Source: an uncultured Actinomycetes bacterium
GTDB lineage: Bacteria; Actinomycetota; Thermoleophilia; RBG-16-64-13
Direction of reading: 5' to 3'
NCBI GenBank assembly: GCA_963706025.1
Contig: CAVPLM010000011.1
Coordinates: 1 to 64,000, forward strand
DNA: 64,000 nt
Shown: in pieces, positions 1 through 64,000 of the stretch
How the letters are laid out: the number at the start of each line of letters is the position of its first letter
Position numbering within the stretch: position 1 is the first letter of the stretch
Notes under the pieces: model-generated
Databases searched by the model: none
Told to the model about the DNA's origin: nothing
Seen by the model: the letters and a program-made list of their open reading frames with translations, nothing else
Made by a program: the position numbers and the translations under genes

Positions 1-1601
1 CTTTGTGCTCGGTCTGGAACACACTCAGCCCGCTTATCTCGGCGATCTTCTCCAAGCGGTAGCGAATGGTATGTCGGTGGGCATAGAGCTCCGCCGCGGT
101 CTTGGTGAGACTCTCGTTGTTCCTGAAGAAGACCACGAGGGTCTGGATGAGCTGGGTCCCGTTCGCCTCGTCGTAGCGATCGACCGGTCCGATGGTCTCC
201 TCGTAGAGAGGACCGCACCTCATTGGGGTCTCTCTCCCAGATATCGAGCAGAAGCCGGTACGTCCCCACGTCACGGAAGTGCAGGATGCTCCCTGGGCCC
301 TGGAGCTTGCGACCCACTTTGAGGGCCAACAAGAGCCTCCTGGTAGCCCCTATCCATCTGCGCGGCGTCGGAGATGAACCCGCCACCCGCCGAAACGCTG
401 AGCCCTCCCGTCGACTGTCCCAGGCCTTGCAGGACGGCTGCCAGGCGCCCCAGAGCGTCTGGATTCCGGGCGGTCTTACCGCACACGAAGATCACCACAT
501 GGCCGGATTTGAGACTGACGAGCGACGACGGTTCTGAGGACGACAGAAAGCGAGTGCTCAGAGAAGAAGCGCCCCACGGCCCTGTCGAATGCCTCCTGGT
601 CGAGGCCTTTGCGAGTGACCAGTCCGTCGAACTCATCGACTCCAAGCAGCACCACCGTCGCGCCCTGGCTCAGATCGCATCCGAGGAAGGCGCCCCGACG
701 CAGCAAGGAATCGCCGGCTCCTTCTCCCCGCTGATGACGTCGTCGACGAAGTCACCTTTCAGACGCACCTCGGTCTCGAAACGAACCCGGTCCTGAGCCA
801 TCTCTAGAGCGGCGATGGTGGCGGAGTGCTCGAGGACCAATGTCTCCATCGACGAGAGGTCCGGGGCGGCAGTAAGAGCGCACACATAGCCGAGCCGTTT
901 GTGGCTGACCACGATCGGAAGAGCGAACATGGTGGGCAGGTCCTCTTCCTGCAGGCGGAAGAGCTTCTCCCCCCGGCCCATGACGGCGAAGCGCTCACGC
1001 ACGTCCGGCCCCCCCAGCCGCGTCTCCAGGTCGGCGGACGCAACAGGAAGGCCCGCCGAGGCCGCCAGTACCTCCAGTGACACATCGAGGACCGCAACAG
1101 GGCTCTCCAAGAGGTGAGAGGCTTCATCGGCCAGTTCCTGCCATCCTCCCCCCCGGATGACTATCCCCAAGAGGCTGCGGTGGATGGACTGGGACTGCTC
1201 CAACTGCGAGGCCTGGCGGTTGATGATGACCTCGGTCACATCTTGCATCAGGCGGGTCCAGCGCAGTCCCTGCGGCACTTCGATAATGGGGAACTTGCGC
1301 TTCTCGGCCAGCTCGATCACGTCGGCGGGTATTCTCTCCACAAACCGGGTGGTCTTGACGAAAAGGGCCGCGGCACCGGCCATCATGACCCGCCGGCAGA
1401 ATTCGCGCTGCCGGTCCAAATCGCCTTTGACCGCGAACATGGTGGAGAGGACCATCTCTCCCCCGAAAGCCAGTCGGCGATGTCGGGGACTTCTCCCACG
1501 GTCACCGAGGTGACTCTGCGGTCGAGTCCGGTCTGACCGGCAAGGAGCCGCGCGTCTTTCAGCACGCTGAGCTGGAGTATCTGCGCGACCGTCACGGGCA
1601 T
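1..1601 (-). CDS. PucR/CdaR-family transcriptional regulator (frameshifted; 3' end runs off the window)
   Basis: N-terminal PucR domain MPVTVAQILQLSVLKDARLLAGQTGLDRRVTSVTVGEVPD, central GAF-like region (ORF 670..1455), C-terminal HTH TKTAAELYAHRHTIRYRLEKIAEISGL read on the minus strand at ~30-200. Confidence 0.88.
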
Positions 1602-1755
1602 GGTGAGACGCAAGATACCATCACTCGGGCTTATTGCCTGGCCAGCTTGGGGCATCGGCTACCCCAGGCCAGGTGGTGCGGCCAGCCGGCCTCTCGGCGT
1701 CCCGCGGTCCTGGTGGGCGCTGCTATCATGTCAATGCTGGGAACCCTGGATTCCC

Positions 1756-3080
1756 ATGGGCGTTGAACTGGGCCAACAACTCAGTCTCTGGACCCTCGCG
1801 CCGTTCGCCTGCATGTTGATGGCCATCGCGATCCTGCCTCTCGCGGCAGGAAGTGGTTCCATCGAACAGGAACAAGGCCATCGTGGCGGCAGTCCTGGGC
1901 GTTCCCACTATGGTCTACCTGCTCGTCCGTTTCGGTAGCCTGGGTCTGCACGTGACCGCGAGCACCGCGGAAGAGTACATCTCCTTCATCGTCCTGCTGC
2001 TTGCTCTCTTCACTATCTCCGGAGGCATCTACCTCACCGGGAACCTGGTGGCCACGCCGCGGACCAATCTCGCCTTCCTGCTGTGGGCGCGATTCTGGCC
2101 AGCTTCGTCGGCACCATGGGGGCCTCTATGCTCCTCATCCGCCCTCTGTTGCGAGCCAACTCCGAGCGCACCCACTCCCGGCACACGGCGGTCTTCTTCA
2201 TCTTCGTCGTATGCAACATCGGGGGGATGCTGACCCCTTTGGGCGATCCGCCTCTGTTCCTGGGTTTCTTGCGTGGCGTGCCCTTCGCCTGGACCCTGAG
2301 TCTATGGCCCCAATGGCTGCTGTACGGGGCCTCACTCTGCTCGCGTATCTGGCTATCGAGGTCCTCCAGTATCGCCGGGAACCGGCCGAAGCCCGCCGCT
2401 GGGACGAAGCGGATTACGTGCCTATGCGGATCAAGGGCAAGATCAACCTGCTCTTATTCGCGTTGGTCATGGTGACGGTGCTGTTCTCCGCACCGTTGGC
2501 CCAGGCCGGCGAGGCCATCCACTTCGGCTTGTTCGCGAGGTGATCTTGGTCGCCTGGCCATCCTCTCCCTCAAGCTGGGGCCCCGGGGACCCCGCGCGGC
2601 CAACCGTTTCCGCTGGGCACCGATAGTGGAAGTGGCCCTGCTCTTCGCTGGGATCTTCGCCACGATGATCCCAGCTCTGGCCCTTCTCCAGGCCCACGGG
2701 GAGCTATCGGGCTCGGTCAGCCGTGGCAGTACTTCTGGGCGGCCGGAGGGCTCTCGTCCTTCCTCGACAATGCTCCCACCTATCTGGTTTTCACGGCCGC
2801 GGCACAGGGCCAGGTGGGAGTCGCGACCGTGGGTGGTCTGACCGTGGCCCAGATCGCGCCGGGCATGCGGTTCGCCCCGGCCCAGCTCCTGGCTGCCATT
2901 TCTTCCGGGGCGGTCATGATGGGAGCCATCACCTATATCGGGAACGCCCCTAACCTGGCCGTGAAGGCCATAGCCGAGCACTCCGGCCTCAAGATGCCCT
3001 CGTTCTTCGGCTACATGGGCTATTCGGTGGCGGTGCTCGTGCCTATCTTCGTTGTGGTGACCGTGGTGTTCTTCCTTTAG
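1756..3080 (+). CDS. Ion transporter (IT) superfamily sodium:proton antiporter / citrate-transporter-like (frameshifted)
   Basis: Joined fragments carry NIGGMLTPLGDPPLFLGFLRGVPF, EVALLFAGIFATMIPAL and AITYIGNAPNLAVKAIAE. Confidence 0.85.
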
Positions 3081-3380
3081 GCGTTCGGCCCGCGGCGCCG
3101 GGCTGGGACGCCGGGCGCCGCGGAGACCGGTCTGGGCCTGCATCGGCGCGGCGGGCTGCCCGACCGGGCCCCCGGGAGGGATGACGTGGTAATCTATCGG
3201 GGCTGCGACCCAGGGATGAATCGGCGGTCAAACCGGCGCCCAGGCTCTCGAAAGCGCGAATCAACGGTGTACGGTCCCCATGACGGCGCTCCCCTAGAGC
3301 GGGCTGGGGAGATGCGGTCGATGGGTTCTGCCCGGCGGCAGGGGACTGCGGACCGCCTGATGCGGAGGCTGCACGCAGAC

Positions 3381-6300
3381 ATGGCGACGCTTGGCATCGA
3401 TATCGGCTGCATCAGCGTGAAGATCGCCGTTGTGGGTGGACCTGAAGACCGTGAGTCCTTTCGGGCGCTGGCTTCGGGGTCCGCCCTCTTTCATGACCCG
3501 TCACAGACCGGCACGGAGGCTGACCCTCCCCCATCCCGACGCTCCGCCCATCCTGGCCACCGCCTACCGGCGCATCAAGGGCAGCCCGGCCGATGCGGCC
3601 CAGGAGTTCCTCAGCCAGGTGCTGGCCGCGCTGCCCGAGGGCATGATCACCGCGGTCCGGGTGACCGGCACCGGCGGGCGCCTGGTCGGGAACCTGCTCG
3701 ACATCCCCTACGAGAACGAGTTCAAGGCCATCGCCCGCGCCATCGGCGCGCTGCATCCCGACGTGACCACCGTCTTCGAGATGGGCGGCGAGACCTCCAA
3801 GTTCATCCACCTCGAGACCGACGAGACCTCGGGCCGGGTGGGCATCGCCGACTACGGCACCAACGGCGACTGCGCGGCCGGCACCGGCTCGTTCATGGAC
3901 CAGCAGGCCAACCGCCTGCTCTACGACATCGAGGATGTGGGCGACATCGTGCGCGGAGCCGGCAAGGCCGCCTCCATCGCCGGCCGCTGCTCGGTGTTCG
4001 CCAAGTCGGACATGATCCACGCCCAGCAGAAGGGCTACCAGCCGCCCGAAGTGCTCAAGGGCCTCTGCAACGCGGTGGTGCGCAACTACCGCGGCACCAT
4101 CACCAAGGGCAAGGAGATCGGCGACCGGGTGGCCTTCATCGGCGGCGTGGCGGCCAACAAGGGCGCCGTCGCCGCCCTGCGCGAGGCCTTCGAGATGGAC
4201 GAAGACCAGCTGATCGTCCCCGCCTACTACGCCTGGATGGGCGCCATCGGCAGCGCGCTGACCGCGGCCGACGAGCAGCGCCGGCGTCGAGATGGTCACC
4301 ATCGATCCCGACCGGCTGGACGGCGGCCGATCCGCCGACTTCGAGACCAGCGACGCCCTCTCCATGGAGCGGGTCATCCTGCTGCGCGACCGGGTCAAGC
4401 CCTACGAGTTCCCGCCCGAAGCGGCACGATCGGCGCCTACCTGGGCGTCGACATCGGCTCGGTCTCCACCAACCTGGTGGTGCTCGACGAGGACGGCGAG
4501 GTGGTCAAAGAGATCTACGTCAAGACCGACGGCCGCCCGGTCGAGGTGGTCAACAAGGGCCTGGCCGAGATCTGGAACGAGATGGGCCCCCGCCTGAACA
4601 TCCTGGGCGTCGCCACCACCGGCTCGGGCCGGGAGCTCATCGGCGAGCTCATCGGGGCCGACACCGTCAACGACGAGATCACCGCCCACAAGACCGGCGC
4701 CACCTTCATCGGCCGCAAGCTCATCGACCGCGTGCCCGACACCATCTTCGAGATCGGCGGGCAGGACTCCAAGTTCATCAGCCTGCAGGACGGCGTCGTG
4801 GTCGACTTCGCCATGAACGAGGCCTGCGCGGCGGGCACCGGCTCGTTCCTGGAGGAGCAGGCCGAGAAGCTGGGCATCAACATCATCGGCGAGTTCGCCG
4901 AGCTGGCCCTGTCTTCGGAGGCGCCGGTGCGCCTGGGCGAGCGCTGCACCGTCTTCATGGAGCGCGACGTCAACTCGTACCTCCAGCGCGGCGCGGACAA
5001 GAAGGATCTCGTGGCCGGCCTGGCCTACTCCATCGCCTACAACTACCTCAACCGCTTGGTCGGCCGGCGCCACATCGGCGACACCATCTACTTCCAGGGC
5101 GGCACCGCCTACAACGACTCGGTGGCCGCCGCCTTCAGCATGATCCTGGACAAGGACATCATCGTGCCGCCGTACAACGGGGTGGTGGGCGCCATCGGCG
5201 TGGCCCTGCTGGCCCGCGAGAAGATGGCGGCCACCCAGACGCCCTCCCGCTTCCGGGGTTGGGACCTGGAGAAGGTCGACTACACCATGCGCGAGTTCAC
5301 CTGCAAGGGCTGCACCAACGAGTGCGACATCCGCCAGTTCACCATCGGCGACGAGAAGACCTACTGGGGCGACAAGTGCTCCGACCGCTACCGCAAGCGG
5401 GCCAAGGTGGACAAGGAGCCCGTCATCCGCGACCTGGTCGAGTTCCGCAACGCCTCGTTCTACTCCTACGTGACCGAGGCCGAGGACACCTCCACCCTGC
5501 TGCGCAGCGGCACCGGCGCTCCGCGGGGCACCATGGGCATCCCCCGGGCCATGTACACCTACGACCGCCTGCCCTTCTGGGCCACCTTCTTCAAGGCGCT
5601 GCGGGTTCGACATCATGCTCTCCCGCCAGACCGACAAGAAGATCCGGGAGATGGGCATCGAGGGCGCGGTGGCCGAGCCCTGCTTCCCCATCCGGGTGGC
5701 CCACGGGCACGTGGCCGAGCTGCTCGAAGAGGGGCCGACCACATCTTCCTGCCCAACCTCCTGAACGAGGAGACCGACCATCCGGAGATCGAGTCCCACG
5801 CCTGCCCCTGGGGCCAGACCCTGCCCCACGTCATCCGGCTGGCGCCGCACTTCGAGGCCTACGCCGACCGGTTCTTCGCGCCCACCCTGCACTTCCGCCG
5901 CGGCCCCGAGTACGTGCGGCAGACGCTCCGCGTCGGCCATGAAGCCCTTGGGCGTGCCGGCGCGCGTGGTGGACGAGGCCCTGAAGGAGGCCTACGAGGC
6001 GCAGGCCGAGTTCCGCGGGCGCCTGATGGCGGCGGGCGCCGACGCCCTGGCCATGCTGGAGGAGCACGACGAGCTGGGGATCGTGCTGGTCGGCCGGCCC
6101 TACAACATCTACGACGCCGGGGTCAACATGGACATCCCGGCCAAGCTCCGCCGCTACTACGGGGTCAACATCATCCCGATCGACTTCCTGCCCCTGTGGG
6201 GTAGGAGACGCGCGACGTCACGCCCAACATGTTCTGGAACTACGGGCGCAAGATCCTGCAGGCGGCCAAGGTGGTGGCCGAGCACCCCAACCTGCACATC

Positions 6301-6503
6301 ATCTACATGACCAACTTCAAGTGCGGCCCCGACTCGTACATCAAGCACTACATCGGCGCGGCCTCGCCCGACCCCTTCCTGGTGCTGCAGTTCGACGAGC
6401 ACACCAACGACGCCGGCGCCATGACCCGCTGCGAGGCCTACCTGGACAGCAAGGGCTTCCTGCGCTGGTGGGCCCGCGAGGACAGGGCCAAAGCAACCGG
6501 TGA
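3381..6503 (+). CDS. Acyl-CoA dehydratase activase: two BcrAD/BadFG ASKHA ATPase domains plus a DUF2229-type region (frameshifted)
   Basis: GIDIGCISVK and GVDIGSVSTN motifs; CAAGTGSF twice; EMGGETSK/EIGGQDSK; C-terminal NFKCGPDS...DEHTNDAGAMTRCEAY; 3' end approximate. Confidence 0.88.
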
Positions 6504-6514
6504 GGGAGACCTAG

Positions 6515-7887
6515 ATGGACACCGAGACCGTCACCAAGAGCGGCAACGGCAAGGGCAGCCGCGACGGCGGCCGAGGCGGCCCTGGGCGCGCTGCCCAAGC
6601 CGGTGGCCGCCTACGGCGCCGAGACCAGCCCGGTGGTCAAGGCCGACGTCGACTTCAGGACCGGGTGCTGTGGCTCTGCCGCATGCCCTACGGAGGCTCG
6701 CGCATGCTGGCGCGGCCTTCCGCTCCATCGGCCTCGACACCCGGGTGACGCCCGATGAGGACTCCCGCACCCTGGAACTGGGCGGCAAGTACACCTCGGG
6801 CGACGAGTGCTATCCCCAGCGCATCGTGCTGGGCGACTACATGAAGCTGCTCGAGGACGAGAAGCTCGATCCCAAGAAGACCGCCTTCCTCCTCCCCACC
6901 GCCAACGGGCCCTGCCGCTTCGGCCAGTACGTCGCCGCTGCTGCGCCGCATCCTCGACGACCAGGGCTACGAAGACGTCCCCATCCTCTCGTTCACCTCG
7001 GCCGACGGCTACGCCGGCATCGGCGACCAGGCCCGCGAGCTCATCCGCACCGCCTGGCGCGCCGTGGTGGTGCAGGACATCCTGCTCAAGCTGCTGCTCA
7101 TGACCCGGCCCTACGAGGTCAACCCCGGCGAGACCGACAAGGTCTACCTGGAGTGCCTCGACCTCATGGCCGAGATCGTCGCCCGGCAGGGCATCAGCAA
7201 CAAGGAGCGCATGGCCGACCTCCAAGCCGGCCTCCGGCGGGTCAAGAAGGCGTTCCTGGCCATCCCGGTGAAGGACGAGGACCGGCCGCTCATCGGCGTG
7301 GTGGGCGAGATCTTCTGCCGGCTCAACACCTTCTCCAACAACGAGCTCATCCGCCACATCGAGGCCCAGGGCGGCGAGTGCTGGCTGGCCGGCGTCGGCG
7401 AGTGGGTCTGGTACACGAACGAGGAGGCCTTCCGCCGCCACCGCGAGGAGAAGCGGCGCGTCAGCAAGGAGTGGCTGCAAGACGTTCATCACCTCGCGCG
7501 ATCATGCACAGCGACGAGAAGGCGCTCATGGAGGACTTCCACGACGTCTTCGCCCATCACCCCGAGCCGCACGTGACCGAGGTGCTGGAGTACGCCCACC
7601 CCTATCTGCCCCAGGAGGGGGCGCTGGGCGAGATGGTGCTCTCCACCGGCGGGGCCATCTATCTCTACCACCAGGGAGCCGACGGCATCGTCGACATCAG
7701 CCCCTTCACCTGCATGAACGGCATCGTCACCGAGGCCATCTATCCCCGGGTGAGCAGGGACCACGACAACATCCCCATCCGGGTCTTCTACTTCGACGGC
7801 ACCCACAGCGACCTCGACCGCGACGTGGGCATCTTCCTCGAGCTGGCCAAGACCTACAAGCGGCGCAAGAAGATCCCCCGCGCATAA
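6515..7887 (+). CDS. CoA-activase partner protein (2-hydroxyacyl-CoA dehydratase-like; frameshifted)
   Basis: GKYTSGDECYP, GPCRFGQY, IGVVGEIFCRLN and GIVDISPFTCMNGIV motifs, typical of the subunit that follows DUF2229 activases. Confidence 0.8.
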
Positions 7888-7964
7888 CGGCTTGCGGGAC
7901 GAGGCCCATCCCACCATGCCCGCCAGGCTCCAAGAGGTCGTTCCAGAATGACGCCTAGCCGACG

Positions 7965-10624
7965 ATGTTCGCCCGCCTAGGCTCGTTCGCAGTCCGCTTC
8001 CGCTGGCTCATCATCGCCGCCTGGGTGGTGGCGGCGTGGTGCTGACCCTGGTGGCCCCCAACATCAACGACGTGGCCGTCAGCGACCAACGGGCCTTCCT
8101 CCCCTCCTCGGCGCCCAGCCTCGACGCCAACGAGACGGTCAAGAAGTACTTCCCCGACCGGGTCTCGCCTTCGAGCGCCGTGCTGGTGGTCGACGCCGGC
8201 GCCGGTGGCCGCGTCGACGAGGGGCCGGCCGGCGAGTTCGTGGCCGAGCTGACCAGCTGGCTCGAGCGGCGCCGAGGCGCCCGCCGCGGTCGACCAGGTG
8301 TGGTCTCCCGACCCTGGGCGACGAGCAGACCAGGGCCGGCCTGACCAGCGAGGACAAGCAGGTGGCGCTCGTCCTGGTGCGCTTCAACGCCATCGGCACG
8401 GAGCCGGTCACGAAGGAGGCCATGGCCGCGATCCAGGACGCGTCTGGACCAGGCGCCGCAGGTGTCGCAGGCCTACATGACCGGCGACGGGCCCATCCTC
8501 GGAGCCTACGACAGCAGCTCCAAGGGTAGCATCGACTCCACCACCTGGATCACCATCTTGCTGGTGGTGGTCATCCTGCTGGTGATCTACCGGTCGCCGG
8601 TGAGCCCCATCGATCCCTCTGATCACCATCGCGCTCGCCTACCTGATCTCCCGGGGCGTAGTGGCCCTCCTGGGAGCGCACACGCTCACCATCTCCATGT
8701 ACACGAACGTCTTCCTGATCGTGGTGCTGTTCGGAGCGGGTACGGACTACTGCCTCTTTCTCATCAGCCGCTTCCGCGAGGAGATGGCCGACGTCGGCGC
8801 CCCGGCCCCGGCGGTCAAGACCACGGTGCGCGCCGTGGGCGAGACCATCGCCTCCAGCGCCGGCACGGTGATCGTGGGCCTGGCCATGATGACGGCGGCC
8901 GAGCTGGGCCTCTACAACACCAGCGGGCCCAGCATCGCCATCGGGGTGGCCATCGCCCTCCTGGCCGGTCTGACCCTCACCCCCGCCATGCTGACCATCC
9001 TCGGCGACCACGCTTTCTGGCCGCGCAAGGCCCGGCACATGAAGGAGGCCGGTCTCTGGCACGCCTGGGCGGGCAAGGTGGTGAAGCGGCCGATCGTGGC
9101 CCTCCTGGTACCGGTGATCGTGCTGGTGCCGCTGGCCGTCTACGGGGCCGGGCTGGCCCGGGACTTCGACCTGCTGGGCGACCTCCCCAAAGACGACCCG
9201 GCGCGGGAGGGCTTCGACGTGCTGGCCGACCCACCTCGGCCCCGGCGCCATGCAGCCGCTCAACGTGGTGGCGGTCGACCCCGCCGGCTTCGACACCGCC
9301 CAGGGGTCTGGCGCGCATGAAGGAGCTGGAGGCCACGTTGGCCGGGCTGCCCCACGTGACCACCGTGCGCAGCTTCACGGGATCGCTGCCCGACCAGAAG
9401 ACCCTGAGCGTCGCCGACCAACTGGGGGTCCAGGCGAAGGCGTGCGGAGGGGATGGCGAACCTGGAGCGGGCCGGCAGCACGCGAGCTGGTGGAGGCTCA
9501 GACTCAGGCGCGAGCTCAGGTACAGACTCGGAGCTGGCCGCCTTGTTCCAGGAGGCGGCCGCCGGCCTGACCGACCTCTATGGGTATCTGCTCCAACTGG
9601 CCCAGAGCTACCCGGAGGTCCTGCAGGACCCCGGGTACCTGAAGGCGGTGGCAGCGCTCTCCGAACTGGCCGGGCTGGCCCAGGCAACTCCGGCGGGGGA
9701 ACGACGCCCTCCCTCACCGGAACGGCTGCTCGAGCAGGCGCTCACGCAACTCGGCGCTCCTCGCGGAAGGCCTGGAAGAACTCCAGGGAACCTTCTCCGC
9801 CCGTCCCGAGGCCATCCTCCTCCCCGAGCTCTACCTGGAGAGCAACGAGGGGCTCAAAGCCCTCCGCGACGCCTACATCTCCGCGGACGGCACCGCTACC
9901 CGCCTGCAGGTGGTCCTCGACGTCGGTCCCTACAGCCCGGAAGCCGTCACCACCGTGAGGCGATGCGCGCAGGCCCTGACCGAGAGCGGGTTCGAGGGCG
10001 TGGTCGACGGCAGTTCGGCCGTGCTCCTCGACCTGCGCGACGCCTCGAACCGGGACATGACCCGAGCCATCATCTACGTCTTGTCCGGGGTCTTCGTGGT
10101 CTTGCTCCTCTTGCTGCGGGCGCTGGTGGCCCCGATCTACCTCATCCTGACCATCCTCCTCTCCTACACTGCCACACTGGGCGTGGTGCGGCATTCTCTT
10201 CGTCGATATCCTGGGGGCCGCCGGCATCATGTGGTGGGTGCCCATGTTCATGTTCGTGATGCTGGTGGCCCTGGGCATGGACTACAACATCTTCCTGATC
10301 GGGCGGGTGAAGGAGGAGGTGGCCACGCACGGCACCCGGGCCGGCACCCGGCTGGCCCTCGCCCGGACCGGGGGCATCATCACCTCGGCCGGGCATCATC
10401 ATGGCCGGCACGTTCGCCAGCATGATGAGCGCCAGCATCCTGGGGCTGCTGCAGATCGGCTTCGCGGTGGCTTTCGGGGTGCTGCTCGACACCTTCGTGG
10501 TGCGCACCACCCTGGTGCCCGCCATCATCGTGCTGCTGGGCACGATGGAGCTGGTGGCCCCGCAGATGGGGCCCGGCGGAGACGCTCGGAGATTCTTGGA
10601 CCCGGAGGAGACGAGCTGGAGTGA
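7965..10624 (+). CDS. MMPL (RND) family transporter (frameshifted)
   Basis: [17 protein letters not shown] start; [20 protein letters not shown] and [16 protein letters not shown] in the two halves; [16 protein letters not shown]. Confidence 0.9.
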
Positions 10625-11541
10625 GCCTGGCATTGAACGACGTATGGCTTGCCCTCGCGCTTACCACTTTCGCCGGGCTGGCGACCGCCATCGGCAGTCT
10701 GATCGCCTTCACGGCCAAGAGGACGAACTACCGCTTCCTCTCTGTGGCCACGGGTTTCTCGGCAGGAGTGATGCTCTACGTGTCCTTCGTCGAGATCCTC
10801 TTCAAAGGATCCAACGCGCTGACAGAGAGCTACGGAGTCCGTTTGGGCAGTTGGATAGCCGTCGGCGCCTTCTTCGGTGGCATCTTCCTTATGGGTCTGA
10901 TAGACAAGCTGATCCCGGCAGCCGAGAACCCGCACGAGACCCATCCGGAATCCGAGATGGCCCCCCTGCGCGACCCTTCGGCCCCATTGCCGGATTTCGC
11001 GTCGGCAGAGGCTGCCGTGGGAGGAGGCCCCCATTCGGGGGGAGTGCACGACCACGGCCGGGTGGACAAGAAGCTCATGCGCATGGGGCTGTTTACCGCC
11101 CTCGCCATCGGTATCCACAACTTCCCCGAGGGTCTGGCCACGTTCCTGGCCGTTTTGCAGGATCCCACCCTGGGGCTGGCCATCGCCATCGCCGTCGCCC
11201 TGCACAACATCCCCGAGGGGATAAGCGTGTCCGTGCCCATCTTCTACGCCACCGGAAACCGCAGGAAGGCCTTCACCTACTCGGCGCTGAGCGGCCTGGC
11301 CGAACCGGTGGGTGCCGGTATCGCCTATTTGATCCTCCGCGCCTTCCTCGGCTCGGACGGTGGTTCCTTCCCTCCCCAGGTGATGGGGATCATCTTCGGG
11401 TTGGTGGCCGGCATCATGGTCTACATCAGCCTCGACGAGCTCCTGCCCACGAGCCGGGCGTACGGCAAGGGCCATGACAGCCTCTTTGGGCTGGTGGCGG
11501 GGATGGCCGTGATGGCGATCAGCCTGTTGCTGTTCAAGTAG
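10621..11541 (+). CDS. zupT: ZIP family zinc transporter ZupT
   Basis: Intact ORF; HNFPEG and LHNIPEG motifs; [15 protein letters not shown]. Confidence 0.95.
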
Positions 11542-11598
11542 AGCGTCGCCGCGGTAACTCATACTCGGCGACTGAGCCGCGGAGTTGGGAGGTCCGAC

Positions 11599-12068
11599 TT
11601 GCATAGACATGAGGAAACCAGACGGCTTGTGGAAGACCTGCTCCGTTCGCAGCGTTTCGCCGTCCTTTCCACGGAGCGGAGACCGGACCCTACGCCAGTC
11701 TGATCGCATTCTGGGCTGCCGATGACCTGAGCCAGATCGTGTTCGCCACCATGCGGGCAACGCGCAAGTTCAACTACTTGGTGACGCATCCCCGAGTGGC
11801 CCTTCTCTTCGACAACCGCTCCAACCGCGACGTCGACGTACGCCAGGCCATGGCCGTCACCGCCACGGGAACGGCCCGGGAGCTGAGCGAAGAAGGCGCT
11901 CGTGCCGCGGCATCAGATGCCTACCTGGCAAAACATCCCCACCTGGCTACGTTCGTCGCTTCCCCCGGCTGTGCGTTCGTGACGGTCGCAGTCGACACCT
12001 ACTACGTGGTCACCCATTTCCAGAGCGTGGTAGAGCTGCACATGCCGCGCACCGAACATGCCGGCTGA
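11599..12068 (+). CDS. Pyridoxamine 5'-phosphate oxidase-like split-barrel protein (frameshift near 5' end)
   Basis: GGGAGG RBS then TTG; QRFAVLST...FATMRATRKFNYLVTHPRVALLFDNR. Confidence 0.8.
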
Positions 12069-14494
12069 AGAAGCGTCCGCCGGCCCGGGCTCTTGGGTCT
12101 TGGACCTGCACGAGGTCGGCCCCGACGATCTCGGCCGGGCCGGAGGCAAAGCGGTGGCACTGGCGGCTCTGCAGCGAGCCGGCCTCCGGATCCCCGGGGG
12201 CCTTTGTGTGCTCACCGCCGCGTACGACAGATTCGTCGACACCGCCGGTCTCCGTCAGGCGATCGCGCTCGAGCTTGGACGCAAGAGCTTCGAAGACATG
12301 CGCTGGGAAGAGGTCTGGGACGCTTCGCTCAGGATCCGCAACCTGTTCCTCCGGGCATCTCTCGAGCCTGAGCTTACCGGTGTGCTGGAGGAGATCCTGG
12401 GCCGGCGGTTCGGCGACGGACGACCGGCCGTCGTCCGTTCCACGGCTCCCGCGGAGGACACGGCTGCGACGTCGTTCGCCGGGCTGCACGAATCCTACGT
12501 GAACGTGAGAGGTGTACCCGCGCTATTGGATGCCGTGCGCCAGGTGTGGGCCTCGTTGTGGACCGACCGGGCCCTCCTCTACCGCAAGGAGCTGGGTCTG
12601 GACGTCCTTTCCAGCAGCATGGCCGTCGTAGTCCAGGAACTGATCTCGGGGGAGGTCTCGGGAGTCGCGTTCTCCCAGAACCCCCTGGACGAGTCCCAGG
12701 CCGTGGTGGAAGCCGTCTGGGGCCTGAACGAGGGCTTGGTCGACGGGACCATAGAGCCGGACCGCTGGATAGTTGAACGAGGCACCGGAACCCTGGTGGA
12801 GCACTTCGAACCGGTCCGTCTCCACAAAGTCGCCTCGAGCAGCGAGCGCGCCCCGGATCCCGGCGGCGCCCCGGATCCCGGCGGCGCCGTGGGGGCCGAC
12901 GGTGAGGGCCGGGGCGCCTCGGGAGCCGGTGGCGCCGGGGGGACGCAGCTTGTCGAGCTGGCCGAAAGCGAGCGGGTCGCCCCTCCCCTGAGCGACGCTG
13001 AGCTTCGGTCCGTCGTGGCCGCCGCCTTTGAGGCAGAGAATCTGTTCGGCAGGCCCCAGGACGTGGAATGGACCCTGGCGGGAGACGACCTCTGGATCCT
13101 GCAGTCGCGACCGATCTCCACCTGGGAGCGACACTCCAGGCTGAAGCCGATTCCATCGCACACGAGCGGGCCCAGGAGGAGGTGCGGGAGGTGCTGGGAG
13201 GTACCGCCTCGCCCGGCGAGCAGCCCCGACTGTGCGGGACGAACGTCCCTGGTATGTCAACCTGCACAGGAGCTTCAGTACGCTCCGCGACCTGCGCTAC
13301 CAGGTGGAGCAGGTGGCCATCCCCCAGATGGGGGCAGAGGCCGACTCCATGGCCACGACTGATCTCTCCGGCTTGTCGGACGAGGATCTGGCAGTGGAAA
13401 TGGCCCGCCGCAGAGAGGCCCTGACCCGCTGGGAGGAGACCTACTACCAGGACTTCATCCCTCTTGCTCACGGCGTGCGGTTGTTCGGACAGGTCTACAA
13501 CGACAAGGTGCGACCGGCGGACCCCTACGAGTTCGTGGATCTGCTCGCCGGCTCCGGCCTGCTCAGCGTGAGCCGCAACGCCACTCTCGAGGAGCTCGCA
13601 GATCGGATGGCCCGAGAACCAACCGAACCGACGGAGGCCCTCGATGACTATCTCGACCGGTTCGGATCGGGGCCGGGGACGCCGGAGCCGGTACGAGCCC
13701 GGGAGCGCGCGCGCCTGATCCGGCTGGTTTCCGAGATGGCCCGGCAGCCGGAAGGAGGAGGCGCTCACGGACGGGCGCACCGCGGCCGGGTGCGGCCGAG
13801 GTCGTCTGGCGCGCAGCCTGCCGACCGCGCCGCGGAATACCTGGGCCGCTTCCAGGGAGAGGAGAGGCGCTTTCAGGAGGAGCTTCTGGACTTGGCCCGA
13901 GCCAGCTACCGCCTGCGCGACGACGACAACGTCCATCTGGGCCGTTTTCGCCGGCTGGTGGAGGCCGCCCTGGCCGAGGCTCAGGCCCGGGCGGGCGGCC
14001 CCACTGCCGGCGACGTGACCGGCAGCGGGTCCGAGGGCACGACTCCGCCTGAGTCGACCGCAGAACCGCCTCCGGAGGCGTCGCGGCCGGCCGGAGACGA
14101 AGCAGCGCCCGCCCCCTCACCTGCACCGCGCTTCAAGGTGAGGCAGTTGGTGGGCCAGCCGGCCGGTCCCGGACTCGCCGTCGGCCGAGCAAGGGTCTCG
14201 CTCGGCGAGAACGATCTCTACGCCTTCGTCCGGGGGGAGATACTGGTCTGCGACAGTCTCGATCCCACGATGACTTTCGTCGCGCCCCTGGCTGCGGCCA
14301 TCGTGGAGCGGCGAGGAGGGATGCTGGTCCACGGCGCCATCATCGCCCGGGAATACGGTCTGCCCTGCGTCACCGGGGTTCCTGATGCCACCGAGGAGAT
14401 CCACACGGGTGACCTGCTCACGGTGGACGGTTTCCTGGGGATCGTCGTGGTCGGCGGAACGCCGCCCGGAAGCGTGGTGCCCGCCGAGTCGTAG
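12058..14494 (+). CDS. PEP-utilising dikinase-like protein (ATP-grasp N-terminus, C-terminal swivel His domain; RPH-like domain order; frameshifted)
   Basis: GGKAVAL, VRSTAPAEDTAATSFAGLH, PQDVEW...LQSRPI; C-terminal GGMLVHGAIIAREYGLPCV. Confidence 0.88.
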
Positions 14495-14578
14495 CCGCCC
14501 GAGTCGTAGCCCCCGCCCGGTCGCAACCATGCCCCCGCAAGGTCCGCTACCCCGGGCGCATCTCGGGGGATTCGAGGA

Positions 14579-14705
14579 TTAGCTCACGTAGCTGATGGGT
14601 CCATTTCGCAGGACCTCGGGCACGTGATACCTGTAGAACCACCACTCCGCGGCCGGCAGATCGTTCATGTCCGAGAAGATGGTGAAGGATGATGGTCTCG
14701 ATCAT
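14579..14705 (-). pseudogene. Truncated N-terminal fragment of a bacterial chalcone-isomerase/EthD-like protein
   Basis: With one indel corrected it reads MIETIILTIFSDMNDLPAAEWWFYRYHVPEVLRNGPISYVS*; the W-x-Y-x-x-H-x-P pattern resembles the Eubacterium ramulus CHI N-terminus as I recall it; GGAG RBS upstream. Confidence 0.45.
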
Positions 14706-14738
14706 GAGACCCCGTCTCCCGGATCCATGCTGCGCTGG

Positions 14739-16866
14739 CTACGGTGTCGCCGGGGCGGAGCGCAGGTCCCCCACCAGTTCCTCCACCAAGCCGTCCTCGA
14801 CCACGTGCGGCAAGGTGATGTGACCGCCGGGGGAAGGCTCGGCGCGGGGGCCCGCGCGGCGCCGGGGGGCCGCGTTCTGCCCGCGGCGTCCCCCGCGACG
14901 CGCCCCGCATTCCAGGCCGCCGCGGTCTCCAGAGCGGCCTCGTTGCGGGCCCAGGCCCGCCGGGCCACCCCGCCCATGACGTCCCACTCCACCGCCGAGC
15001 GGATGATGGCGTCCACCCGCTCCGAGCCGTCCAGGACCAGGCCGAACCCGGTGTTGATGGCCCGGCCGATGCCGACCCCCCCGCCGTTGGAAGCCACCAC
15101 CAGGGTCATGCCCCGGGCGGCATTGCCGGCCCAGCAGTGGAAGGCCATGTCGGCCATAACGTTCGAGCCGTCGTGGATGTTCGCCGTTTCCCGGTAGGGA
15201 GAGTCGGTGCCGGAGACGTCGTGATGGTCGCGGCCGATGATCACCGGGCCGATCTCGCCCCGGCGCACCAGGTCGTTGAAGGCTAGGGCGATGCGCACCC
15301 GCCCTTCGGCGTCGGCGTAGAGGATGCGGGCCTGCGAGCCCACCACCAGGTTGTTCTTGGCGGCGTCGCGCACCCAGTTGTAGTTGTCGCGGTCCTGCCA
15401 GCAGCGCTCCGGGTCGATGCAGCTCATGGCCGCGGCGTCGGTGGCGGCCAGGTCGGCCGGGTCGAGACTGCAGCACACCCAGCGGAAGGGGCCGTAGCCC
15501 CGGTCGAAGCAGAGCGGGCCCATGATGTGCTCCACGTAGGAGGGGTAGATGAAACCCTCCTTGGTGTCGGCGCCGTTGGCGGCCACCTCTGTGACGCCCG
15601 CCTCGAACACCGCCTTGAGGAAGCTGTTGCCGTAGTCCCAGAAGTGGGTGCCCCGCCGCGCCATCACGCCGATCAGCTCGATCTGCCTGCGCAGCGAATC
15701 GTCCACCCGGCGCCGGTACTCCGCCGGGTCGGCGCCGAGCAGCTCCCGGGCCGCCGCGAAGTCCAGGCCCTGGGGCACGTAGCCGCCTTCGTAGGCGGCG
15801 TGGCAGGAGGTCTGGTCGGAGGCCAGCTCCACCGGCATCTCGTGGTCCACCGCGTACTGCCACAGGTCGACCACGTTGCCGTGGTAGGCGATGGAGAGGG
15901 GCGTCCGGGCGGCGCGCGCAGCCGCCGCCCAGGAGAAAGCCTGGTCGAGATCGGCGGTGACCCGCTGCACCCAGCCCTGCTCCCGGCGGGTCTCGATGCG
16001 CGACAGGTCCACCTCGGCCGTGATGCTCACCGCCCCGGCGATGTCCGCCGCTTTCGGCTGGGCGCCGCTCATCCCGCCCAGGCCGGAGCTCAGATAGAGA
16101 CGGCCGGCCAGATCTTGATCGTCCGGGATCCCCAGATACAGGCGCCCGGCGTTCAGCAGCGTGAGGTAGGTGCCGTGCACGATCCCCTGCGGCCCGATGT
16201 ACATCCAGCCGCCGGCGGTCATCTGGCCGTAGTTGGCCACGCCGAGCTGGGCGGCCTCGTGGAAGTCGGCCGGGTTGTCGAACTCGCCCACCATGAGGCC
16301 GTTGGTGTTGATCACCCGGGGGGCGTCGCGGTGGGTGGGGAACAGGCCCACGGGGTGGCCGGAGGCGACCACCAGGGTCTGGTCCTCGGTCATCTGCTCG
16401 AGGTACTGCTTGACCAGCCGGTACTGCATCCAGTTCTGGAACACCTGGCCCGTCTCCCCGTAGGTGACCAGCTCGTAGGGGTAGAGGGCGACGGCGAAAT
16501 CCAGGTTGTTGTCGATGTTGAGCTGGAGCGCCCGGGCCTCGAGGATGCCCCGGTACTGGTCGACCGGCCGGGCCTTGATGTTGCCCGTCGCGGCGTCGGC
16601 TCCCGTCACGACCCCGGCGCCGGCCGGAACCGGTAGCCGTAGATGCGTCCCCGCTCCCTCAGTTCCGCCAGGAACTCGGGCGCCACCGCCTCGTGCAGCG
16701 CCGGCGGCACGTAGCGGAGGGCGTTCTTGAGCGCCAGCACCGTCTGGCGCGGCGACAGGGTGATAGCCCCGGTCGGGCGCCCGGCGGATGCCGGGCGCGA
16801 ACGTCGCCGGCGGCGGCAACTCCTCGGAAGGCCGAGGGTGAGAGGTGTCTCGTTCTGGGTCGCCAT
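14739..16866 (-). CDS. hutU: Urocanate hydratase (long form; frameshifted)
   Basis: NNLDFAVALYPYELVTYG, YGQMTAGGWMYIGPQGIVHGT, GLGGMSGAQPKA, SDQTSCH, GRDHHDVSGTDSP; C-terminus GHITLPHVVEDGLVEE. Confidence 0.95.
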
Positions 16867-16896
16867 GACGTGCGGCGCCTCCGACGGGAGGGTCGG

Positions 16897-17792
16897 TCAC
16901 ACCTCCAGGAGCCGGCTCTCGATGACCTGCTCCACGGAGAAGTCGTGCAGCTGCAGGTAGTGGCGGATGGTCTCTTCGAAGGCCTCCAGCGGCGCCAGCC
17001 CCACCAGCTCGCAGCCGGCCACCGCCACTCCGTAGCGGGCCGCCTCCGAGCGCACGGTCTCCAGCACCCGGTGGATGGGCGTCTTCTCGTACTGCAGGAT
17101 GTCGATGGAGACCTGCACCTGGCCCTTGCCCTCCAGCGCCACCCCCATGGCCCGCACGTAGCGGTACCCGCCGCCCGAGAAGCGCACGGCCTCGGCGATG
17201 CGCTCGCGCGATGGAGAGATCGTCGGTGGCCAGATTCACGTTGAAGGCGATGAGGGGGAAACGCACTCCCACGATCGAGGCCCCCGACCGGGCGTTGAAC
17301 TCCGCCGGGCCGGCATCGGGGGCGCCCTCCGGGGTGGCCAGTTTGGCGGCCAGGCCCTCGTATTCGCCCCGACGCACGTCGGGCAGCGACTGTCGCTCCG
17401 GCCGGGTGGCGGCCTCCTGGTAGTAGTAGACGGGGACGCCCTGCTCCCCGATCCACTCCCCCAACCGCCGCGCCAACACCACCGCCTCCTCGTCCGTCAC
17501 CCCACGCAGGGGCACGAACGGGATCACGTCAACCGCCCCCAGGCGCGGATGGGCCCCTTCGTGCTTCCGCATGTCGATGACCGCGAAGGCCTCCCGGCAC
17601 AGAGCCTGGGTGGCTGCCAGCACCGCCTCCGGCTCGCCCACGTAGGTGAGCACGGACCGGTTGTGATCGGGGTCGGCGCTCCAGTCGAGCAGCTCCACCC
17701 CCGGAGTCGCCCTGACCGCCCCGCTACGACCGCTCGATGACGGCTGCATCCCGCCCCTCGCTGACGTTGGGCACGCACTCGATCAGCCGCAT
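16897..17792 (-). CDS. ftcD: Glutamate formimidoyltransferase (frameshifted)
   Basis: MRLIECVPNVSEGRD start; DPDHNRSVLT; HPRLGAVDVIPFVP; LIAFNVNL; located in the hut operon. Confidence 0.93.
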
Positions 17793-17794
17793 GG

Positions 17795-19106
17795 TCATGC
17801 CTCTTCCACGTGATCCCGCTTCACCACGAGCCTGCCCTCTTTGAATACCCGCCATACCGGGTTCATCCCGTAGCGATACGGGATCTCAACGTGTCTCGAG
17901 CTATCGAGGATAAGAATGTCCGCCTTCTTCCCGACCTCCAGGCTCCCCACTTCGTCGTCCAGGGCCAGCGCTGCCGCCGCCTCGATGGTGATGGCCCGGA
18001 TCACTTCCTCCGCCGTCATCCTCAGCTGCGAGCAGCCCATCGTGGCCATCAGCCAGAGGTTCTGGGTGGGACTGGAGCCCGGGTTGAAGTCGGTGCTCAG
18101 CGCCACCCGCGCCCCAGCGTCGAGCAGCCGGCGGGCCGGCGCGTAGCCGCCCTCGCCCAGGAAGAAGGTGGCGCCGGGCAGAAGGACCGCCACCGGGACG
18201 CGCTTACCCCCGGTCGTGACCGCGAGCGCCGCGATGCCGGCTTCGCTCACATGGTCCAGGTGGTCGACCGACACGGCTCCCAATTCCGCCGCCATCTCGG
18301 TGCCCCCCAGGTAGCTGAGCTGGTCGGCATGCAGCTTGGGCAGCAGTCCGTGCTCGAGGCCGGCTTCGAGCACGCGGCGGCACTGCTCGACCGAGAAAGC
18401 CCCCTGCTCGCAGAACGCGTCGCAGAATCGGGCCAGCTTGTGCTTGGCCGCCGCCGGGATCATCTTCTTCACGATCATCTTCACGTAGTCGTCGGCTCGG
18501 TCGGAGTACTCCACCGGCACGTTATGGGCGGCCAGGAGGGTCGGCACCACGTCGACGGCGTGAGCGAGGCTGACGTCCCGGTATACCTCCAGAAGCCGCA
18601 GCTCCTGCTCGAGGGAAAGGCCATAGCCGCTCTTCGCCTCGACGGTGGTCACGCCATAGCGGAGAAACCGGTCGAGCCGCTTGCGGGCCAGCGCGCGGAG
18701 CATGCTCGTCCGACGCAGCCCGGGTGGCGTGGACCGTGCTCATGATCCCGCCTCCAGCCGCGGCGATCTCTTGATAGGTCGCACCGGCCACCCGCATCTG
18801 GAACTCGTCCGCCCGATCGGCGGCATAGGCAAGGTGGGCGTGACACTCCACCAACCCGGGCATGACCACCCGTCCGTCCGCGTCGACCGTCTGCCCGCCC
18901 CGGGCCAAGCGGACTTCTTCCATCAGCGCCGATCCCTCACCGACCCACACCACGCGTCCCTCGCGCGCCGCCACCGCCCCATCCGGGATGTGCCCCAGGG
19001 TCGAGCGGGCGCCGGAGCCGGGGGCACCCCGCGCGCAGGTGAGCAGCTCCCCTGCGTCCTTGATGATCAGGTCGGCTTCAACCCACGTGCTCGTGGACTC
19101 GTTCAC
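17795..19106 (-). CDS. hutI: Imidazolonepropionase (one frameshift)
   Basis: PGLVECHAHL, GGGIMSTV, GVTTVEAKSGYGL, KLHADQL, STDFNPGSSP. Confidence 0.95.
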
Positions 19107-19121
19107 GGGTCCTCCCCTATT

Positions 19122-20672
19122 TCATTTCGCGTATGCCGGCTCCAGCGGCCCCACTGCTTTCTCTACCCTCGCGATCAGCGAACCATCGCGCACCATCTCG
19201 CTCAAGCGCCTCTATGTCCGGCGTCTGCGGACGATCATCCTCAAGTGGAGGTATAGACTCGCGGATGAAGTCATGGGCGGCCGCCACTCCCCGCCCCGGC
19301 CGCAATCCCTCCCGGAATTCCAGCCCCTGGGCCCCGCAGAGCAGCTCGATGGCGATCACCCGCAGCACGTTCCCCACTATTTCCCGAGCCTTGAGAGCGG
19401 CAAACGCCCCCATGCTCACGAAGTCCTCTTTGTTCGCCGAGGTCGGGATGCTGTCTACGCAGGCCGGATGGGCCAAGGTCTTGTTCTCCGACACCAGGGC
19501 CGCCGCCGTCACCTGGGCGATCATCAGGCCGCTGTTGAGTCCGCCGCGCTTGGTCAGGAAGGCGGGCAGATGATCGGAGGTGCTGGGGTCCATCATGCAC
19601 TCCACCCGGCGCTCGGAGATGTTGGCCAATTCGGCCAGGGCCATCGCAAGGATGTCCATCGCCTGAGAGATCGGCTGGCCGTGGAAGTTCCCTCCCAAGA
19701 TGACCCTTTCTTCCTCGGGGAAGACCAGCGGATTGTCGGTGGCGGCGTTGATCTCCACCTCCAGAACTCCACGCACGAAGGCCAGAGCATCCTTCACCGC
19801 CCCGTGCACCTGCGGAGCGCAACGCAGCGAGTAGGCGTCCTGCACCTTGCCGCACCCCTCGTGCGAGGCCATGATCTCGCTGTCCTCCAAGAGGCGAAGG
19901 AGATTGCGCGCGGTCGCCCTCTGACCCGGGTGCGGCCGAACCCTGTGCGTGATGTCGAGGTAAGGGGTACTCGTTCCCCGAAGGGCCTCCACCGCCTGGC
20001 GCGCACGCGATGTCGGCCGCCTTGCTGATGTTCTCGGCCTCCAGCAGGCTGAGCACGCCCACCGCCGTCATCATCTGGGTGCCGTTGATCAGGGCCAAGC
20101 CCTCTTTGGCCTCCAGGACCACCGGTTCGATGCCGGCCGCCCGGAGCGCCTCCCCGCCCGGCATACGCCGCCCCTGGTAGACCGCCTCGCCCTCGCCCAT
20201 GAGAACGGCCGTCAGATGCGCCAGAGGGGCCAGATCACCGCAGGCCCCCACCGAGCCCTTGCGCGGGATCACGGGCAGCACCCCGGCGTTCAGAACAGCG
20301 AGCAGAGTCTGGAGCACCACCAGTCGGGCGCCCGAGTAGCCCTTGGCCAGCACGTTGGCCCGCAGCAACATCATGGCCCGCGTCTCTTCGGGCTCGAGGG
20401 GCTCCCCTACGCCGCAGCAGTGGCTGAATACCAGGTTGCGCTGCAAGGCCCGAGCGTCGGCCCCGGCCACCCGCACCTCGGCGAACTTGCCGAACCCGGT
20501 GGTCACGCCGTAGACGACGGCATCCTCGGCCAGCAGACGGTCGATATACTCGCGCGCCCGCTCGATGCGCGGAATCGCGGCTGGGGCCAGGTTCACAGTG
20601 ACCCCACCCCGGGCCACGAGCGCCACATCCGCTGAGTTTGAGAGAATCGCCGTCGATGACCAGGGTCGCCAC
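19122..20672 (-). CDS. hutH: Histidine ammonia-lyase (frameshifted)
   Basis: VYGVTTGFG, GSVGACGDLAPL (MIO-forming region reads ACG here), KEGLALINGT, QDAYSLRCAPQVHG, GGNFHGQP. Confidence 0.93.
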
Positions 20673-20827
20673 AGCCTTCACCCACCCGACCGATAGCACT
20701 TATATCTTCCATAGTACGCCTGAGCGGACTCCTTGGGCATCTCGGTCGTGTCCGGTCACCGGCCGCGCGCAGGCGCATGGGCTTGCTCGGTATTTCGACC
20801 CGGCCGGCCTGCCGCCGGCCGGCGAGA

Positions 20828-22673
20828 CTACTCAGGCCGCACGCCGATGTGGAAGGGGATGCTCATGACCACCACCCACGGCACGCCCAGGAGCGCCGCC
20901 TTGAGTCGGAGCGCGTTCTGATTGTGGAGGACGTTCTCCCACCAATGCTCGACCACGAACTCCGGGATGATCACAGTGACCGTGTGATCTGCGCTCGGAT
21001 GGAGGGAGCGGATGTAGTCCACGGCCGGCCTGGTGAACTCCCGATAGGGCGAGTCGACCACCACGAGAGGGATGTCGATGCCCATCTCTGCCCAGGTCGT
21101 TTGCAGGGCGCAGCACCTGTTCCGGGTCGCCGCTGATGGTGGCGGCATGGAAGTCGTCAGGGGAGAGCCCGCGGCCCAGAGCCAGAGAGCGAGCCGTCAG
21201 TTCGTTGACCTTGGAGACGAAGAGCACCACAGTGGTCCTTGGGCGGGAGACGGCCACTCTCCCCAGACGCTCCAGCTGGTCGGGATCCTGGGGCTCCAGA
21301 AAACCCGCCACTTGTGCATAGTGACGCCGCACCACATAGAAGAGGGCAACAAGGGCGGGAACAGCAGCAACGACGATCCAGGCGCCCTCCATGAACTTGG
21401 TCGACAGGATCACCACGGCCACCACGCCGGTGAGAACAGCCCCCAGGGTGTTCATGGCGGCGCGACGCTGCCACCCGCCCGTTTTGAGCCTGCGCCAGTG
21501 CACCACCATGCCCGCCTGCGAAAGCGTGAAGCCGATGAATACCCCCAACGCATAGAAAGGGATCATGCGGTGGGTGTCGGCCTTGAAGATCACGATCAGC
21601 GCGATCGCAGCGACCGTCAGGCCGATGATGCCGTTGGAAAACACCAGACGGTCGCCCCGGTTCATGAACTGGCGAGGCATCAGTCCGTCCCGAGCCAAGA
21701 CCGAGGACAGGCGGGGGAAGCCCGCGTAGCAGGTGTTGGCCCCCAGAACGAGGATGGCCATCGTGGCTATCTGCAGGGCGTAGTAGAAGAACCCTCCACT
21801 ACCGTAGACCGCCCGAGCCACCTGGCTGAGCACCGTGTCCCCGGCCTCAGGGACGATGTGGATGACTTGGGAGATGCCTGTGACGCCGATGAGCAGGAAC
21901 CCGAGCACCGCCGCCATGATGCCCAGGGTCGCGGCGGCGTTCTTGCTCTCGGGAGGCTTGAAGTCGGGCACGGCGTTGGAGATGGCCTCCGTACCCGTCA
22001 TGGCGGCGCAGCCCCCGGCGAATGCCCGCAGGATCAGGAAGAGGGTGAGTTCCTGAACTCCCGGGATACTGTCGCCGCCCTCGACAGCCTGAAGGTCCCC
22101 CATCAGCCAGCGGATTGCCCCCACTATCACCAGCCCCCCGCACAGCACCATGAAGACGTACGTGGGGACTGCGAAGAGACGCCCGGATTCCCTCACCCCG
22201 CGGAGATTGGCGAGAGCCACCAGGATCACCAGGCCGACGGCGATTATCACCCGGTACTCGAACAGGACCGGGAAGGCGGAAGTGATGGCGGCCACGCCCG
22301 AGGCCACGCTGACAGCCACGGTGGCCACGTAGCCCACCATCAGGGACGCGGCAGCGACCAGGCCGGGGGCCAACCCGAGGTTCTCCCGGCTTACGACGTA
22401 TGACCCGCCGCCGTTGGGGTATGCGTGCACCGTCTGCTGATACGACAGAGCCACGATGGCCAGAAGGACGGCGACCGCCATGGCGACAGGTAGCGAGTAC
22501 GACAGGGCAGCGGAGCCGGCCAGGATCAGGGCGAGAAGGATCTCTTCGGTCGCATAGGCCGTCGAGGAGATGGCGTCGGAGGAGAAGACGGGCAGAGCGA
22601 ACTTCTTGGGCAGCCGCTCGTGCATCTCCTCGGCAGTGGCGATGGGCCGGCCCAGCAGGGCCCGCTTGATCAT
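20828..22673 (-). CDS. APC-family KimA-like K+ transporter, copy 1
   Basis: FSSDAISSTAYATEEI, YPNGGGSYVVSRENLG, TGTEAISN, SPYREFTRP, WWENVLHNQNALRLK. Confidence 0.9.
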
Positions 22674-22721
22674 CCCAAAGGTGTTCGTAAGCGCACCGGT
22701 CTTTCCCGTCGGGTGTCCGCC

Positions 22722-22730
22722 ATTGTATCA
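22722..22730 (-). promoter_or_regulatory. Extended -10 element (TGaTACAAT) for KimA-like copy 1
   Basis: Minus-strand tgatacaat about 50 nt upstream of the ATG at 22673. Confidence 0.5.
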
Positions 22731-22767
22731 ACGGACCCGGCGGTCGCGAGACCGTCTCAGCTCGTGG

Positions 22768-24630
22768 CTACCACGAGTCGAGTTCGCTCTCGTCCTCTTC
22801 GCCGATGTGGAAGGGGATGCTGATGACGACCACCCAGGGCACCCCCAGAAGCGCCGCCTTCAGCCGGAGGGCGTTCTGGTTGTGCAGGAAGTTCTCCCAC
22901 CAGTGCTCGACCACGAACTCCGGGATGATCACGGTCACCGTATGGCTCCGGCTCGGGCGGAGGGACCGGACGTATTCCACGGCCGGCCGAGTGAACTCCC
23001 GATAGGGCGAGTCGACCACCACGAGAGGGACGTCGATCTCCATCTCCGCCCAGGTCCGCTGCAGAGCGAGCACGCGCTCCGGGTCGCTGGCGATGGTGAC
23101 GGCATGGAAGTCGTCGGGCGAGAGCCCTCGGCCCAGGGCCAGAGAGCGGGCCGTCAGTTCGTTGACCTGGGAGACGAAGAGGACCACGGTCGTCCTTGGC
23201 CGGGAGATGGCCACTCTGCCCAGGCGCTCCAGTTGTTCCGGGTTCTGGGGCTCCAAGAAGCGCGCCACTCGAGGTAGTGGCGGCGCACCGTGTAGAAGAC
23301 GACCACCAGTACGGCCACGGCGATCAGCACGATGTACGCCCCGTGGATGAACTTGGTCACCAGGACCACGACGGTGACCACGCCGGTGAGAAGCGCCCCG
23401 AAACCGTTCATGGCCGCCCGATGCCGCCAACCCGGCGTGCGCAGGCGGAACCAGCGCACCACCATGCCCGATTGGGACAGCGTGAAGCTGGTGAACACTC
23501 CCACCGCGTAGAGCGGGATGAGACTGTGGACTTCGCGCCCGGAAGATCACCAGGACCACGATGGCCGCGACGGTCAGCCCGATGATGCCGTTGGAGAAGA
23601 CCAGCTTGTCGCCCCGGTTCATGAACTGGCGGGGCATCAGACCGTCGCGGGCCAGCACCGAAGCCAGCCGAGGGAAGCCGGTGAAGCTGGTGTTGGCGGC
23701 CAGGACCAGGATGGCCATGGTGGCTATCTGCAGAGCGTAGTAGAAGAAGCCCCCCCCGTAGACGGCGTGCCCGATCTCTCCCAGGACGGTGTCCCGTCCT
23801 GGGGCACGATGTGCAGCACCTGTGCCAAGCCGGTGACCCCGAGCAGCAGAAAGGCCAGGATGGCAGCCATGACGCCCAGAGTGATGGAGGCGTTCTTGCT
23901 CTCCGGCGGCTTGAAGGCAGGCACGGCGTTCGAGATGGCCTCCGTTCCGGTCATGGCCGAGCACCCACCGGAGAAGGCCCGCAGGACGATCCACAGCAGG
24001 GCCAGCCCCTGGAGAGTGCTGCCGCCGTCAGTCGGCGATTGCGGCTCGAGGTCTCCCATGACCCAGCGGATGAACCCCACGACCACGAGGCCGCCGCATA
24101 GCAGGACGAAGAGGTAGGTGGGGATGGCGAAGAAGCGACCCGACTCCCGCACCCCGCGCAGGTTGGCGAGGGCGACCAGGATGATGAGGCCGACGCAGAT
24201 GTAGACCCGCCGGCTGCTCGAGGGCCGGAAAGGCGGCGATGATGGCCGCGACCCCGGAGGCCACGCTCACGGCCACCGTCATGACGTAGTCCACCATCAG
24301 CGACCCGGCGGCGACCATGCCCGGCAGCAGACCCAGGTTCTCCCGGCTGACCACGTAGGAGCCGCCCCCGTTCGGGTACGCGTGGACCGTCTGCTGGTAG
24401 GAGAGGGCGACGAAGACCAACAGGACCACGACCGCGATCGCGATGTAGATGGAGAGGGTGACCGCGGCGACGCCGGCCAGGACCAGGGCGAGCAGGATCT
24501 CCTCGGTCGCGTATGCGGTCGACGAGATGGCGTCCGACGCGAAGACGGGCAGAGCGAACTTCTTGGGCAGCCGCTCCTGCATCTCCTCGGCGGTGGCGAT
24601 CGGCCTGCCCAGCAAAGCCCGCTTCATCAT
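22768..24630 (-). CDS. APC-family KimA-like K+ transporter, copy 2 (frameshifted)
   Basis: Same motifs as copy 1 (FASDAISSTAYATEEI, WWENFLHNQNALRLK); tandem paralogue. Confidence 0.9.
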
Positions 24631-24737
24631 TGAGGGAGCACCCACGCTCTTCTCCAGGTCGTTTTCGTACGAAGACGCCGTTGACGAACGGCTCCATTTA
24701 TCCGCTGTTGCGGCGCGCTAGTCAAGAGACGGAAGGA

Positions 24738-24770
24738 GGCCGCCCGCCGCACCGGGTGCGGCGGGCGGCC
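24738..24770 (-). terminator. GC-rich hairpin downstream of hppA
   Basis: ggccgcccgccgcac-cgg-gtgcggcgggcggcc, a perfect 15-bp stem. Confidence 0.65.
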
Positions 24771-24799
24771 CAGGACTCACTGCGCGGCGCCGCGGCGCC

Positions 24800-27315
<2,516 letters not shown>

Positions 27316-27693
27316 GCAGCATTGCCTCCTTCTCAGCCCTCACGGCGTTTACATGCGGAGAAAGCCTCGGGTCCGGGCACAGGCTCGGCTACCTCGAGCA
27401 CCTGAGAGCGCACCCTCGCGGGCTCGAGGCCTAATCCAAGGCCTCATGCTACCGAACGCCGACTGCTAAGTCAAGGATCCGCGGCTCCGGGGCCGTGACG
27501 CCGTCTGCGCCGGACGCGCACAGGCTCCAGCCGCCCGATGCGCCGGCCCGCCGGCCGATCCGGCGAGCGTCGCCTCGGCCGGTGACTGCCGGACGCGTTA
27601 GGCAGGAGGGATTGAATATCGTTGCAAATGGAGATACAAGGGGCTGGTGAGAGCCACCCCACCCGATCGGCCCCAGCGAGAAAGGATTGACCG

Positions 27694-27855
27694 ATGGACA
27701 AGTGGCAGTGCCTGTTGTGCGGATACATCTACGACCCCGAGGTGGGTGACCCCACGCAAGGGATCGCGCCGGGGACCGCCTTTGAAGACCTGCCCGACGA
27801 CTGGGAATGCCCGGACTGCGGCGCCAGCAAGGACGAATTCGAGAAGATGGCCTGA
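27694..27855 (+). CDS. Rubredoxin (53 aa; below the ORF-track cutoff)
   Basis: [53 protein letters not shown]; AAAGGA RBS. Confidence 0.97.
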
Positions 27856-27979
27856 TCAGAGGCTTCGCACCGGCGACGGTAGAGCCCCCAGAGCAGCGAC
27901 GCGGCGGTTCCCCGGTGTGACGTGGCGCCCCCGAACGCGGCAGGCACCGATCAGCGCGAGTCAGGCGGTTAGCGCCGAC

Positions 27980-29253
27980 TCACTGGACAATGCCCGGAGA
28001 GCAGCCTTTCATGAGTAGGTGGCCCGGCGCCACGGCGAAGCCCGTGGCCCGGGCTTCAGTCTCAGTGAAGGCCTGCGCGCCGTTGGCCTCGAACCCCGGT
28101 CCCCACATGAGGAAGGGCACCGGCTCGGCCACGTGGGTCTTGATCTCGAGAGGGGTGGGATGGTCGGGCAGCACGAGCAGACTGACCTCCTCGGTTGCAT
28201 GATCGGAGCGGTCCCCCGCGACGGCATCATCGGAGCGGTCGCCCGCGACTGTCGGCGACGGCCCCTCGCGTAGGGCGAGCACGCGCGGCACCATCAACCG
28301 GTCGACCTCGCTCGATCGCCTGCACCTTGCCCAGCGACGTCGCCTGCGTGTGACGCTTCGTCGGGTGCTTCCACGTGCACGAACACCACGTCGTGATCGT
28401 CCAGGGCGCTCAGGGCCCCGGTCATCTGGCCGGCGAAGTCGTTGTCGAGGCCGTCGGTGACCCCCGGGAGGGAAAGGAAGTCCATCCCGGTCTGCAGAGC
28501 CAGGCCGCGTAACAGATCGACCGCCGAGGTGAGGGCCGCCCTCTTTCCGTCGTAGGCTCGGTCGAAAGTGGGCATCGCCTCCGGCCTCATCCCCGGCCAG
28601 AACAGCCAGATCTGGGTCGCCGGCAGTTGCCCTCGGGCGACGCGGGCCTCATTCACCGGATGACCGGCCAGGATGGCTCTGGAGCGCTCCATCAGCGACT
28701 CGGTCAGGCCGGCGCCGGGCCCCACGGGCCCGCGGCCGGCCACCGCCTGGTCGGTGATGTCGTGAGGCGGCGTAAAGGTCGTGGCGAGTAGTTCCGCACC
28801 ATCTCGGACCGTGAGGATGTGCCGGAACCCCACCCCATGGTGGAACTCGAGGCGTTCGTCGCCCAAGCCCGCCTGCAGGGCCGCCACCAACTCCGCTGCT
28901 TCGGCCGACGAGATGTTCCCGGCCGAGTAACTGGTCATGATCCCGGCAGAGATGTTCACCAGGTTGCAGCGCATCGCCACCTGGCCCGGGTCCAGATCGA
29001 TCCCCATGGCCATGGCCTCGATGGGACCTCTTCCCGCGTAGTACCGGCTGGGATCGAACCCCAGGACGCTCATGCAGGCCACCGCGCTCGAGGCCTCCAT
29101 ACCCTCGCGGAACGTTGTGAGCCATGCCGACGGTGCCCTCTCGCGCCAGTCGGTCGAGATTGGGATGTGGGCAGCCTCCAGCGAGGTGCGACCCCCGAGA
29201 GCGGCCACCGGCCAGCCGGACGCCCCATCGATTATCAGCACCACGTACTTCAC
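27980..29253 (-). CDS. apgM: Cofactor-independent phosphoglycerate mutase, ApgM type (frameshifted)
   Basis: VKYVVLIIDGASG, GRGPIEA, FVHVEAPDEASHAGD, LPDHPTP...HVAEPVPF. Confidence 0.85.
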
Positions 29254-29398
29254 CTGTAGACCGTCCCCACCGCCCGCCGGCCGCGGGGCCTCGCACGGCC
29301 CCGGCCCGAACGGGCTCAAGCTTCCCCACTGCCTGAACGCGCTCCATTATATGCGCTAATGTTCAGCGGAGAGACACCCAGGGAGGAGGCGATCGCCC

Positions 29399-30001
29399 GT
29401 GAGCACAGACGCAACTCGGCCGACCCCGGAACACCGGGGGGGTGCAGAGAAACTGCTCCAGGAGGCGGCAGTCGCTTACCTGGGTCTGGTGGAACGCCCG
29501 CCCGACGGTGAGACGGCAGGCAGCCCGTATGTCGTGCCGGTCAATTTCGCCTTCTGCGGGAGCTTGCCCTCTGACGAAGCGAGGGCCCCAAGCGGCACCA
29601 TGGGCGCTACGCTCGGTGATGCGACCGAGAGACCGCCGGCTGCCGAGACCGACCGCCCTGCGGCCCGTCTCTTGTTCCACACGGGGATCGGAAGGAAGAC
29701 CCGCGCCCTGGCGGAGAATCCGCGCGTCTGTCTCGCCGTCACCGGTGACGTATCCTTTTCCGCCGGCTCCAAGCCCTGCGAGGACGGTTTCGACTACCGG
29801 TCCGTCCTGGTTTGGGGAAGGGCCAGACTCCTCGAGAGCCGGGAGGATCGAGTGGCGGCGTTGCGCAAGATCGTCGCCAAGTATGATCCCCAGGCTGCCG
29901 ACCGGGCGTTCGACGAGCAGGACTTCGAGCAGACGCAGGTCTATGAGGTGACGATCGATACCCTCAGCTACAAGGAGCAGCCTCGGCACCGCTCCGGCTG
30001 A
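29399..30001 (+). CDS. Pyridoxamine 5'-phosphate oxidase / NimA-like flavin-binding protein
   Basis: PYVVPVNF, LFHTGIGRKTRALAENPRVC, YRSVLVWGRA. Confidence 0.85.
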   Translation: MSTDATRPTPEHRGGAEKLLQEAAVAYLGLVERPPDGETAGSPYVVPVNFAFCGSLPSDEARAPSGTMGATLGDATERPPAAETDRPAARLLFHTGIGRKTRALAENPRVCLAVTGDVSFSAGSKPCEDGFDYRSVLVWGRARLLESREDRVAALRKIVAKYDPQAADRAFDEQDFEQTQVYEVTIDTLSYKEQPRHRSG

Positions 30002-30057
30002 TTCGCCGGCTTTCCGGTTGATTCCGGAACCGGGGCGCGTACCGCGCCCGCGGACCG

Positions 30058-31253
30058 CTACCTCTGGGAGCCGAAGTACTTCTCCCCCACCTCGCGGAAC
30101 GCGGGCAGCGCCCCGTCCACGACCTCCGGAGCTACACAGTAGGCCAGACGGAAGTGGCCCGCCAGGCCAAAACCGCTCCCCGGTACCACCAGCACCAGGT
30201 GCTGCTGCATCTCCCGGCAGAAGGCCACATCGTCCTCGATCGGCGAGCGCGGGAAGAGGTAGAAAGCGCCCTTCGGGCTTGACCACATGGAACCCAGCCG
30301 CGGTGAGCGCTTCGCACAAGACGTCGCGGTTGCGCTGATAGGGCGTCACGTCCACACCCACCCCCTGCAGCCGGGCGACCGCCCGCTGCATGAGTGCCGG
30401 CGCGTTCACGAACCCCAGGATACGGTTCGCCAGGACCAGCCCCTCCATCAGCGCCGCTACCCCCGGGATGGATGGGTTGGCCGCGAGGTAGCCGATCCGC
30501 TCTCCGGCCAGCGACAGCTCTTTGGAGTAGCTCGAGGCGATGATGGTGTTCGCGTACGCGGCCATGACCGGGGGTACCCGGTGACCGTCGTACACTATCC
30601 GCCGGTACGGCTCGTCGGAGACCAGGTAGATGATCCGCGCGTACTGCCGGCACTTCCGCCGCAAGAGATCCCCCACCGCCTCCAACGATGCCTCGGTGAT
30701 AGACGCGGCCCGTAGGGTTGTGAGGGGAGTTGATGAGCACCGCCCGGGTCTTGCGACCGATGGCGTCCTCGATGGCGTCGATGTCCAGCTCGAAATCCGG
30801 GCCACTTGCCACCGGCTTCAGCACTCCCCCGTGATTGTCGACGTAGAACCCGTACTCCACGAAGTAGGGCCGCGGGACGACGACTTCATCCCCGGGATCG
30901 AGAACGGCCTTGAAGATGCAGTTGAGGGCCCCTCCGGCGCCGCAGGTCATCACGACGTTCCGCGCCGGTACCCGCACGCCCTGGTCTTGGGAGAGGTACT
31001 CGGCCACCGCCTCGCACGCTTCAGGATAGCCGGCGTTGGGCATGTAGCCGTGAAGGCCGGGGGTCGGATCGCGCACCAGCTCTTCGATCACCCGTTGGAA
31101 CTCCGCAGGTGGCTCCAGGTTGGGGTTGCCGATGCTGAAGTCGAAGACCCTGTCACGTCCGTGGATCTCGGAAAGCCGCGCTCCTTCTTCGAACATCTGC
31201 CTGATCCAAGAAGAGCGCTCTGAGAATCCCGCGATCTTCTTCGCTACGGGCAT
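30058..31253 (-). CDS. Class I PLP-dependent (aspartate) aminotransferase (frameshifted)
   Basis: SSWIRQMFEEG, DFSIGNP, INSPHNPTG, SDEPY, SYSKELSLAGERIGY. Confidence 0.92.
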
Positions 31254-31286
31254 GGCGTGCCTCCAGTGGGCGGGAGTGCGTCTACA

Positions 31287-31517
31287 TCATCCGCCGGAGA
31301 CGGCGGGAAACAGGCCGAGCCGGTCGTGATCGCTGAGCAAGGAGTCGAGCTCCGCGCCATGACCGTTGATCATGACTATGGCCACGTCGCCCACGCGGAT
31401 CTCCGCTCCGACAACCACGTCCCTGACCGTGAGACCGGGTCTAGCCTCTACCTCGAACTCGGACGGACCTGGATCGGACGCCCTAGCGAGAGCGGCATAC
31501 AGTCGAACATCGATCAT
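31287..31517 (-). CDS. MoaD/ThiS-family sulfur carrier
   Basis: 76 aa, VRLYAAL start and C-terminal FPAVSGG. Confidence 0.9.
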   Translation of the reverse strand: MIDVRLYAALARASDPGPSEFEVEARPGLTVRDVVVGAEIRVGDVAIVMINGHGAELDSLLSDHDRLGLFPAVSGG

Positions 31518-31714
31518 CCTCGGTCACCTCTCGGGGATTCCCGCCTGGACCATTGCCCGAAGCGGCGGTGGCCCGTCGCCGGCGCGTGAACGTCGCCCGG
31601 CCGACAGTCTAGCATGCGGCCCGCGTGCTGCCCCGCTGAGCCCGAGCATGGCAGTTGCTCCCTCGCCGACCGCATCACAGGCTGGGGAGCGGACGAAGGC
31701 CGTCTATCCCAGGG

Positions 31715-32542
31715 CTAACCGATCGACCCCCCCTGCTCCCGGTACAGCTGGGGAAGGAACCCGGCCAGCCGCGAGTACTCGTGGACGTCGTGTTCGTAGA
31801 GACCGAAACAGGCCTCCTCGGGAATACGGACACCGGGCGCCAACATCAGCACCGGCTTCTTGTCCACGATCTGGTATCCCATCCAGAAGCGGGTACGGAA
31901 GTCGACTCCCCCGGTCATATCTCGCACGAAGTGGAGAAGGGCCACATACTGCGGCGGTTCATCCGGGCTCGCCGGGGGAACGACCACGTTGCCGCAGACC
32001 GTGGTGGCCACGTTCGGGCTGTGGTACCTGCTCATGTCGAAGCCAAAGTCCTCGGGGCTCACGAAGTCGATCATCACCCGGGCCACGCCGGAACCGATGC
32101 TCTCGATGGCGATGTGGCCCGGTCCAGGGTTCTGCAGTTTACGTTCCATGGGAACGCTGGGATCGGAGAGCATCCGGCGATCTTCGTCCTTGATATCGCT
32201 GCCCATGTGGTCGCGGGGGAACCAGATCTTGTAGCGCAGATCCTCACTGATGAACCAGGCGAACCACCACCTGATCATCTCGGCGGTGACTCCGGGCATC
32301 TTGTGATTCAGGGCCACGAAGCCGGAACCGTCCGGCATGACGCAGTACCCGGTCTCGGTCGGCAGAGTACCGGGGTTCAGCATGTCGTTCAGCCGCTGGA
32401 TGGGCAGGGCCAGCCCGGGGTCGACCGCCCGGGGATGGTCGATCAACTCCATCATCTCCGGCGGCCGGGGGAACTCCAGGTAGTAGTACTTGGAGTAGGG
32501 CTTGGCCCTCTCTTCCGCACTCAGTTCGGCGAGTCCTGCCAC
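31715..32542 (-). CDS. Phloretin hydrolase / DAPG hydrolase (PhlG family) C-C hydrolase
   Basis: MPGVTAEMIRWWFAW, LRYKIWFPRDH, RTRFWMG, EHDVHEY (candidate metal ligands); 275 aa. Confidence 0.88.
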   Translation of the reverse strand: MAGLAELSAEERAKPYSKYYYLEFPRPPEMMELIDHPRAVDPGLALPIQRLNDMLNPGTLPTETGYCVMPDGSGFVALNHKMPGVTAEMIRWWFAWFISEDLRYKIWFPRDHMGSDIKDEDRRMLSDPSVPMERKLQNPGPGHIAIESIGSGVARVMIDFVSPEDFGFDMSRYHSPNVATTVCGNVVVPPASPDEPPQYVALLHFVRDMTGGVDFRTRFWMGYQIVDKKPVLMLAPGVRIPEEACFGLYEHDVHEYSRLAGFLPQLYREQGGSIG

Positions 32543-32594
32543 GGGGTCACCTCCTTGGGAACGCGGCCTGCCACGCTGGTCCGCGTGACCTTCG

Positions 32595-33401
32595 CTAGTT
32601 GTGATTCAGCCCGCCGTCCACCAGAAGCGTCTGACCGGTCATGAAGTCACTGTCGGCGGAAGCCAGGAAGAACGCGGGTCCGGCCAGGTCGTCCGCCTGC
32701 TCGTTGCGCTCGGGCAGGCACTGACCCAGACGCGTCCTCTCCCAATGGTCCGTCACGCCTGCAGCCTGCTCTCTGTTCGCCTCCGTGAGGGTGAAACCGG
32801 GAGCGAGCGCGTTGACCCTGATCCCCTCCGGACCGAGTTCCCGCGCCAGAGCCCGAGTGAAGCCGATGATCCCTCCCTTGCTGGAGACGTAGTGGATGAA
32901 TCCGGCCACGCCTTCCCAGAAGGTGGAGGAGGTGAGGTTGATGATCTTGCCGTAATGCTGAGGCTTCATGTACGGATAGACGGCGCGGGCGCAGAACCAC
33001 ATTCCCCGCAGGTTCACGTCCAGGATGTAGTCCCAATCCTCCACTTTCCATTCGTAGAAGCGTTGCCAGGGCTGCTTGGACATGACCCCGCGAAAAGCGG
33101 CGGCGTTGTTGACGAGGATGTCGATCCTGCCCCCGTAGGTGTCGGCCAGCAGCTTGGCCGCCGCCTCGCACTGGTCGAGGTGGGTGATGTCACAGGTGAT
33201 GGGGATGGCGTCCCCTCCGGCCGCCTTGATCTCGTCGGCCACCCACACGGCGCTCTCGCCGTCTATGTCGAGCACGCCGACCTTGGCCCCCTCCTTGCCG
33301 TACCGGAGAGCGATGGAGCGACCGATGCTGTTGGTGCCGCCCCCACCCGTGATCAGTGCCACTTTGCCCTGCAGACGTTGTCCTTCGACTTCCGTGCTCA
33401 T
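32595..33401 (-). CDS. Short-chain dehydrogenase/reductase
   Basis: ITGGGGTNSIG, NNAA, YVSSKGG, NALAPG. Confidence 0.95.
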   Translation of the reverse strand: MSTEVEGQRLQGKVALITGGGGTNSIGRSIALRYGKEGAKVGVLDIDGESAVWVADEIKAAGGDAIPITCDITHLDQCEAAAKLLADTYGGRIDILVNNAAAFRGVMSKQPWQRFYEWKVEDWDYILDVNLRGMWFCARAVYPYMKPQHYGKIINLTSSTFWEGVAGFIHYVSSKGGIIGFTRALARELGPEGIRVNALAPGFTLTEANREQAAGVTDHWERTRLGQCLPERNEQADDLAGPAFFLASADSDFMTGQTLLVDGGLNHN

Positions 33402-33478
33402 CGTGCTCTCCTTCTTCTCAGGCCTTGCTTTGCTGAATCTCCGCGTGGTCGGCCGTGAATCAGTCCGCGGTGGATCGC

Positions 33479-35443
33479 CTAGATGTCCAGGGCGGCTTCG
33501 AAGCCCTCGTGTATGGCGTTGAAGAGGATCCGGGGCGCCCTGCAGTCGCCTACCACGTGTACTTCCGGAGCCGAATCCTTCAGCGCCTCGACTACGTCGC
33601 TTCGGGACCGCAGGTTGGGCGCGACTACCACGGCATCGGCGGGCAGTTCCTGCTCCTGGCCGCCGGCGTTGCGGACGGCGACCTTCCCTTCCAGCACCCG
33701 CTCCAAGACCACGCCTTTCCGCACCCTGATGCCGTGTTGCTCAAGCATGTCTTCGAGGGCCATCGCATCCACGAAGTTGACCGTCTGGTCTTGCGCCGAG
33801 CCCCCCGGGATCTCGATGATGGCCACCTGCTTGCCCTGACGGGCGAGATGGAGCGCCGCTTCCTGCCCCATGCCTCCATCGCCTACGACCACCACGCGGT
33901 CGCCGGGCACCTCCCGGCCACACATCACGTCGCCGGCCCAGAGGACGTTCGGGCCCCTGATACCCGGCACGTCCGGCCAGGCCGGCTCCGCGCCTACGGC
34001 CACGACCACCTCATCGGGCGCCTCCGCCCCCACCAGCTCGGCCGTCGCCTCGGTACCCAGTCTGACCTTGACGCTCGACTTCTCCATCTGTCGCAGCAGG
34101 TACTCGAGGAATCGTTTCCAATCGTCCTTGAAGGCCGGTCCAGACGAGGCCCAGAGATTGCCACCCAGCCGGTCTTCCTTCTCGAACAGTGTCACCTCGT
34201 GACCCCGGGAGGAGGCGATGAGTGCCGCCTCTATCCCGGCCGGGCCACCTCCGACCACCACTACCTTCTTCTTGGCGGCTATCGGAGGCAGGCAGCGGTA
34301 GTAGTCCTCCCGCACAGCCCAGGGATTGACGGCGCAACGCACGGGCAGGCTGTGCGCCCCGCGGACCAGACACGTGTTGCAGCGGATGCAGGGCACGGCT
34401 TCCTCTTTGCGACCGCGGAAGGTCTTCTTGGGCAGAGCCGGATCGGCGATGAGCGCCCGGCAGAGGGCCACGAAGTCCACCTTGCCGGCGGCCACCCAGT
34501 CGCCGGCCTCGTCCAGATCGACTATGGCCCCCACCACTCCGACCGGTACGGTCACGGCCTTCTTGATCTCTGCCGCCCTATCGACGTTCTCGCCGTGGGG
34601 CAGATAGACCGAAGGGTGCGTGTAAGGGTAGGTGCGGGGTTCGGCGATCATTCCGGCCGAGACGTGGAGACAGTCCACCTTGTCCTGCATGAGGAGCGCG
34701 TACTCAACCGCGTCGGCTATCTCCAGCCCCCCGGGGACCAGGTCGCTGGCGCTCATTCTCCATTCGATGGGAAAATCGGGACCGCATCTCTCTCTGATCG
34801 CGTCGATGACTCGGATGCCGAAGCGGACCCGATTCTCCAGGCTGCCCCCGTACTCGTCGGTACGCTTGTTGACGGCCGGGGAAACGAACTGCGAGATCAG
34901 CCAACCATGACCGGCGTGGATCATGACCATGTCGAAGCCGGCCTTCTGGGCGCGGAAAGCGGCCTCCGCATAATGGTCGATGACCTCGTCGATCATCGCC
35001 AAGCTCATCTCTTCGACCACCTGCTCGCCCCGGCGCCTGTCCTCGGTGAACACGCCCACCATGGCCGACGGTCCGATAGGGTTCCTACCCCCGTTGAGCT
35101 GGCTCACCGCCTGACGGCCGCCGTGATTGAGCTGGATGGAGGCCAAGGCCTCCTGACTCTTGATCGCTTCTACCACCGAGGTGAGGGCGGGGATGTAGAA
35201 GTCGCTGCCCAGGTTGAGCTGCGTGGGTTGGGTGATGGCCCTATCGGAATCGATGGCAGTCTCCAGCACGGTGATGATGCCGGCGCCGCCCTTGGCCTGG
35301 GCCCGGTAGAACTCCACCAGCTCCCGGGACACCGACTGGTCGGCATGAGCGATGCACGTGAGTGTCGGAGCGGCTTCGATGCGGTTCTTAGCCGTCAGCG
35401 AGCCGATCCTGATCGGTTCGGTCAAGGCTTCCCAGGATGCCAT
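33479..35443 (-). CDS. Old-yellow-enzyme + [4Fe-4S] + FAD/NAD oxidoreductase (2,4-dienoyl-CoA/BaiCD/Fcr-like)
   Basis: HAGHGWLISQF, NKRTDEYGGSLENR, CIRCNTC...CAVNP, VVGGGPAG; 654 aa. Confidence 0.93.
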   Translation of the reverse strand: MASWEALTEPIRIGSLTAKNRIEAAPTLTCIAHADQSVSRELVEFYRAQAKGGAGIITVLETAIDSDRAITQPTQLNLGSDFYIPALTSVVEAIKSQEALASIQLNHGGRQAVSQLNGGRNPIGPSAMVGVFTEDRRRGEQVVEEMSLAMIDEVIDHYAEAAFRAQKAGFDMVMIHAGHGWLISQFVSPAVNKRTDEYGGSLENRVRFGIRVIDAIRERCGPDFPIEWRMSASDLVPGGLEIADAVEYALLMQDKVDCLHVSAGMIAEPRTYPYTHPSVYLPHGENVDRAAEIKKAVTVPVGVVGAIVDLDEAGDWVAAGKVDFVALCRALIADPALPKKTFRGRKEEAVPCIRCNTCLVRGAHSLPVRCAVNPWAVREDYYRCLPPIAAKKKVVVVGGGPAGIEAALIASSRGHEVTLFEKEDRLGGNLWASSGPAFKDDWKRFLEYLLRQMEKSSVKVRLGTEATAELVGAEAPDEVVVAVGAEPAWPDVPGIRGPNVLWAGDVMCGREVPGDRVVVVGDGGMGQEAALHLARQGKQVAIIEIPGGSAQDQTVNFVDAMALEDMLEQHGIRVRKGVVLERVLEGKVAVRNAGGQEQELPADAVVVAPNLRSRSDVVEALKDSAPEVHVVGDCRAPRILFNAIHEGFEAALDI

Positions 35444-35464
35444 CTCGATCCCCCTTCTCGCGCC

Positions 35465-36133
35465 TTAGTGTCGCCAGCGACAGGTGTCGCTCAGGTCGCA
35501 GAACTCGCAGGGCGTCCGCACCTCGGTCGACGTGTAGTCCGGGCCGATCCCCACCATGAGCGAAGCCGACTTCTGCGGTACCAGCATACCGGTGCTCGTT
35601 ACCGTCACCCCGATCGCGTCGGTGTCGAGCAGGCTGCAGAGCAGCTTCTGTTCCTCGATGCTCCATCCGTTGAGTTGACCGGGAGCAAGTTCCGCCCCCA
35701 CGCCCCAGCTTCTCCGAGCGGCCTCTTCTTCGGCCATCCGGTGCGCCCGTTGCATGAGCGATCCCACCGCGAAGACCCCCGCCTCCCCCAGCACGTAGCT
35801 CTCGAGCGCCCTGCCTGCAGCTCCCAACTCGCGAGCCTGCTCCTCCAGCCGGAGACCGATGGTGACCACGCTGACGAGAGCTTCTTGGGCCGGCGCCAAC
35901 AAGTTGGCATGCCTTCCCAGGGTGAAGAGCATCCCGCCCACCCGCACCCGCCCATCGTCGACCGTATCCACGGTGAGCCACTCGTAGGCGATCGCGGGCA
36001 CGATCAACCCGCGCGCCTCCTCGAGGGCCCAGCGGGCCACCTCCCTGACTTCTGGGCGACGGAACGCCTCCCCTTGGGCTTCAAGGAATCGGTCGAACTC
36101 GAGATCGCACTCTGAGTCGCTGAGAACGGTCAT
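35465..36133 (-). CDS. Stand-alone methionine synthase reactivation-domain-like protein
   Basis: VVTIGLRLE, LAPGQLNGW, IGVTVTSTGMLVPQKSAS, C-terminal CEFCDLSDTCRWR. Confidence 0.8.
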   Translation of the reverse strand: MTVLSDSECDLEFDRFLEAQGEAFRRPEVREVARWALEEARGLIVPAIAYEWLTVDTVDDGRVRVGGMLFTLGRHANLLAPAQEALVSVVTIGLRLEEQARELGAAGRALESYVLGEAGVFAVGSLMQRAHRMAEEEAARRSWGVGAELAPGQLNGWSIEEQKLLCSLLDTDAIGVTVTSTGMLVPQKSASLMVGIGPDYTSTEVRTPCEFCDLSDTCRWRH

Positions 36134-36178
36134 TCTCGCAGCTCAGATCTTCGGCTCGCCGTCACTATCCACCGCCCA

Positions 36179-37327
36179 CTATCCGACGACCACTCCGAGG
36201 TTGGCGGTCACTCGTCGGGCTCCCGGTCGTCGACAACGCACACGGACCCCTTCGCCCTTCGTGCCTGTAACAAAGCATCTGTTGTCCGAGCGGCAGGAGG
36301 AGGGCCTGCGGTCTCCCGATCTCCAGCGGTTCACCAGGTCCGGTTCCCGTATGAGCGGCCGGCACAGGGAGATGTAGTCGGCCACCCCACCGGCGACCAG
36401 CCTCTCGGCCGTCTCGAAAGTGCGGATCCCCCCCACCAGCATCAGGGGCACAGGGATCGTCTGCTTGTATCGGACGGCGGCCGCCTCGTAGTAGGCTTCC
36501 GGCTCTTCACGCGCAGCGTCGCCCGGGCGCATGGCCGTTCTGTCGCCCGAGAGGAAGGTACCCCCACTCAATTCGATCGCGTCGATGCCGGCTTCGGCAA
36601 GCATGGCGGCGGTCTCGAGCATGTGGTCGACGATGAGACCTCCGGGGAGGAAATCCTCCGAGTTCATCTTGATCAGGACCGGAAACCCGGGGCCCACCGC
36701 TTCCCGCACCGCCTCGACGACCTCGATCGGCAGCCGCGCCCGGTTCCGGACGCTGCCGCCGTAGGCATCGGTCCTCTTGTTGAAGAAGGGAGAGAGGAAT
36801 TGGCTCAGCAGATACCCATGCGCCGCGTGGATCTGCACCGCGTCGAAGCCGGTGTCGCGCGCCCGGGCGGCAGCCTGAGCGAACGCCTTGGTGACGGCTG
36901 CCAGATCGCTCGCGTCCATCTCTCGCCCGACCTGACCCTCCTCTGTCTCGAGCACCGACGGACCCAGGGCCGGCGGCCCTCCAGGAGGGCTCAAGCCTCG
37001 AAGTCCTGCGTGCGCGATCTGCAGGGCGATGACGCCGCCGGCCGCGTGCACCGCGGCCGCCAGGTCCGCGAGCCCGGGGTTCATCTCCTCCGAGTCCGCG
37101 GCAAGCTGCCATGGTCCCGCCCGGCCTTCGGCGCTCACGTACGCGTGACCGCTGATGATCAGACCCACGCCACCCCGGGCAAGAGCGCACGACATCTCGT
37201 TCAGCGCCGGGGTGGAGGAACCATCCGGAGCGGCCAGTCCTTCCCAGGTCGCCGAGCGCACGAATCGATTGGGAACGACCATCCCTCTGATGGTCGTCGC
37301 CTCGAAGAGGCCGGGTGACTCCTTCAC
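36179..37327 (-). CDS. NADH:flavin oxidoreductase (OYE family, single domain)
   Basis: NRFVRSATWEG, HAAHGYLLSQFLSP, NKRTDAYGGS, CRSDNRC; GTG start overlaps the upstream stop. Confidence 0.92.
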   Translation of the reverse strand: MKESPGLFEATTIRGMVVPNRFVRSATWEGLAAPDGSSTPALNEMSCALARGGVGLIISGHAYVSAEGRAGPWQLAADSEEMNPGLADLAAAVHAAGGVIALQIAHAGLRGLSPPGGPPALGPSVLETEEGQVGREMDASDLAAVTKAFAQAAARARDTGFDAVQIHAAHGYLLSQFLSPFFNKRTDAYGGSVRNRARLPIEVVEAVREAVGPGFPVLIKMNSEDFLPGGLIVDHMLETAAMLAEAGIDAIELSGGTFLSGDRTAMRPGDAAREEPEAYYEAAAVRYKQTIPVPLMLVGGIRTFETAERLVAGGVADYISLCRPLIREPDLVNRWRSGDRRPSSCRSDNRCFVTGTKGEGVRVRCRRPGARRVTANLGVVVG

Positions 37328-38010
37328 CTCACGAACACCGTGAACTCGTCGACCGGTACGCGCGTCCGCGGGAAGCGGTTGATCGGCGCTCCCCACTCGG
37401 GGTATCCGAGGGCGATCGCTATGACGAAGCTCTTGTCCTCGGTGCCCGGGATCACCTTCCTCAGCAGGTCGGGGTAGCGGACCAACGAGGCCGCGATGCA
37501 GGTCCCCAGACCGCGGGCGTGAGCTGCGAGGGCTATGGATTGGGCGAACAGTCCGGCGTCGAAGCAGCCATACGGAACCCCGATGCCCTTGGGCATGGCC
37601 AAGACCAGGAGTAGGGGCGCCCCGTAGACCTCAGCCGCCACGACCATGGGGGGAAGTGGCGGAACCTGCAGCGGTACACCCATCCTTCCCTCCTCGGCGG
37701 CGATGAAGGATGCCCTGGTCTGGAACAGATCGTCCTGCCTTGCCTGCAGAAGAGGGGGCAGCTCCGGGCTGCCGCCCAGGTCGGGCGCCGGCGGGGCCTC
37801 GGACAGGGCGTATTCGCGGAGGTCGGCTCTGAACTGCCGGAACGGCTCGCCCGAGAGCACGTAGACATAGGTGGATTGGGTATTCGTTGCCGAAGGCGCC
37901 CACCTGGCCTCGGTCAGTATCTCCCGCACGAGGTCATCGGACACCGGCTGAGGCAGATACCTCCGGATGGCCCGCCTCTCCGTGAGGGCTGTGTTGGTCG
38001 TCGCGCTCAT
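37324..38010 (-). CDS. Nitroreductase family protein
   Basis: RRAIRRY, WAPSATNTQ, FDAGLFAQSIALAAHARGLGTC, IALGYP. Confidence 0.93.
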   Translation of the reverse strand: MSATTNTALTERRAIRRYLPQPVSDDLVREILTEARWAPSATNTQSTYVYVLSGEPFRQFRADLREYALSEAPPAPDLGGSPELPPLLQARQDDLFQTRASFIAAEEGRMGVPLQVPPLPPMVVAAEVYGAPLLLVLAMPKGIGVPYGCFDAGLFAQSIALAAHARGLGTCIAASLVRYPDLLRKVIPGTEDKSFVIAIALGYPEWGAPINRFPRTRVPVDEFTVFVR

Positions 38011-38272
38011 TCTGTCTTACCTCCCCTTCGAACTCCTACTCGGGTCTGAACCCAGAGTCACATGTTACAGGAACTGCCTGGCAAGACCGGCAAGATGGAC
38101 TTCCAGTGGGGGCGCCCGACCGGCGCGGAGGACCGCGTCCAGCCGGCCGGGAAGGCGGTCTCCGGGATCTGGTCTGAAGCGGCGCTCTGGTTCCGGCGGG
38201 GGCTCTTACGCCCGCCGGTGCGCGGCAAGGGCCGGCCGGCGATCGGCTGGGCGACTTCGTCCGAGGACCGGC

Positions 38273-38281
38273 TGGTATACT
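38273..38281 (+). promoter_or_regulatory. Extended -10 element (TGgTATACT)
   Basis: About 60 nt upstream of the ATG at 38344, which has an AGGAGG RBS. Confidence 0.5.
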
Positions 38282-38343
38282 CTCGACAACCATCACCGGC
38301 ATTTCCCGGCTGCGCCCGTACGCCCGGGAAGGAGGCGCGAACC

Positions 38344-39601
38344 ATGGCCTTTTCTGATGACGTCTTCCCTCCGGACGACCAATGCGAGATCTGCGGAGCC
38401 CGGTTGGACGACGAGATCGTGATCCAGGAGTTCGCCGACGGCAGCCTGGCCCGCTTGTGCAACGAATGCGCGGCTGGTGCCGCTCTCGGGACGGAAGAGC
38501 ATCAGGGACATGATCCGCTGCAGCCGGGCTTTGAGAGCCGATCTCTCGCCGATTCGGACCCTCTGGAAAGGACGAGAGAGCTTCTTACACCGGTGGTCGA
38601 CCTCATCGGGCTGCAGAGAGAGATGCAGGCCGCGCTGGAGCGGCTGGCTGCGTCGCTCGAGACCTTCGCTGCCGGCGTCCTCACCGAGAACCTGGACAAG
38701 ACGGCCACTGTGGAGGACCGGGTTCAGAGCCTGGAACGGGAACTGGAACTGACCCGCCTCCGCCTCCAGGAGGCGGAGGCGCTGCTGGGCGCGGCCGCCA
38801 TCATCCCGGCGAGCGCCGAAGCGGGTGCGGTGACGACCGGCCCCGGCCCCGCCGCGGGCGCGGCGCTGCCGGCCGCGGCGACCGCCGGGACCGTCGGAGC
38901 CGCCCAGGCCGGCGAAGCCGCCGCCGGAGCCCGTCGCACCTGGGATCCTGCCAGCCGCCGGTGCCGGAACCGGAGGTGGTCCCGCCGCCACTCCTCGCGG
39001 AGGGTGCGGAGTCGACGTGGCCCGCCACCCGTCCCAGCCCGCCACCTCGTCCCAGCCCGCCACCGGCGCCGCCGCGGCTGCGGCGGCGGCCATCGTCGAC
39101 GCCACCCAAGCCCCTGCAGCAGCCCAAGAAGAGGCGCCGCGGCACGGCTTCCGGATCGAAGAGGTGCAGGCGGCCCAACGCTACTTCAACGAGAGCCCCT
39201 TCACCGGCAAGACCCGGGACGTGAGCCGCAGCCTAGGAAAGCCGCGCGCCAACCTCACCCGCGCCGCGGGCACCGAGCCCCGGGCCTTCATCACTATCGC
39301 CTGGGACATCGTCTGGTATCAGTATCTTGTGGATATGCGCCTCGATATCCCCAGCGACCAGCGTGTCGTCCTGTATCGGGAGGGCATGGACCTGGACGAA
39401 TTGGCCCACTACTTCAAGGAAAAGAACGCCACCGCCGACGACAACGGGCGGCTCGACGCCTCCGAGTTGGAGGTCAAGCTGCTCAGCGACCCCTCCGCTC
39501 TCATCACCGAGATGACGGTCGACGAGGAGAGGGCCCTGGAGGACGCCACCGAGGAGATCTGGGACCAACACATAAGCCCCGAGTTCAAGTGGGATGACTG
39601 A
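38344..39601 (+). CDS. Hypothetical protein: N-terminal CxxC..CxxC, coiled coil, Ala/Pro linker, globular C-terminal domain (frameshifted)
   Basis: CEICG...CNEC; heptad region EDRVQSLERELELTRLRLQEAE; C-terminal ITIAWDIVWYQYLVD...EFKWDD. Confidence 0.7.
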
Positions 39602-40040
39602 GAGGAGCACCGACATGCTGAGCGTGCAGGCATCGATAGGCCCGGCATACGTGCTCAAGCCCCCCTTCGGGAGCGACCTTCTCAGAGAACTCGAGGACTT
39701 CGTCCGGGCCAAAGGGATCAATCTGGCCTGGCTGTCGGGGGTCGGCGCCGTCTCCCGGGCCACCATCCGCTACTACGACCAGCCGAAGCAGGAATGGATC
39801 GACCTGGAATTCGACCAACGCATGGAAGTGGCCGGCATGCTGGGCAACGTGTCGCTGATGAACGGCGAGCCCATCGTGCACGTGCACATCACGGTGGCCG
39901 ACGAGCAGGGCCGCTGTTTCGGCGGCCACCTGGGGCACAACACCCAGGTCTTCAATCTGGAGATCCTGCTGACGACCTTGTCCGGTCCCCCGGTCACCCG
40001 CAAGATGGACCCACAGACGGGACTGACTATCTGGCATTAG
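39594..40040 (+). CDS. PPC/DUF296 domain protein
   Basis: GVGAV, EVAGMLGNVS, HVHITVAD, GGHL; overlaps the upstream stop. Confidence 0.9.
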   Translation: MTERSTDMLSVQASIGPAYVLKPPFGSDLLRELEDFVRAKGINLAWLSGVGAVSRATIRYYDQPKQEWIDLEFDQRMEVAGMLGNVSLMNGEPIVHVHITVADEQGRCFGGHLGHNTQVFNLEILLTTLSGPPVTRKMDPQTGLTIWH

Positions 40041-40078
40041 GCGGGCGGGGCTGCCCAGGCCGCGGAAAAGCCTGGGAT

Positions 40079-41599
40079 CTAGCGAACCGGGATCGAAACC
40101 ATGCCCTGGGCCACCATCAGCAGTTCTTCCCGCTCTAAGCTGTAGAAGAGCGTGTTTGAGACCCAGCTGAGAACCCCGTCCTTAGTCCACCAGACGCGAT
40201 CCACCTTGCCGTCGATGCCCACGACAGTGAAGGTGACTCCGCCGTGTTCCACGCCTTCTCCCGGGCTCGCTGCAGGAGCATCAAGCCAGGCGGTTTCCAT
40301 GATCCCCATGTACTGGTCGGTTCTTCCGTCTCGATAGACCGCCTTCATCGCGGGCCGCGCCCCACTGGCGGTGGAGATCTCGTAGACACGTCTCTCCACG
40401 CACGTGTACCCCGCGGGTACGTAGGTGGGCCCCTGCAGCGCAAGACCGGCCTCAGGAGCGAGGGCTCGCCATTTGACGCCGTCGACAATGCTGTCTGCGG
40501 AAGGGAGATCTCCCCCGGAGGACTCGATAGACGTGGTCATCGTATTGCGGATTTCGCCACCGCTGCCGACCGCGGCGCTCAGGGACAAATCCTCGACCGT
40601 GGTTGGAGGAGACAAGAAGTCCCCCACCGCCTCCTGGACTGCCGTGTCGGAGGAGACAACGTAGGAGACTCCGTCTATCGTTTGGATATCACCGGGGATG
40701 GCGACCTGCTTGATCTGCGTCCCCCGCAGGTTCACGAGCCAGTAGGCCAACTTGATCACTTCGGTGGCGCTCACCTCGGTGCTCACGTTCTGGAACAGGC
40801 TCTTCACCAGACTCGGCAGCTTGAAGGCAAGATCCCACCCCATGGCCTGCTCCCGGACGGCCCTCAAGAAGCGCTGCTGCCGTTCGAGGCGGCCGAAATC
40901 CGTATTCTGATCGTGCCGAAAGCGCACGTAATCGAGCGCCGCGGCCCCGTTCAGAAGCTGATAGCCGGGCGCGAGCTTGATGTTCTCGTAGTCAAGCCCG
41001 TCGTAGTAGTAGCGGCGGTCGACATCGACATACACGCCGCCGATGGAAGTGGTCACGTTTTCAAAGGCACCGAAATCGATCTCCAGGTAGTGATCCACGT
41101 CAACACCGGTCAGGTTCTGCACCGTCTCGATCGCTAGGGCAGCGCCGCCGAAGGCGTAGGCTGCGTTTATCTTCTGGAAGCCATGTCCGGGCACCTCCAC
41201 CCGCAAATCCCTCGGTAGCGACAAGACCGATATGAAAGCGTTCGTCGGGTCCACGTGAACAAGCATCAGGCTATCTGACCGACCGAATGCTTCGTTGCCG
41301 GTGCTGCGCTTGTCTGAACCCAGAACGAGAAGATTCATCCCCTGAAGCGTTTCCGGCAAAGAGAGCGTGCTCGCCGGCGGCTTGTTGTCCAACACATTCT
41401 TGGCCGCTGCGACGGCAGCTCCACCGGAGGCTTCACTCACCACTCCGTGAAGCCATAGATAGGAGCCCCCCGTGAATGCAGCAGTCAGCACTGCCAGCAA
41501 GGCAAACCCCCACAGCAGCAGGCGTTTCCACTTAACACGGCGCCGCCGTCTTGCTGTGGACCGGGTGGGTTGCCGGGTGTAGTGGTCTCTTGTCAGCAT
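40079..41599 (-). CDS. LytR-CpsA-Psr (LCP) family protein with a C-terminal extension
   Basis: N-terminal TM; LVLGSD, RSDSLML, SLPRDLRV, KINAAY, YVRFRH...DFGRLERQQ. Confidence 0.92.
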   Translation of the reverse strand: MLTRDHYTRQPTRSTARRRRRVKWKRLLLWGFALLAVLTAAFTGGSYLWLHGVVSEASGGAAVAAAKNVLDNKPPASTLSLPETLQGMNLLVLGSDKRSTGNEAFGRSDSLMLVHVDPTNAFISVLSLPRDLRVEVPGHGFQKINAAYAFGGAALAIETVQNLTGVDVDHYLEIDFGAFENVTTSIGGVYVDVDRRYYYDGLDYENIKLAPGYQLLNGAAALDYVRFRHDQNTDFGRLERQQRFLRAVREQAMGWDLAFKLPSLVKSLFQNVSTEVSATEVIKLAYWLVNLRGTQIKQVAIPGDIQTIDGVSYVVSSDTAVQEAVGDFLSPPTTVEDLSLSAAVGSGGEIRNTMTTSIESSGGDLPSADSIVDGVKWRALAPEAGLALQGPTYVPAGYTCVERRVYEISTASGARPAMKAVYRDGRTDQYMGIMETAWLDAPAASPGEGVEHGGVTFTVVGIDGKVDRVWWTKDGVLSWVSNTLFYSLEREELLMVAQGMVSIPVR

Positions 41600-41675
41600 C
41601 GTGGCGGAGGAGAGGAGGCAAGGCCCGCCTCGCGAGAGGCGGGCCTTGCCCTGCATCCTTCAGACGTGACTCGCG

Positions 41676-42212
41676 CTAGTCGGAGTCAGTGTCTGGTTCT
41701 TCGGGGGTCGCGTCATCGTCGTCGGGGACACCTTACCCGGGAGGCTGACCGTTCTTGTGCGGTCCACCGGCCCAGGGCGGGCGACCGCTGCCTTCGCGGA
41801 CGGTCGCTATCGTCGTCGTCCCCGTCTCGTCCGCCACGGTGAAGATATCGATCTCGGCGGCACCTTTGCCATCCTTGCCCCGGTCGACCTCACCAGTGAC
41901 GGTGTCCCTGGCCGATTAGCGAGCCGAGAGCCTTGGTACCAGGCCGGGCCCCCCTCGATCTTGATCGGTCGTGGTGCCGTCGGTGAGCATGTATTCGTTG
42001 CCCTCGATCACGGTGGCGATGGTGCCTGAGACTGTAACCATGTCGCCGCTCTTCGCGTCGACAGCGTCGGCGATGGAGATCACCGCGCTCGCGCCTGACA
42101 CCGGTCGTCGTGGTAGTTGCGGCCAGAGCAGCGCCCGCCATCAGACCGACGAGGCAACCTACCGTGGCGACAACGACCGCCGCTCCGGTAGAGCCGTCCT
42201 TCTTAGTCTCAT
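41676..42212 (-). CDS. Secreted OB-fold (YgiW/YdeI-like) protein (frameshifted)
   Basis: Signal peptide; DMVTVSGTIATVIEGNEYMLTDGT; TGEVD...EIDIF; RPPWAGGP. Confidence 0.6.
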
Positions 42213-42320
42213 GCGAGTACCTCCTCTTGCTGGACAATACGTCGCTGGGCGGTCATGTCCCGCTCATGGTGACCAGTCTAGGTAGTCAACCTTGGCGTTC
42301 GATTGCGAAACAGGGCTGAA

Positions 42321-42356
42321 TTCCGCAATGTTTTCGCAATGTTCCTGCGCGATAAT
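42321..42356. promoter_or_regulatory. OmpR-type direct-repeat operator plus -10
   Basis: ttccgcaatgt / tttcgcaatgt with an 11-bp period; GATAAT at 42351 precedes the GTG at 42363. Confidence 0.6.
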
Positions 42357-42362
42357 CGGGGC

Positions 42363-43036
42363 GTGCGAGTCTTGGTAGTGGAGGATGATCGCAAGCTGGC
42401 CCGCCTTGTCGCCCGAGTCGTGAGCGGCGAGGGGATGGACGTCGACCTCGCTCATGACGGCGACGAGGGCATTGAGCACGCGCTGCGGGGGACCTATGAC
42501 GTGATCGTCGTCGACTGGATGCTCCCCGGACGGGACGGACATCGCTCTGCCGGGCGGTCCGGGCCAACCGGCTCCCGACCGGCATTCTCATGCTCACCGC
42601 CCGCGGACAACTGGAAGACCGCGTGATGGGTCTGGACAGCGGGGCCGACGACTACCTGGTCAAACCCTTCGCATTCGAGGAGCTCCTGGCCCGCATCCGA
42701 GCGCTTGCGCGGCGAAACACGGCCGCTGCCGTCACCGATTCGTGGGAACTGAGATACCAGGATCTGGTGCTCGACCTCCGTGCACGCTCGGCCCGTCGGG
42801 GCGACACCGCGATCGAGCTCACTCCCACAGAGTGGCGCCTCCTAGAGTTCTTCCTCCGCCACCCCGGCCAAGCGCTTTCTCGTCGGCAGATCGTTGATTA
42901 CGTCTGGTCATACGGCGACCCGGTTCAACTTACTCAGGTGGACGTGTTCGTCTCCTTCGTGCGGCGCAAGCTTCATCGTCGCGGACAGCCTGAGTTGATA
43001 ACTACCGTGCGCGGCGTCGGCTATCGTCTAGGTTAG
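42363..43036 (+). CDS. OmpR/PhoB-family response regulator (frameshifted)
   Basis: VLVVEDD, DWMLPG, GADDYLVKPF, ITTVRGVGYRL. Confidence 0.93.
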
Positions 43037-44509
43037 GTGGGGGGCAACTTGTTCAAGGGACTGCGCTTTCGCCTGACCGCCACCTATGTCGCAGCCGCTC
43101 TGGGTTTGGTCCTGCTTATGGGACTGGGAACCTATGGACTGCTCCGCTACTACTTCCAGTCCGACAACGACGCTGCCCTACGGTATCGGGTGGCATTGGA
43201 ATACGAGAGTCTACGGGATAGAACCGCCTCCGGACCTGCGAGGCCGCCAAGAGAGGACTGGCAGTCTCGCCATAGACGAAGTGGAGGCTGACTCCGCCCT
43301 TCCCCCCGGGCTCGCCCGTAAGGCAGAAGGGGGTGAGGATAGATGAGCCGGATGAGGTGAGCGAACCCGGAGACGAGGGGCGGTCCGCCGTGGAAGACAT
43401 ATCCCGATTCCGAGCTCGCTCCCCTGTTCGTGCTCCACCTGGATGCGAACGGCAACCTAGTGGCAGATCTCTCCTCCTCCGAGAACGAGTTGCCCGCTCC
43501 CTGTCGCCGAGGGACACGAGGCCGCAGCCGGCGTTCCCGACGTACGCACGGCGACGCTGGCGGACGGCACGCGAGGTCAGGGTGGCCACTTATCGCTTAC
43601 CAACGGCGGCCGTCTCGAATAGCCAGCCGATCGCTTACATCCAAGTGGGACGCCTGCTGGCCGACCAGGACCGCGTGCTCGGCCAGATCCTGCTTACGGT
43701 GCTTCTGGCCTGCGGGGGGGCGGCGATCGTTGTCGGCCTGGCCAGCTGGTATCTCGCCGGCCGGTCTCTCGGGCCGGCGCGAAAGGCCTGGGAGCAGCAG
43801 CAGGTCTTCGTCGCCAACGCAAGTCATGAGCTCCGGACACCTGTGACCCTCATCCGTGCCAGCGCGGAGTACGCCTTAAGACAGTGCCCGGCGACCGGCA
43901 ATCGCTGAACGGCCCGGCGGAGAGGCTTCCCCCGACCCGGGCATGGCAGAGGTGCTCACAGATGTTGTCACAGAGACCGATCACCTCAGCCGACTTGTCG
44001 ACGACCTTGTTCTTCTCTCGCGTATCGACGCCGGCAAGATCGACTTGGAGGTCCAACCGCTCTCGGTCACCGAGCTGTTCTCAGACCTTTCCCGCTCCTT
44101 CGGGAGGCTGGCGGAGCAGAAAGGAGTGATCTTCCGGAGCACCGCGAACGAGCGGAACCGTCCGTACCGACCGCACGCGGCTTCGCCAGGTGATCCTCAT
44201 CCTTCTTGACAATGCGCTTCGCCACACCCCTCCCGGGGGCGCCGTTCGCTCGATGCCAACGTGTGAGGGACGAAGAGTCACGGTAGTCGTAGCCGATACG
44301 GGCAGCGGGATCGCTCCCGAAGACCTGCCGCACGTCTTCGATCGCTTCTATCAGGCTCGCGCGTCGATCAGAAGAGAGCCGAGGAAGCGGACTCGGGTCT
44401 CTCCATTGCAAAGAGCCTAGCGGAGGCCCTCAAGGGACGAATCGACGTAGCCAGTAGCCCTGGCGAGGGAACACGGGTGACCCTATCCCTGCCCCGCGCG
44501 GACGCATAG
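43037..44509 (+). CDS. Sensor histidine kinase (frameshifted)
   Basis: Two TMs; FVANASHELRTP; LLDNALRHTP; DTGSGI; FDRFY. Confidence 0.9.
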
Positions 44510-44513
44510 CCAG

Positions 44514-46648
44514 CTACACCGCCACCAATATCGGCCGGTGGCAGCGCAGGCAGCGGTCGGCCTCGGCGGTCACCTGCTCCAGCGTGTAGCCCAGCTCGGT
44601 TGGGTCGAAGGTGTGTTTGCGCACCTCGGGCGGCAGCATCGGCATCTTCTGGCGTTCGCCGTAGTCGACGCAATCGGACAGCGGTTCCACGCTCTTCTGG
44701 GCTCCCAGATAGACGGCCAGCCGCCGGGTCTTGTCCTCGATATCCTCGACCACCGGCTCGCCCCGCAGGTACTTGTCGATGTACTTCGCCGCCACCTTGC
44801 CCGCGTTGATGGCCTCGATCACCGTCCCGCCACCGCTCACCGCGTCGCCGCCCACGAACACGCCGGGTTTGCTGGTCATGAGGGTGTAGGGATCGCACTC
44901 CATGTAGCCGTACTTGTTGAGCTTGATCGCTTCATCCCCTTGGAAAGGTTCAAAATCTGGTTTCTGTCCTACCGCGGCCAAGACGCTGGAGGCCGTGAGC
45001 ACGAACGGGGCCATGTCGGTCGGGACGGGGCGCCGCCTGCCGCTCTCGTCGGGTTCCCCCAGTTCCATCTGCTGGCAGACCAGCGTCTCCACCCCGTCTT
45101 CGCCCACGCACTGCATGGGAGCGGCCAGGTAGTGGAAGACCACGCCCTCTTCCTCCGCCTCCTCGATCTCCCAGGCGTTGGCCGGCATCTCGTCCCGGGT
45201 GCGGCGGTAGACCACGGTGACGTTCTTCGCTCCCAGACGGATGGCGGTGCGGGCCGCGTCCATGGCCGAGTTACCCCCGCCCAGCACCAGAACGTCGTCG
45301 CCGATCTCCACCTCTTCGTGGAGCGCGACCTTGCGCAGGAACTCGATGGCGTCCAAGGAGCCCGGAAGATCTTCGCCGGGGATGCCCAGCGGCCGGCCCA
45401 GGTGGGCGCCGAGGGCCACGAAGGTGGCCTCGAAGCCCTGGGCTTCCAGGTCCTCCCAGGAGATGTCGCGACCCAATCGGGTGTTGTAGCGGATCTCGAC
45501 GCCTTCCTGCTCGATGAGCTCGGCCTCCCGGTGGATCACATCGCGGGGAAGCCGGTACTCGGGGATGCCCACGTGCACCATGCCCCCCGGCACCGGCAGG
45601 TCTTCGAAGATCACGGGCGCGTATCCGCGGCGGGCCAGGTAGTAGCCGGCGGAGAGCCCGGCCGGCCCGGCCCCGATGATGGCCACCTTCTTGCCGCACG
45701 CCGCCTGCTTGTCGTCGAGCCGGCAGCTCACCTCGACAGGCCGCTGGCTCATCTGGACGGTGGTCAGCTCGCTCACCTCATGCGGACCACCCGCGATGAG
45801 CGCCGCGCCGCCGGCGGCCTCCACACCTCCGGCTCGGCGCCGGCCGTCGGGTCGGCCAGACACCCCGAGATACAGCGGTCGTCGACCAGGTCTTCCGCCC
45901 GGTCGGCGCACCAGCGCTTGATGTTGTTGATGGCCACCGGCTTGCCGGTCGGCGCGAGGGTGCAGTTCTCCTCACAGGGGTGCGGACAGGTACGGCCGAT
46001 GATCGCCGGCAGAGGGTTGTCCCGCTTGACGATGGTCGTGGCCAGATGAGGATGCTCTTCCAGAGCCTGGAAGATATAGGCGGCGCAGTCCACCGTGGAG
46101 GGGCACGTGGAGCGGCACGGGGCGGTGACCCAGCCGTGGGTGGTCTCGGGCCCACAGGCAGCGCCGGCGGCGTGCTCGAAGAAATGCTCGGCTCCCAGAT
46201 CGAGCAACGCCAAGATGGGGTCGCGGATGGTGTTGGCTATCCCGCACCAGGCAGAGTCGTCGATACATTCGGCCAGGTGCCGGATCTGACCGACGGTCTC
46301 CTCCCCCCCTTCACCGACGGCGAGCTTCTCGAACAGCTCCCGCATGATGTCCACGCCGATACGGCAAGGCCCGCAGCGGCCGCAGGATTCCTCTTGGATG
46401 AGGCGCAGGTATTGACGGGCGAGATCGACCAGGCATACATCGCCGTTCACCACGACACCCCGCCAGGAGACCACCGCTTTGACGTCCTGCATGTCGGCCT
46501 GCTGAAGACGGTCTAGAACCTGTTCTGCCTCTGGACCCTGGTATCGCTCCGACAAGATCGCCACGGGCCCTTCACTCGTCACTGCTGGCGCCTGGGCCGT
46601 TCCCACCAAAGCCTCCTTGACTCTCGCTTCGTAGCCGATCTCGGTCAC
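44514..46648 (-). CDS. GltD/SfrB/NfnB-like FAD/NAD(P) oxidoreductase with an N-terminal NuoF-type [4Fe-4S] domain (frameshifted)
   Basis: ESCGRCGPCRIG; APCRSTCP...GRTCPHPCEENC; IIGAGPAG; LGGGNSAMDAAR; C-terminal EADRCLRC. Confidence 0.88.
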
Positions 46649-47064
46649 CGATCCCGCCGCGGGGCGACTTCAGATCGATAGCCGGGCCCGCCGAGAGGGC
46701 CGGGCCGATCCGAACCGGATCCCGGGCACCCGGAGTCCCGATGATATCGCATCGAACCGCCCTACGCCCACGCGCGCGGCAGGCGCACCCACGCCGTGGA
46801 GCCCAGCGAGCCTGGGCGACGCCGGCCTGGGCGGCCGGGCCGAGCCTGTGCAGCTCAAGGCCATGTGCGGCCGACGACCTGGGCCCGGCAAGGCGATCCG
46901 CGACCGCGCCGGGCCGCAGCGCTGCCGCAGGCTCCGCGCCGCGGCGACCCAAGCGCGGGCCCCAGCGTGCCGCGAGCCGAGCGTGTCGGACCCGCGTGCC
47001 ATCGGCGATACAATCGGCGGAGCGAGGCGATCAGGCACTCCGACACCGGGGAGAAGGAGCGGAT

Positions 47065-47562
47065 ATGGAAAGGCTGTGGGCGCCGTGGAGGCTGGAGTAC
47101 ATCACCCAAGAGAAGTCGGGAGGATGCATCTTCTGCGAGAAACCCCTGGCCGGCGACGACCGCGCCGCATACATCGTGCGGCGGGGCACCCATGCCTTCG
47201 TGATGCTGAACACCTTCCCCTACAACAACGGCCACATCATGGTGGCGCCGTACGCCCACCTGGCCGACCTGGAGGACCTACCGCCTCACACCCTGCACGA
47301 GATGATGGACCTGTCCCAGCAGTGCACCCGGGCCCTCAAGCTGGTCTTCAGTCCCGACGGCCTCAATCTCGGCTTCAACCTGGGAGCGGCGGCCGGCGCC
47401 GGCATCAAGGATCATCTCCACCTGCACCTGGTGCCCCGCTGGCAGGGTGACACCAACTTCATGCCGGTGCTCGCCGACGTCCGGGTGATCCCCCAGTCGC
47501 TGGATGAGTCGTATGAGCTGCTCTCCAAAGCGTTCGCAGGTTTGGAGCGCTCGGAGGAGTAG
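47065..47562 (+). CDS. HIT family protein (Ap4A phosphorylase-like)
   Basis: MERLWAPWRLEYI, CIFC, NTFPYNNGH, GAAAGAGIKDHLHLHLVPRW. Confidence 0.92.
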   Translation: MERLWAPWRLEYITQEKSGGCIFCEKPLAGDDRAAYIVRRGTHAFVMLNTFPYNNGHIMVAPYAHLADLEDLPPHTLHEMMDLSQQCTRALKLVFSPDGLNLGFNLGAAAGAGIKDHLHLHLVPRWQGDTNFMPVLADVRVIPQSLDESYELLSKAFAGLERSEE

Positions 47563-47646
47563 GCGGGCGCTCCACCGCCGGCACGGACGCGATCTCAGGC
47601 CGGCCTTCCCCGGCGGCGTGCCTTCGCCACCGCGTCGAGGCCGGTA

Positions 47647-48462
47647 CTACTCCGAGGAGAACTTGTGCCGCGGCACGGTGATGGGCGCCTCACCCTTCAC
47701 GCTCGAAACGACATCCCAGGCTTTGTCGATGTTCTCCGCGGTCCCTTCCAGAAGCAAGACCACCGCACCCTCACTCCCGCCGATGCCGCCGCTGGCCACG
47801 TGCCGAGCCTTGACCCCCGCCAGTATGCCCAGAGCCTGGATCTCGGTCACGACCAGACCGCAGGTCACCGGAACGAGCCAGACGTTCTCGCCCATGCTGC
47901 GATAGAGGGTGAGCTGGCCCCATCCGGCCGCGGCCTCAGGCACCGAAGGCACCAGCTTCTCCAAGCCTACGGGGAAGATGATGGGCAGTCCCCGCACGGC
48001 GATGAAGCTGAGGAGCGCCCCGATCGTCCCCGCCTGCGGGTTGCTGGCCAGGACGCCCGCGTTCCCCTGCGGATCCACGGCATTGGCACCCTTGATCACG
48101 GCATCGCCCTTCTCGAAGGTATCGAGAAAGGCCAGGACTTCCATCTCCACCCGCTCACCCTTCACGAAGAAACGCGCGACTTCGCGATCGTCCTTATGGC
48201 TGGTGGTCAACATGCCGTCGGCCACCATGCCGATGCAATATGAGTAGGGCGGCAGCTTCTCGCCGGTCAGCTCCTCCAGTACCAGGGCGCTGGTCGAGCA
48301 GGTCGATACGGAGAGTCTGCCGTTGGCGTAGGCGTTCTTGATCTCGGGGAGGCCGGCCACCGTCTTTGCCAGCAGGCGCTTCGATTCCGCCGGGTTCAAC
48401 ACCAACGTGGCCTGCTTGACCTGCGACGGGTCGGTCGGGGCATATTGGACTGGATAGAACAT
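47647..48462 (-). CDS. Conserved hypothetical protein
   Basis: Intact 271-aa ORF with plausible globular composition; ESKRLLAK, IKGANAVD, PVGLEKLVP, GGIGGSEG. Confidence 0.75.
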   Translation of the reverse strand: MFYPVQYAPTDPSQVKQATLVLNPAESKRLLAKTVAGLPEIKNAYANGRLSVSTCSTSALVLEELTGEKLPPYSYCIGMVADGMLTTSHKDDREVARFFVKGERVEMEVLAFLDTFEKGDAVIKGANAVDPQGNAGVLASNPQAGTIGALLSFIAVRGLPIIFPVGLEKLVPSVPEAAAGWGQLTLYRSMGENVWLVPVTCGLVVTEIQALGILAGVKARHVASGGIGGSEGAVVLLLEGTAENIDKAWDVVSSVKGEAPITVPRHKFSSE

Positions 48463-48600
48463 GCTCTACCACCACCTCGTCTCTGGATGTGCACAAGTGC
48501 GATGAACAAGCATACCGCGCCCGGCCGCCTCAGACCGGGTAGCAGCGACGGATGCGGCGCGCTAAGTGCCGTCCGAGCGCCTCTCCCCCCGGCCGCGACC

Positions 48601-49774
48601 TTAACCAGAGGCTTCCTCGAGCCGCAGCAACTCGGCCAGCGCCCGCTCCCCTACTTCGAGCTGCTCGGCGGTGGGCTCGGTGGTGGTAAGGCTTCTCTGG
48701 AGGGCGCGGCCGGGCAGGAGCAACAGTCTTGCGAGTATCGAATCGCCGTTCCTGGTCGCCCAGCGCAGAGCCTCCAGAGCCGCGCCCAGGCTGACCGCCC
48801 CGGCGATGGCCGACGCCGCGGGCGTCTTGCGGCCGGAGCGTCCGCGCACCAGCAGGTTGGTGGCCACGGTCGCCAGCAAGTAGGGCCCGACCAAGTTCGA
48901 GCCGCAGCGGTCGTGCTCCTTGGCCGCGGCGGCCGAAGCCGAGGGACGCGGTCTGGACGAGGCAGACGCTGCGGCCGCTCCGCCGGGCCCCTCGCGCCCG
49001 GCCGTCGAGGCAGACGGTGCGGCCGCCCCGCCGTGCGCTTCGCGCCCGCTCTGCGAGGCGAGCGGAACGGCTCCAGAGCCCGGGGCGTCTGGAGCGGCTC
49101 CAGGGGCCCGGCCTAGCGGAGCGGCTCCGGAGGCGGCTCCAGACGCCGGTGACGGCCTGGTCGAGCGCAACGCCGCCTCTCGTCCGCCGATCACCTTGTG
49201 CTCCGCGCCGTGGTATCCCGAGATACGGGAGTTCTTGAGAGCCAGCACAGCCGGCACGAAAGCGGCCAGCGCGATCCCCGTCTCTTGCACGAGCGCCGAT
49301 CTCGGCGCCAGGGCTTTCACGGCCGATGTCGCCGCTATCGACCCGATCAGGGCCCCCGCTACCCTTCCACCCTCAAGGGGGAGCTCCGCCTGAGGAAGCT
49401 TGATCTTCACTTCGGCCAGCACCAGCAGACTCTCACCGAACCGACTCAGACCGCGGAGCAGGGGCACGCCTTCACCGCCCTCGCCGCCCCAGCCGGCTTC
49501 GCCTCGGGCTACGCCGCCCCGGCCAACGCCGCCGCGGCCAAAGCCCCGCGCCCCCGCGTGGCCGACCAAGCCGCCGCGGCCCCCGTGGCCGCTCAGACCG
49601 CCCCCAGGCAATCGGGGTTTGCGCCCCGAGGCCACGCTGATATCCCCGCCCGTGTTCCGGACGGCGGCAGCCCAGTAGCGCTCTGTAGATCACCACCACG
49701 CCATTCTTGAGAGCGATGCCGCCCATTCGCGGCGGCTGAGTCTTCGGCGGCTGGATCCTCGATGGCCGGCTCAC
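48601..49774 (-). CDS. DUF1385 domain protein (frameshifted; with low-complexity inserts)
   Basis: MGGIALKNGV, YHGAEHK, HDRCGSN, LQRSLTTTEP..QLEV. Confidence 0.85.
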
Positions 49775-51141
49775 TTGTCCTCCCCCACCCCGGCCGCTGC
49801 CGGAGTCAGTTCTTCCCGAGTGCCGGACGCGGTCGCGGCGGCCGCCACCCAAGCCATGCCGGCACTGGTGTGTAATCCGAGCGCGGCTTCCGCGGCCGCC
49901 TCCCTAGCCTCGCAGCGCCGCGCCCCCGACGCCACCGCCGCGGCCCGGGCGGCCCTGGCCCGCCGGCCGGCCGCGGCTCGATAGGGAAGGTAGATGACCA
50001 ACGTCAGCCCGATCCCGGCCAGACCCGCCACCAGGAAGAGCCGGGTGATACCCAGTGCCTCCCCCAGCACTCCGCCCAGGAGAAAGCCGGCGGTGGTCCC
50101 CATCTGGCCGAATCCGGCCCGCACCGCTATCAGCCGGCCCTTGTCCCTTGCCGCCGGCGTCTGCTGGAACATCGTGATCGAGGGCACGAAGATCCCCACG
50201 TTCGCCATTCCGCCGAGACCCATCAATACAACCGACAGGTAGAAGAAGTCGCTGAAGCTCACCGCCACCAGACAGATCCCCATGGCCACCAGCGAAAAGG
50301 CCACGTAGCGGTTCTTGTCCCCCCGGAGCGACAGGCGGCTGAAGACCAGCCCTCCCACGATCAGACCGGACGCCACGAAGATCTCCAGGACCGCCAGTCC
50401 CGATGCCCCCCGATCGAACACGTCCAGGGCCAGCCCGTAGGAGTTGGGCACGCTCATCATGACGGCTGCCGCCGCTATGGTAGCCAGCAACAGATTGACG
50501 CGCAGTCCGGGCTGCCGCCACAAGCGACCCAGCACCTTCGGAGCCTCGACGATGAGCGGCACCAATCGCGGCACCGGTCCTATCCGCGGCAAGGCCTTGG
50601 GGAGTCCCAGCAAGAGAAGACCCGACACCAGGTAGCTGGCCGCATCGATCATGAAGGTCAGGGTGTAGCCCACATAGGTAACCAGCACGCCGGCCGCCAG
50701 AAAGCCCATCAGCTCGGCTCCATCTCGGGAGACACTCAAGTAGGAATTGGCCTTCACCAGGTGCTCCCCGTCGACCAACTCGCCCACCAGCTTGATCTGC
50801 CCGGGATTGAACAGGGCCGAGCACACCCCGATGAGCGCCGCCACCAGATAGATCAGCCCCACCGCCTCCTGGGCCAGGAAGGGCATGGAGAAGATGAGCG
50901 CCGCCCGGACGACATCCGCGAGCACCATGACGTTCTTGGCGCTGAACCGGTCGAGCACGGCTCCGCCGACGAAGCTGGTCACCACCAGGGGGAAGGTGGA
51001 GATGGCCATGACCCCGCCCATGTGCAGCACCGACCCGGTGAGCTGGTACACCATGAAGGCCAGGGCCACGGTGGACATCGAGGTCCCGAGGCTGGATAGA
51101 GCCTGCGCGACTAGGATCCGGCCGAGCACGCGAAAACGCAT
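49771..51141 (-). CDS. MFS transporter (DHA3/MFS_3-like)
   Basis: About 12 TMs; AQALSSLG, GAVLDRFSAKNVMVLADVVRA. Confidence 0.9.
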   Translation of the reverse strand: MRFRVLGRILVAQALSSLGTSMSTVALAFMVYQLTGSVLHMGGVMAISTFPLVVTSFVGGAVLDRFSAKNVMVLADVVRAALIFSMPFLAQEAVGLIYLVAALIGVCSALFNPGQIKLVGELVDGEHLVKANSYLSVSRDGAELMGFLAAGVLVTYVGYTLTFMIDAASYLVSGLLLLGLPKALPRIGPVPRLVPLIVEAPKVLGRLWRQPGLRVNLLLATIAAAAVMMSVPNSYGLALDVFDRGASGLAVLEIFVASGLIVGGLVFSRLSLRGDKNRYVAFSLVAMGICLVAVSFSDFFYLSVVLMGLGGMANVGIFVPSITMFQQTPAARDKGRLIAVRAGFGQMGTTAGFLLGGVLGEALGITRLFLVAGLAGIGLTLVIYLPYRAAAGRRARAARAAAVASGARRCEAREAAAEAALGLHTSAGMAWVAAAATASGTREELTPAAAGVGEDK

Positions 51142-51261
51142 GGTCCTCCCAAACTGGGCGACATTCCAACAGATCTGGATTCGCCCGCCGCGGCGGGAAT
51201 CCTGGAGTCCCCGCGCTGCCGGTCCGCCGAGGTGGCGCGGCCGGAAGCGCCCCGCCTGGGC

Positions 51262-52782
51262 CTACGCGGCCGCCCCCGCCGCCTCGTCCTCTGTCTCGGG
51301 AGGCAACTCTCGCTCCCGGAGGAACTTGACCTTCTGGAACTCCAGGAGGAAGTCTACCTTCTCGCCCCGACGATAGTCGTCGTCGTGGGAGTCGAGAAGC
51401 TCGAGGAAGCAGTCCACCACCGCGGGATCGAACTGGGTGCCCTTGTTGTTGACCAGCTCCGATATGGCTACCTCGGTGGAGAGCTTGGACCGGTAGGGAC
51501 GGTCGCTGACCATGGCCGAGTAGCTGTCGGCCACGCAGAGGATGCGGCTGATGAAGGGGATCTCTTCGCCGGCCAACCCCACGGGATAGCCCTTGCCGTC
51601 GTAGCGCTCGTGGTGATAGAGCACCACTTTGGCCAGCTCCCGGAACTCCCCGATCTTGCTGAGGATGTTGGCCCCATCCCGGGAATGGGACTCCACCATG
51701 GCCCTGCCGATCGCGTCCAGCTTGCCCGAGGACTTGAGCGCCTCGTCCAGCATCACGATCTTGCCGACGTCGTGCATGAGGCTGGCCACGTGGGTCAGGC
51801 TCACCTCGTACTCGCTCAGGCCGAAGCTCTGGGCCATGTCCATGGCCCAGCGGGCGACGGCCGCCGAATGCTTGCGGGTGTAGTTGTCCCTGACGTCCAA
51901 GAGCGGTCACCAGGCTGGCGACGGCCTCCAGGGCCAGACGCTCGTTGCGTACGGCGAGGCGCGCGTTGTACTGGGCCAGCTCCCGCTGATGGGCGTAGGC
52001 CCGGAAGGCGTAGATGAGCCCCAGCACGGGAAGGAGGGAGACGATGATCAGCAGGGTGGATTTGAATAGCAGCCCCGGTGGTCCCGGCGGGAACCGCAAG
52101 GACGTAGTTGCGATAGATGAAGATCAGGCCCAGGCTGATGGCGAGGAAGAAGAAGTGGAAGGGCAGGAAGGGCTGAAAACCTTCCAGCCAACAGCGCTCT
52201 TCGGCGTGACTCCTCTGCGCAGCCACACCACAGGGCACGAAGACCACGAAATTCAGAACCTGAAAGAGCGATACCGGCAAGAAGCCCGATGCCAGCCACC
52301 ACCACTTCTGATGCGCCGAACTCGGCCAGCTAGAGCCCAGTAGAAGAGACCCGATCACTCCCGCGAGCGTCGCAAAGGCGCTTGCAAAGAACAGTCCCTT
52401 CTGCCAGTCTTTCCGCCGAAAGATCCATAGTTGGCTGATCGCGGCAACCACGAAGGCCCCAAGTGGACCGACGATCGCGGCAGCAAGGAAGAAGGCAAGA
52501 AACCCCGCGGACACCTCCGACCTGCGACCGAATTGCCACCCTGTACCTTTCCGTGAATAGCCCTACCGCGATAAGGAGGATAAGGCCGGGCCAGGCAAAT
52601 ACCTGCGGGGAAACGGAGGAAGGCCACTTGACCTGGGCCAACGACCAGGAACACGAGAAGCGCAATAGCGGACGCCGCCATAACGCCAACATAGAGCCCG
52701 AGCAAACTCGTTCGCCGCAGCGGAGACCAGACGATGCTCGGGCTCGACACGCTAGCGATGCTTCCCCGGCCCATAGACTCAC
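51262..52782 (-). CDS. Multi-pass membrane HD-GYP domain phosphodiesterase (frameshifted)
   Basis: YTRKHS, MHDVGKI, HHERYDGKGYP, ADSYSAMVSDRPYR, GTQFDP; hydrophobic N-terminal fragments at 51900-52780. Confidence 0.85.
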
Positions 52783-52824
52783 CTGCTGAGTGCTTCAGTC
52801 CATGTAGTCTATCGGCGCGGGATT

Positions 52825-52844
52825 CCGGAGCCTTAACGCTCCGG
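52825..52844 (-). terminator. Hairpin between the micro-ORF and the HD-GYP gene
   Basis: ccggagc-gttaag-gctccgg, a perfect 7-bp stem with no U-tract. Confidence 0.4.
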
Positions 52845-52863
52845 CGTTCTTAGCGAACGATGA

Positions 52864-52884
52864 CTACCAACTCGCGTATCTCAT
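52864..52884 (-). CDS. Putative micro-peptide MRYASW
   Basis: ATG AGA TAC GCG AGT TGG TAG, immediately preceded by GAGAGGAGAAAGGA. Confidence 0.4.
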   Translation of the reverse strand: MRYASW

Positions 52885-53095
52885 TCCTTTCTCCTCTCGC
52901 GCGAAATGGTCGGCGGAGACTGCTACTCCGAATCCGCTGAAGCGCGGTGGGCTAGCCCCGACGGCTCCCTTCTCCTTCTGGGCATGCCCACACGGTCCCA
53001 TTCACCGCATGGACTCCCAGTTCAGACCCTCAAGTCCCCCATCCGGACCTTGATGAGGATCTCCCAGCATGTCCAAAGAACACATTGTGCATACT

Positions 53096-53124
53096 AGCCT
53101 AACTACAAGATCTCGACTTGTCAA
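53096..53124 (-). promoter_or_regulatory. Sigma-A-type promoter TTGACA-17-TAGGCT
   Basis: Minus strand: ttgaca agtcgagatcttgtagt taggct. Confidence 0.7.
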
Positions 53125-53549
53125 TGATTATGATACGAACTATGAGGCAATTGTGAGAACCAGGTCCAAGCTATGCTTAACGTAGGAGTGAACTATTATT
53201 CCTAAGGTATAACTAACGATGTTAGGATTTGGGATAAATGGTTCCTTCTTGTCGTTATGGTGAAAGAAATGCCGCAAGACACTCGGTGTTTTGCGGAGCA
53301 CCAGGGCGGACTGGATAAGACAACAAGGGATTGGCTTTTTCGTCAAGAGTGACTTGCTTGTCATGGATTGACGTTTCCGCCACGTTCGGGGGACTTAGGC
53401 AACTCGGGGGAGCCAAGCCGGTCAGCGTCTCCGGAGGTCCCCTTGCCCTCGTTGTCGCCCCCGGTTCTTCTCCTCCGTCTTCTCTGCCAATCCCGACCGG
53501 CTATTATGCACCTCGTAGGAGCGACCCCACACCGGAGCCAACGGCAGGC

Positions 53550-53775
53550 ATGACCACCCTCAGCATCCTCAGCTATCTCTCGCGTGCCTATCACGCCAAT
53601 CCCGAGGCCGAGGTCTCCGGGGTCGAGCTTCAGCGCGAGTTGGGCTTGGACGCGGCCACGGTCCAGGCGTGCTGTGGCCGAACTGGCCCGTCAGGGTCTG
53701 GTGGAGTGGGATCCCCTGCTCAGTAACATCTGGCTCCGCATCACCGACAAAGGCTTGGCGGCGGCGCGTCGGTAG
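53550..53775 (+). CDS. Small winged-helix-like protein (one frameshift)
   Basis: MTTLSILSYLSRAYHANPEAEVSGVELQRELGLDAATVQA.VAELARQGLVEWDPLLSNIWLRITDKGLAAARR. Confidence 0.65.
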
Positions 53776-53844
53776 CCCTGAGCCGCTGCGCCCCGATTGC
53801 CCTGAGCGACCACCCCCGGACCACCCCCAGGCCGCCCCTACCCC

Positions 53845-56461
53845 CTACTCCTCGGTCTGCTCCCAGGTGATCAGGGGCAGCTCGTGGGGCACCAGCACGT
53901 CGCCGTGGCAGGGGAGCACCCGCACCGCATATCCGTGCAGGCCCGAGACCCGGCTGGGCACGCTGCCCCGGTAGACGTGCTCGCCTCCCTCGCGCCCCAC
54001 CCATTCCAGCTCGGTGCCGTGGCCGTTGCTGAGCGACCCGTCCGGACGCAGGCGGCTGTAGTAGGCTTCCACCACGACTTCCTCTTGACTCAGCTCTCCC
54101 AGGTGGACCTTGGCCGTCACCTCGACGCCCTCGCCCACGGCTATGTTGAAGTGACCCCGTTCCTCCACCCCCACGACCTGCACCTCGCTCCAGGCTTTGC
54201 GCACCCGGGCCTTCCAGGCCGCAAGCTCTTTGGCCAGGGCGTATCCATCGGCTTCCAGGCGGCGGAAGTGCTCGCTCGCGGGCAGGTAGAAGCGTTCCAC
54301 GTACTGCTTGACCATGCGGTCGCCGGAGAAGGTGGGGGCCAGGATGCGGATGGAGTCCTTCATCATGGCGATCCAGCCCCGGGGTAGGCCGTCGGCGTCG
54401 CGGTCGTAGAACAGGGGGATTATCTCGCGCTCCAAGAGGGAGTAGAGAGCCTCGGCATCGACCTCGTCCTGATACCCGGTGTGGACGAATTCTTGCCCGT
54501 CTCCTATCGCCCAGCCCACGCCGGGCCGGTAGGCTTCGGCCCACCACCCGTCGAGCACCGAGAGATGGAGCCCCCCGTTGGGCACCACCTTCATGCCGCT
54601 GGTGCCGCAGGCCTCGTAGGGACGGCGGGGCGTGTTCAGCCACACGTCCACCCCCTGCACCATCATGGCCGTCTTGCGCACGTCGTAGTCTTCCAGGAAC
54701 ACCACCTGGTCGGTCAGACCCTCGCGCCGCACCATGTCCAGCATGCTCCGGATGAACTCCTTGCCCGCTCCGTCGCGGGGATGGGCCTTGCCGGCTACGA
54801 GCAGCTGCACCGGCCGGGCCTCGTCCAGGAGGAGGGCCTTGAGACGGCCCGTGTCCCGGAACAGGAGCGTGGCCCGCTTGTAGGTGGCGAAGCGCCGGGC
54901 GAAGCCGATGGTGAGGGCGTCGGGACGCAGGGGCGGATGGGTCGGCGGCCCTACTCCGGTCGCGCTCCGTCGCTCGCGCCCCTGCAGCTCGGCCTGCTCG
55001 CGCGCGTAGGCCACCAGGCGCTCGCGCAGGCGGGAGTGGGTGCGCCAGAGCTCCAGGTCGGGGATGCGTTCCACCCGCTGCCAGGCCTCCCGGGCCGAGG
55101 CGTCCTCCCGCCACCGGGGTCCCAGGTAGTGGTCGTAGAGCTGCCCCATCTCGGCCGCCATCCAGGTCTCGGTGTGCACCCCGTTGGTGATCGACTCGAT
55201 GGGCATGTCGCCCCGGGGGAAGTCCGGCCATCCGGGCTCCATCATCCGGGCCGTCACCCGGCGATGCAGGCGGCTGACGGCGTTGCGGCGCGGCGACAGG
55301 CGCAGGGCCAGCGCGGCCACGTTGAACTCCTCGTCCGGGTCGCCGTTGACCCGGCCCATGCGCATGAACTCCTCCGGCTCCAGCCCCAGTTTCTCGAGAT
55401 AGGTGCTCAGGTAGTCTTCGATCAGCTCCTGGGAGAAGAGGTCGAACCCGGCCGGGACCGGCGTGTGGGTGGTGAACAGCGTGCCCGCGCCGGTGGCTTG
55501 GCGGGCCTCCAAGAACGAGAGCCCGGCAGTACCCATCAACCCGCGCAACCGCTCCAAGCTGGCGAAGACGGCATGTCCCTCGTTGAGATGGCACATCTGC
55601 GGCTCGATGCCCAGGGCCCTGAGGGCCCGCATCCCGCCGATGCCGAGCACCAGCTCCTGGGCCAGCCGCTCCTCGGTCCCTCCGCCATACAGCTCGTTGG
55701 TGATGCGCTGGGCGGCAGGCGTCGTTCTCGGGGATCACCGTATCGAGCAGGTACAAGGGGATGCGCCCCACATCGACCTTCCACACCTTGACCCAGACGG
55801 GGCGCCCGCCCATGTCGATCAAGACCTTGAGGGGCGCGGCAGCCGCGGCGGCCGCGCCGGCGCCCGCGCCCGGACCCGGACCAGACGCCCCGGCGCTCGG
55901 GGCCGGCACCGGCCGTATGGGCAGCGTGCTCAGATCGTGCACGTGATACTCCTCGTGCTGCCACCCGCCGTCGTCGAGGTGTTGCACGAAGTAGCCCTTG
56001 TTGTAGAGGAGACCGACCGCCACCAGAGGTATGTCCAGCCCGCTGGCCGCTTTGAGATGATCGCCGGCCAGCACGCCCAGACCCCCGGAATAGATGGGCA
56101 GGGAGGCGGTCAGCCCGTACTCCATGCAGAAGTAGGCCACGCGTAGGTCGGCGCGCTCGGGATACCGCAGCCGGAACCACCCCGGCTCGGTCATGTAGCG
56201 GCGCAGATCGTCCAGCGCCCCATCCAGGTGGGTGAGGAAGGCCGCGTCGCCGGCCGCCTGCTCCAGCCGCTCCCGCGAGATGCGGCGCAGCAGCGACACC
56301 GGGTTCCCGGCGTACTTCTCCAGCATCTCCGGGTCGAGGTGCTGGAACACCTTGAAGGCCCGGCTGTCCCAGGTCCAACGCAGGTTGTACGCCAGCTCCT
56401 CGAGCCCGCTCAGGCGCGCGGGAACCTCGGGATGGACGCTGAAAGTATGGATCTTTAGCAC
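53845..56461 (-). CDS. glgP: Alpha-glucan (glycogen) phosphorylase (frameshifted)
   Basis: AYFCMEYG, YSGGLGVLAGDHLK, HLNEGH, FARRFATYKRA, EACGTSGMK. Confidence 0.95.
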
Positions 56462-56705
56462 TTCTTGCCCCTCACAGGCGCCGCGGTCCGCCCTGCCGCT
56501 CCGCGCCCCCTCATGTCGCCACGCCCTCCGGCCACGGGCCCAGGCCCGGGTGGGCCGGCCGCCGGCTTCAGCCGCCGACTTTCACAGTAACCATTATCGG
56601 CAAATCCGACCGATTATCCCATACGACGGAAGGGGATCTCCTCCTGCAGGCCGGGCGTTATCGGGCCGCCCAACCACCGGCGCTCTACAGACGCCGGTCG
56701 GGAGC

Positions 56706-57149
56706 CTAGTCGCGCCCCGCTCGAGCCGAAGCATCGCGCCTGCGCGCCGCCTCCCGGGCTAAGTGAGCGATCGTCGTCCCTTCGAATAGATCATCCAGGA
56801 GCCGGGCGGCCTCCATCCAGACATCGCGGGTCGGACAGGTGGATGATCTCTCGCAATCATGTGCCGAGTAGCACGGTGCCGGGGCCACCCTACCCTCCAC
56901 CGCTCGCAGCACGTCCGCGATGGTGGTGGTCTCCGGATCGGAGGCCAGCGAGAATCCGCCGGCCCTTCCGCGGTGGCTCGCGACCAGGCCGGCAACCTTG
57001 AGCCGGATCATGATCTGCTCCACGTAGTCTGGCGAGATCGCCTCCGCGCGGCCGATCTCGAACTTGCTGACAGGTCTGCCCGGTTCTTGAGAGGCCAGAA
57101 AGACCATGATCCTGGAAGCGAATCTGCCCTTGGTGGAGATAGGCATCAT
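56706..57149 (-). CDS. Rrf2-family transcriptional regulator (three Cys, IscR-like)
   Basis: STKGRFA, YVEQIM, SHRGRAGGF, CYSAHDCERSSTC. Confidence 0.92.
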   Translation of the reverse strand: MMPISTKGRFASRIMVFLASQEPGRPVSKFEIGRAEAISPDYVEQIMIRLKVAGLVASHRGRAGGFSLASDPETTTIADVLRAVEGRVAPAPCYSAHDCERSSTCPTRDVWMEAARLLDDLFEGTTIAHLAREAARRRDASARAGRD

Positions 57150-57190
57150 GGCCGAGACTCCTCACTGTCCTCGCTGCGTTTAAAAGATGA

Positions 57191-57219
57191 TTGACATGGT
57201 TATCTTACTCATGTAATAT
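57191..57219 (+). promoter_or_regulatory. Promoter TTGACA-17-TAATAT overlapped by the inverted repeat ACATG-N11-CATGT (candidate Rrf2 operator)
   Basis: ttgacatggttatcttactcatgtaatat, about 40 bp upstream of the rrf2 start on the opposite strand. Confidence 0.6.
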
Positions 57220-57451
57220 ACACCATAACGCAGCCGGGGGCCATACCCCGCAGAGTATGTGAGGGATGGTCCCGAAGTGCGGCAGCACCAAACGCGCCAC
57301 ACAACAGTATTGATCGCGGGAGAGAGGAGCTGATATCTGAGCAAGCGTCGGCGTGTTCCTGTGTAGCAATGCTGGTGGGTAAACACGAGTGCACTCGGTC
57401 CAGTTCATGGATGTCTGGATCATTGACAAGTCTCAAGGGGGACGAATTTTC

Positions 57452-57937
57452 ATGAGAACAGTAATGACCATAACCGCGATTGTGTTGGGCGTCGCCGTAC
57501 TCGCCTGCGGTATAGCCTCGATAACCCTTAGCCATACCAACGCCACCGACCTTGCCGACCGTCTGAAGCAGGAGAAAGTGTCTCTCCGCGTTTTCGATGA
57601 GACCGCGCCGGAGGACGCCATCATCACCAACGCGGCCCAGGCCCGCGCAGCCGCCGATATTCTCAATGAACACCGTAAGGGGATCTCCCCTACCTATTCC
57701 GAACTGCTGGGTGGTAAACGCTTCGACGCGACGAATCCCAAGCAGCTCACCTACATGGCGGGGATGACCCTCGAAGGTCAGCTGAACGTGGCGGCATTGG
57801 CCTTCGGACTCACGACTGTGCTCTTGTTCAACGGCATAGTCATGATCCTCATCGGCATCGCGCTGATCGTGGTGTCGGTGGCCGTCTGGCTCTATCACGT
57901 GCATCCCAAGAAGGAACCCGCAGAAAACGTGGTTTAG
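57452..57937 (+). CDS. Hypothetical membrane protein (TMs at both termini)
   Basis: RLKQEKV...ARAAADILNEH...PTYSEL...TLEGQLNVAALAFG. Confidence 0.75.
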   Translation: MRTVMTITAIVLGVAVLACGIASITLSHTNATDLADRLKQEKVSLRVFDETAPEDAIITNAAQARAAADILNEHRKGISPTYSELLGGKRFDATNPKQLTYMAGMTLEGQLNVAALAFGLTTVLLFNGIVMILIGIALIVVSVAVWLYHVHPKKEPAENVV

Positions 57938-58035
57938 ATCCGGGCGGTACAAGTACGCACGGCGTGAACCAGACTGGTCGCGCCACTTGCCGACGAGGCT
58001 CCCGCTAGACCCGGGAGCCTCGTCTCTTCGGACCC

Positions 58036-58999
58036 CTACCGGGCCGGCTTGGAGTACGACAGGTAGCTCTTGTACTTGGCCACCTTCGTTGGGCAGTTCG
58101 TCCACGTTTGCCGGCCACACCAGGGACCTGTTCGCCAGTTCTTCCAGGTGCTCGAACTTGCCCGAGAGGAGCATATGGGAGTGGACCTTTTCTTCTTCCG
58201 GGACCTCGAACCTGACCTTGCCGTCGACGACGTTCAAGGTCCCCCTCACGCCGCAGATGCCGCAGATGGTGGGATAGCTGTCCTCGGCGTTGCGGATCTC
58301 CAACAGTTTGGAGTGACAGATGGGGCACAGGCCCGGCTGGCCGATGTACTCCGCTTCTTCCAGGGGCTTCTTCAGCGTCTCGGCCACGTGCCGGCCCGAC
58401 CTGTGGGCCCGCTCCAAGAGATCGTCCCTTAGGGCGACCACCTTCGGTAGTCCGACCCAGTTGACCACGATCTTGTCCACCACCTCGATCTGCATGGAGA
58501 GGGTGAACAGGTGCATCAGGGGTAGAGCCAGCGTGTCCCACTCGCTCCCCCCCACGGCTATGAGGGAGGCAGCCCGGGGTTTGAAGGCCCGTTCGTCCGG
58601 GCCCTCACCGGTGGTGATGCCCCGCTCGGCCCGCATCTTCTTGGCGGCCATTCGGAAGGCCTGGTCGTGCGAGGGGCCCATGCGGTCGTTCAGGCATTTC
58701 AGCTGGCCACTGGGAGTCTTCTCGTAGATGGGAGAGCCGAGGATGAGCCCGTCGCACTCCATGATCTTCTCGTCTATGAAGGGCAGGTCGTCGTTCTTGA
58801 TGGTGCAGCGGCCCGGGCCGCACTTCTCGAACAGGTCGATCACGCAGGAGTTGCAGCCGGTACAGGGCTTGATGTTGAGATCGTGCAGGTGCACGAGTTC
58901 GACCTCGGCTCCCGCCTCCTCCGCGCCCATCAGCGCCTCTTTGACGAGGATCTCGGTGTTGCTCAGCCGCCTACCACAGGAAATGCCCAGTACCTTCAT
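58036..58999 (-). CDS. Flavodoxin-like reductase with a C-terminal Zn ribbon; flavone reductase (FLR)-like
   Basis: EALMGA, CTGCNSC, DRMGPSHD, VGGSEW, CPICHS, ICGICG, LSGKFEH; one frameshift near the 3' end. Confidence 0.85.
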
Positions 59000-59351
59000 C
59001 GAGATCGCTCCTTAGAACTCGTTTCAGAATGAAGCTCCGCCGCCAGGGACACCCTGGGCGAGCGCGAGAGAAGAACGCAGGAAGCGAGTATAGCAGCGCT
59101 ATTTGCGCGACCGAGGACGTACGGTCGTGCCGTCCAGGGTGCACTAGGCGGCCGCGGCTTCATTTTGAAACGAGTTGTTAGCCCTTATGAACGGAGGGTG
59201 GTTTTCCGCGCACGGCACGTCGTCGCGAGAAACACGAACGGCCGCACAGACAGCGGCCATGATACCGGAAGGCATTTGTTTTGGCGCGGGCCGGGTGTCC
59301 GCGTGGCCGCCCGCAACGTCCCGGGATCGGCTTCAGCGCTCCGCGCCGGGG

Positions 59352-59409
59352 ATCGTCTAGAACGGCGCGGACGACCACCAATCGTCTAGAACGGCGCGAA
59401 CGACCACCC
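59352..59409. repeat. 29-bp tandem duplication spanning a stop codon
   Basis: atcgtctagaacggcgcggacgaccacca / atcgtctagaacggcgcgaacgaccaccc. Confidence 0.85.
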
Positions 59410-59661
59410 TTTCCGCTCGAGGCGTTCCGCCCGCCTCAGCCCCACGTGCGTGAGGGCTATGTGTCCCAGAGTGGTCCACTCGAGGATGCCGCGGTCGGCC
59501 CAGAAATCGCAGGCGCTCTCCGCTTCGTCCTCGGAGTGGCCCGTCTCCACGCGCACTTCCACGAACGAGACGCCACTCTTGGCCTTCCTGTCTGCCAGCT
59601 CGTACACCGTGCGCAGATAGTCCCGCTCGAGGCCACCCATGGCATGGGGTGCAAGCGTCAT
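59386..59661 (-). CDS. Small winged-helix-like hypothetical protein
   Basis: YLRTVYELAD...VSFVEV...WADRGILEW..GHIALTHVGL; AGGAGAGG RBS. Confidence 0.65.
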   Translation of the reverse strand: MTLAPHAMGGLERDYLRTVYELADRKAKSGVSFVEVRVETGHSEDEAESACDFWADRGILEWTTLGHIALTHVGLRRAERLERKGWSFAPF

Positions 59662-59853
59662 CGCGCCTCTCCTCTCTCCTCAGGGGAGCAGGGAACGATT
59701 CATTCTTGCCCAGAAGCCCTGAATCTATCCTGAACGCTTAGGAGGGTCTGCATGCCCGAGGGGGGCATCACGGCACACCCCCCGTCACCGTGAGCGCGGC
59801 CGGGCCGCCGATGTGAGCTGGGTCCGCCCGCCCCTCGCCAGGGGCCGTCCCCC

Positions 59854-60006
59854 CTATCCCCGATCCTCAGGCTTACGCTCCTCGGGCTTATGCCTGCCTT
59901 CGCGCTGCAGCCTGCTGATGCCCCAGAAGAGCACCCCCAGTCCGGCCAGAAACGCGCCTATTCCGATGGGCCCACTCCAGAACAGAACGGGGAACAGATC
60001 CTCCAT
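59854..60006 (-). CDS. Small single-TM protein
   Basis: MEDLFPVLFWSGPIGIGAFLAGLGVLFWGISRLQ...; AGGAGGAG RBS. Confidence 0.7.
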   Translation of the reverse strand: MEDLFPVLFWSGPIGIGAFLAGLGVLFWGISRLQREGRHKPEERKPEDRG

Positions 60007-60209
60007 CTCCTCCTCCTTTGGACGGGACACACGCGCTCCTCGAGCGTAGACCAGGGCGCACGAAGATCCTCGCGCCCAAGTCGAGTCTAGGGCGAAGACC
60101 GTTAGCACTCAAGAGAGGCTGCTGGTCAATGGGGGCCAGACTCCGACGTGGGCCCATGAGGATCCGGCCGGTTGGTCTCTCGTCTGGCCAGTACGGCGTC
60201 GCGTCGCGC

Positions 60210-62762
60210 CTATCCCCCCAGCCGGTACGTCTCAAACCCCGCAGCCGCCATACGCTCGGGTACATCGCGGACTTGCCTCCCGATCCTTTTCCTTCTCGGC
60301 CTCGGACAGCTGGTCCCAGGGCACCATGCACGGATGCGTCTTCTCGACGTCGCTCTTGACCGGCCCGAAGACGTAACCGGCGGCCCGCTTCTGCGCCCAC
60401 CAGCGCTCGTGCTCCATCTGGGCGAGCTTCTCTATCTCCGCCGCACTGAACTCCACGTGCCGGGGGCTTTCATCCTTGGCCGGGAGAAAGCCGCAGCCGA
60501 TCGCCTCGAGGTAGGTTGGGAACCAATCCGCCTGCTCGCGGTTGGACTCGCGATCCTCCTCGGTCAGATCGTCCCAGGGAAGCATGCGCTGACCCTCCTC
60601 CGGCGTAGTGGCGACGTTGTCTTCGGTGAAAGCTTCATGAATGGCCTGCGCGATCCTCTCTCGGGCGGCGCCGACCAGGACGTCGCGCGCTACCAGCCGC
60701 ATGAACGTCTCGGCATCGACGTGCAGTTCCAATTGAGGGGCCGGAGGGAGAGCCGACTGCTCGAAGATCTCTCGGCCACTCAGCATGCTCATGTCGATCA
60801 GGGATTCGAGCGAGCGCATGCCGTGCCGGTACTCGGGGATCTTGATCAGAGCTCGGAGCACGCCCGGGTCGATCCTGATGCGGCCCGAATGGTCCATGAG
60901 CTGTCTGGCGCCCATCTCGAGCTGAATGCGCAAAGCCACCGCGCGCCTGATCAGGTAGAGAAGATCCTCGTCGCCCCTCTGGTTGATCCCCAGGATGTCG
61001 ACGTATCCGCGGAGACGGCTGACGAAATCGGGACCTTTGACCATGCGGAACCGCTCGATCGTCTGGCCGTCGCCTCCCTCGCGCGTGAATTCGGCGAGAG
61101 AGTCGCTCGTGGCTCCGGCGAAGACGAAGATGGCCTTACCGATGGGGTGGCTCGACTCCCCGTCCTTGAAGCGCCCGTCCTGCATGGGATCGAGGAAGAA
61201 CTTGAGCCACCCGAGCGGTGCCCCCTCGAACGAGGCGTCGAACTCGTCGAAGAAGACGAGAGGCACCTTGCCCTCGAGCACAACGTCCCGCACGCGGTGG
61301 AGCGCGCTTGCCAGGTCGCGCGGAGACTCCCACTGGGCGACGTTGAAGCTCACGCTCTGAACCAAGCCCTCTCCGACGCTCTTGGCGATCTGCGTGACGG
61401 AGAAGGTCTTGCCGGCCCCGGGCGGTCCGAAGACGCCGATGCAGAGAGGACGCTTGACGTAGCCGGCCGCCAGGTATTCCGAGATGAGGTTCTTGACGCT
61501 GCGGTAGCCTTCGATCTCGGTACGGTCGATGGTCTTGAGCTTGCCGAAGCGTCCCACCGGAACCCGGTCCAGAACCGGGTCGGTGCCCCTCTCCACATAG
61601 TTGAGAGCCACCGCCTCCAGGCGTTCGTGCGTCGACTCCTGCAGGATGGTCCAGAAGTCGGGATCGGCCGAGGTGAGACTGCTCTTGACGGGGACCACGA
61701 CGTCGGCGATGACCGGATCGTGGGGAGAGGCCTCGAAGAGCTCGTCGAGGGTCCAGTCCGGATCCCGGCCCGACGTGCCGAACCCCGCCACAAGCAGCCG
61801 GCGCGAGGCGGCGATGCCGGCGCGGGCCCCCTCTCCCACCTGATCGAGGCCCCCGTTGGCCACCTGGCCGGCAAGGGCGGCAAGGAAGGCAGTACCCAGC
61901 CCCATCATCTCGCCCGGGTGTTGCTCGTCGTACTCGCCCTCGATGCGGGCCGGATCGTAATAGAGGACCGCCGTGGTCCGATCGCCGGCCACGGTGCGGT
62001 GGATGGCGCCGTCCAGCCCGAAACGGACGACCAGGTTGCGGCAGGCGGCAAGGGCGGCAAGCCTGCGGTTGTTGGCCATCTGCCACACGAAATCCTTGGC
62101 GGTGCGCTCCCAGGAGAGCCGACGAGAGACGTTCGCCCCTTCGCAGCGCAGGTCGTCCCCATCGATGACCACGACCAGCCGATCGGAGTGGCTGCGGGAA
62201 AGCTCCTGGAACAGGGGGCCCACGGCCAGAGGCCGGCTCATCTTGAGCAGGATGAGCGGCTGGCTGCCGGCAGCGACAAGGGCCTGCGGCCAGACCGATG
62301 GTTCGTCGCGGAAGCCGTTGCCGGCGTCGTCCAGGATGACAAGGTCCGCAAGCGGGTCGTCGGAAACGAGTCTCAAGGGCTGCAGTCGACCGCCGTCCGG
62401 CCCGGTGTAGCCGCAGTTGTCCTTGACGCGCCACACCTGGTCCCTGCCGTCGCCGTCAGCCGAGACGGCGAAAGCGAGCAAGCCGAACGTGGGAGTGAAG
62501 CACGTCGGTGGCCGGGACTCCCTCAAGGTCGAGAATCTCGGGAGCGGCCACGGTGGCGATGCCCGCTCCCCGCAACAGGCCGGCGAGCAGAAGCGCGCCC
62601 CCGGGCCTGGCGGTCAGCCGGATGCCGTCATGGAGTTGCCAGTTGCTGGAGCAGGTGGCATTGGTGGCGCGGCAGCCCCTCATGTCTTGCAGCCACCGGC
62701 CATTCGAGCCAATCGACGGTGACATCGCCTGCGACTACGGCCTTGAGCTGCTTCGTCTCCAT
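60210..62762 (-). CDS. PfkB-like N-domain + P-loop ATPase + C-terminal RyR-domain protein (frameshifted)
   Basis: VVAGDVTVDW; Walker A GPPGAGKT; Walker B VFFDEFD; RyR repeats AIHEAF...PWDDL and EHERWWAQKRAAGYVFGPVKSDVEKTHPCMVPWDQLSEAEKEKDR. Confidence 0.85.
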
Positions 62763-62936
62763 AGTGCCCCTCATCGATGAAGAAACAGGCGTCCGCATGG
62801 CAGAGATCATTCCACTTACACGTTATCACTCAAGAACAAGAGGCGCAGGCAATATAATCCGGCAAGACAAGGTCCAATGCCAAGTGCCCGAGAGGTTGAG
62901 CTCCCCAAGAGCGAGTGCCCCACGAAAGGAGTCTTC

Positions 62937-63380
62937 GTGAAATCGATCCTGGTCGGTGTGGATGGTTCCGAATGTTCGCTCAGGGCCCTTGATTTTGCCG
63001 CCGAGGAAGCGGCCCTTCGTGGCGCTCGCCTTCGCATCGTGTGTGTATGGGATATGCCAGAAATAGGGTATGCGGTGTCGGCCTATCCAGAGGAGGTCTT
63101 AGAGGACGTCTTCGAGGGTATCCGGGAAGAAGCAGAAGCAATAGTGGCGAAGGCTCGTGCCCGCGCAGCCGAACTCAAACCAACGCTCACCGTCAAAACC
63201 AAGGTCGTCAAGGGTCACCCAGGTGCCATCCTTGTCAGAGAAGCGAAAAGCGCAGACCTGGTTATAGTGGGAAACCGCGGCCGAGGCGGCGTTGCAAGCC
63301 TCCTTCTCGGCTCGGTCAGCCACCACGTGGTTCACCTCGCCCAGTGCCCGGTGGTCGTCGTGCGGGTCGCTGCGTGTTAG
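62937..63380 (+). CDS. Universal stress protein
   Basis: ILVGVDGS, VGNRGRGG...LLGSVS...AQCPVVVV. Confidence 0.93.
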   Translation: MKSILVGVDGSECSLRALDFAAEEAALRGARLRIVCVWDMPEIGYAVSAYPEEVLEDVFEGIREEAEAIVAKARARAAELKPTLTVKTKVVKGHPGAILVREAKSADLVIVGNRGRGGVASLLLGSVSHHVVHLAQCPVVVVRVAAC

Positions 63381-63454
63381 CTGCCAGATGAAGCGCACAG
63401 GTGGTGCGTCCAGGGGGAATCGGCTCTTGACCTACGGCTGCGAGTTGGTGTCTC

Positions 63455-63709
63455 ATGGAGGACGCCACCGAGGAGATCTGGGACCAGCGTATGGAAGTGG
63501 CGGGCATGCTGGGCAACGTGTCGCTGATGAACGGCGAACCCATCGTGCACGTGCACATCACGGTGGCCGACGAGCAAGGCCGCTGCTACGGCGGCCACCT
63601 GGGGCACAACACCCGGGTCTTCAACCTGGAGATCCTGCTGACTACCCTGTCCGGTCCCCCGGTCACCCGCAAGATGGACCCCCAGACGGGACTGACTATC
63701 TGGCATTGA
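63455..63709 (+). pseudogene. Chimeric, internally deleted duplicate of the 39537-40040 region (3' half of DUF296)
   Basis: Near-identical DNA to 39537-39569 fused to 39820-40038. Confidence 0.85.
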
Positions 63710-63764
63710 GCCTCCGGCAAGCTTCCGGCACTGACCCTTTAGTTGAGGTCCAGGTCGTTTCGGC

Positions 63765-64000
63765 CTAAGGCGTGTAGGCCCAGGTGTCGTTGAGAAGCGA
63801 GTTATCGCCCGGATCTCCCCCGAACATGATCAACCGGCCGCTCGGATGGATCGAAGACCATCGACTGACCGAAACGTGCGGCCGGGAGCGCCCCCCCTGG
63901 GTCCAACTCGGTCCAGGTGTTCGTGCTCGGGTCGTAGGCCCAGGTGTCGTTCCTGACGTCGCTTATGTGAGCGCCTGCCAGTCCTCACGAACATGATCAG
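63765..64000 (-). CDS. Kelch-repeat protein, C-terminal part (continues beyond the window)
   Basis: NDTWAYDPSTNTWTELDP...PAARFGQSMVFDP..GRLIMFGGD....LNDTWAYTP*. Confidence 0.85.

Follow-up and report, generated by a model that had tools for sequence, protein, structure and literature searches.

In this study, we revisited a gene string in the window, that is, the whole stretch of 64,000 nucleotides that was analysed. An ORF check of the window found six ORFs on the minus strand within positions 31715-38010, with the same boundaries as in the initial annotation. Pfam, profile and fold matches bear out both the six co-oriented, close-packed genes and the families proposed for them (Table 1). 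The intergenic gaps are 52, 77, 21 and 45 nt, and there is one overlap of up to 73 nt, the size of which depends on the start of the Old Yellow Enzyme (OYE) gene. The sole terminator-like site on the minus strand of this interval lies within the PhlG coding sequence, and the co-oriented run extends past 31715 down to 27980 through a ThiS-like ORF, an aminotransferase gene and a PGM-like metalloenzyme gene. In the aminotransferase gene, positions 2-189 of NF005305 fall in one ORF and positions 188-333 in another, and one base at 30268 is missing in short-read contigs from X1 and X2, which points to assembly indels in this gene; the PGM-like gene shows single-base indels relative to short-read contigs at 29107 and 29161. 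The junctions running from the aminotransferase through the ThiS-like ORF to PhlG, from PhlG to the short-chain dehydrogenase/reductase (SDR) and from the SDR to the FadH-like gene are bridged by short-read contigs from three studies, one run possibly being from the source sample of the window, so an assembly error does not account for the order of the genes. The assignment to a non-gut actinobacterium also stands, as the named relatives are Thermoleophilia, Gaiellales or Actinomycetota metagenome-assembled genomes (MAGs) and near-identical DNA is found in sediment and freshwater metagenomes. Small contigs in a sediment metatranscriptome run match PhlG (two contigs, one mismatch each) and the SDR; this is only a hint of expression, as DNA carry-over is possible.

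Table 1. Features of the gene string, of the unit downstream of it and of the distant FLR-like gene
Feature	Position	Strand	Basis
Nitroreductase-family flavoprotein, 228 aa, first gene of string	37324..38010	-	Nitroreductase PF00881, E 3.8e-23
Old Yellow Enzyme-type FMN oxidoreductase, up to 405 aa	36179..37396	-	Oxidored_FMN PF00724, E 3.7e-57
Stand-alone MetH activation (AdoMet-binding/reactivation) domain-like protein, 222 aa	35465..36133	-	Profile and predicted fold
FadH/enoate-reductase-type flavoenzyme, 654 aa, candidate Fcr-like reductase	33479..35443	-	Oxidored_FMN and Pyr_redox_2
Classical SDR, 268 aa, conserved reductase partner	32595..33401	-	SDR family match
PhlG/Phy-family Zn-dependent C-C hydrolase, 275 aa, last gene of upstream unit	31715..32542	-	DAPG_hydrolase PF18089, E 4.3e-70
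Conserved GCATGCTAGACT element upstream of ThiS-like ORF	31606..31617	-	Aligns with G003
ThiS/MoaD-like small protein, 76 aa, ends GG, opens conserved downstream unit	31287..31517	-	PF02597, E 8.6e-08
PLP aminotransferase, split over two or more frames	29363..31253	-	NF005305
PGM-like metalloenzyme, two ORFs	27980..29319	-	PhosphMutase/Metalloenzyme domains
FLR-like (flavone-reductase-like) FMN_red protein	58103..58999	-	PF03358 and identity to FLR-like genes

The flavoenzyme encoded at 33479..35443 has the Fcr/enoate-reductase type of build that had been ascribed to it, combining an FMN TIM barrel, a 4Fe-4S motif (CxxCxxC-x11-C at C352/355/358/370), FAD and NAD(P)H domains and two GxGxxG motifs. 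Its closest solved structure is 2-naphthoyl-CoA reductase (6qkg, E 5e-94), and among the NCBIfam models no equivalog cut-off was reached. A flavonoid enoate reductase has been placed in the enoate-reductase (EnoR) class, defined as FAD- and [4Fe-4S]-containing (Yang 2021, PMC7862272), and Fcr had earlier been proposed to be an enoate reductase (Goris 2021, PMC8398226).

The hydrolase likewise proved to be an intact Zn enzyme of the PhlG/Phy family, placed right behind the reductase-SDR pair. It matches phloretin hydrolase of Mycobacteroides abscessus (5xe5, E 3.7e-35; also 5xey) and PhlG of Pseudomonas fluorescens (3hwp, E 1.1e-31) as a full-length member of the same fold family, with identities of roughly 30-35%, judged by eye from the alignment. 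The four metal ligands are aligned, and H112, E147, H251 and E255, all present in the window hydrolase, do not vary in any of the 108 family sequences compared. Unlike these two enzymes, it carries a phenylalanine for histidine in WWFxWH and a short NPGPG insertion before the conserved H143. This phenylalanine, residue 97, occurs in 6 of the 108 sequences at a position where histidine is near-universal, and a tree of the family gives the window PhlG a long branch; therefore its substrate may differ from phloretin. Its score against the NCBIfam DAPG-hydrolase equivalog NF047887 is 106.6 bits (cut-off 600).

The third gene had been counted as a member of the pathway, a role that its distribution does not support. 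Its product has no Pfam match at E 0.001, Met_synt_B12 reaching just E 0.044; a profile built from nine homologues matches 1j6r, a stand-alone MetH activation-domain protein, with E 2.5e-4, and its AlphaFold model (pLDDT 88.6) matches the same structure in Foldseek (E 2.8e-10, TM 0.75). Compared with this protein, TM0269 of Thermotoga maritima, it has the same fold and a similar length but only 18% identity and an additional, conserved CxxCx5C motif at the C-terminus, and it is likely a trans-acting reactivation module like TM0269. In the whole assembly the gene is the single Met_synt_B12-like match, below cut-off, and at two loci in relatives (L109 and L113) it is kept beside ThiS, aminotransferase and PGM-like genes, with the flavoenzyme genes absent. 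It anchors the locus as its conserved member and is probably a housekeeping gene; its product would reactivate a cobalamin enzyme, probably outside flavonoid chemistry.

Upstream of it, the nitroreductase is kept at the same position in three genomes of the genus (G001-G003) with 84-89% identity, and the OYE precedes the MetH-like gene in G001, G003 and G019. The PF00724 match of the OYE begins at residue 30; translation probably starts downstream of the listed GTG, and the C-terminal tail of the protein seems to be read in the wrong frame. Its similarity is to the N-terminal domain in FadH-type enzymes, with a sub-threshold match of 199.5 bits to positions 2-343 of TIGR03997. At a further locus (L026), a 50% homologue of the nitroreductase adjoins a 64% homologue of the SDR, 4.4 kb from a PhlG gene.

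The initial annotation treated the six genes as one conserved module, whereas synteny in relatives shows subsets of them, acquired stepwise. The backbone that is conserved within a family of Thermoleophilia-like actinobacteria from sediment and soil consists of a PCC-domain gene, the MetH-activation-like gene, the ThiS-like ORF, the aminotransferase and the PGM-like gene. L109 and L113 hold only the MetH-like gene with the aminotransferase and PGM-like genes, L117 the OYE as well, L105 the nitroreductase and OYE in addition, and L103 (in G003) everything but PhlG, with reductase and SDR 88% and 87% identical to those of the window. In the genus, the MetH-like gene acquired the nitroreductase and the OYE on its upstream side; the flavoenzyme and the SDR, a tightly conserved module, were placed downstream of it; and in this species one PhlG/Phy gene was inserted right behind the SDR, upstream of the ThiS-proximal element. 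PhlG is missing at this position in G003, the borders of the insertion (about 1 kb) are clean, and the gene has its own ribosome-binding site: it is a lineage-specific insertion found in the window's species only. Alignment with G003 holds for the GCATGCTAGACT block and the sequence beyond it but fails for PhlG and its flanks; the element is possibly the distal border of the insertion and might possibly serve as promoter of the downstream unit. The string is best explained as an evolutionary mosaic in which accessory genes of polyphenol catabolism were assembled around a housekeeping gene.

The SDR directly adjoins the FadH-like gene in eight further places in relatives, spread over the 66-88% and the 55-57% identity groups alike. 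Among close metagenome loci, at 68% identity or more, that extend downstream, 8 of 11 show the same adjacency. The link between reductase and PhlG is looser. When close reductase relatives were sampled without regard to PhlG, 1 of 11 had a PhlG neighbour, that one being the window's species, and among the distant loci (35-43%) of the reductase-seeded sampling PhlG lay beside the reductase in 0 of 63. In a small reductase tree the window clade is sister to an Fcr-like clade (SH-aLRT 89). As a specific link this placement fails: in a wide FastTree tree of 97 rows the sister clade comprises 34 rows, of which 10 are PhlG-adjacent. Neither the trees nor the unbiased sampling reveal a specific tie of this reductase clade to PhlG. 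Its other neighbours include GMC oxidoreductase, TetR, S15/CocE-NonD-type hydrolase, a second SDR, ABC binding proteins, UbiD decarboxylase, URO-D methyltransferase and transhydroxylase-like enzymes, which are contexts of general phenolic catabolism. The closest PhlG relative (L011, 73% identity) has no FadH-like neighbour. Locus L104 of G001 has a copy of the reductase at 78-80% identity and, 3 kb away, a PhlG-family gene that spans three frames, the annotated genes between and beside the two sharing a strand; this is a second, independent juxtaposition of reductase and PhlG in the same genus.

Among PhlG-family loci more widely, a FadH-like gene lies no more than about 4 kb away in 13 of 80. 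The five annotated Bacillota loci of this kind are flavonoid clusters, which also hold CHI, FLR-like and phloroglucinol-pathway genes: L066, for example, contains CHI, LysR, PhlG, FadH-like and FLR-like genes, L022 has PGR, DPGC, thiolase, TAL, LysR, PhlG and FadH-like genes, and L076, with PhlG, FadH-like and FLR-like genes, matches the consecutive flr-fcr-phy arrangement of Clostridium butyricum (PMC11868195). An Actinomycetes MAG (L088) combines FLR-like, CHI, PhlG and FadH-like genes with corrinoid methyltransferase genes. The function of the Bacillota reductases beside PhlG is itself only predicted; the C. butyricum Fcr candidate is 32% identical to Fcr of Eubacterium ramulus (PMC11868195). 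The window also encodes an FLR-like protein, 20 kb from the string, as the first ~300 aa of a 596-aa open frame; it shares 36% identity over residues 1-292 with the FLR-like gene of Clostridium sp. CF012 (L066) and 38% over 300 aa with that beside CHI and PhlG in L088.

The genome is that of a polyphenol specialist. On another contig (C17) it holds a complete PGR-DPGC-TfD-TAL cluster with pyrogallol transhydroxylase, comprising BKACE, SDR, 3HCDH, cyclase and the large and small transhydroxylase subunits, families that correspond to the four enzymes of Zhou 2023 (PMC10470551). It further has 25 transhydroxylase-like (AhtL-like) matches, nine corrinoid-domain (B12-binding_2) matches and three intact PhlG paralogues, the two outside the window lying in tandem on contig C3, apart from any close reductase copy. 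We rejected the window SDR as phloroglucinol reductase, the role first suggested for it: the C17 cluster contains a better candidate, 33% identical to it, and identity to an SDR in a PGR context is 32% for the window SDR and 40% for that of C17. A search for CHI (PF18232) gave no match in the 92%-complete assembly, but the same search was blank in 14 of 14 control genomes and is therefore no evidence that CHI is absent; CHI has been reported to be dispensable (PMC11868195).

We consider an Fcr/Phy-like cleavage of a flavanone or flavanonol to phloroglucinol the best reading of the locus, and hold it tentatively; in general terms, the reductase, the dehydrogenase and the C-C hydrolase probably help to split plant polyphenols into phloroglucinol. 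The reductase, using NAD(P)H, FAD, 4Fe-4S and FMN, would act on a flavanone- or flavanonol-type enone, either reducing it or opening it reductively, to give in an Fcr-like manner a dihydrochalcone-type acylphloroglucinol. The SDR may adjust a neighbouring hydroxyl or keto group of substrate or product, and the Zn hydrolase would cleave the aryl-carbonyl C-C bond to yield phloroglucinol and arylpropionate or aryl-lactate, the former then being consumed via the cluster on C17. The initial annotation had the whole operon turning flavanone or chalcone into dihydrochalcone and then into phloroglucinol and arylpropionate, or doing the same chemistry on a related acylphloroglucinol. The enzyme families of reductase and hydrolase, the Bacillota clusters, the phloroglucinol pathway and the FLR-like gene agree with this route, while the operon is not one module, its SDR is not the PGR and the reductase-PhlG link is seen in 1 of 11 close relatives.

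It is rather unlikely that the reductase-SDR pair instead acts on another phenolic enone or enoate, such as hydroxycinnamates freed from esters like chlorogenate or feruloyl esters, as clostridial 2-enoate/cinnamate reductases do, PhlG having landed nearby with no shared substrate and hydrolysing acylphloroglucinols from elsewhere. Cinnamate reductases belong to the FadH/enoate-reductase class. The absence of a PhlG neighbour in 10 of 11 close homologues, the recurrent neighbours listed above and the tandem paralogues on C3 would all fit. However, reductase and PhlG came together twice independently within one genus (window and L104), the inserted gene brings a ribosome-binding site of its own, falls precisely on the 3' end of the unit and is contained in short-read contigs of three studies, and PhlG and FadH-like genes co-occur in flavonoid clusters of three phyla. 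Daidzein reductase (DZNR) and dihydrodaidzein reductase (DHDR) of equol formers are a FadH-type ene-reductase and an SDR. The strict pairing seen here parallels their logic, and an FAD_binding_2 protein in L104, two genes upstream of the reductase copy and beyond a GMC-like gene, recalls the flavoprotein of equol clusters; such a pair would reduce the C=C bond of an (iso)flavone or chromone and then the C4 ketone to give reduced flavans, with no ring cleavage. We judge this improbable, as a racemase or tetrahydrodaidzein-reductase-like gene is absent from the window string and the PhlG insertion would be unaccounted for. Least probable of all is that the hydrolase, being of DAPG/MAPG type, serves to detoxify acylphloroglucinol antibiotics of microbes, next to general xenobiotic reductases: the Pfam family is named for DAPG hydrolase, the 3hwp and 5xe5 matches are nearly equal, and nitroreductases and OYEs are typical xenobiotic reductases, but the NF047887 score lies far below cut-off, the genome is that of a polyphenol degrader with a phloroglucinol pathway, and near-identical DNA comes from sediment and freshwater, whereas DAPG-producing pseudomonads are typical of the rhizosphere.

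Among described systems, the nearest are Fcr-Phy of E. ramulus, a flavanone/flavanonol-cleaving reductase with phloretin hydrolase, and the predicted flr-fcr-phy of C. butyricum, where, as in the window, an FMN/4Fe-4S/FAD enoate-reductase-class gene lies next to a PhlG/Phy Zn hydrolase gene, and the window genome likewise has, elsewhere, a phloroglucinol pathway and an FLR-like gene. Unlike in these systems, the SDR, the reductase's conserved partner, stands between reductase and hydrolase, there is no adjacent LysR regulator and no CHI match in the assembly, and the genes are embedded in a housekeeping locus. The window reductase is 39-47% identical to the PhlG-adjacent reductases of Bacillota; the hydrolase shares 42-47% identity with the clostridial clade and falls in an Actinomycetota clade of its own. 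The phloroglucinol pathway of Clostridium scatologenes (PGR, DPGC, TfD, TAL) has the same four families as C17, where they lie by pyrogallol-transhydroxylase-like subunits, although that cluster is outside the window and the window SDR is a different SDR. Soil and peat MAGs have been described that encode or express CHI, FCR and PHY (McGivern 2021, PMC8084988; ISME J 2025, PMC12203004), the same inferred pathway in organisms of anoxic soil; in their relevant parts these papers give gene calls and expression rather than the gene arrangement found here. The pathway type has thus already been described in soil anaerobes, including undescribed actinobacterial genera, and some labels among our matches resemble those of these reports: PhlG loci include MAGs labelled CTSoil_007 and CTSoil_081, the labels CTSoil_7 and CTSoil_81 being used in the 2021 paper (PMC8084988), and of the genera Chersky-299 and RBG-16-64-13, named as expressing such genes (PMC12203004), the first appears as the isolate label Chersky_299 of one locus (L023) and the second as RBG_16_64_13, the name given by its source to a homologue (P0009) 81% identical to the window reductase.

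The six minus-strand open reading frames described in the initial annotation are all present in the window (see the table), and each family assignment holds, for five genes through strong Pfam matches (nitroreductase, OYE, a fusion of OYE with a pyridine-nucleotide-disulphide oxidoreductase, SDR and DAPG_hydrolase) and for the MetH-like gene through profile and Foldseek searches. Gaps between the genes measure 21-77 nt, the only minus-strand terminator-like site between 31715 and 38010 lies within the PhlG coding sequence, and a sigma-70 promoter scan returned 1 site, with 1.0 expected; where sequencing run X19 lacks RNA contigs over the stretch, this is no evidence of silence. The co-oriented run extends below 31715 into a ThiS-like ORF, a PLP aminotransferase and a PGM-like metalloenzyme. 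Contigs from three studies span the aminotransferase-ThiS-PhlG (run X2, record 17), PhlG-SDR-reductase (run X4, record 24) and SDR-reductase (run X2, record 18) junctions, and the best holder run may be the window's sample of origin. Because short-read contigs from other runs show single-base indels relative to the window (at 29107, 29161, 30268 and 31556), the broken frames of the aminotransferase, the PGM-like gene and other split genes of the window look like assembly errors, not pseudogenes. No family model matched the divergent gene lying upstream of the nitroreductase; it contains an N-terminal CxxC...CxxC zinc-ribbon-like stretch, a frame change near 39017 and several indels relative to contigs of run X1. 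Further off, a formiminotransferase-urocanase frame adjoins amidohydrolase and aromatic-amino-acid-lyase fragments (hut cluster) and may be either a true fusion or an indel artefact.

Features of the window, in order of position
Feature	Position (nt)	Strand	Remark
Activase-like protein	3430-6204	+	924 aa; two BcrAD_BadFG ATPase stretches and a DUF2229 domain
Formiminotransferase-urocanase frame	14702-17749	-	1015 aa; formiminotransferase N-terminal domain and complete urocanase
Amino-acid permease	20832-24645		split over two or three ORFs
H+-pyrophosphatase (H+-PPase)	24800-26952		split over two or three ORFs
PGM-like metalloenzyme	27980-29319	-	in more than one frame; split over two or three ORFs
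PLP aminotransferase	29363-31253	-	in more than one frame; split over two or three ORFs
ThiS-like ORF	31287-31517	-	GG C-terminus
Hydrolase (PhlG/Phy family)	31715-32542	-	
SDR	32595-33401	-	
Reductase (FadH/enoate-reductase type, candidate Fcr)	33479-35443	-	
MetH-like gene	35465-36133	-	
OYE	36179-37396	-	
Nitroreductase	37324-38010	-	
Divergent gene	38062-39601	+	
FLR-like FMN_red protein	58103-58999	-	within 57209-58999 open frame (596 aa); 36-38% identity to flavonoid-cluster FLR-like genes

These six genes had been taken to form one flavonoid C-ring cleavage module. However, this view is not supported by synteny in relatives: when the window proteins were mapped on 15 loci in genomes of the same genus and family, the string proved to be a stepwise mosaic. 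Two of the loci (L109 and L113) have a PCC gene, the MetH-like gene, the aminotransferase and the PGM-like gene, and are without the nitroreductase, the OYE, a close (at least 72%) reductase copy, the SDR and PhlG; another (L117) is a locus of this type plus the OYE. Within the window's genus, L105 has the nitroreductase and the OYE, while L107 has the nitroreductase, just 59 aa of an OYE, the MetH-like gene and the first part of the reductase, at which point the contig ends. A further same-genus locus, L103, carries the nitroreductase, OYE, MetH-like gene, reductase (88%) and SDR (87%), followed by the aminotransferase, with PhlG absent. In the DNA alignment of the window with L103, PhlG and its flanks (~1 kb, including the ribosome-binding site AAGGAGG) form a clean insertion, bordered by the SDR stop codon on one side and the conserved block GCATGCTAGACT upstream of the ThiS-like ORF on the other. 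The locus is an example of polyphenol capacity built up by stepwise insertion beside a housekeeping gene, and it cautions annotators that close co-orientation alone does not make a pathway operon.

The conserved unit of the string is the reductase together with the SDR. Their homologues adjoin in eight further places in relatives, at 66-88% identity on contigs C173 of genome G002, C14 of G003, C82 of G004, C142 of G015 and C3 of G020, and at 55-57% identity on C2 of G003, C2 of G011 and C211 of G015. Metagenome contigs were also sampled with the reductase as the sole seed, a sample unbiased toward PhlG. Among the 11 close loci counted (at least 68% identity to the reductase and at least about 0.9 kb of downstream sequence), the SDR is directly downstream of the reductase in 8 and PhlG is beside it in 1, namely L127, which is 96-99% identical and belongs to the same species as the window; none of the 63 distant reductase loci (35-43% identity) has PhlG in its flanks. 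Also encoded around the close copies are a GMC oxidoreductase, TetR, an S15/CocE-NonD-type hydrolase with a second SDR, ABC binding proteins, pyrogallol-transhydroxylase-like Mo enzymes with SnoaL-like proteins, UbiD and URO-D-type methyltransferases. This neighbourhood is one of phenolic catabolism and is not flavonoid-specific.

In 13 of the 80 loci seeded with PhlG, a FadH-like gene lies no more than about 4 kb away. Five of the Bacillota loci were annotated and are flavonoid clusters: L066 (chalcone isomerase (PF18232), LysR, PhlG, FadH-like, DUF1097 and a 316-aa FLR-like FMN_red protein), L076 (PhlG, FadH-like and FLR-like genes, consecutive), L022 (SDR, cyclase, thiolase, BKACE, LysR, PhlG and FadH-like), L014 (PhlG, FLR-like, FadH-like and SnoaL-like) and L017 (LysR, two FadH-like genes, then PhlG). 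A compact actinobacterial flavonoid cluster was seen in L088, on an uncultured Actinomycetes MAG contig (CAWFCN010000005.1, 2069-14359), where a corrinoid protein, a URO-D-type methyltransferase, an FLR-like protein, chalcone isomerase, a fumarate-reductase-like flavoprotein, PhlG, a ferredoxin, a second flavoprotein, a MerR/TetR regulator, a FadH-like reductase and an FMN reductase are encoded. In the window's own genus, the PhlG-family gene of L104, whose sequence is read in three frames, is separated by 3 kb from a reductase copy of 78-80% identity, and the annotated genes between and beside the two are all on the same strand; this is a second juxtaposition of reductase and PhlG, arranged differently from that in the window. 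These counts do not tie the reductase clade as such specifically to PhlG.

By its domains (PF00724, the N-terminal OYE TIM barrel, at residues 7-347 and PF07992 at 392-609), its cysteine motif (C352-x2-C355-x2-C358-x11-C370) and its two C-terminal dinucleotide-binding GxGxxG motifs (GGGPAG at 398 and GDGGMG at 521), the reductase belongs to the FadH/enoate-reductase class (FMN, 4Fe-4S, FAD, NAD(P)H) and has the architecture of FadH-type enzymes. Among solved structures it is closest to 2-naphthoyl-CoA reductase (6qkg, E 5e-94), followed by E. coli FadH (1ps9, E 3.2e-68). It reaches none of the NCBIfam equivalog cut-offs, scoring 430.7 bits against 825 for the BaiCD model, 462.8 against 793 for mycofactocin OYE_2 and 409 against 750 for the long bilirubin reductase, and there is no characterised protein among the 120 relatives listed, all of them at least 50% identical. 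A small tree (40 rows, rooted on E. coli FadH) placed the window clade as sister to PhlG-adjacent reductases (SH-aLRT 89). This relation was weakened by the sampling of a wide tree (97-row FastTree, with reductase-seeded metagenome sequences), in which the sister clade is mixed and 10 of its 34 rows are PhlG-adjacent, and it is not relied on here; both trees are without characterised Fcr, daidzein reductase and BaiCD, and without matches that contain stops or align over fewer than ~600 residues.

The hydrolase matches Pfam DAPG_hydrolase (PF18089) with 236.2 bits (cut-off 22.7) over profile positions 4-223 of 223, and its residues H112, E147, H251 and E255 align with the zinc-ligand residues of 3hwp once the deposited chain is shifted by 8 residues for a presumed tag. 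The zinc ligands of PhlG are H129, E160, H270 and E274. All four metal ligands are invariant in the 108 family sequences compared and, together with the full-length profile match, they place the protein in the PhlG/Phy family; phloretin hydrolase (EC 3.7.1.4) is the enzyme splitting phloretin into phloroglucinol and 3-(4-hydroxyphenyl)propionate. The score against the NCBIfam equivalog for 2,4-diacetylphloroglucinol hydrolase PhlG (NF047887) is 106.6 bits, below the cut-off of 600. Within the WWFxWH motif the window hydrolase has F (H97F), as does L011, where 102 of the 108 family sequences have H. In the hydrolase tree (108 rows, quick search, support by SH-aLRT alone) these two copies, which share 73% identity, pair on a long branch nested in a well-supported clade of 18 Actinomycetota rows, separate from the clostridial clade. 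A search of 1.84 billion cluster representatives gave 896 family members at E <=0.001 and placed the hydrolase in its own 50%-identity cluster, the nearest other representative being 45% identical. Named relatives come from Thermoleophilia, Gaiellales and uncultured Actinomycetota MAGs, and remoter ones from Holophaga foetida, Sporomusa, Moorellaceae, Desulfobacterales, several Clostridium species and Rubrivivax gelatinosus. The source genome has 3 intact PhlG-family genes as well as fragments. Two tandem paralogues, 42% and 44% identical to the window hydrolase, lie on its contig C3 (315786-318415; L120), near a MerR/TetR regulator, an EthD-domain protein, a LysR regulator and an aldehyde:ferredoxin oxidoreductase. 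Triple tandem arrays were seen in Thermoleophilia MAG loci, with 3 intact copies each in L047, L050, L053, L056, L061 and L064 and a fragmented third copy in L041.

The SDR had been likened to phloroglucinol reductase (PGR), an identification that we reject: a PGR cluster with an SDR of its own lies on contig C17 of the source genome, and the window SDR is the less PGR-like of the two. The SDR that L022 has in PGR context shares 40% identity (173 bits) with the C17 SDR, as against 32% (92.8 bits) with the window SDR. The best solved relatives of the latter, FabG-type reductases, (S)-1-phenylethanol dehydrogenase and BbsD, would fit a step on a side-chain alcohol or ketone. In the C17 cluster (C17:20985-31700, L118), genes for BKACE/TAL, SDR/PGR, a 3-hydroxyacyl-CoA-dehydrogenase-like protein (3HCDH/TfD) and cyclase/DPGC are followed by the large and small subunits of a transhydroxylase, and the whole is a complete candidate phloroglucinol pathway cluster; a second transhydroxylase large-subunit-like gene was seen at its end. 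An SDR adjoining a Phy-like gene should not be annotated as phloroglucinol reductase.

The label MetH-reactivation-like proved right for its gene because both profile and Foldseek searches lead to MetH activation domains. The 222-aa protein has no Pfam match at normal thresholds (PF02965 scores 13.7 bits, its cut-off being 25); a profile built from nine homologues matched TM0269 (1j6r, a stand-alone MetH activation-domain protein) with E 2.5e-4 over nearly the full length. The AlphaFold model (pLDDT 88.6), compared by Foldseek with 1j6r (E 2.8e-10, TM 0.75), 8sse, 6bm5 and 1msk (E 2.8e-10 to 2.2e-6), predicts the fold of solved MetH activation domains. Since this gene is the sole, sub-cut-off, Met_synt_B12-like match in the source genome and two homocysteine-methyltransferase domains are found elsewhere in it, a housekeeping reactivation role, as for TM0269, would be the simplest reading. 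The protein has an extra CxxCx5C motif and could in principle serve corrinoid methyltransferase systems. Nine B12-binding_2 matches were seen in the genome (contigs C3, C5 and C17), most in ORFs of ~200-230 aa; they are small corrinoid proteins of a kind typical of methyltransferase (O-demethylase) systems. As to the window nitroreductase, a comparison with the one encoded upstream of the Phy cluster of C. intestinale gave no support for orthology (27-30% identity, over short stretches only). Three Thermoleophilia/Actinomycetota loci, L015, L025 and L026 (13216-14745), have homologues of the window nitroreductase (50-64% identity) at a distance of 3-8 kb from PhlG-family genes; in L026, corrinoid and methyltransferase genes precede the homologue, and a gene 64% homologous to the window SDR comes directly after it.

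The source genome (3.66 Mb, 30 contigs, 92% complete, 7% contaminated; the window is on C11) comes from a lineage that appears to be a polyphenol specialist: its transhydroxylase-like Mo enzymes are numerous, and it has corrinoid methyltransferase systems, a phloroglucinol pathway and more than one PhlG paralogue. DNA near-identical to the window occurs in sediment and freshwater metagenome runs of several studies. Together with the Thermoleophilia, Gaiellales and Actinomycetota labels of the named relatives, these habitats led us to reject a gut Eggerthellaceae origin, which GC content, genome sizes and the abundance of OYE-type enzymes had at first suggested. The pyrogallol-hydroxytransferase large-subunit-like domain PF21423 has 25 matches, most in open frames of 840-930 aa (sites include C17:25477-, C19:83331-86919 and C14:99819-, and many on C3 and C5), which is a very large expansion of transhydroxylase-like molybdoenzymes for a 3.7-Mb genome; BKACE has 7 profile matches and cyclase 6. 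The activase-like protein of the window resembles activases of the 2-hydroxyacyl-CoA-dehydratase or benzoyl-CoA-reductase type and fits an anaerobic lifestyle. Of the flavonoid-degradation set the genome has 3 intact Phy-like genes, the Fcr candidate, the PGR pathway and FLR-like genes, of which two are strong matches (in the window and on C3) and one is weak (E 1.1e-5); in the open frame of the window copy there is probably a frameshift or read-through beyond residue ~300. Chalcone isomerase (CHI, PF18232) was not found in this 92%-complete genome, a miss that is not evidence of absence because the same search matched 0 of 14 control genomes; CHI has been reported to be dispensable (PMC11868195).

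What stands best of the flavonoid-cleavage reading is an Fcr/Phy-like pairing of reductase and hydrolase that feeds a phloroglucinol pathway, and we tentatively put this forward as the best single reading of the locus; the six-gene module and the SDR as phloroglucinol reductase fall away, and the sampling does not tie the reductase clade specifically to PhlG. It is unlikely, in our view, that reductase and SDR instead form a Thermoleophilia/Actinomycetota-specific two-enzyme module for a flavan-3-ol/flavanonol anaerobic step without an assigned enzyme (e.g. the catechin-taxifolin route), and that the divergent PhlG paralogue, with its long branch, H97F and own 50%-identity cluster, has become specialised for the alpha-hydroxy-dihydrochalcone-type product of that step and not for phloretin. 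The catechin-taxifolin route is described as proceeding 'by unknown enzymes' (ISME J 2025, PMC12203004), and if such a module existed this species would be a natural case of pathway completion via single-gene insertion. The nitroreductase or the OYE as an FLR (flavone reductase) homologue can be dismissed, as FLR has a WrbA-like flavodoxin fold (PMC7862272) and the window has a separate FLR-like gene.

The locus supplies concrete candidate genes for an uncultured actinobacterial lineage. Anaerobic flavonoid and tannin breakdown matters for how much carbon peat and sediments store and how much methane they give off, a question of the 'enzyme latch' debate (PMC8084988, PMC10470551, PMC12203004). 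A literature search of titles and abstracts for Thermoleophilia and phloroglucinol gave nothing relevant, and the consulted sections of PMC8398226 make no link between phloretin hydrolase and Eggerthellaceae. One protein, with 81% identity to the window reductase, carries the source name RBG_16_64_13, and PhlG locus L023 bears the isolate label Chersky_299. CHI, FCR and PHY have been described in Holophaga and Sporomusales MAGs from anoxic soil (McGivern 2021, PMC8084988), and transcripts of FCR, PHY and/or CHI from 13 MAGs (ISME J 2025, PMC12203004); the latter paper lists the actinobacterial genera Chersky-299 and RBG-16-64-13 among those expressing such genes. The C17 cluster shares all four enzyme families of the Clostridium scatologenes phloroglucinol pathway (PMC10470551), and the gene order in L076 agrees with the consecutive flr-fcr-phy genes of C. 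butyricum, which converts naringenin, eriodictyol, taxifolin and phloretin and in which these enzymes are predicted (PMC11868195). The pathway type is already known from anoxic soils, and what is new here is another member of it, in a new arrangement.
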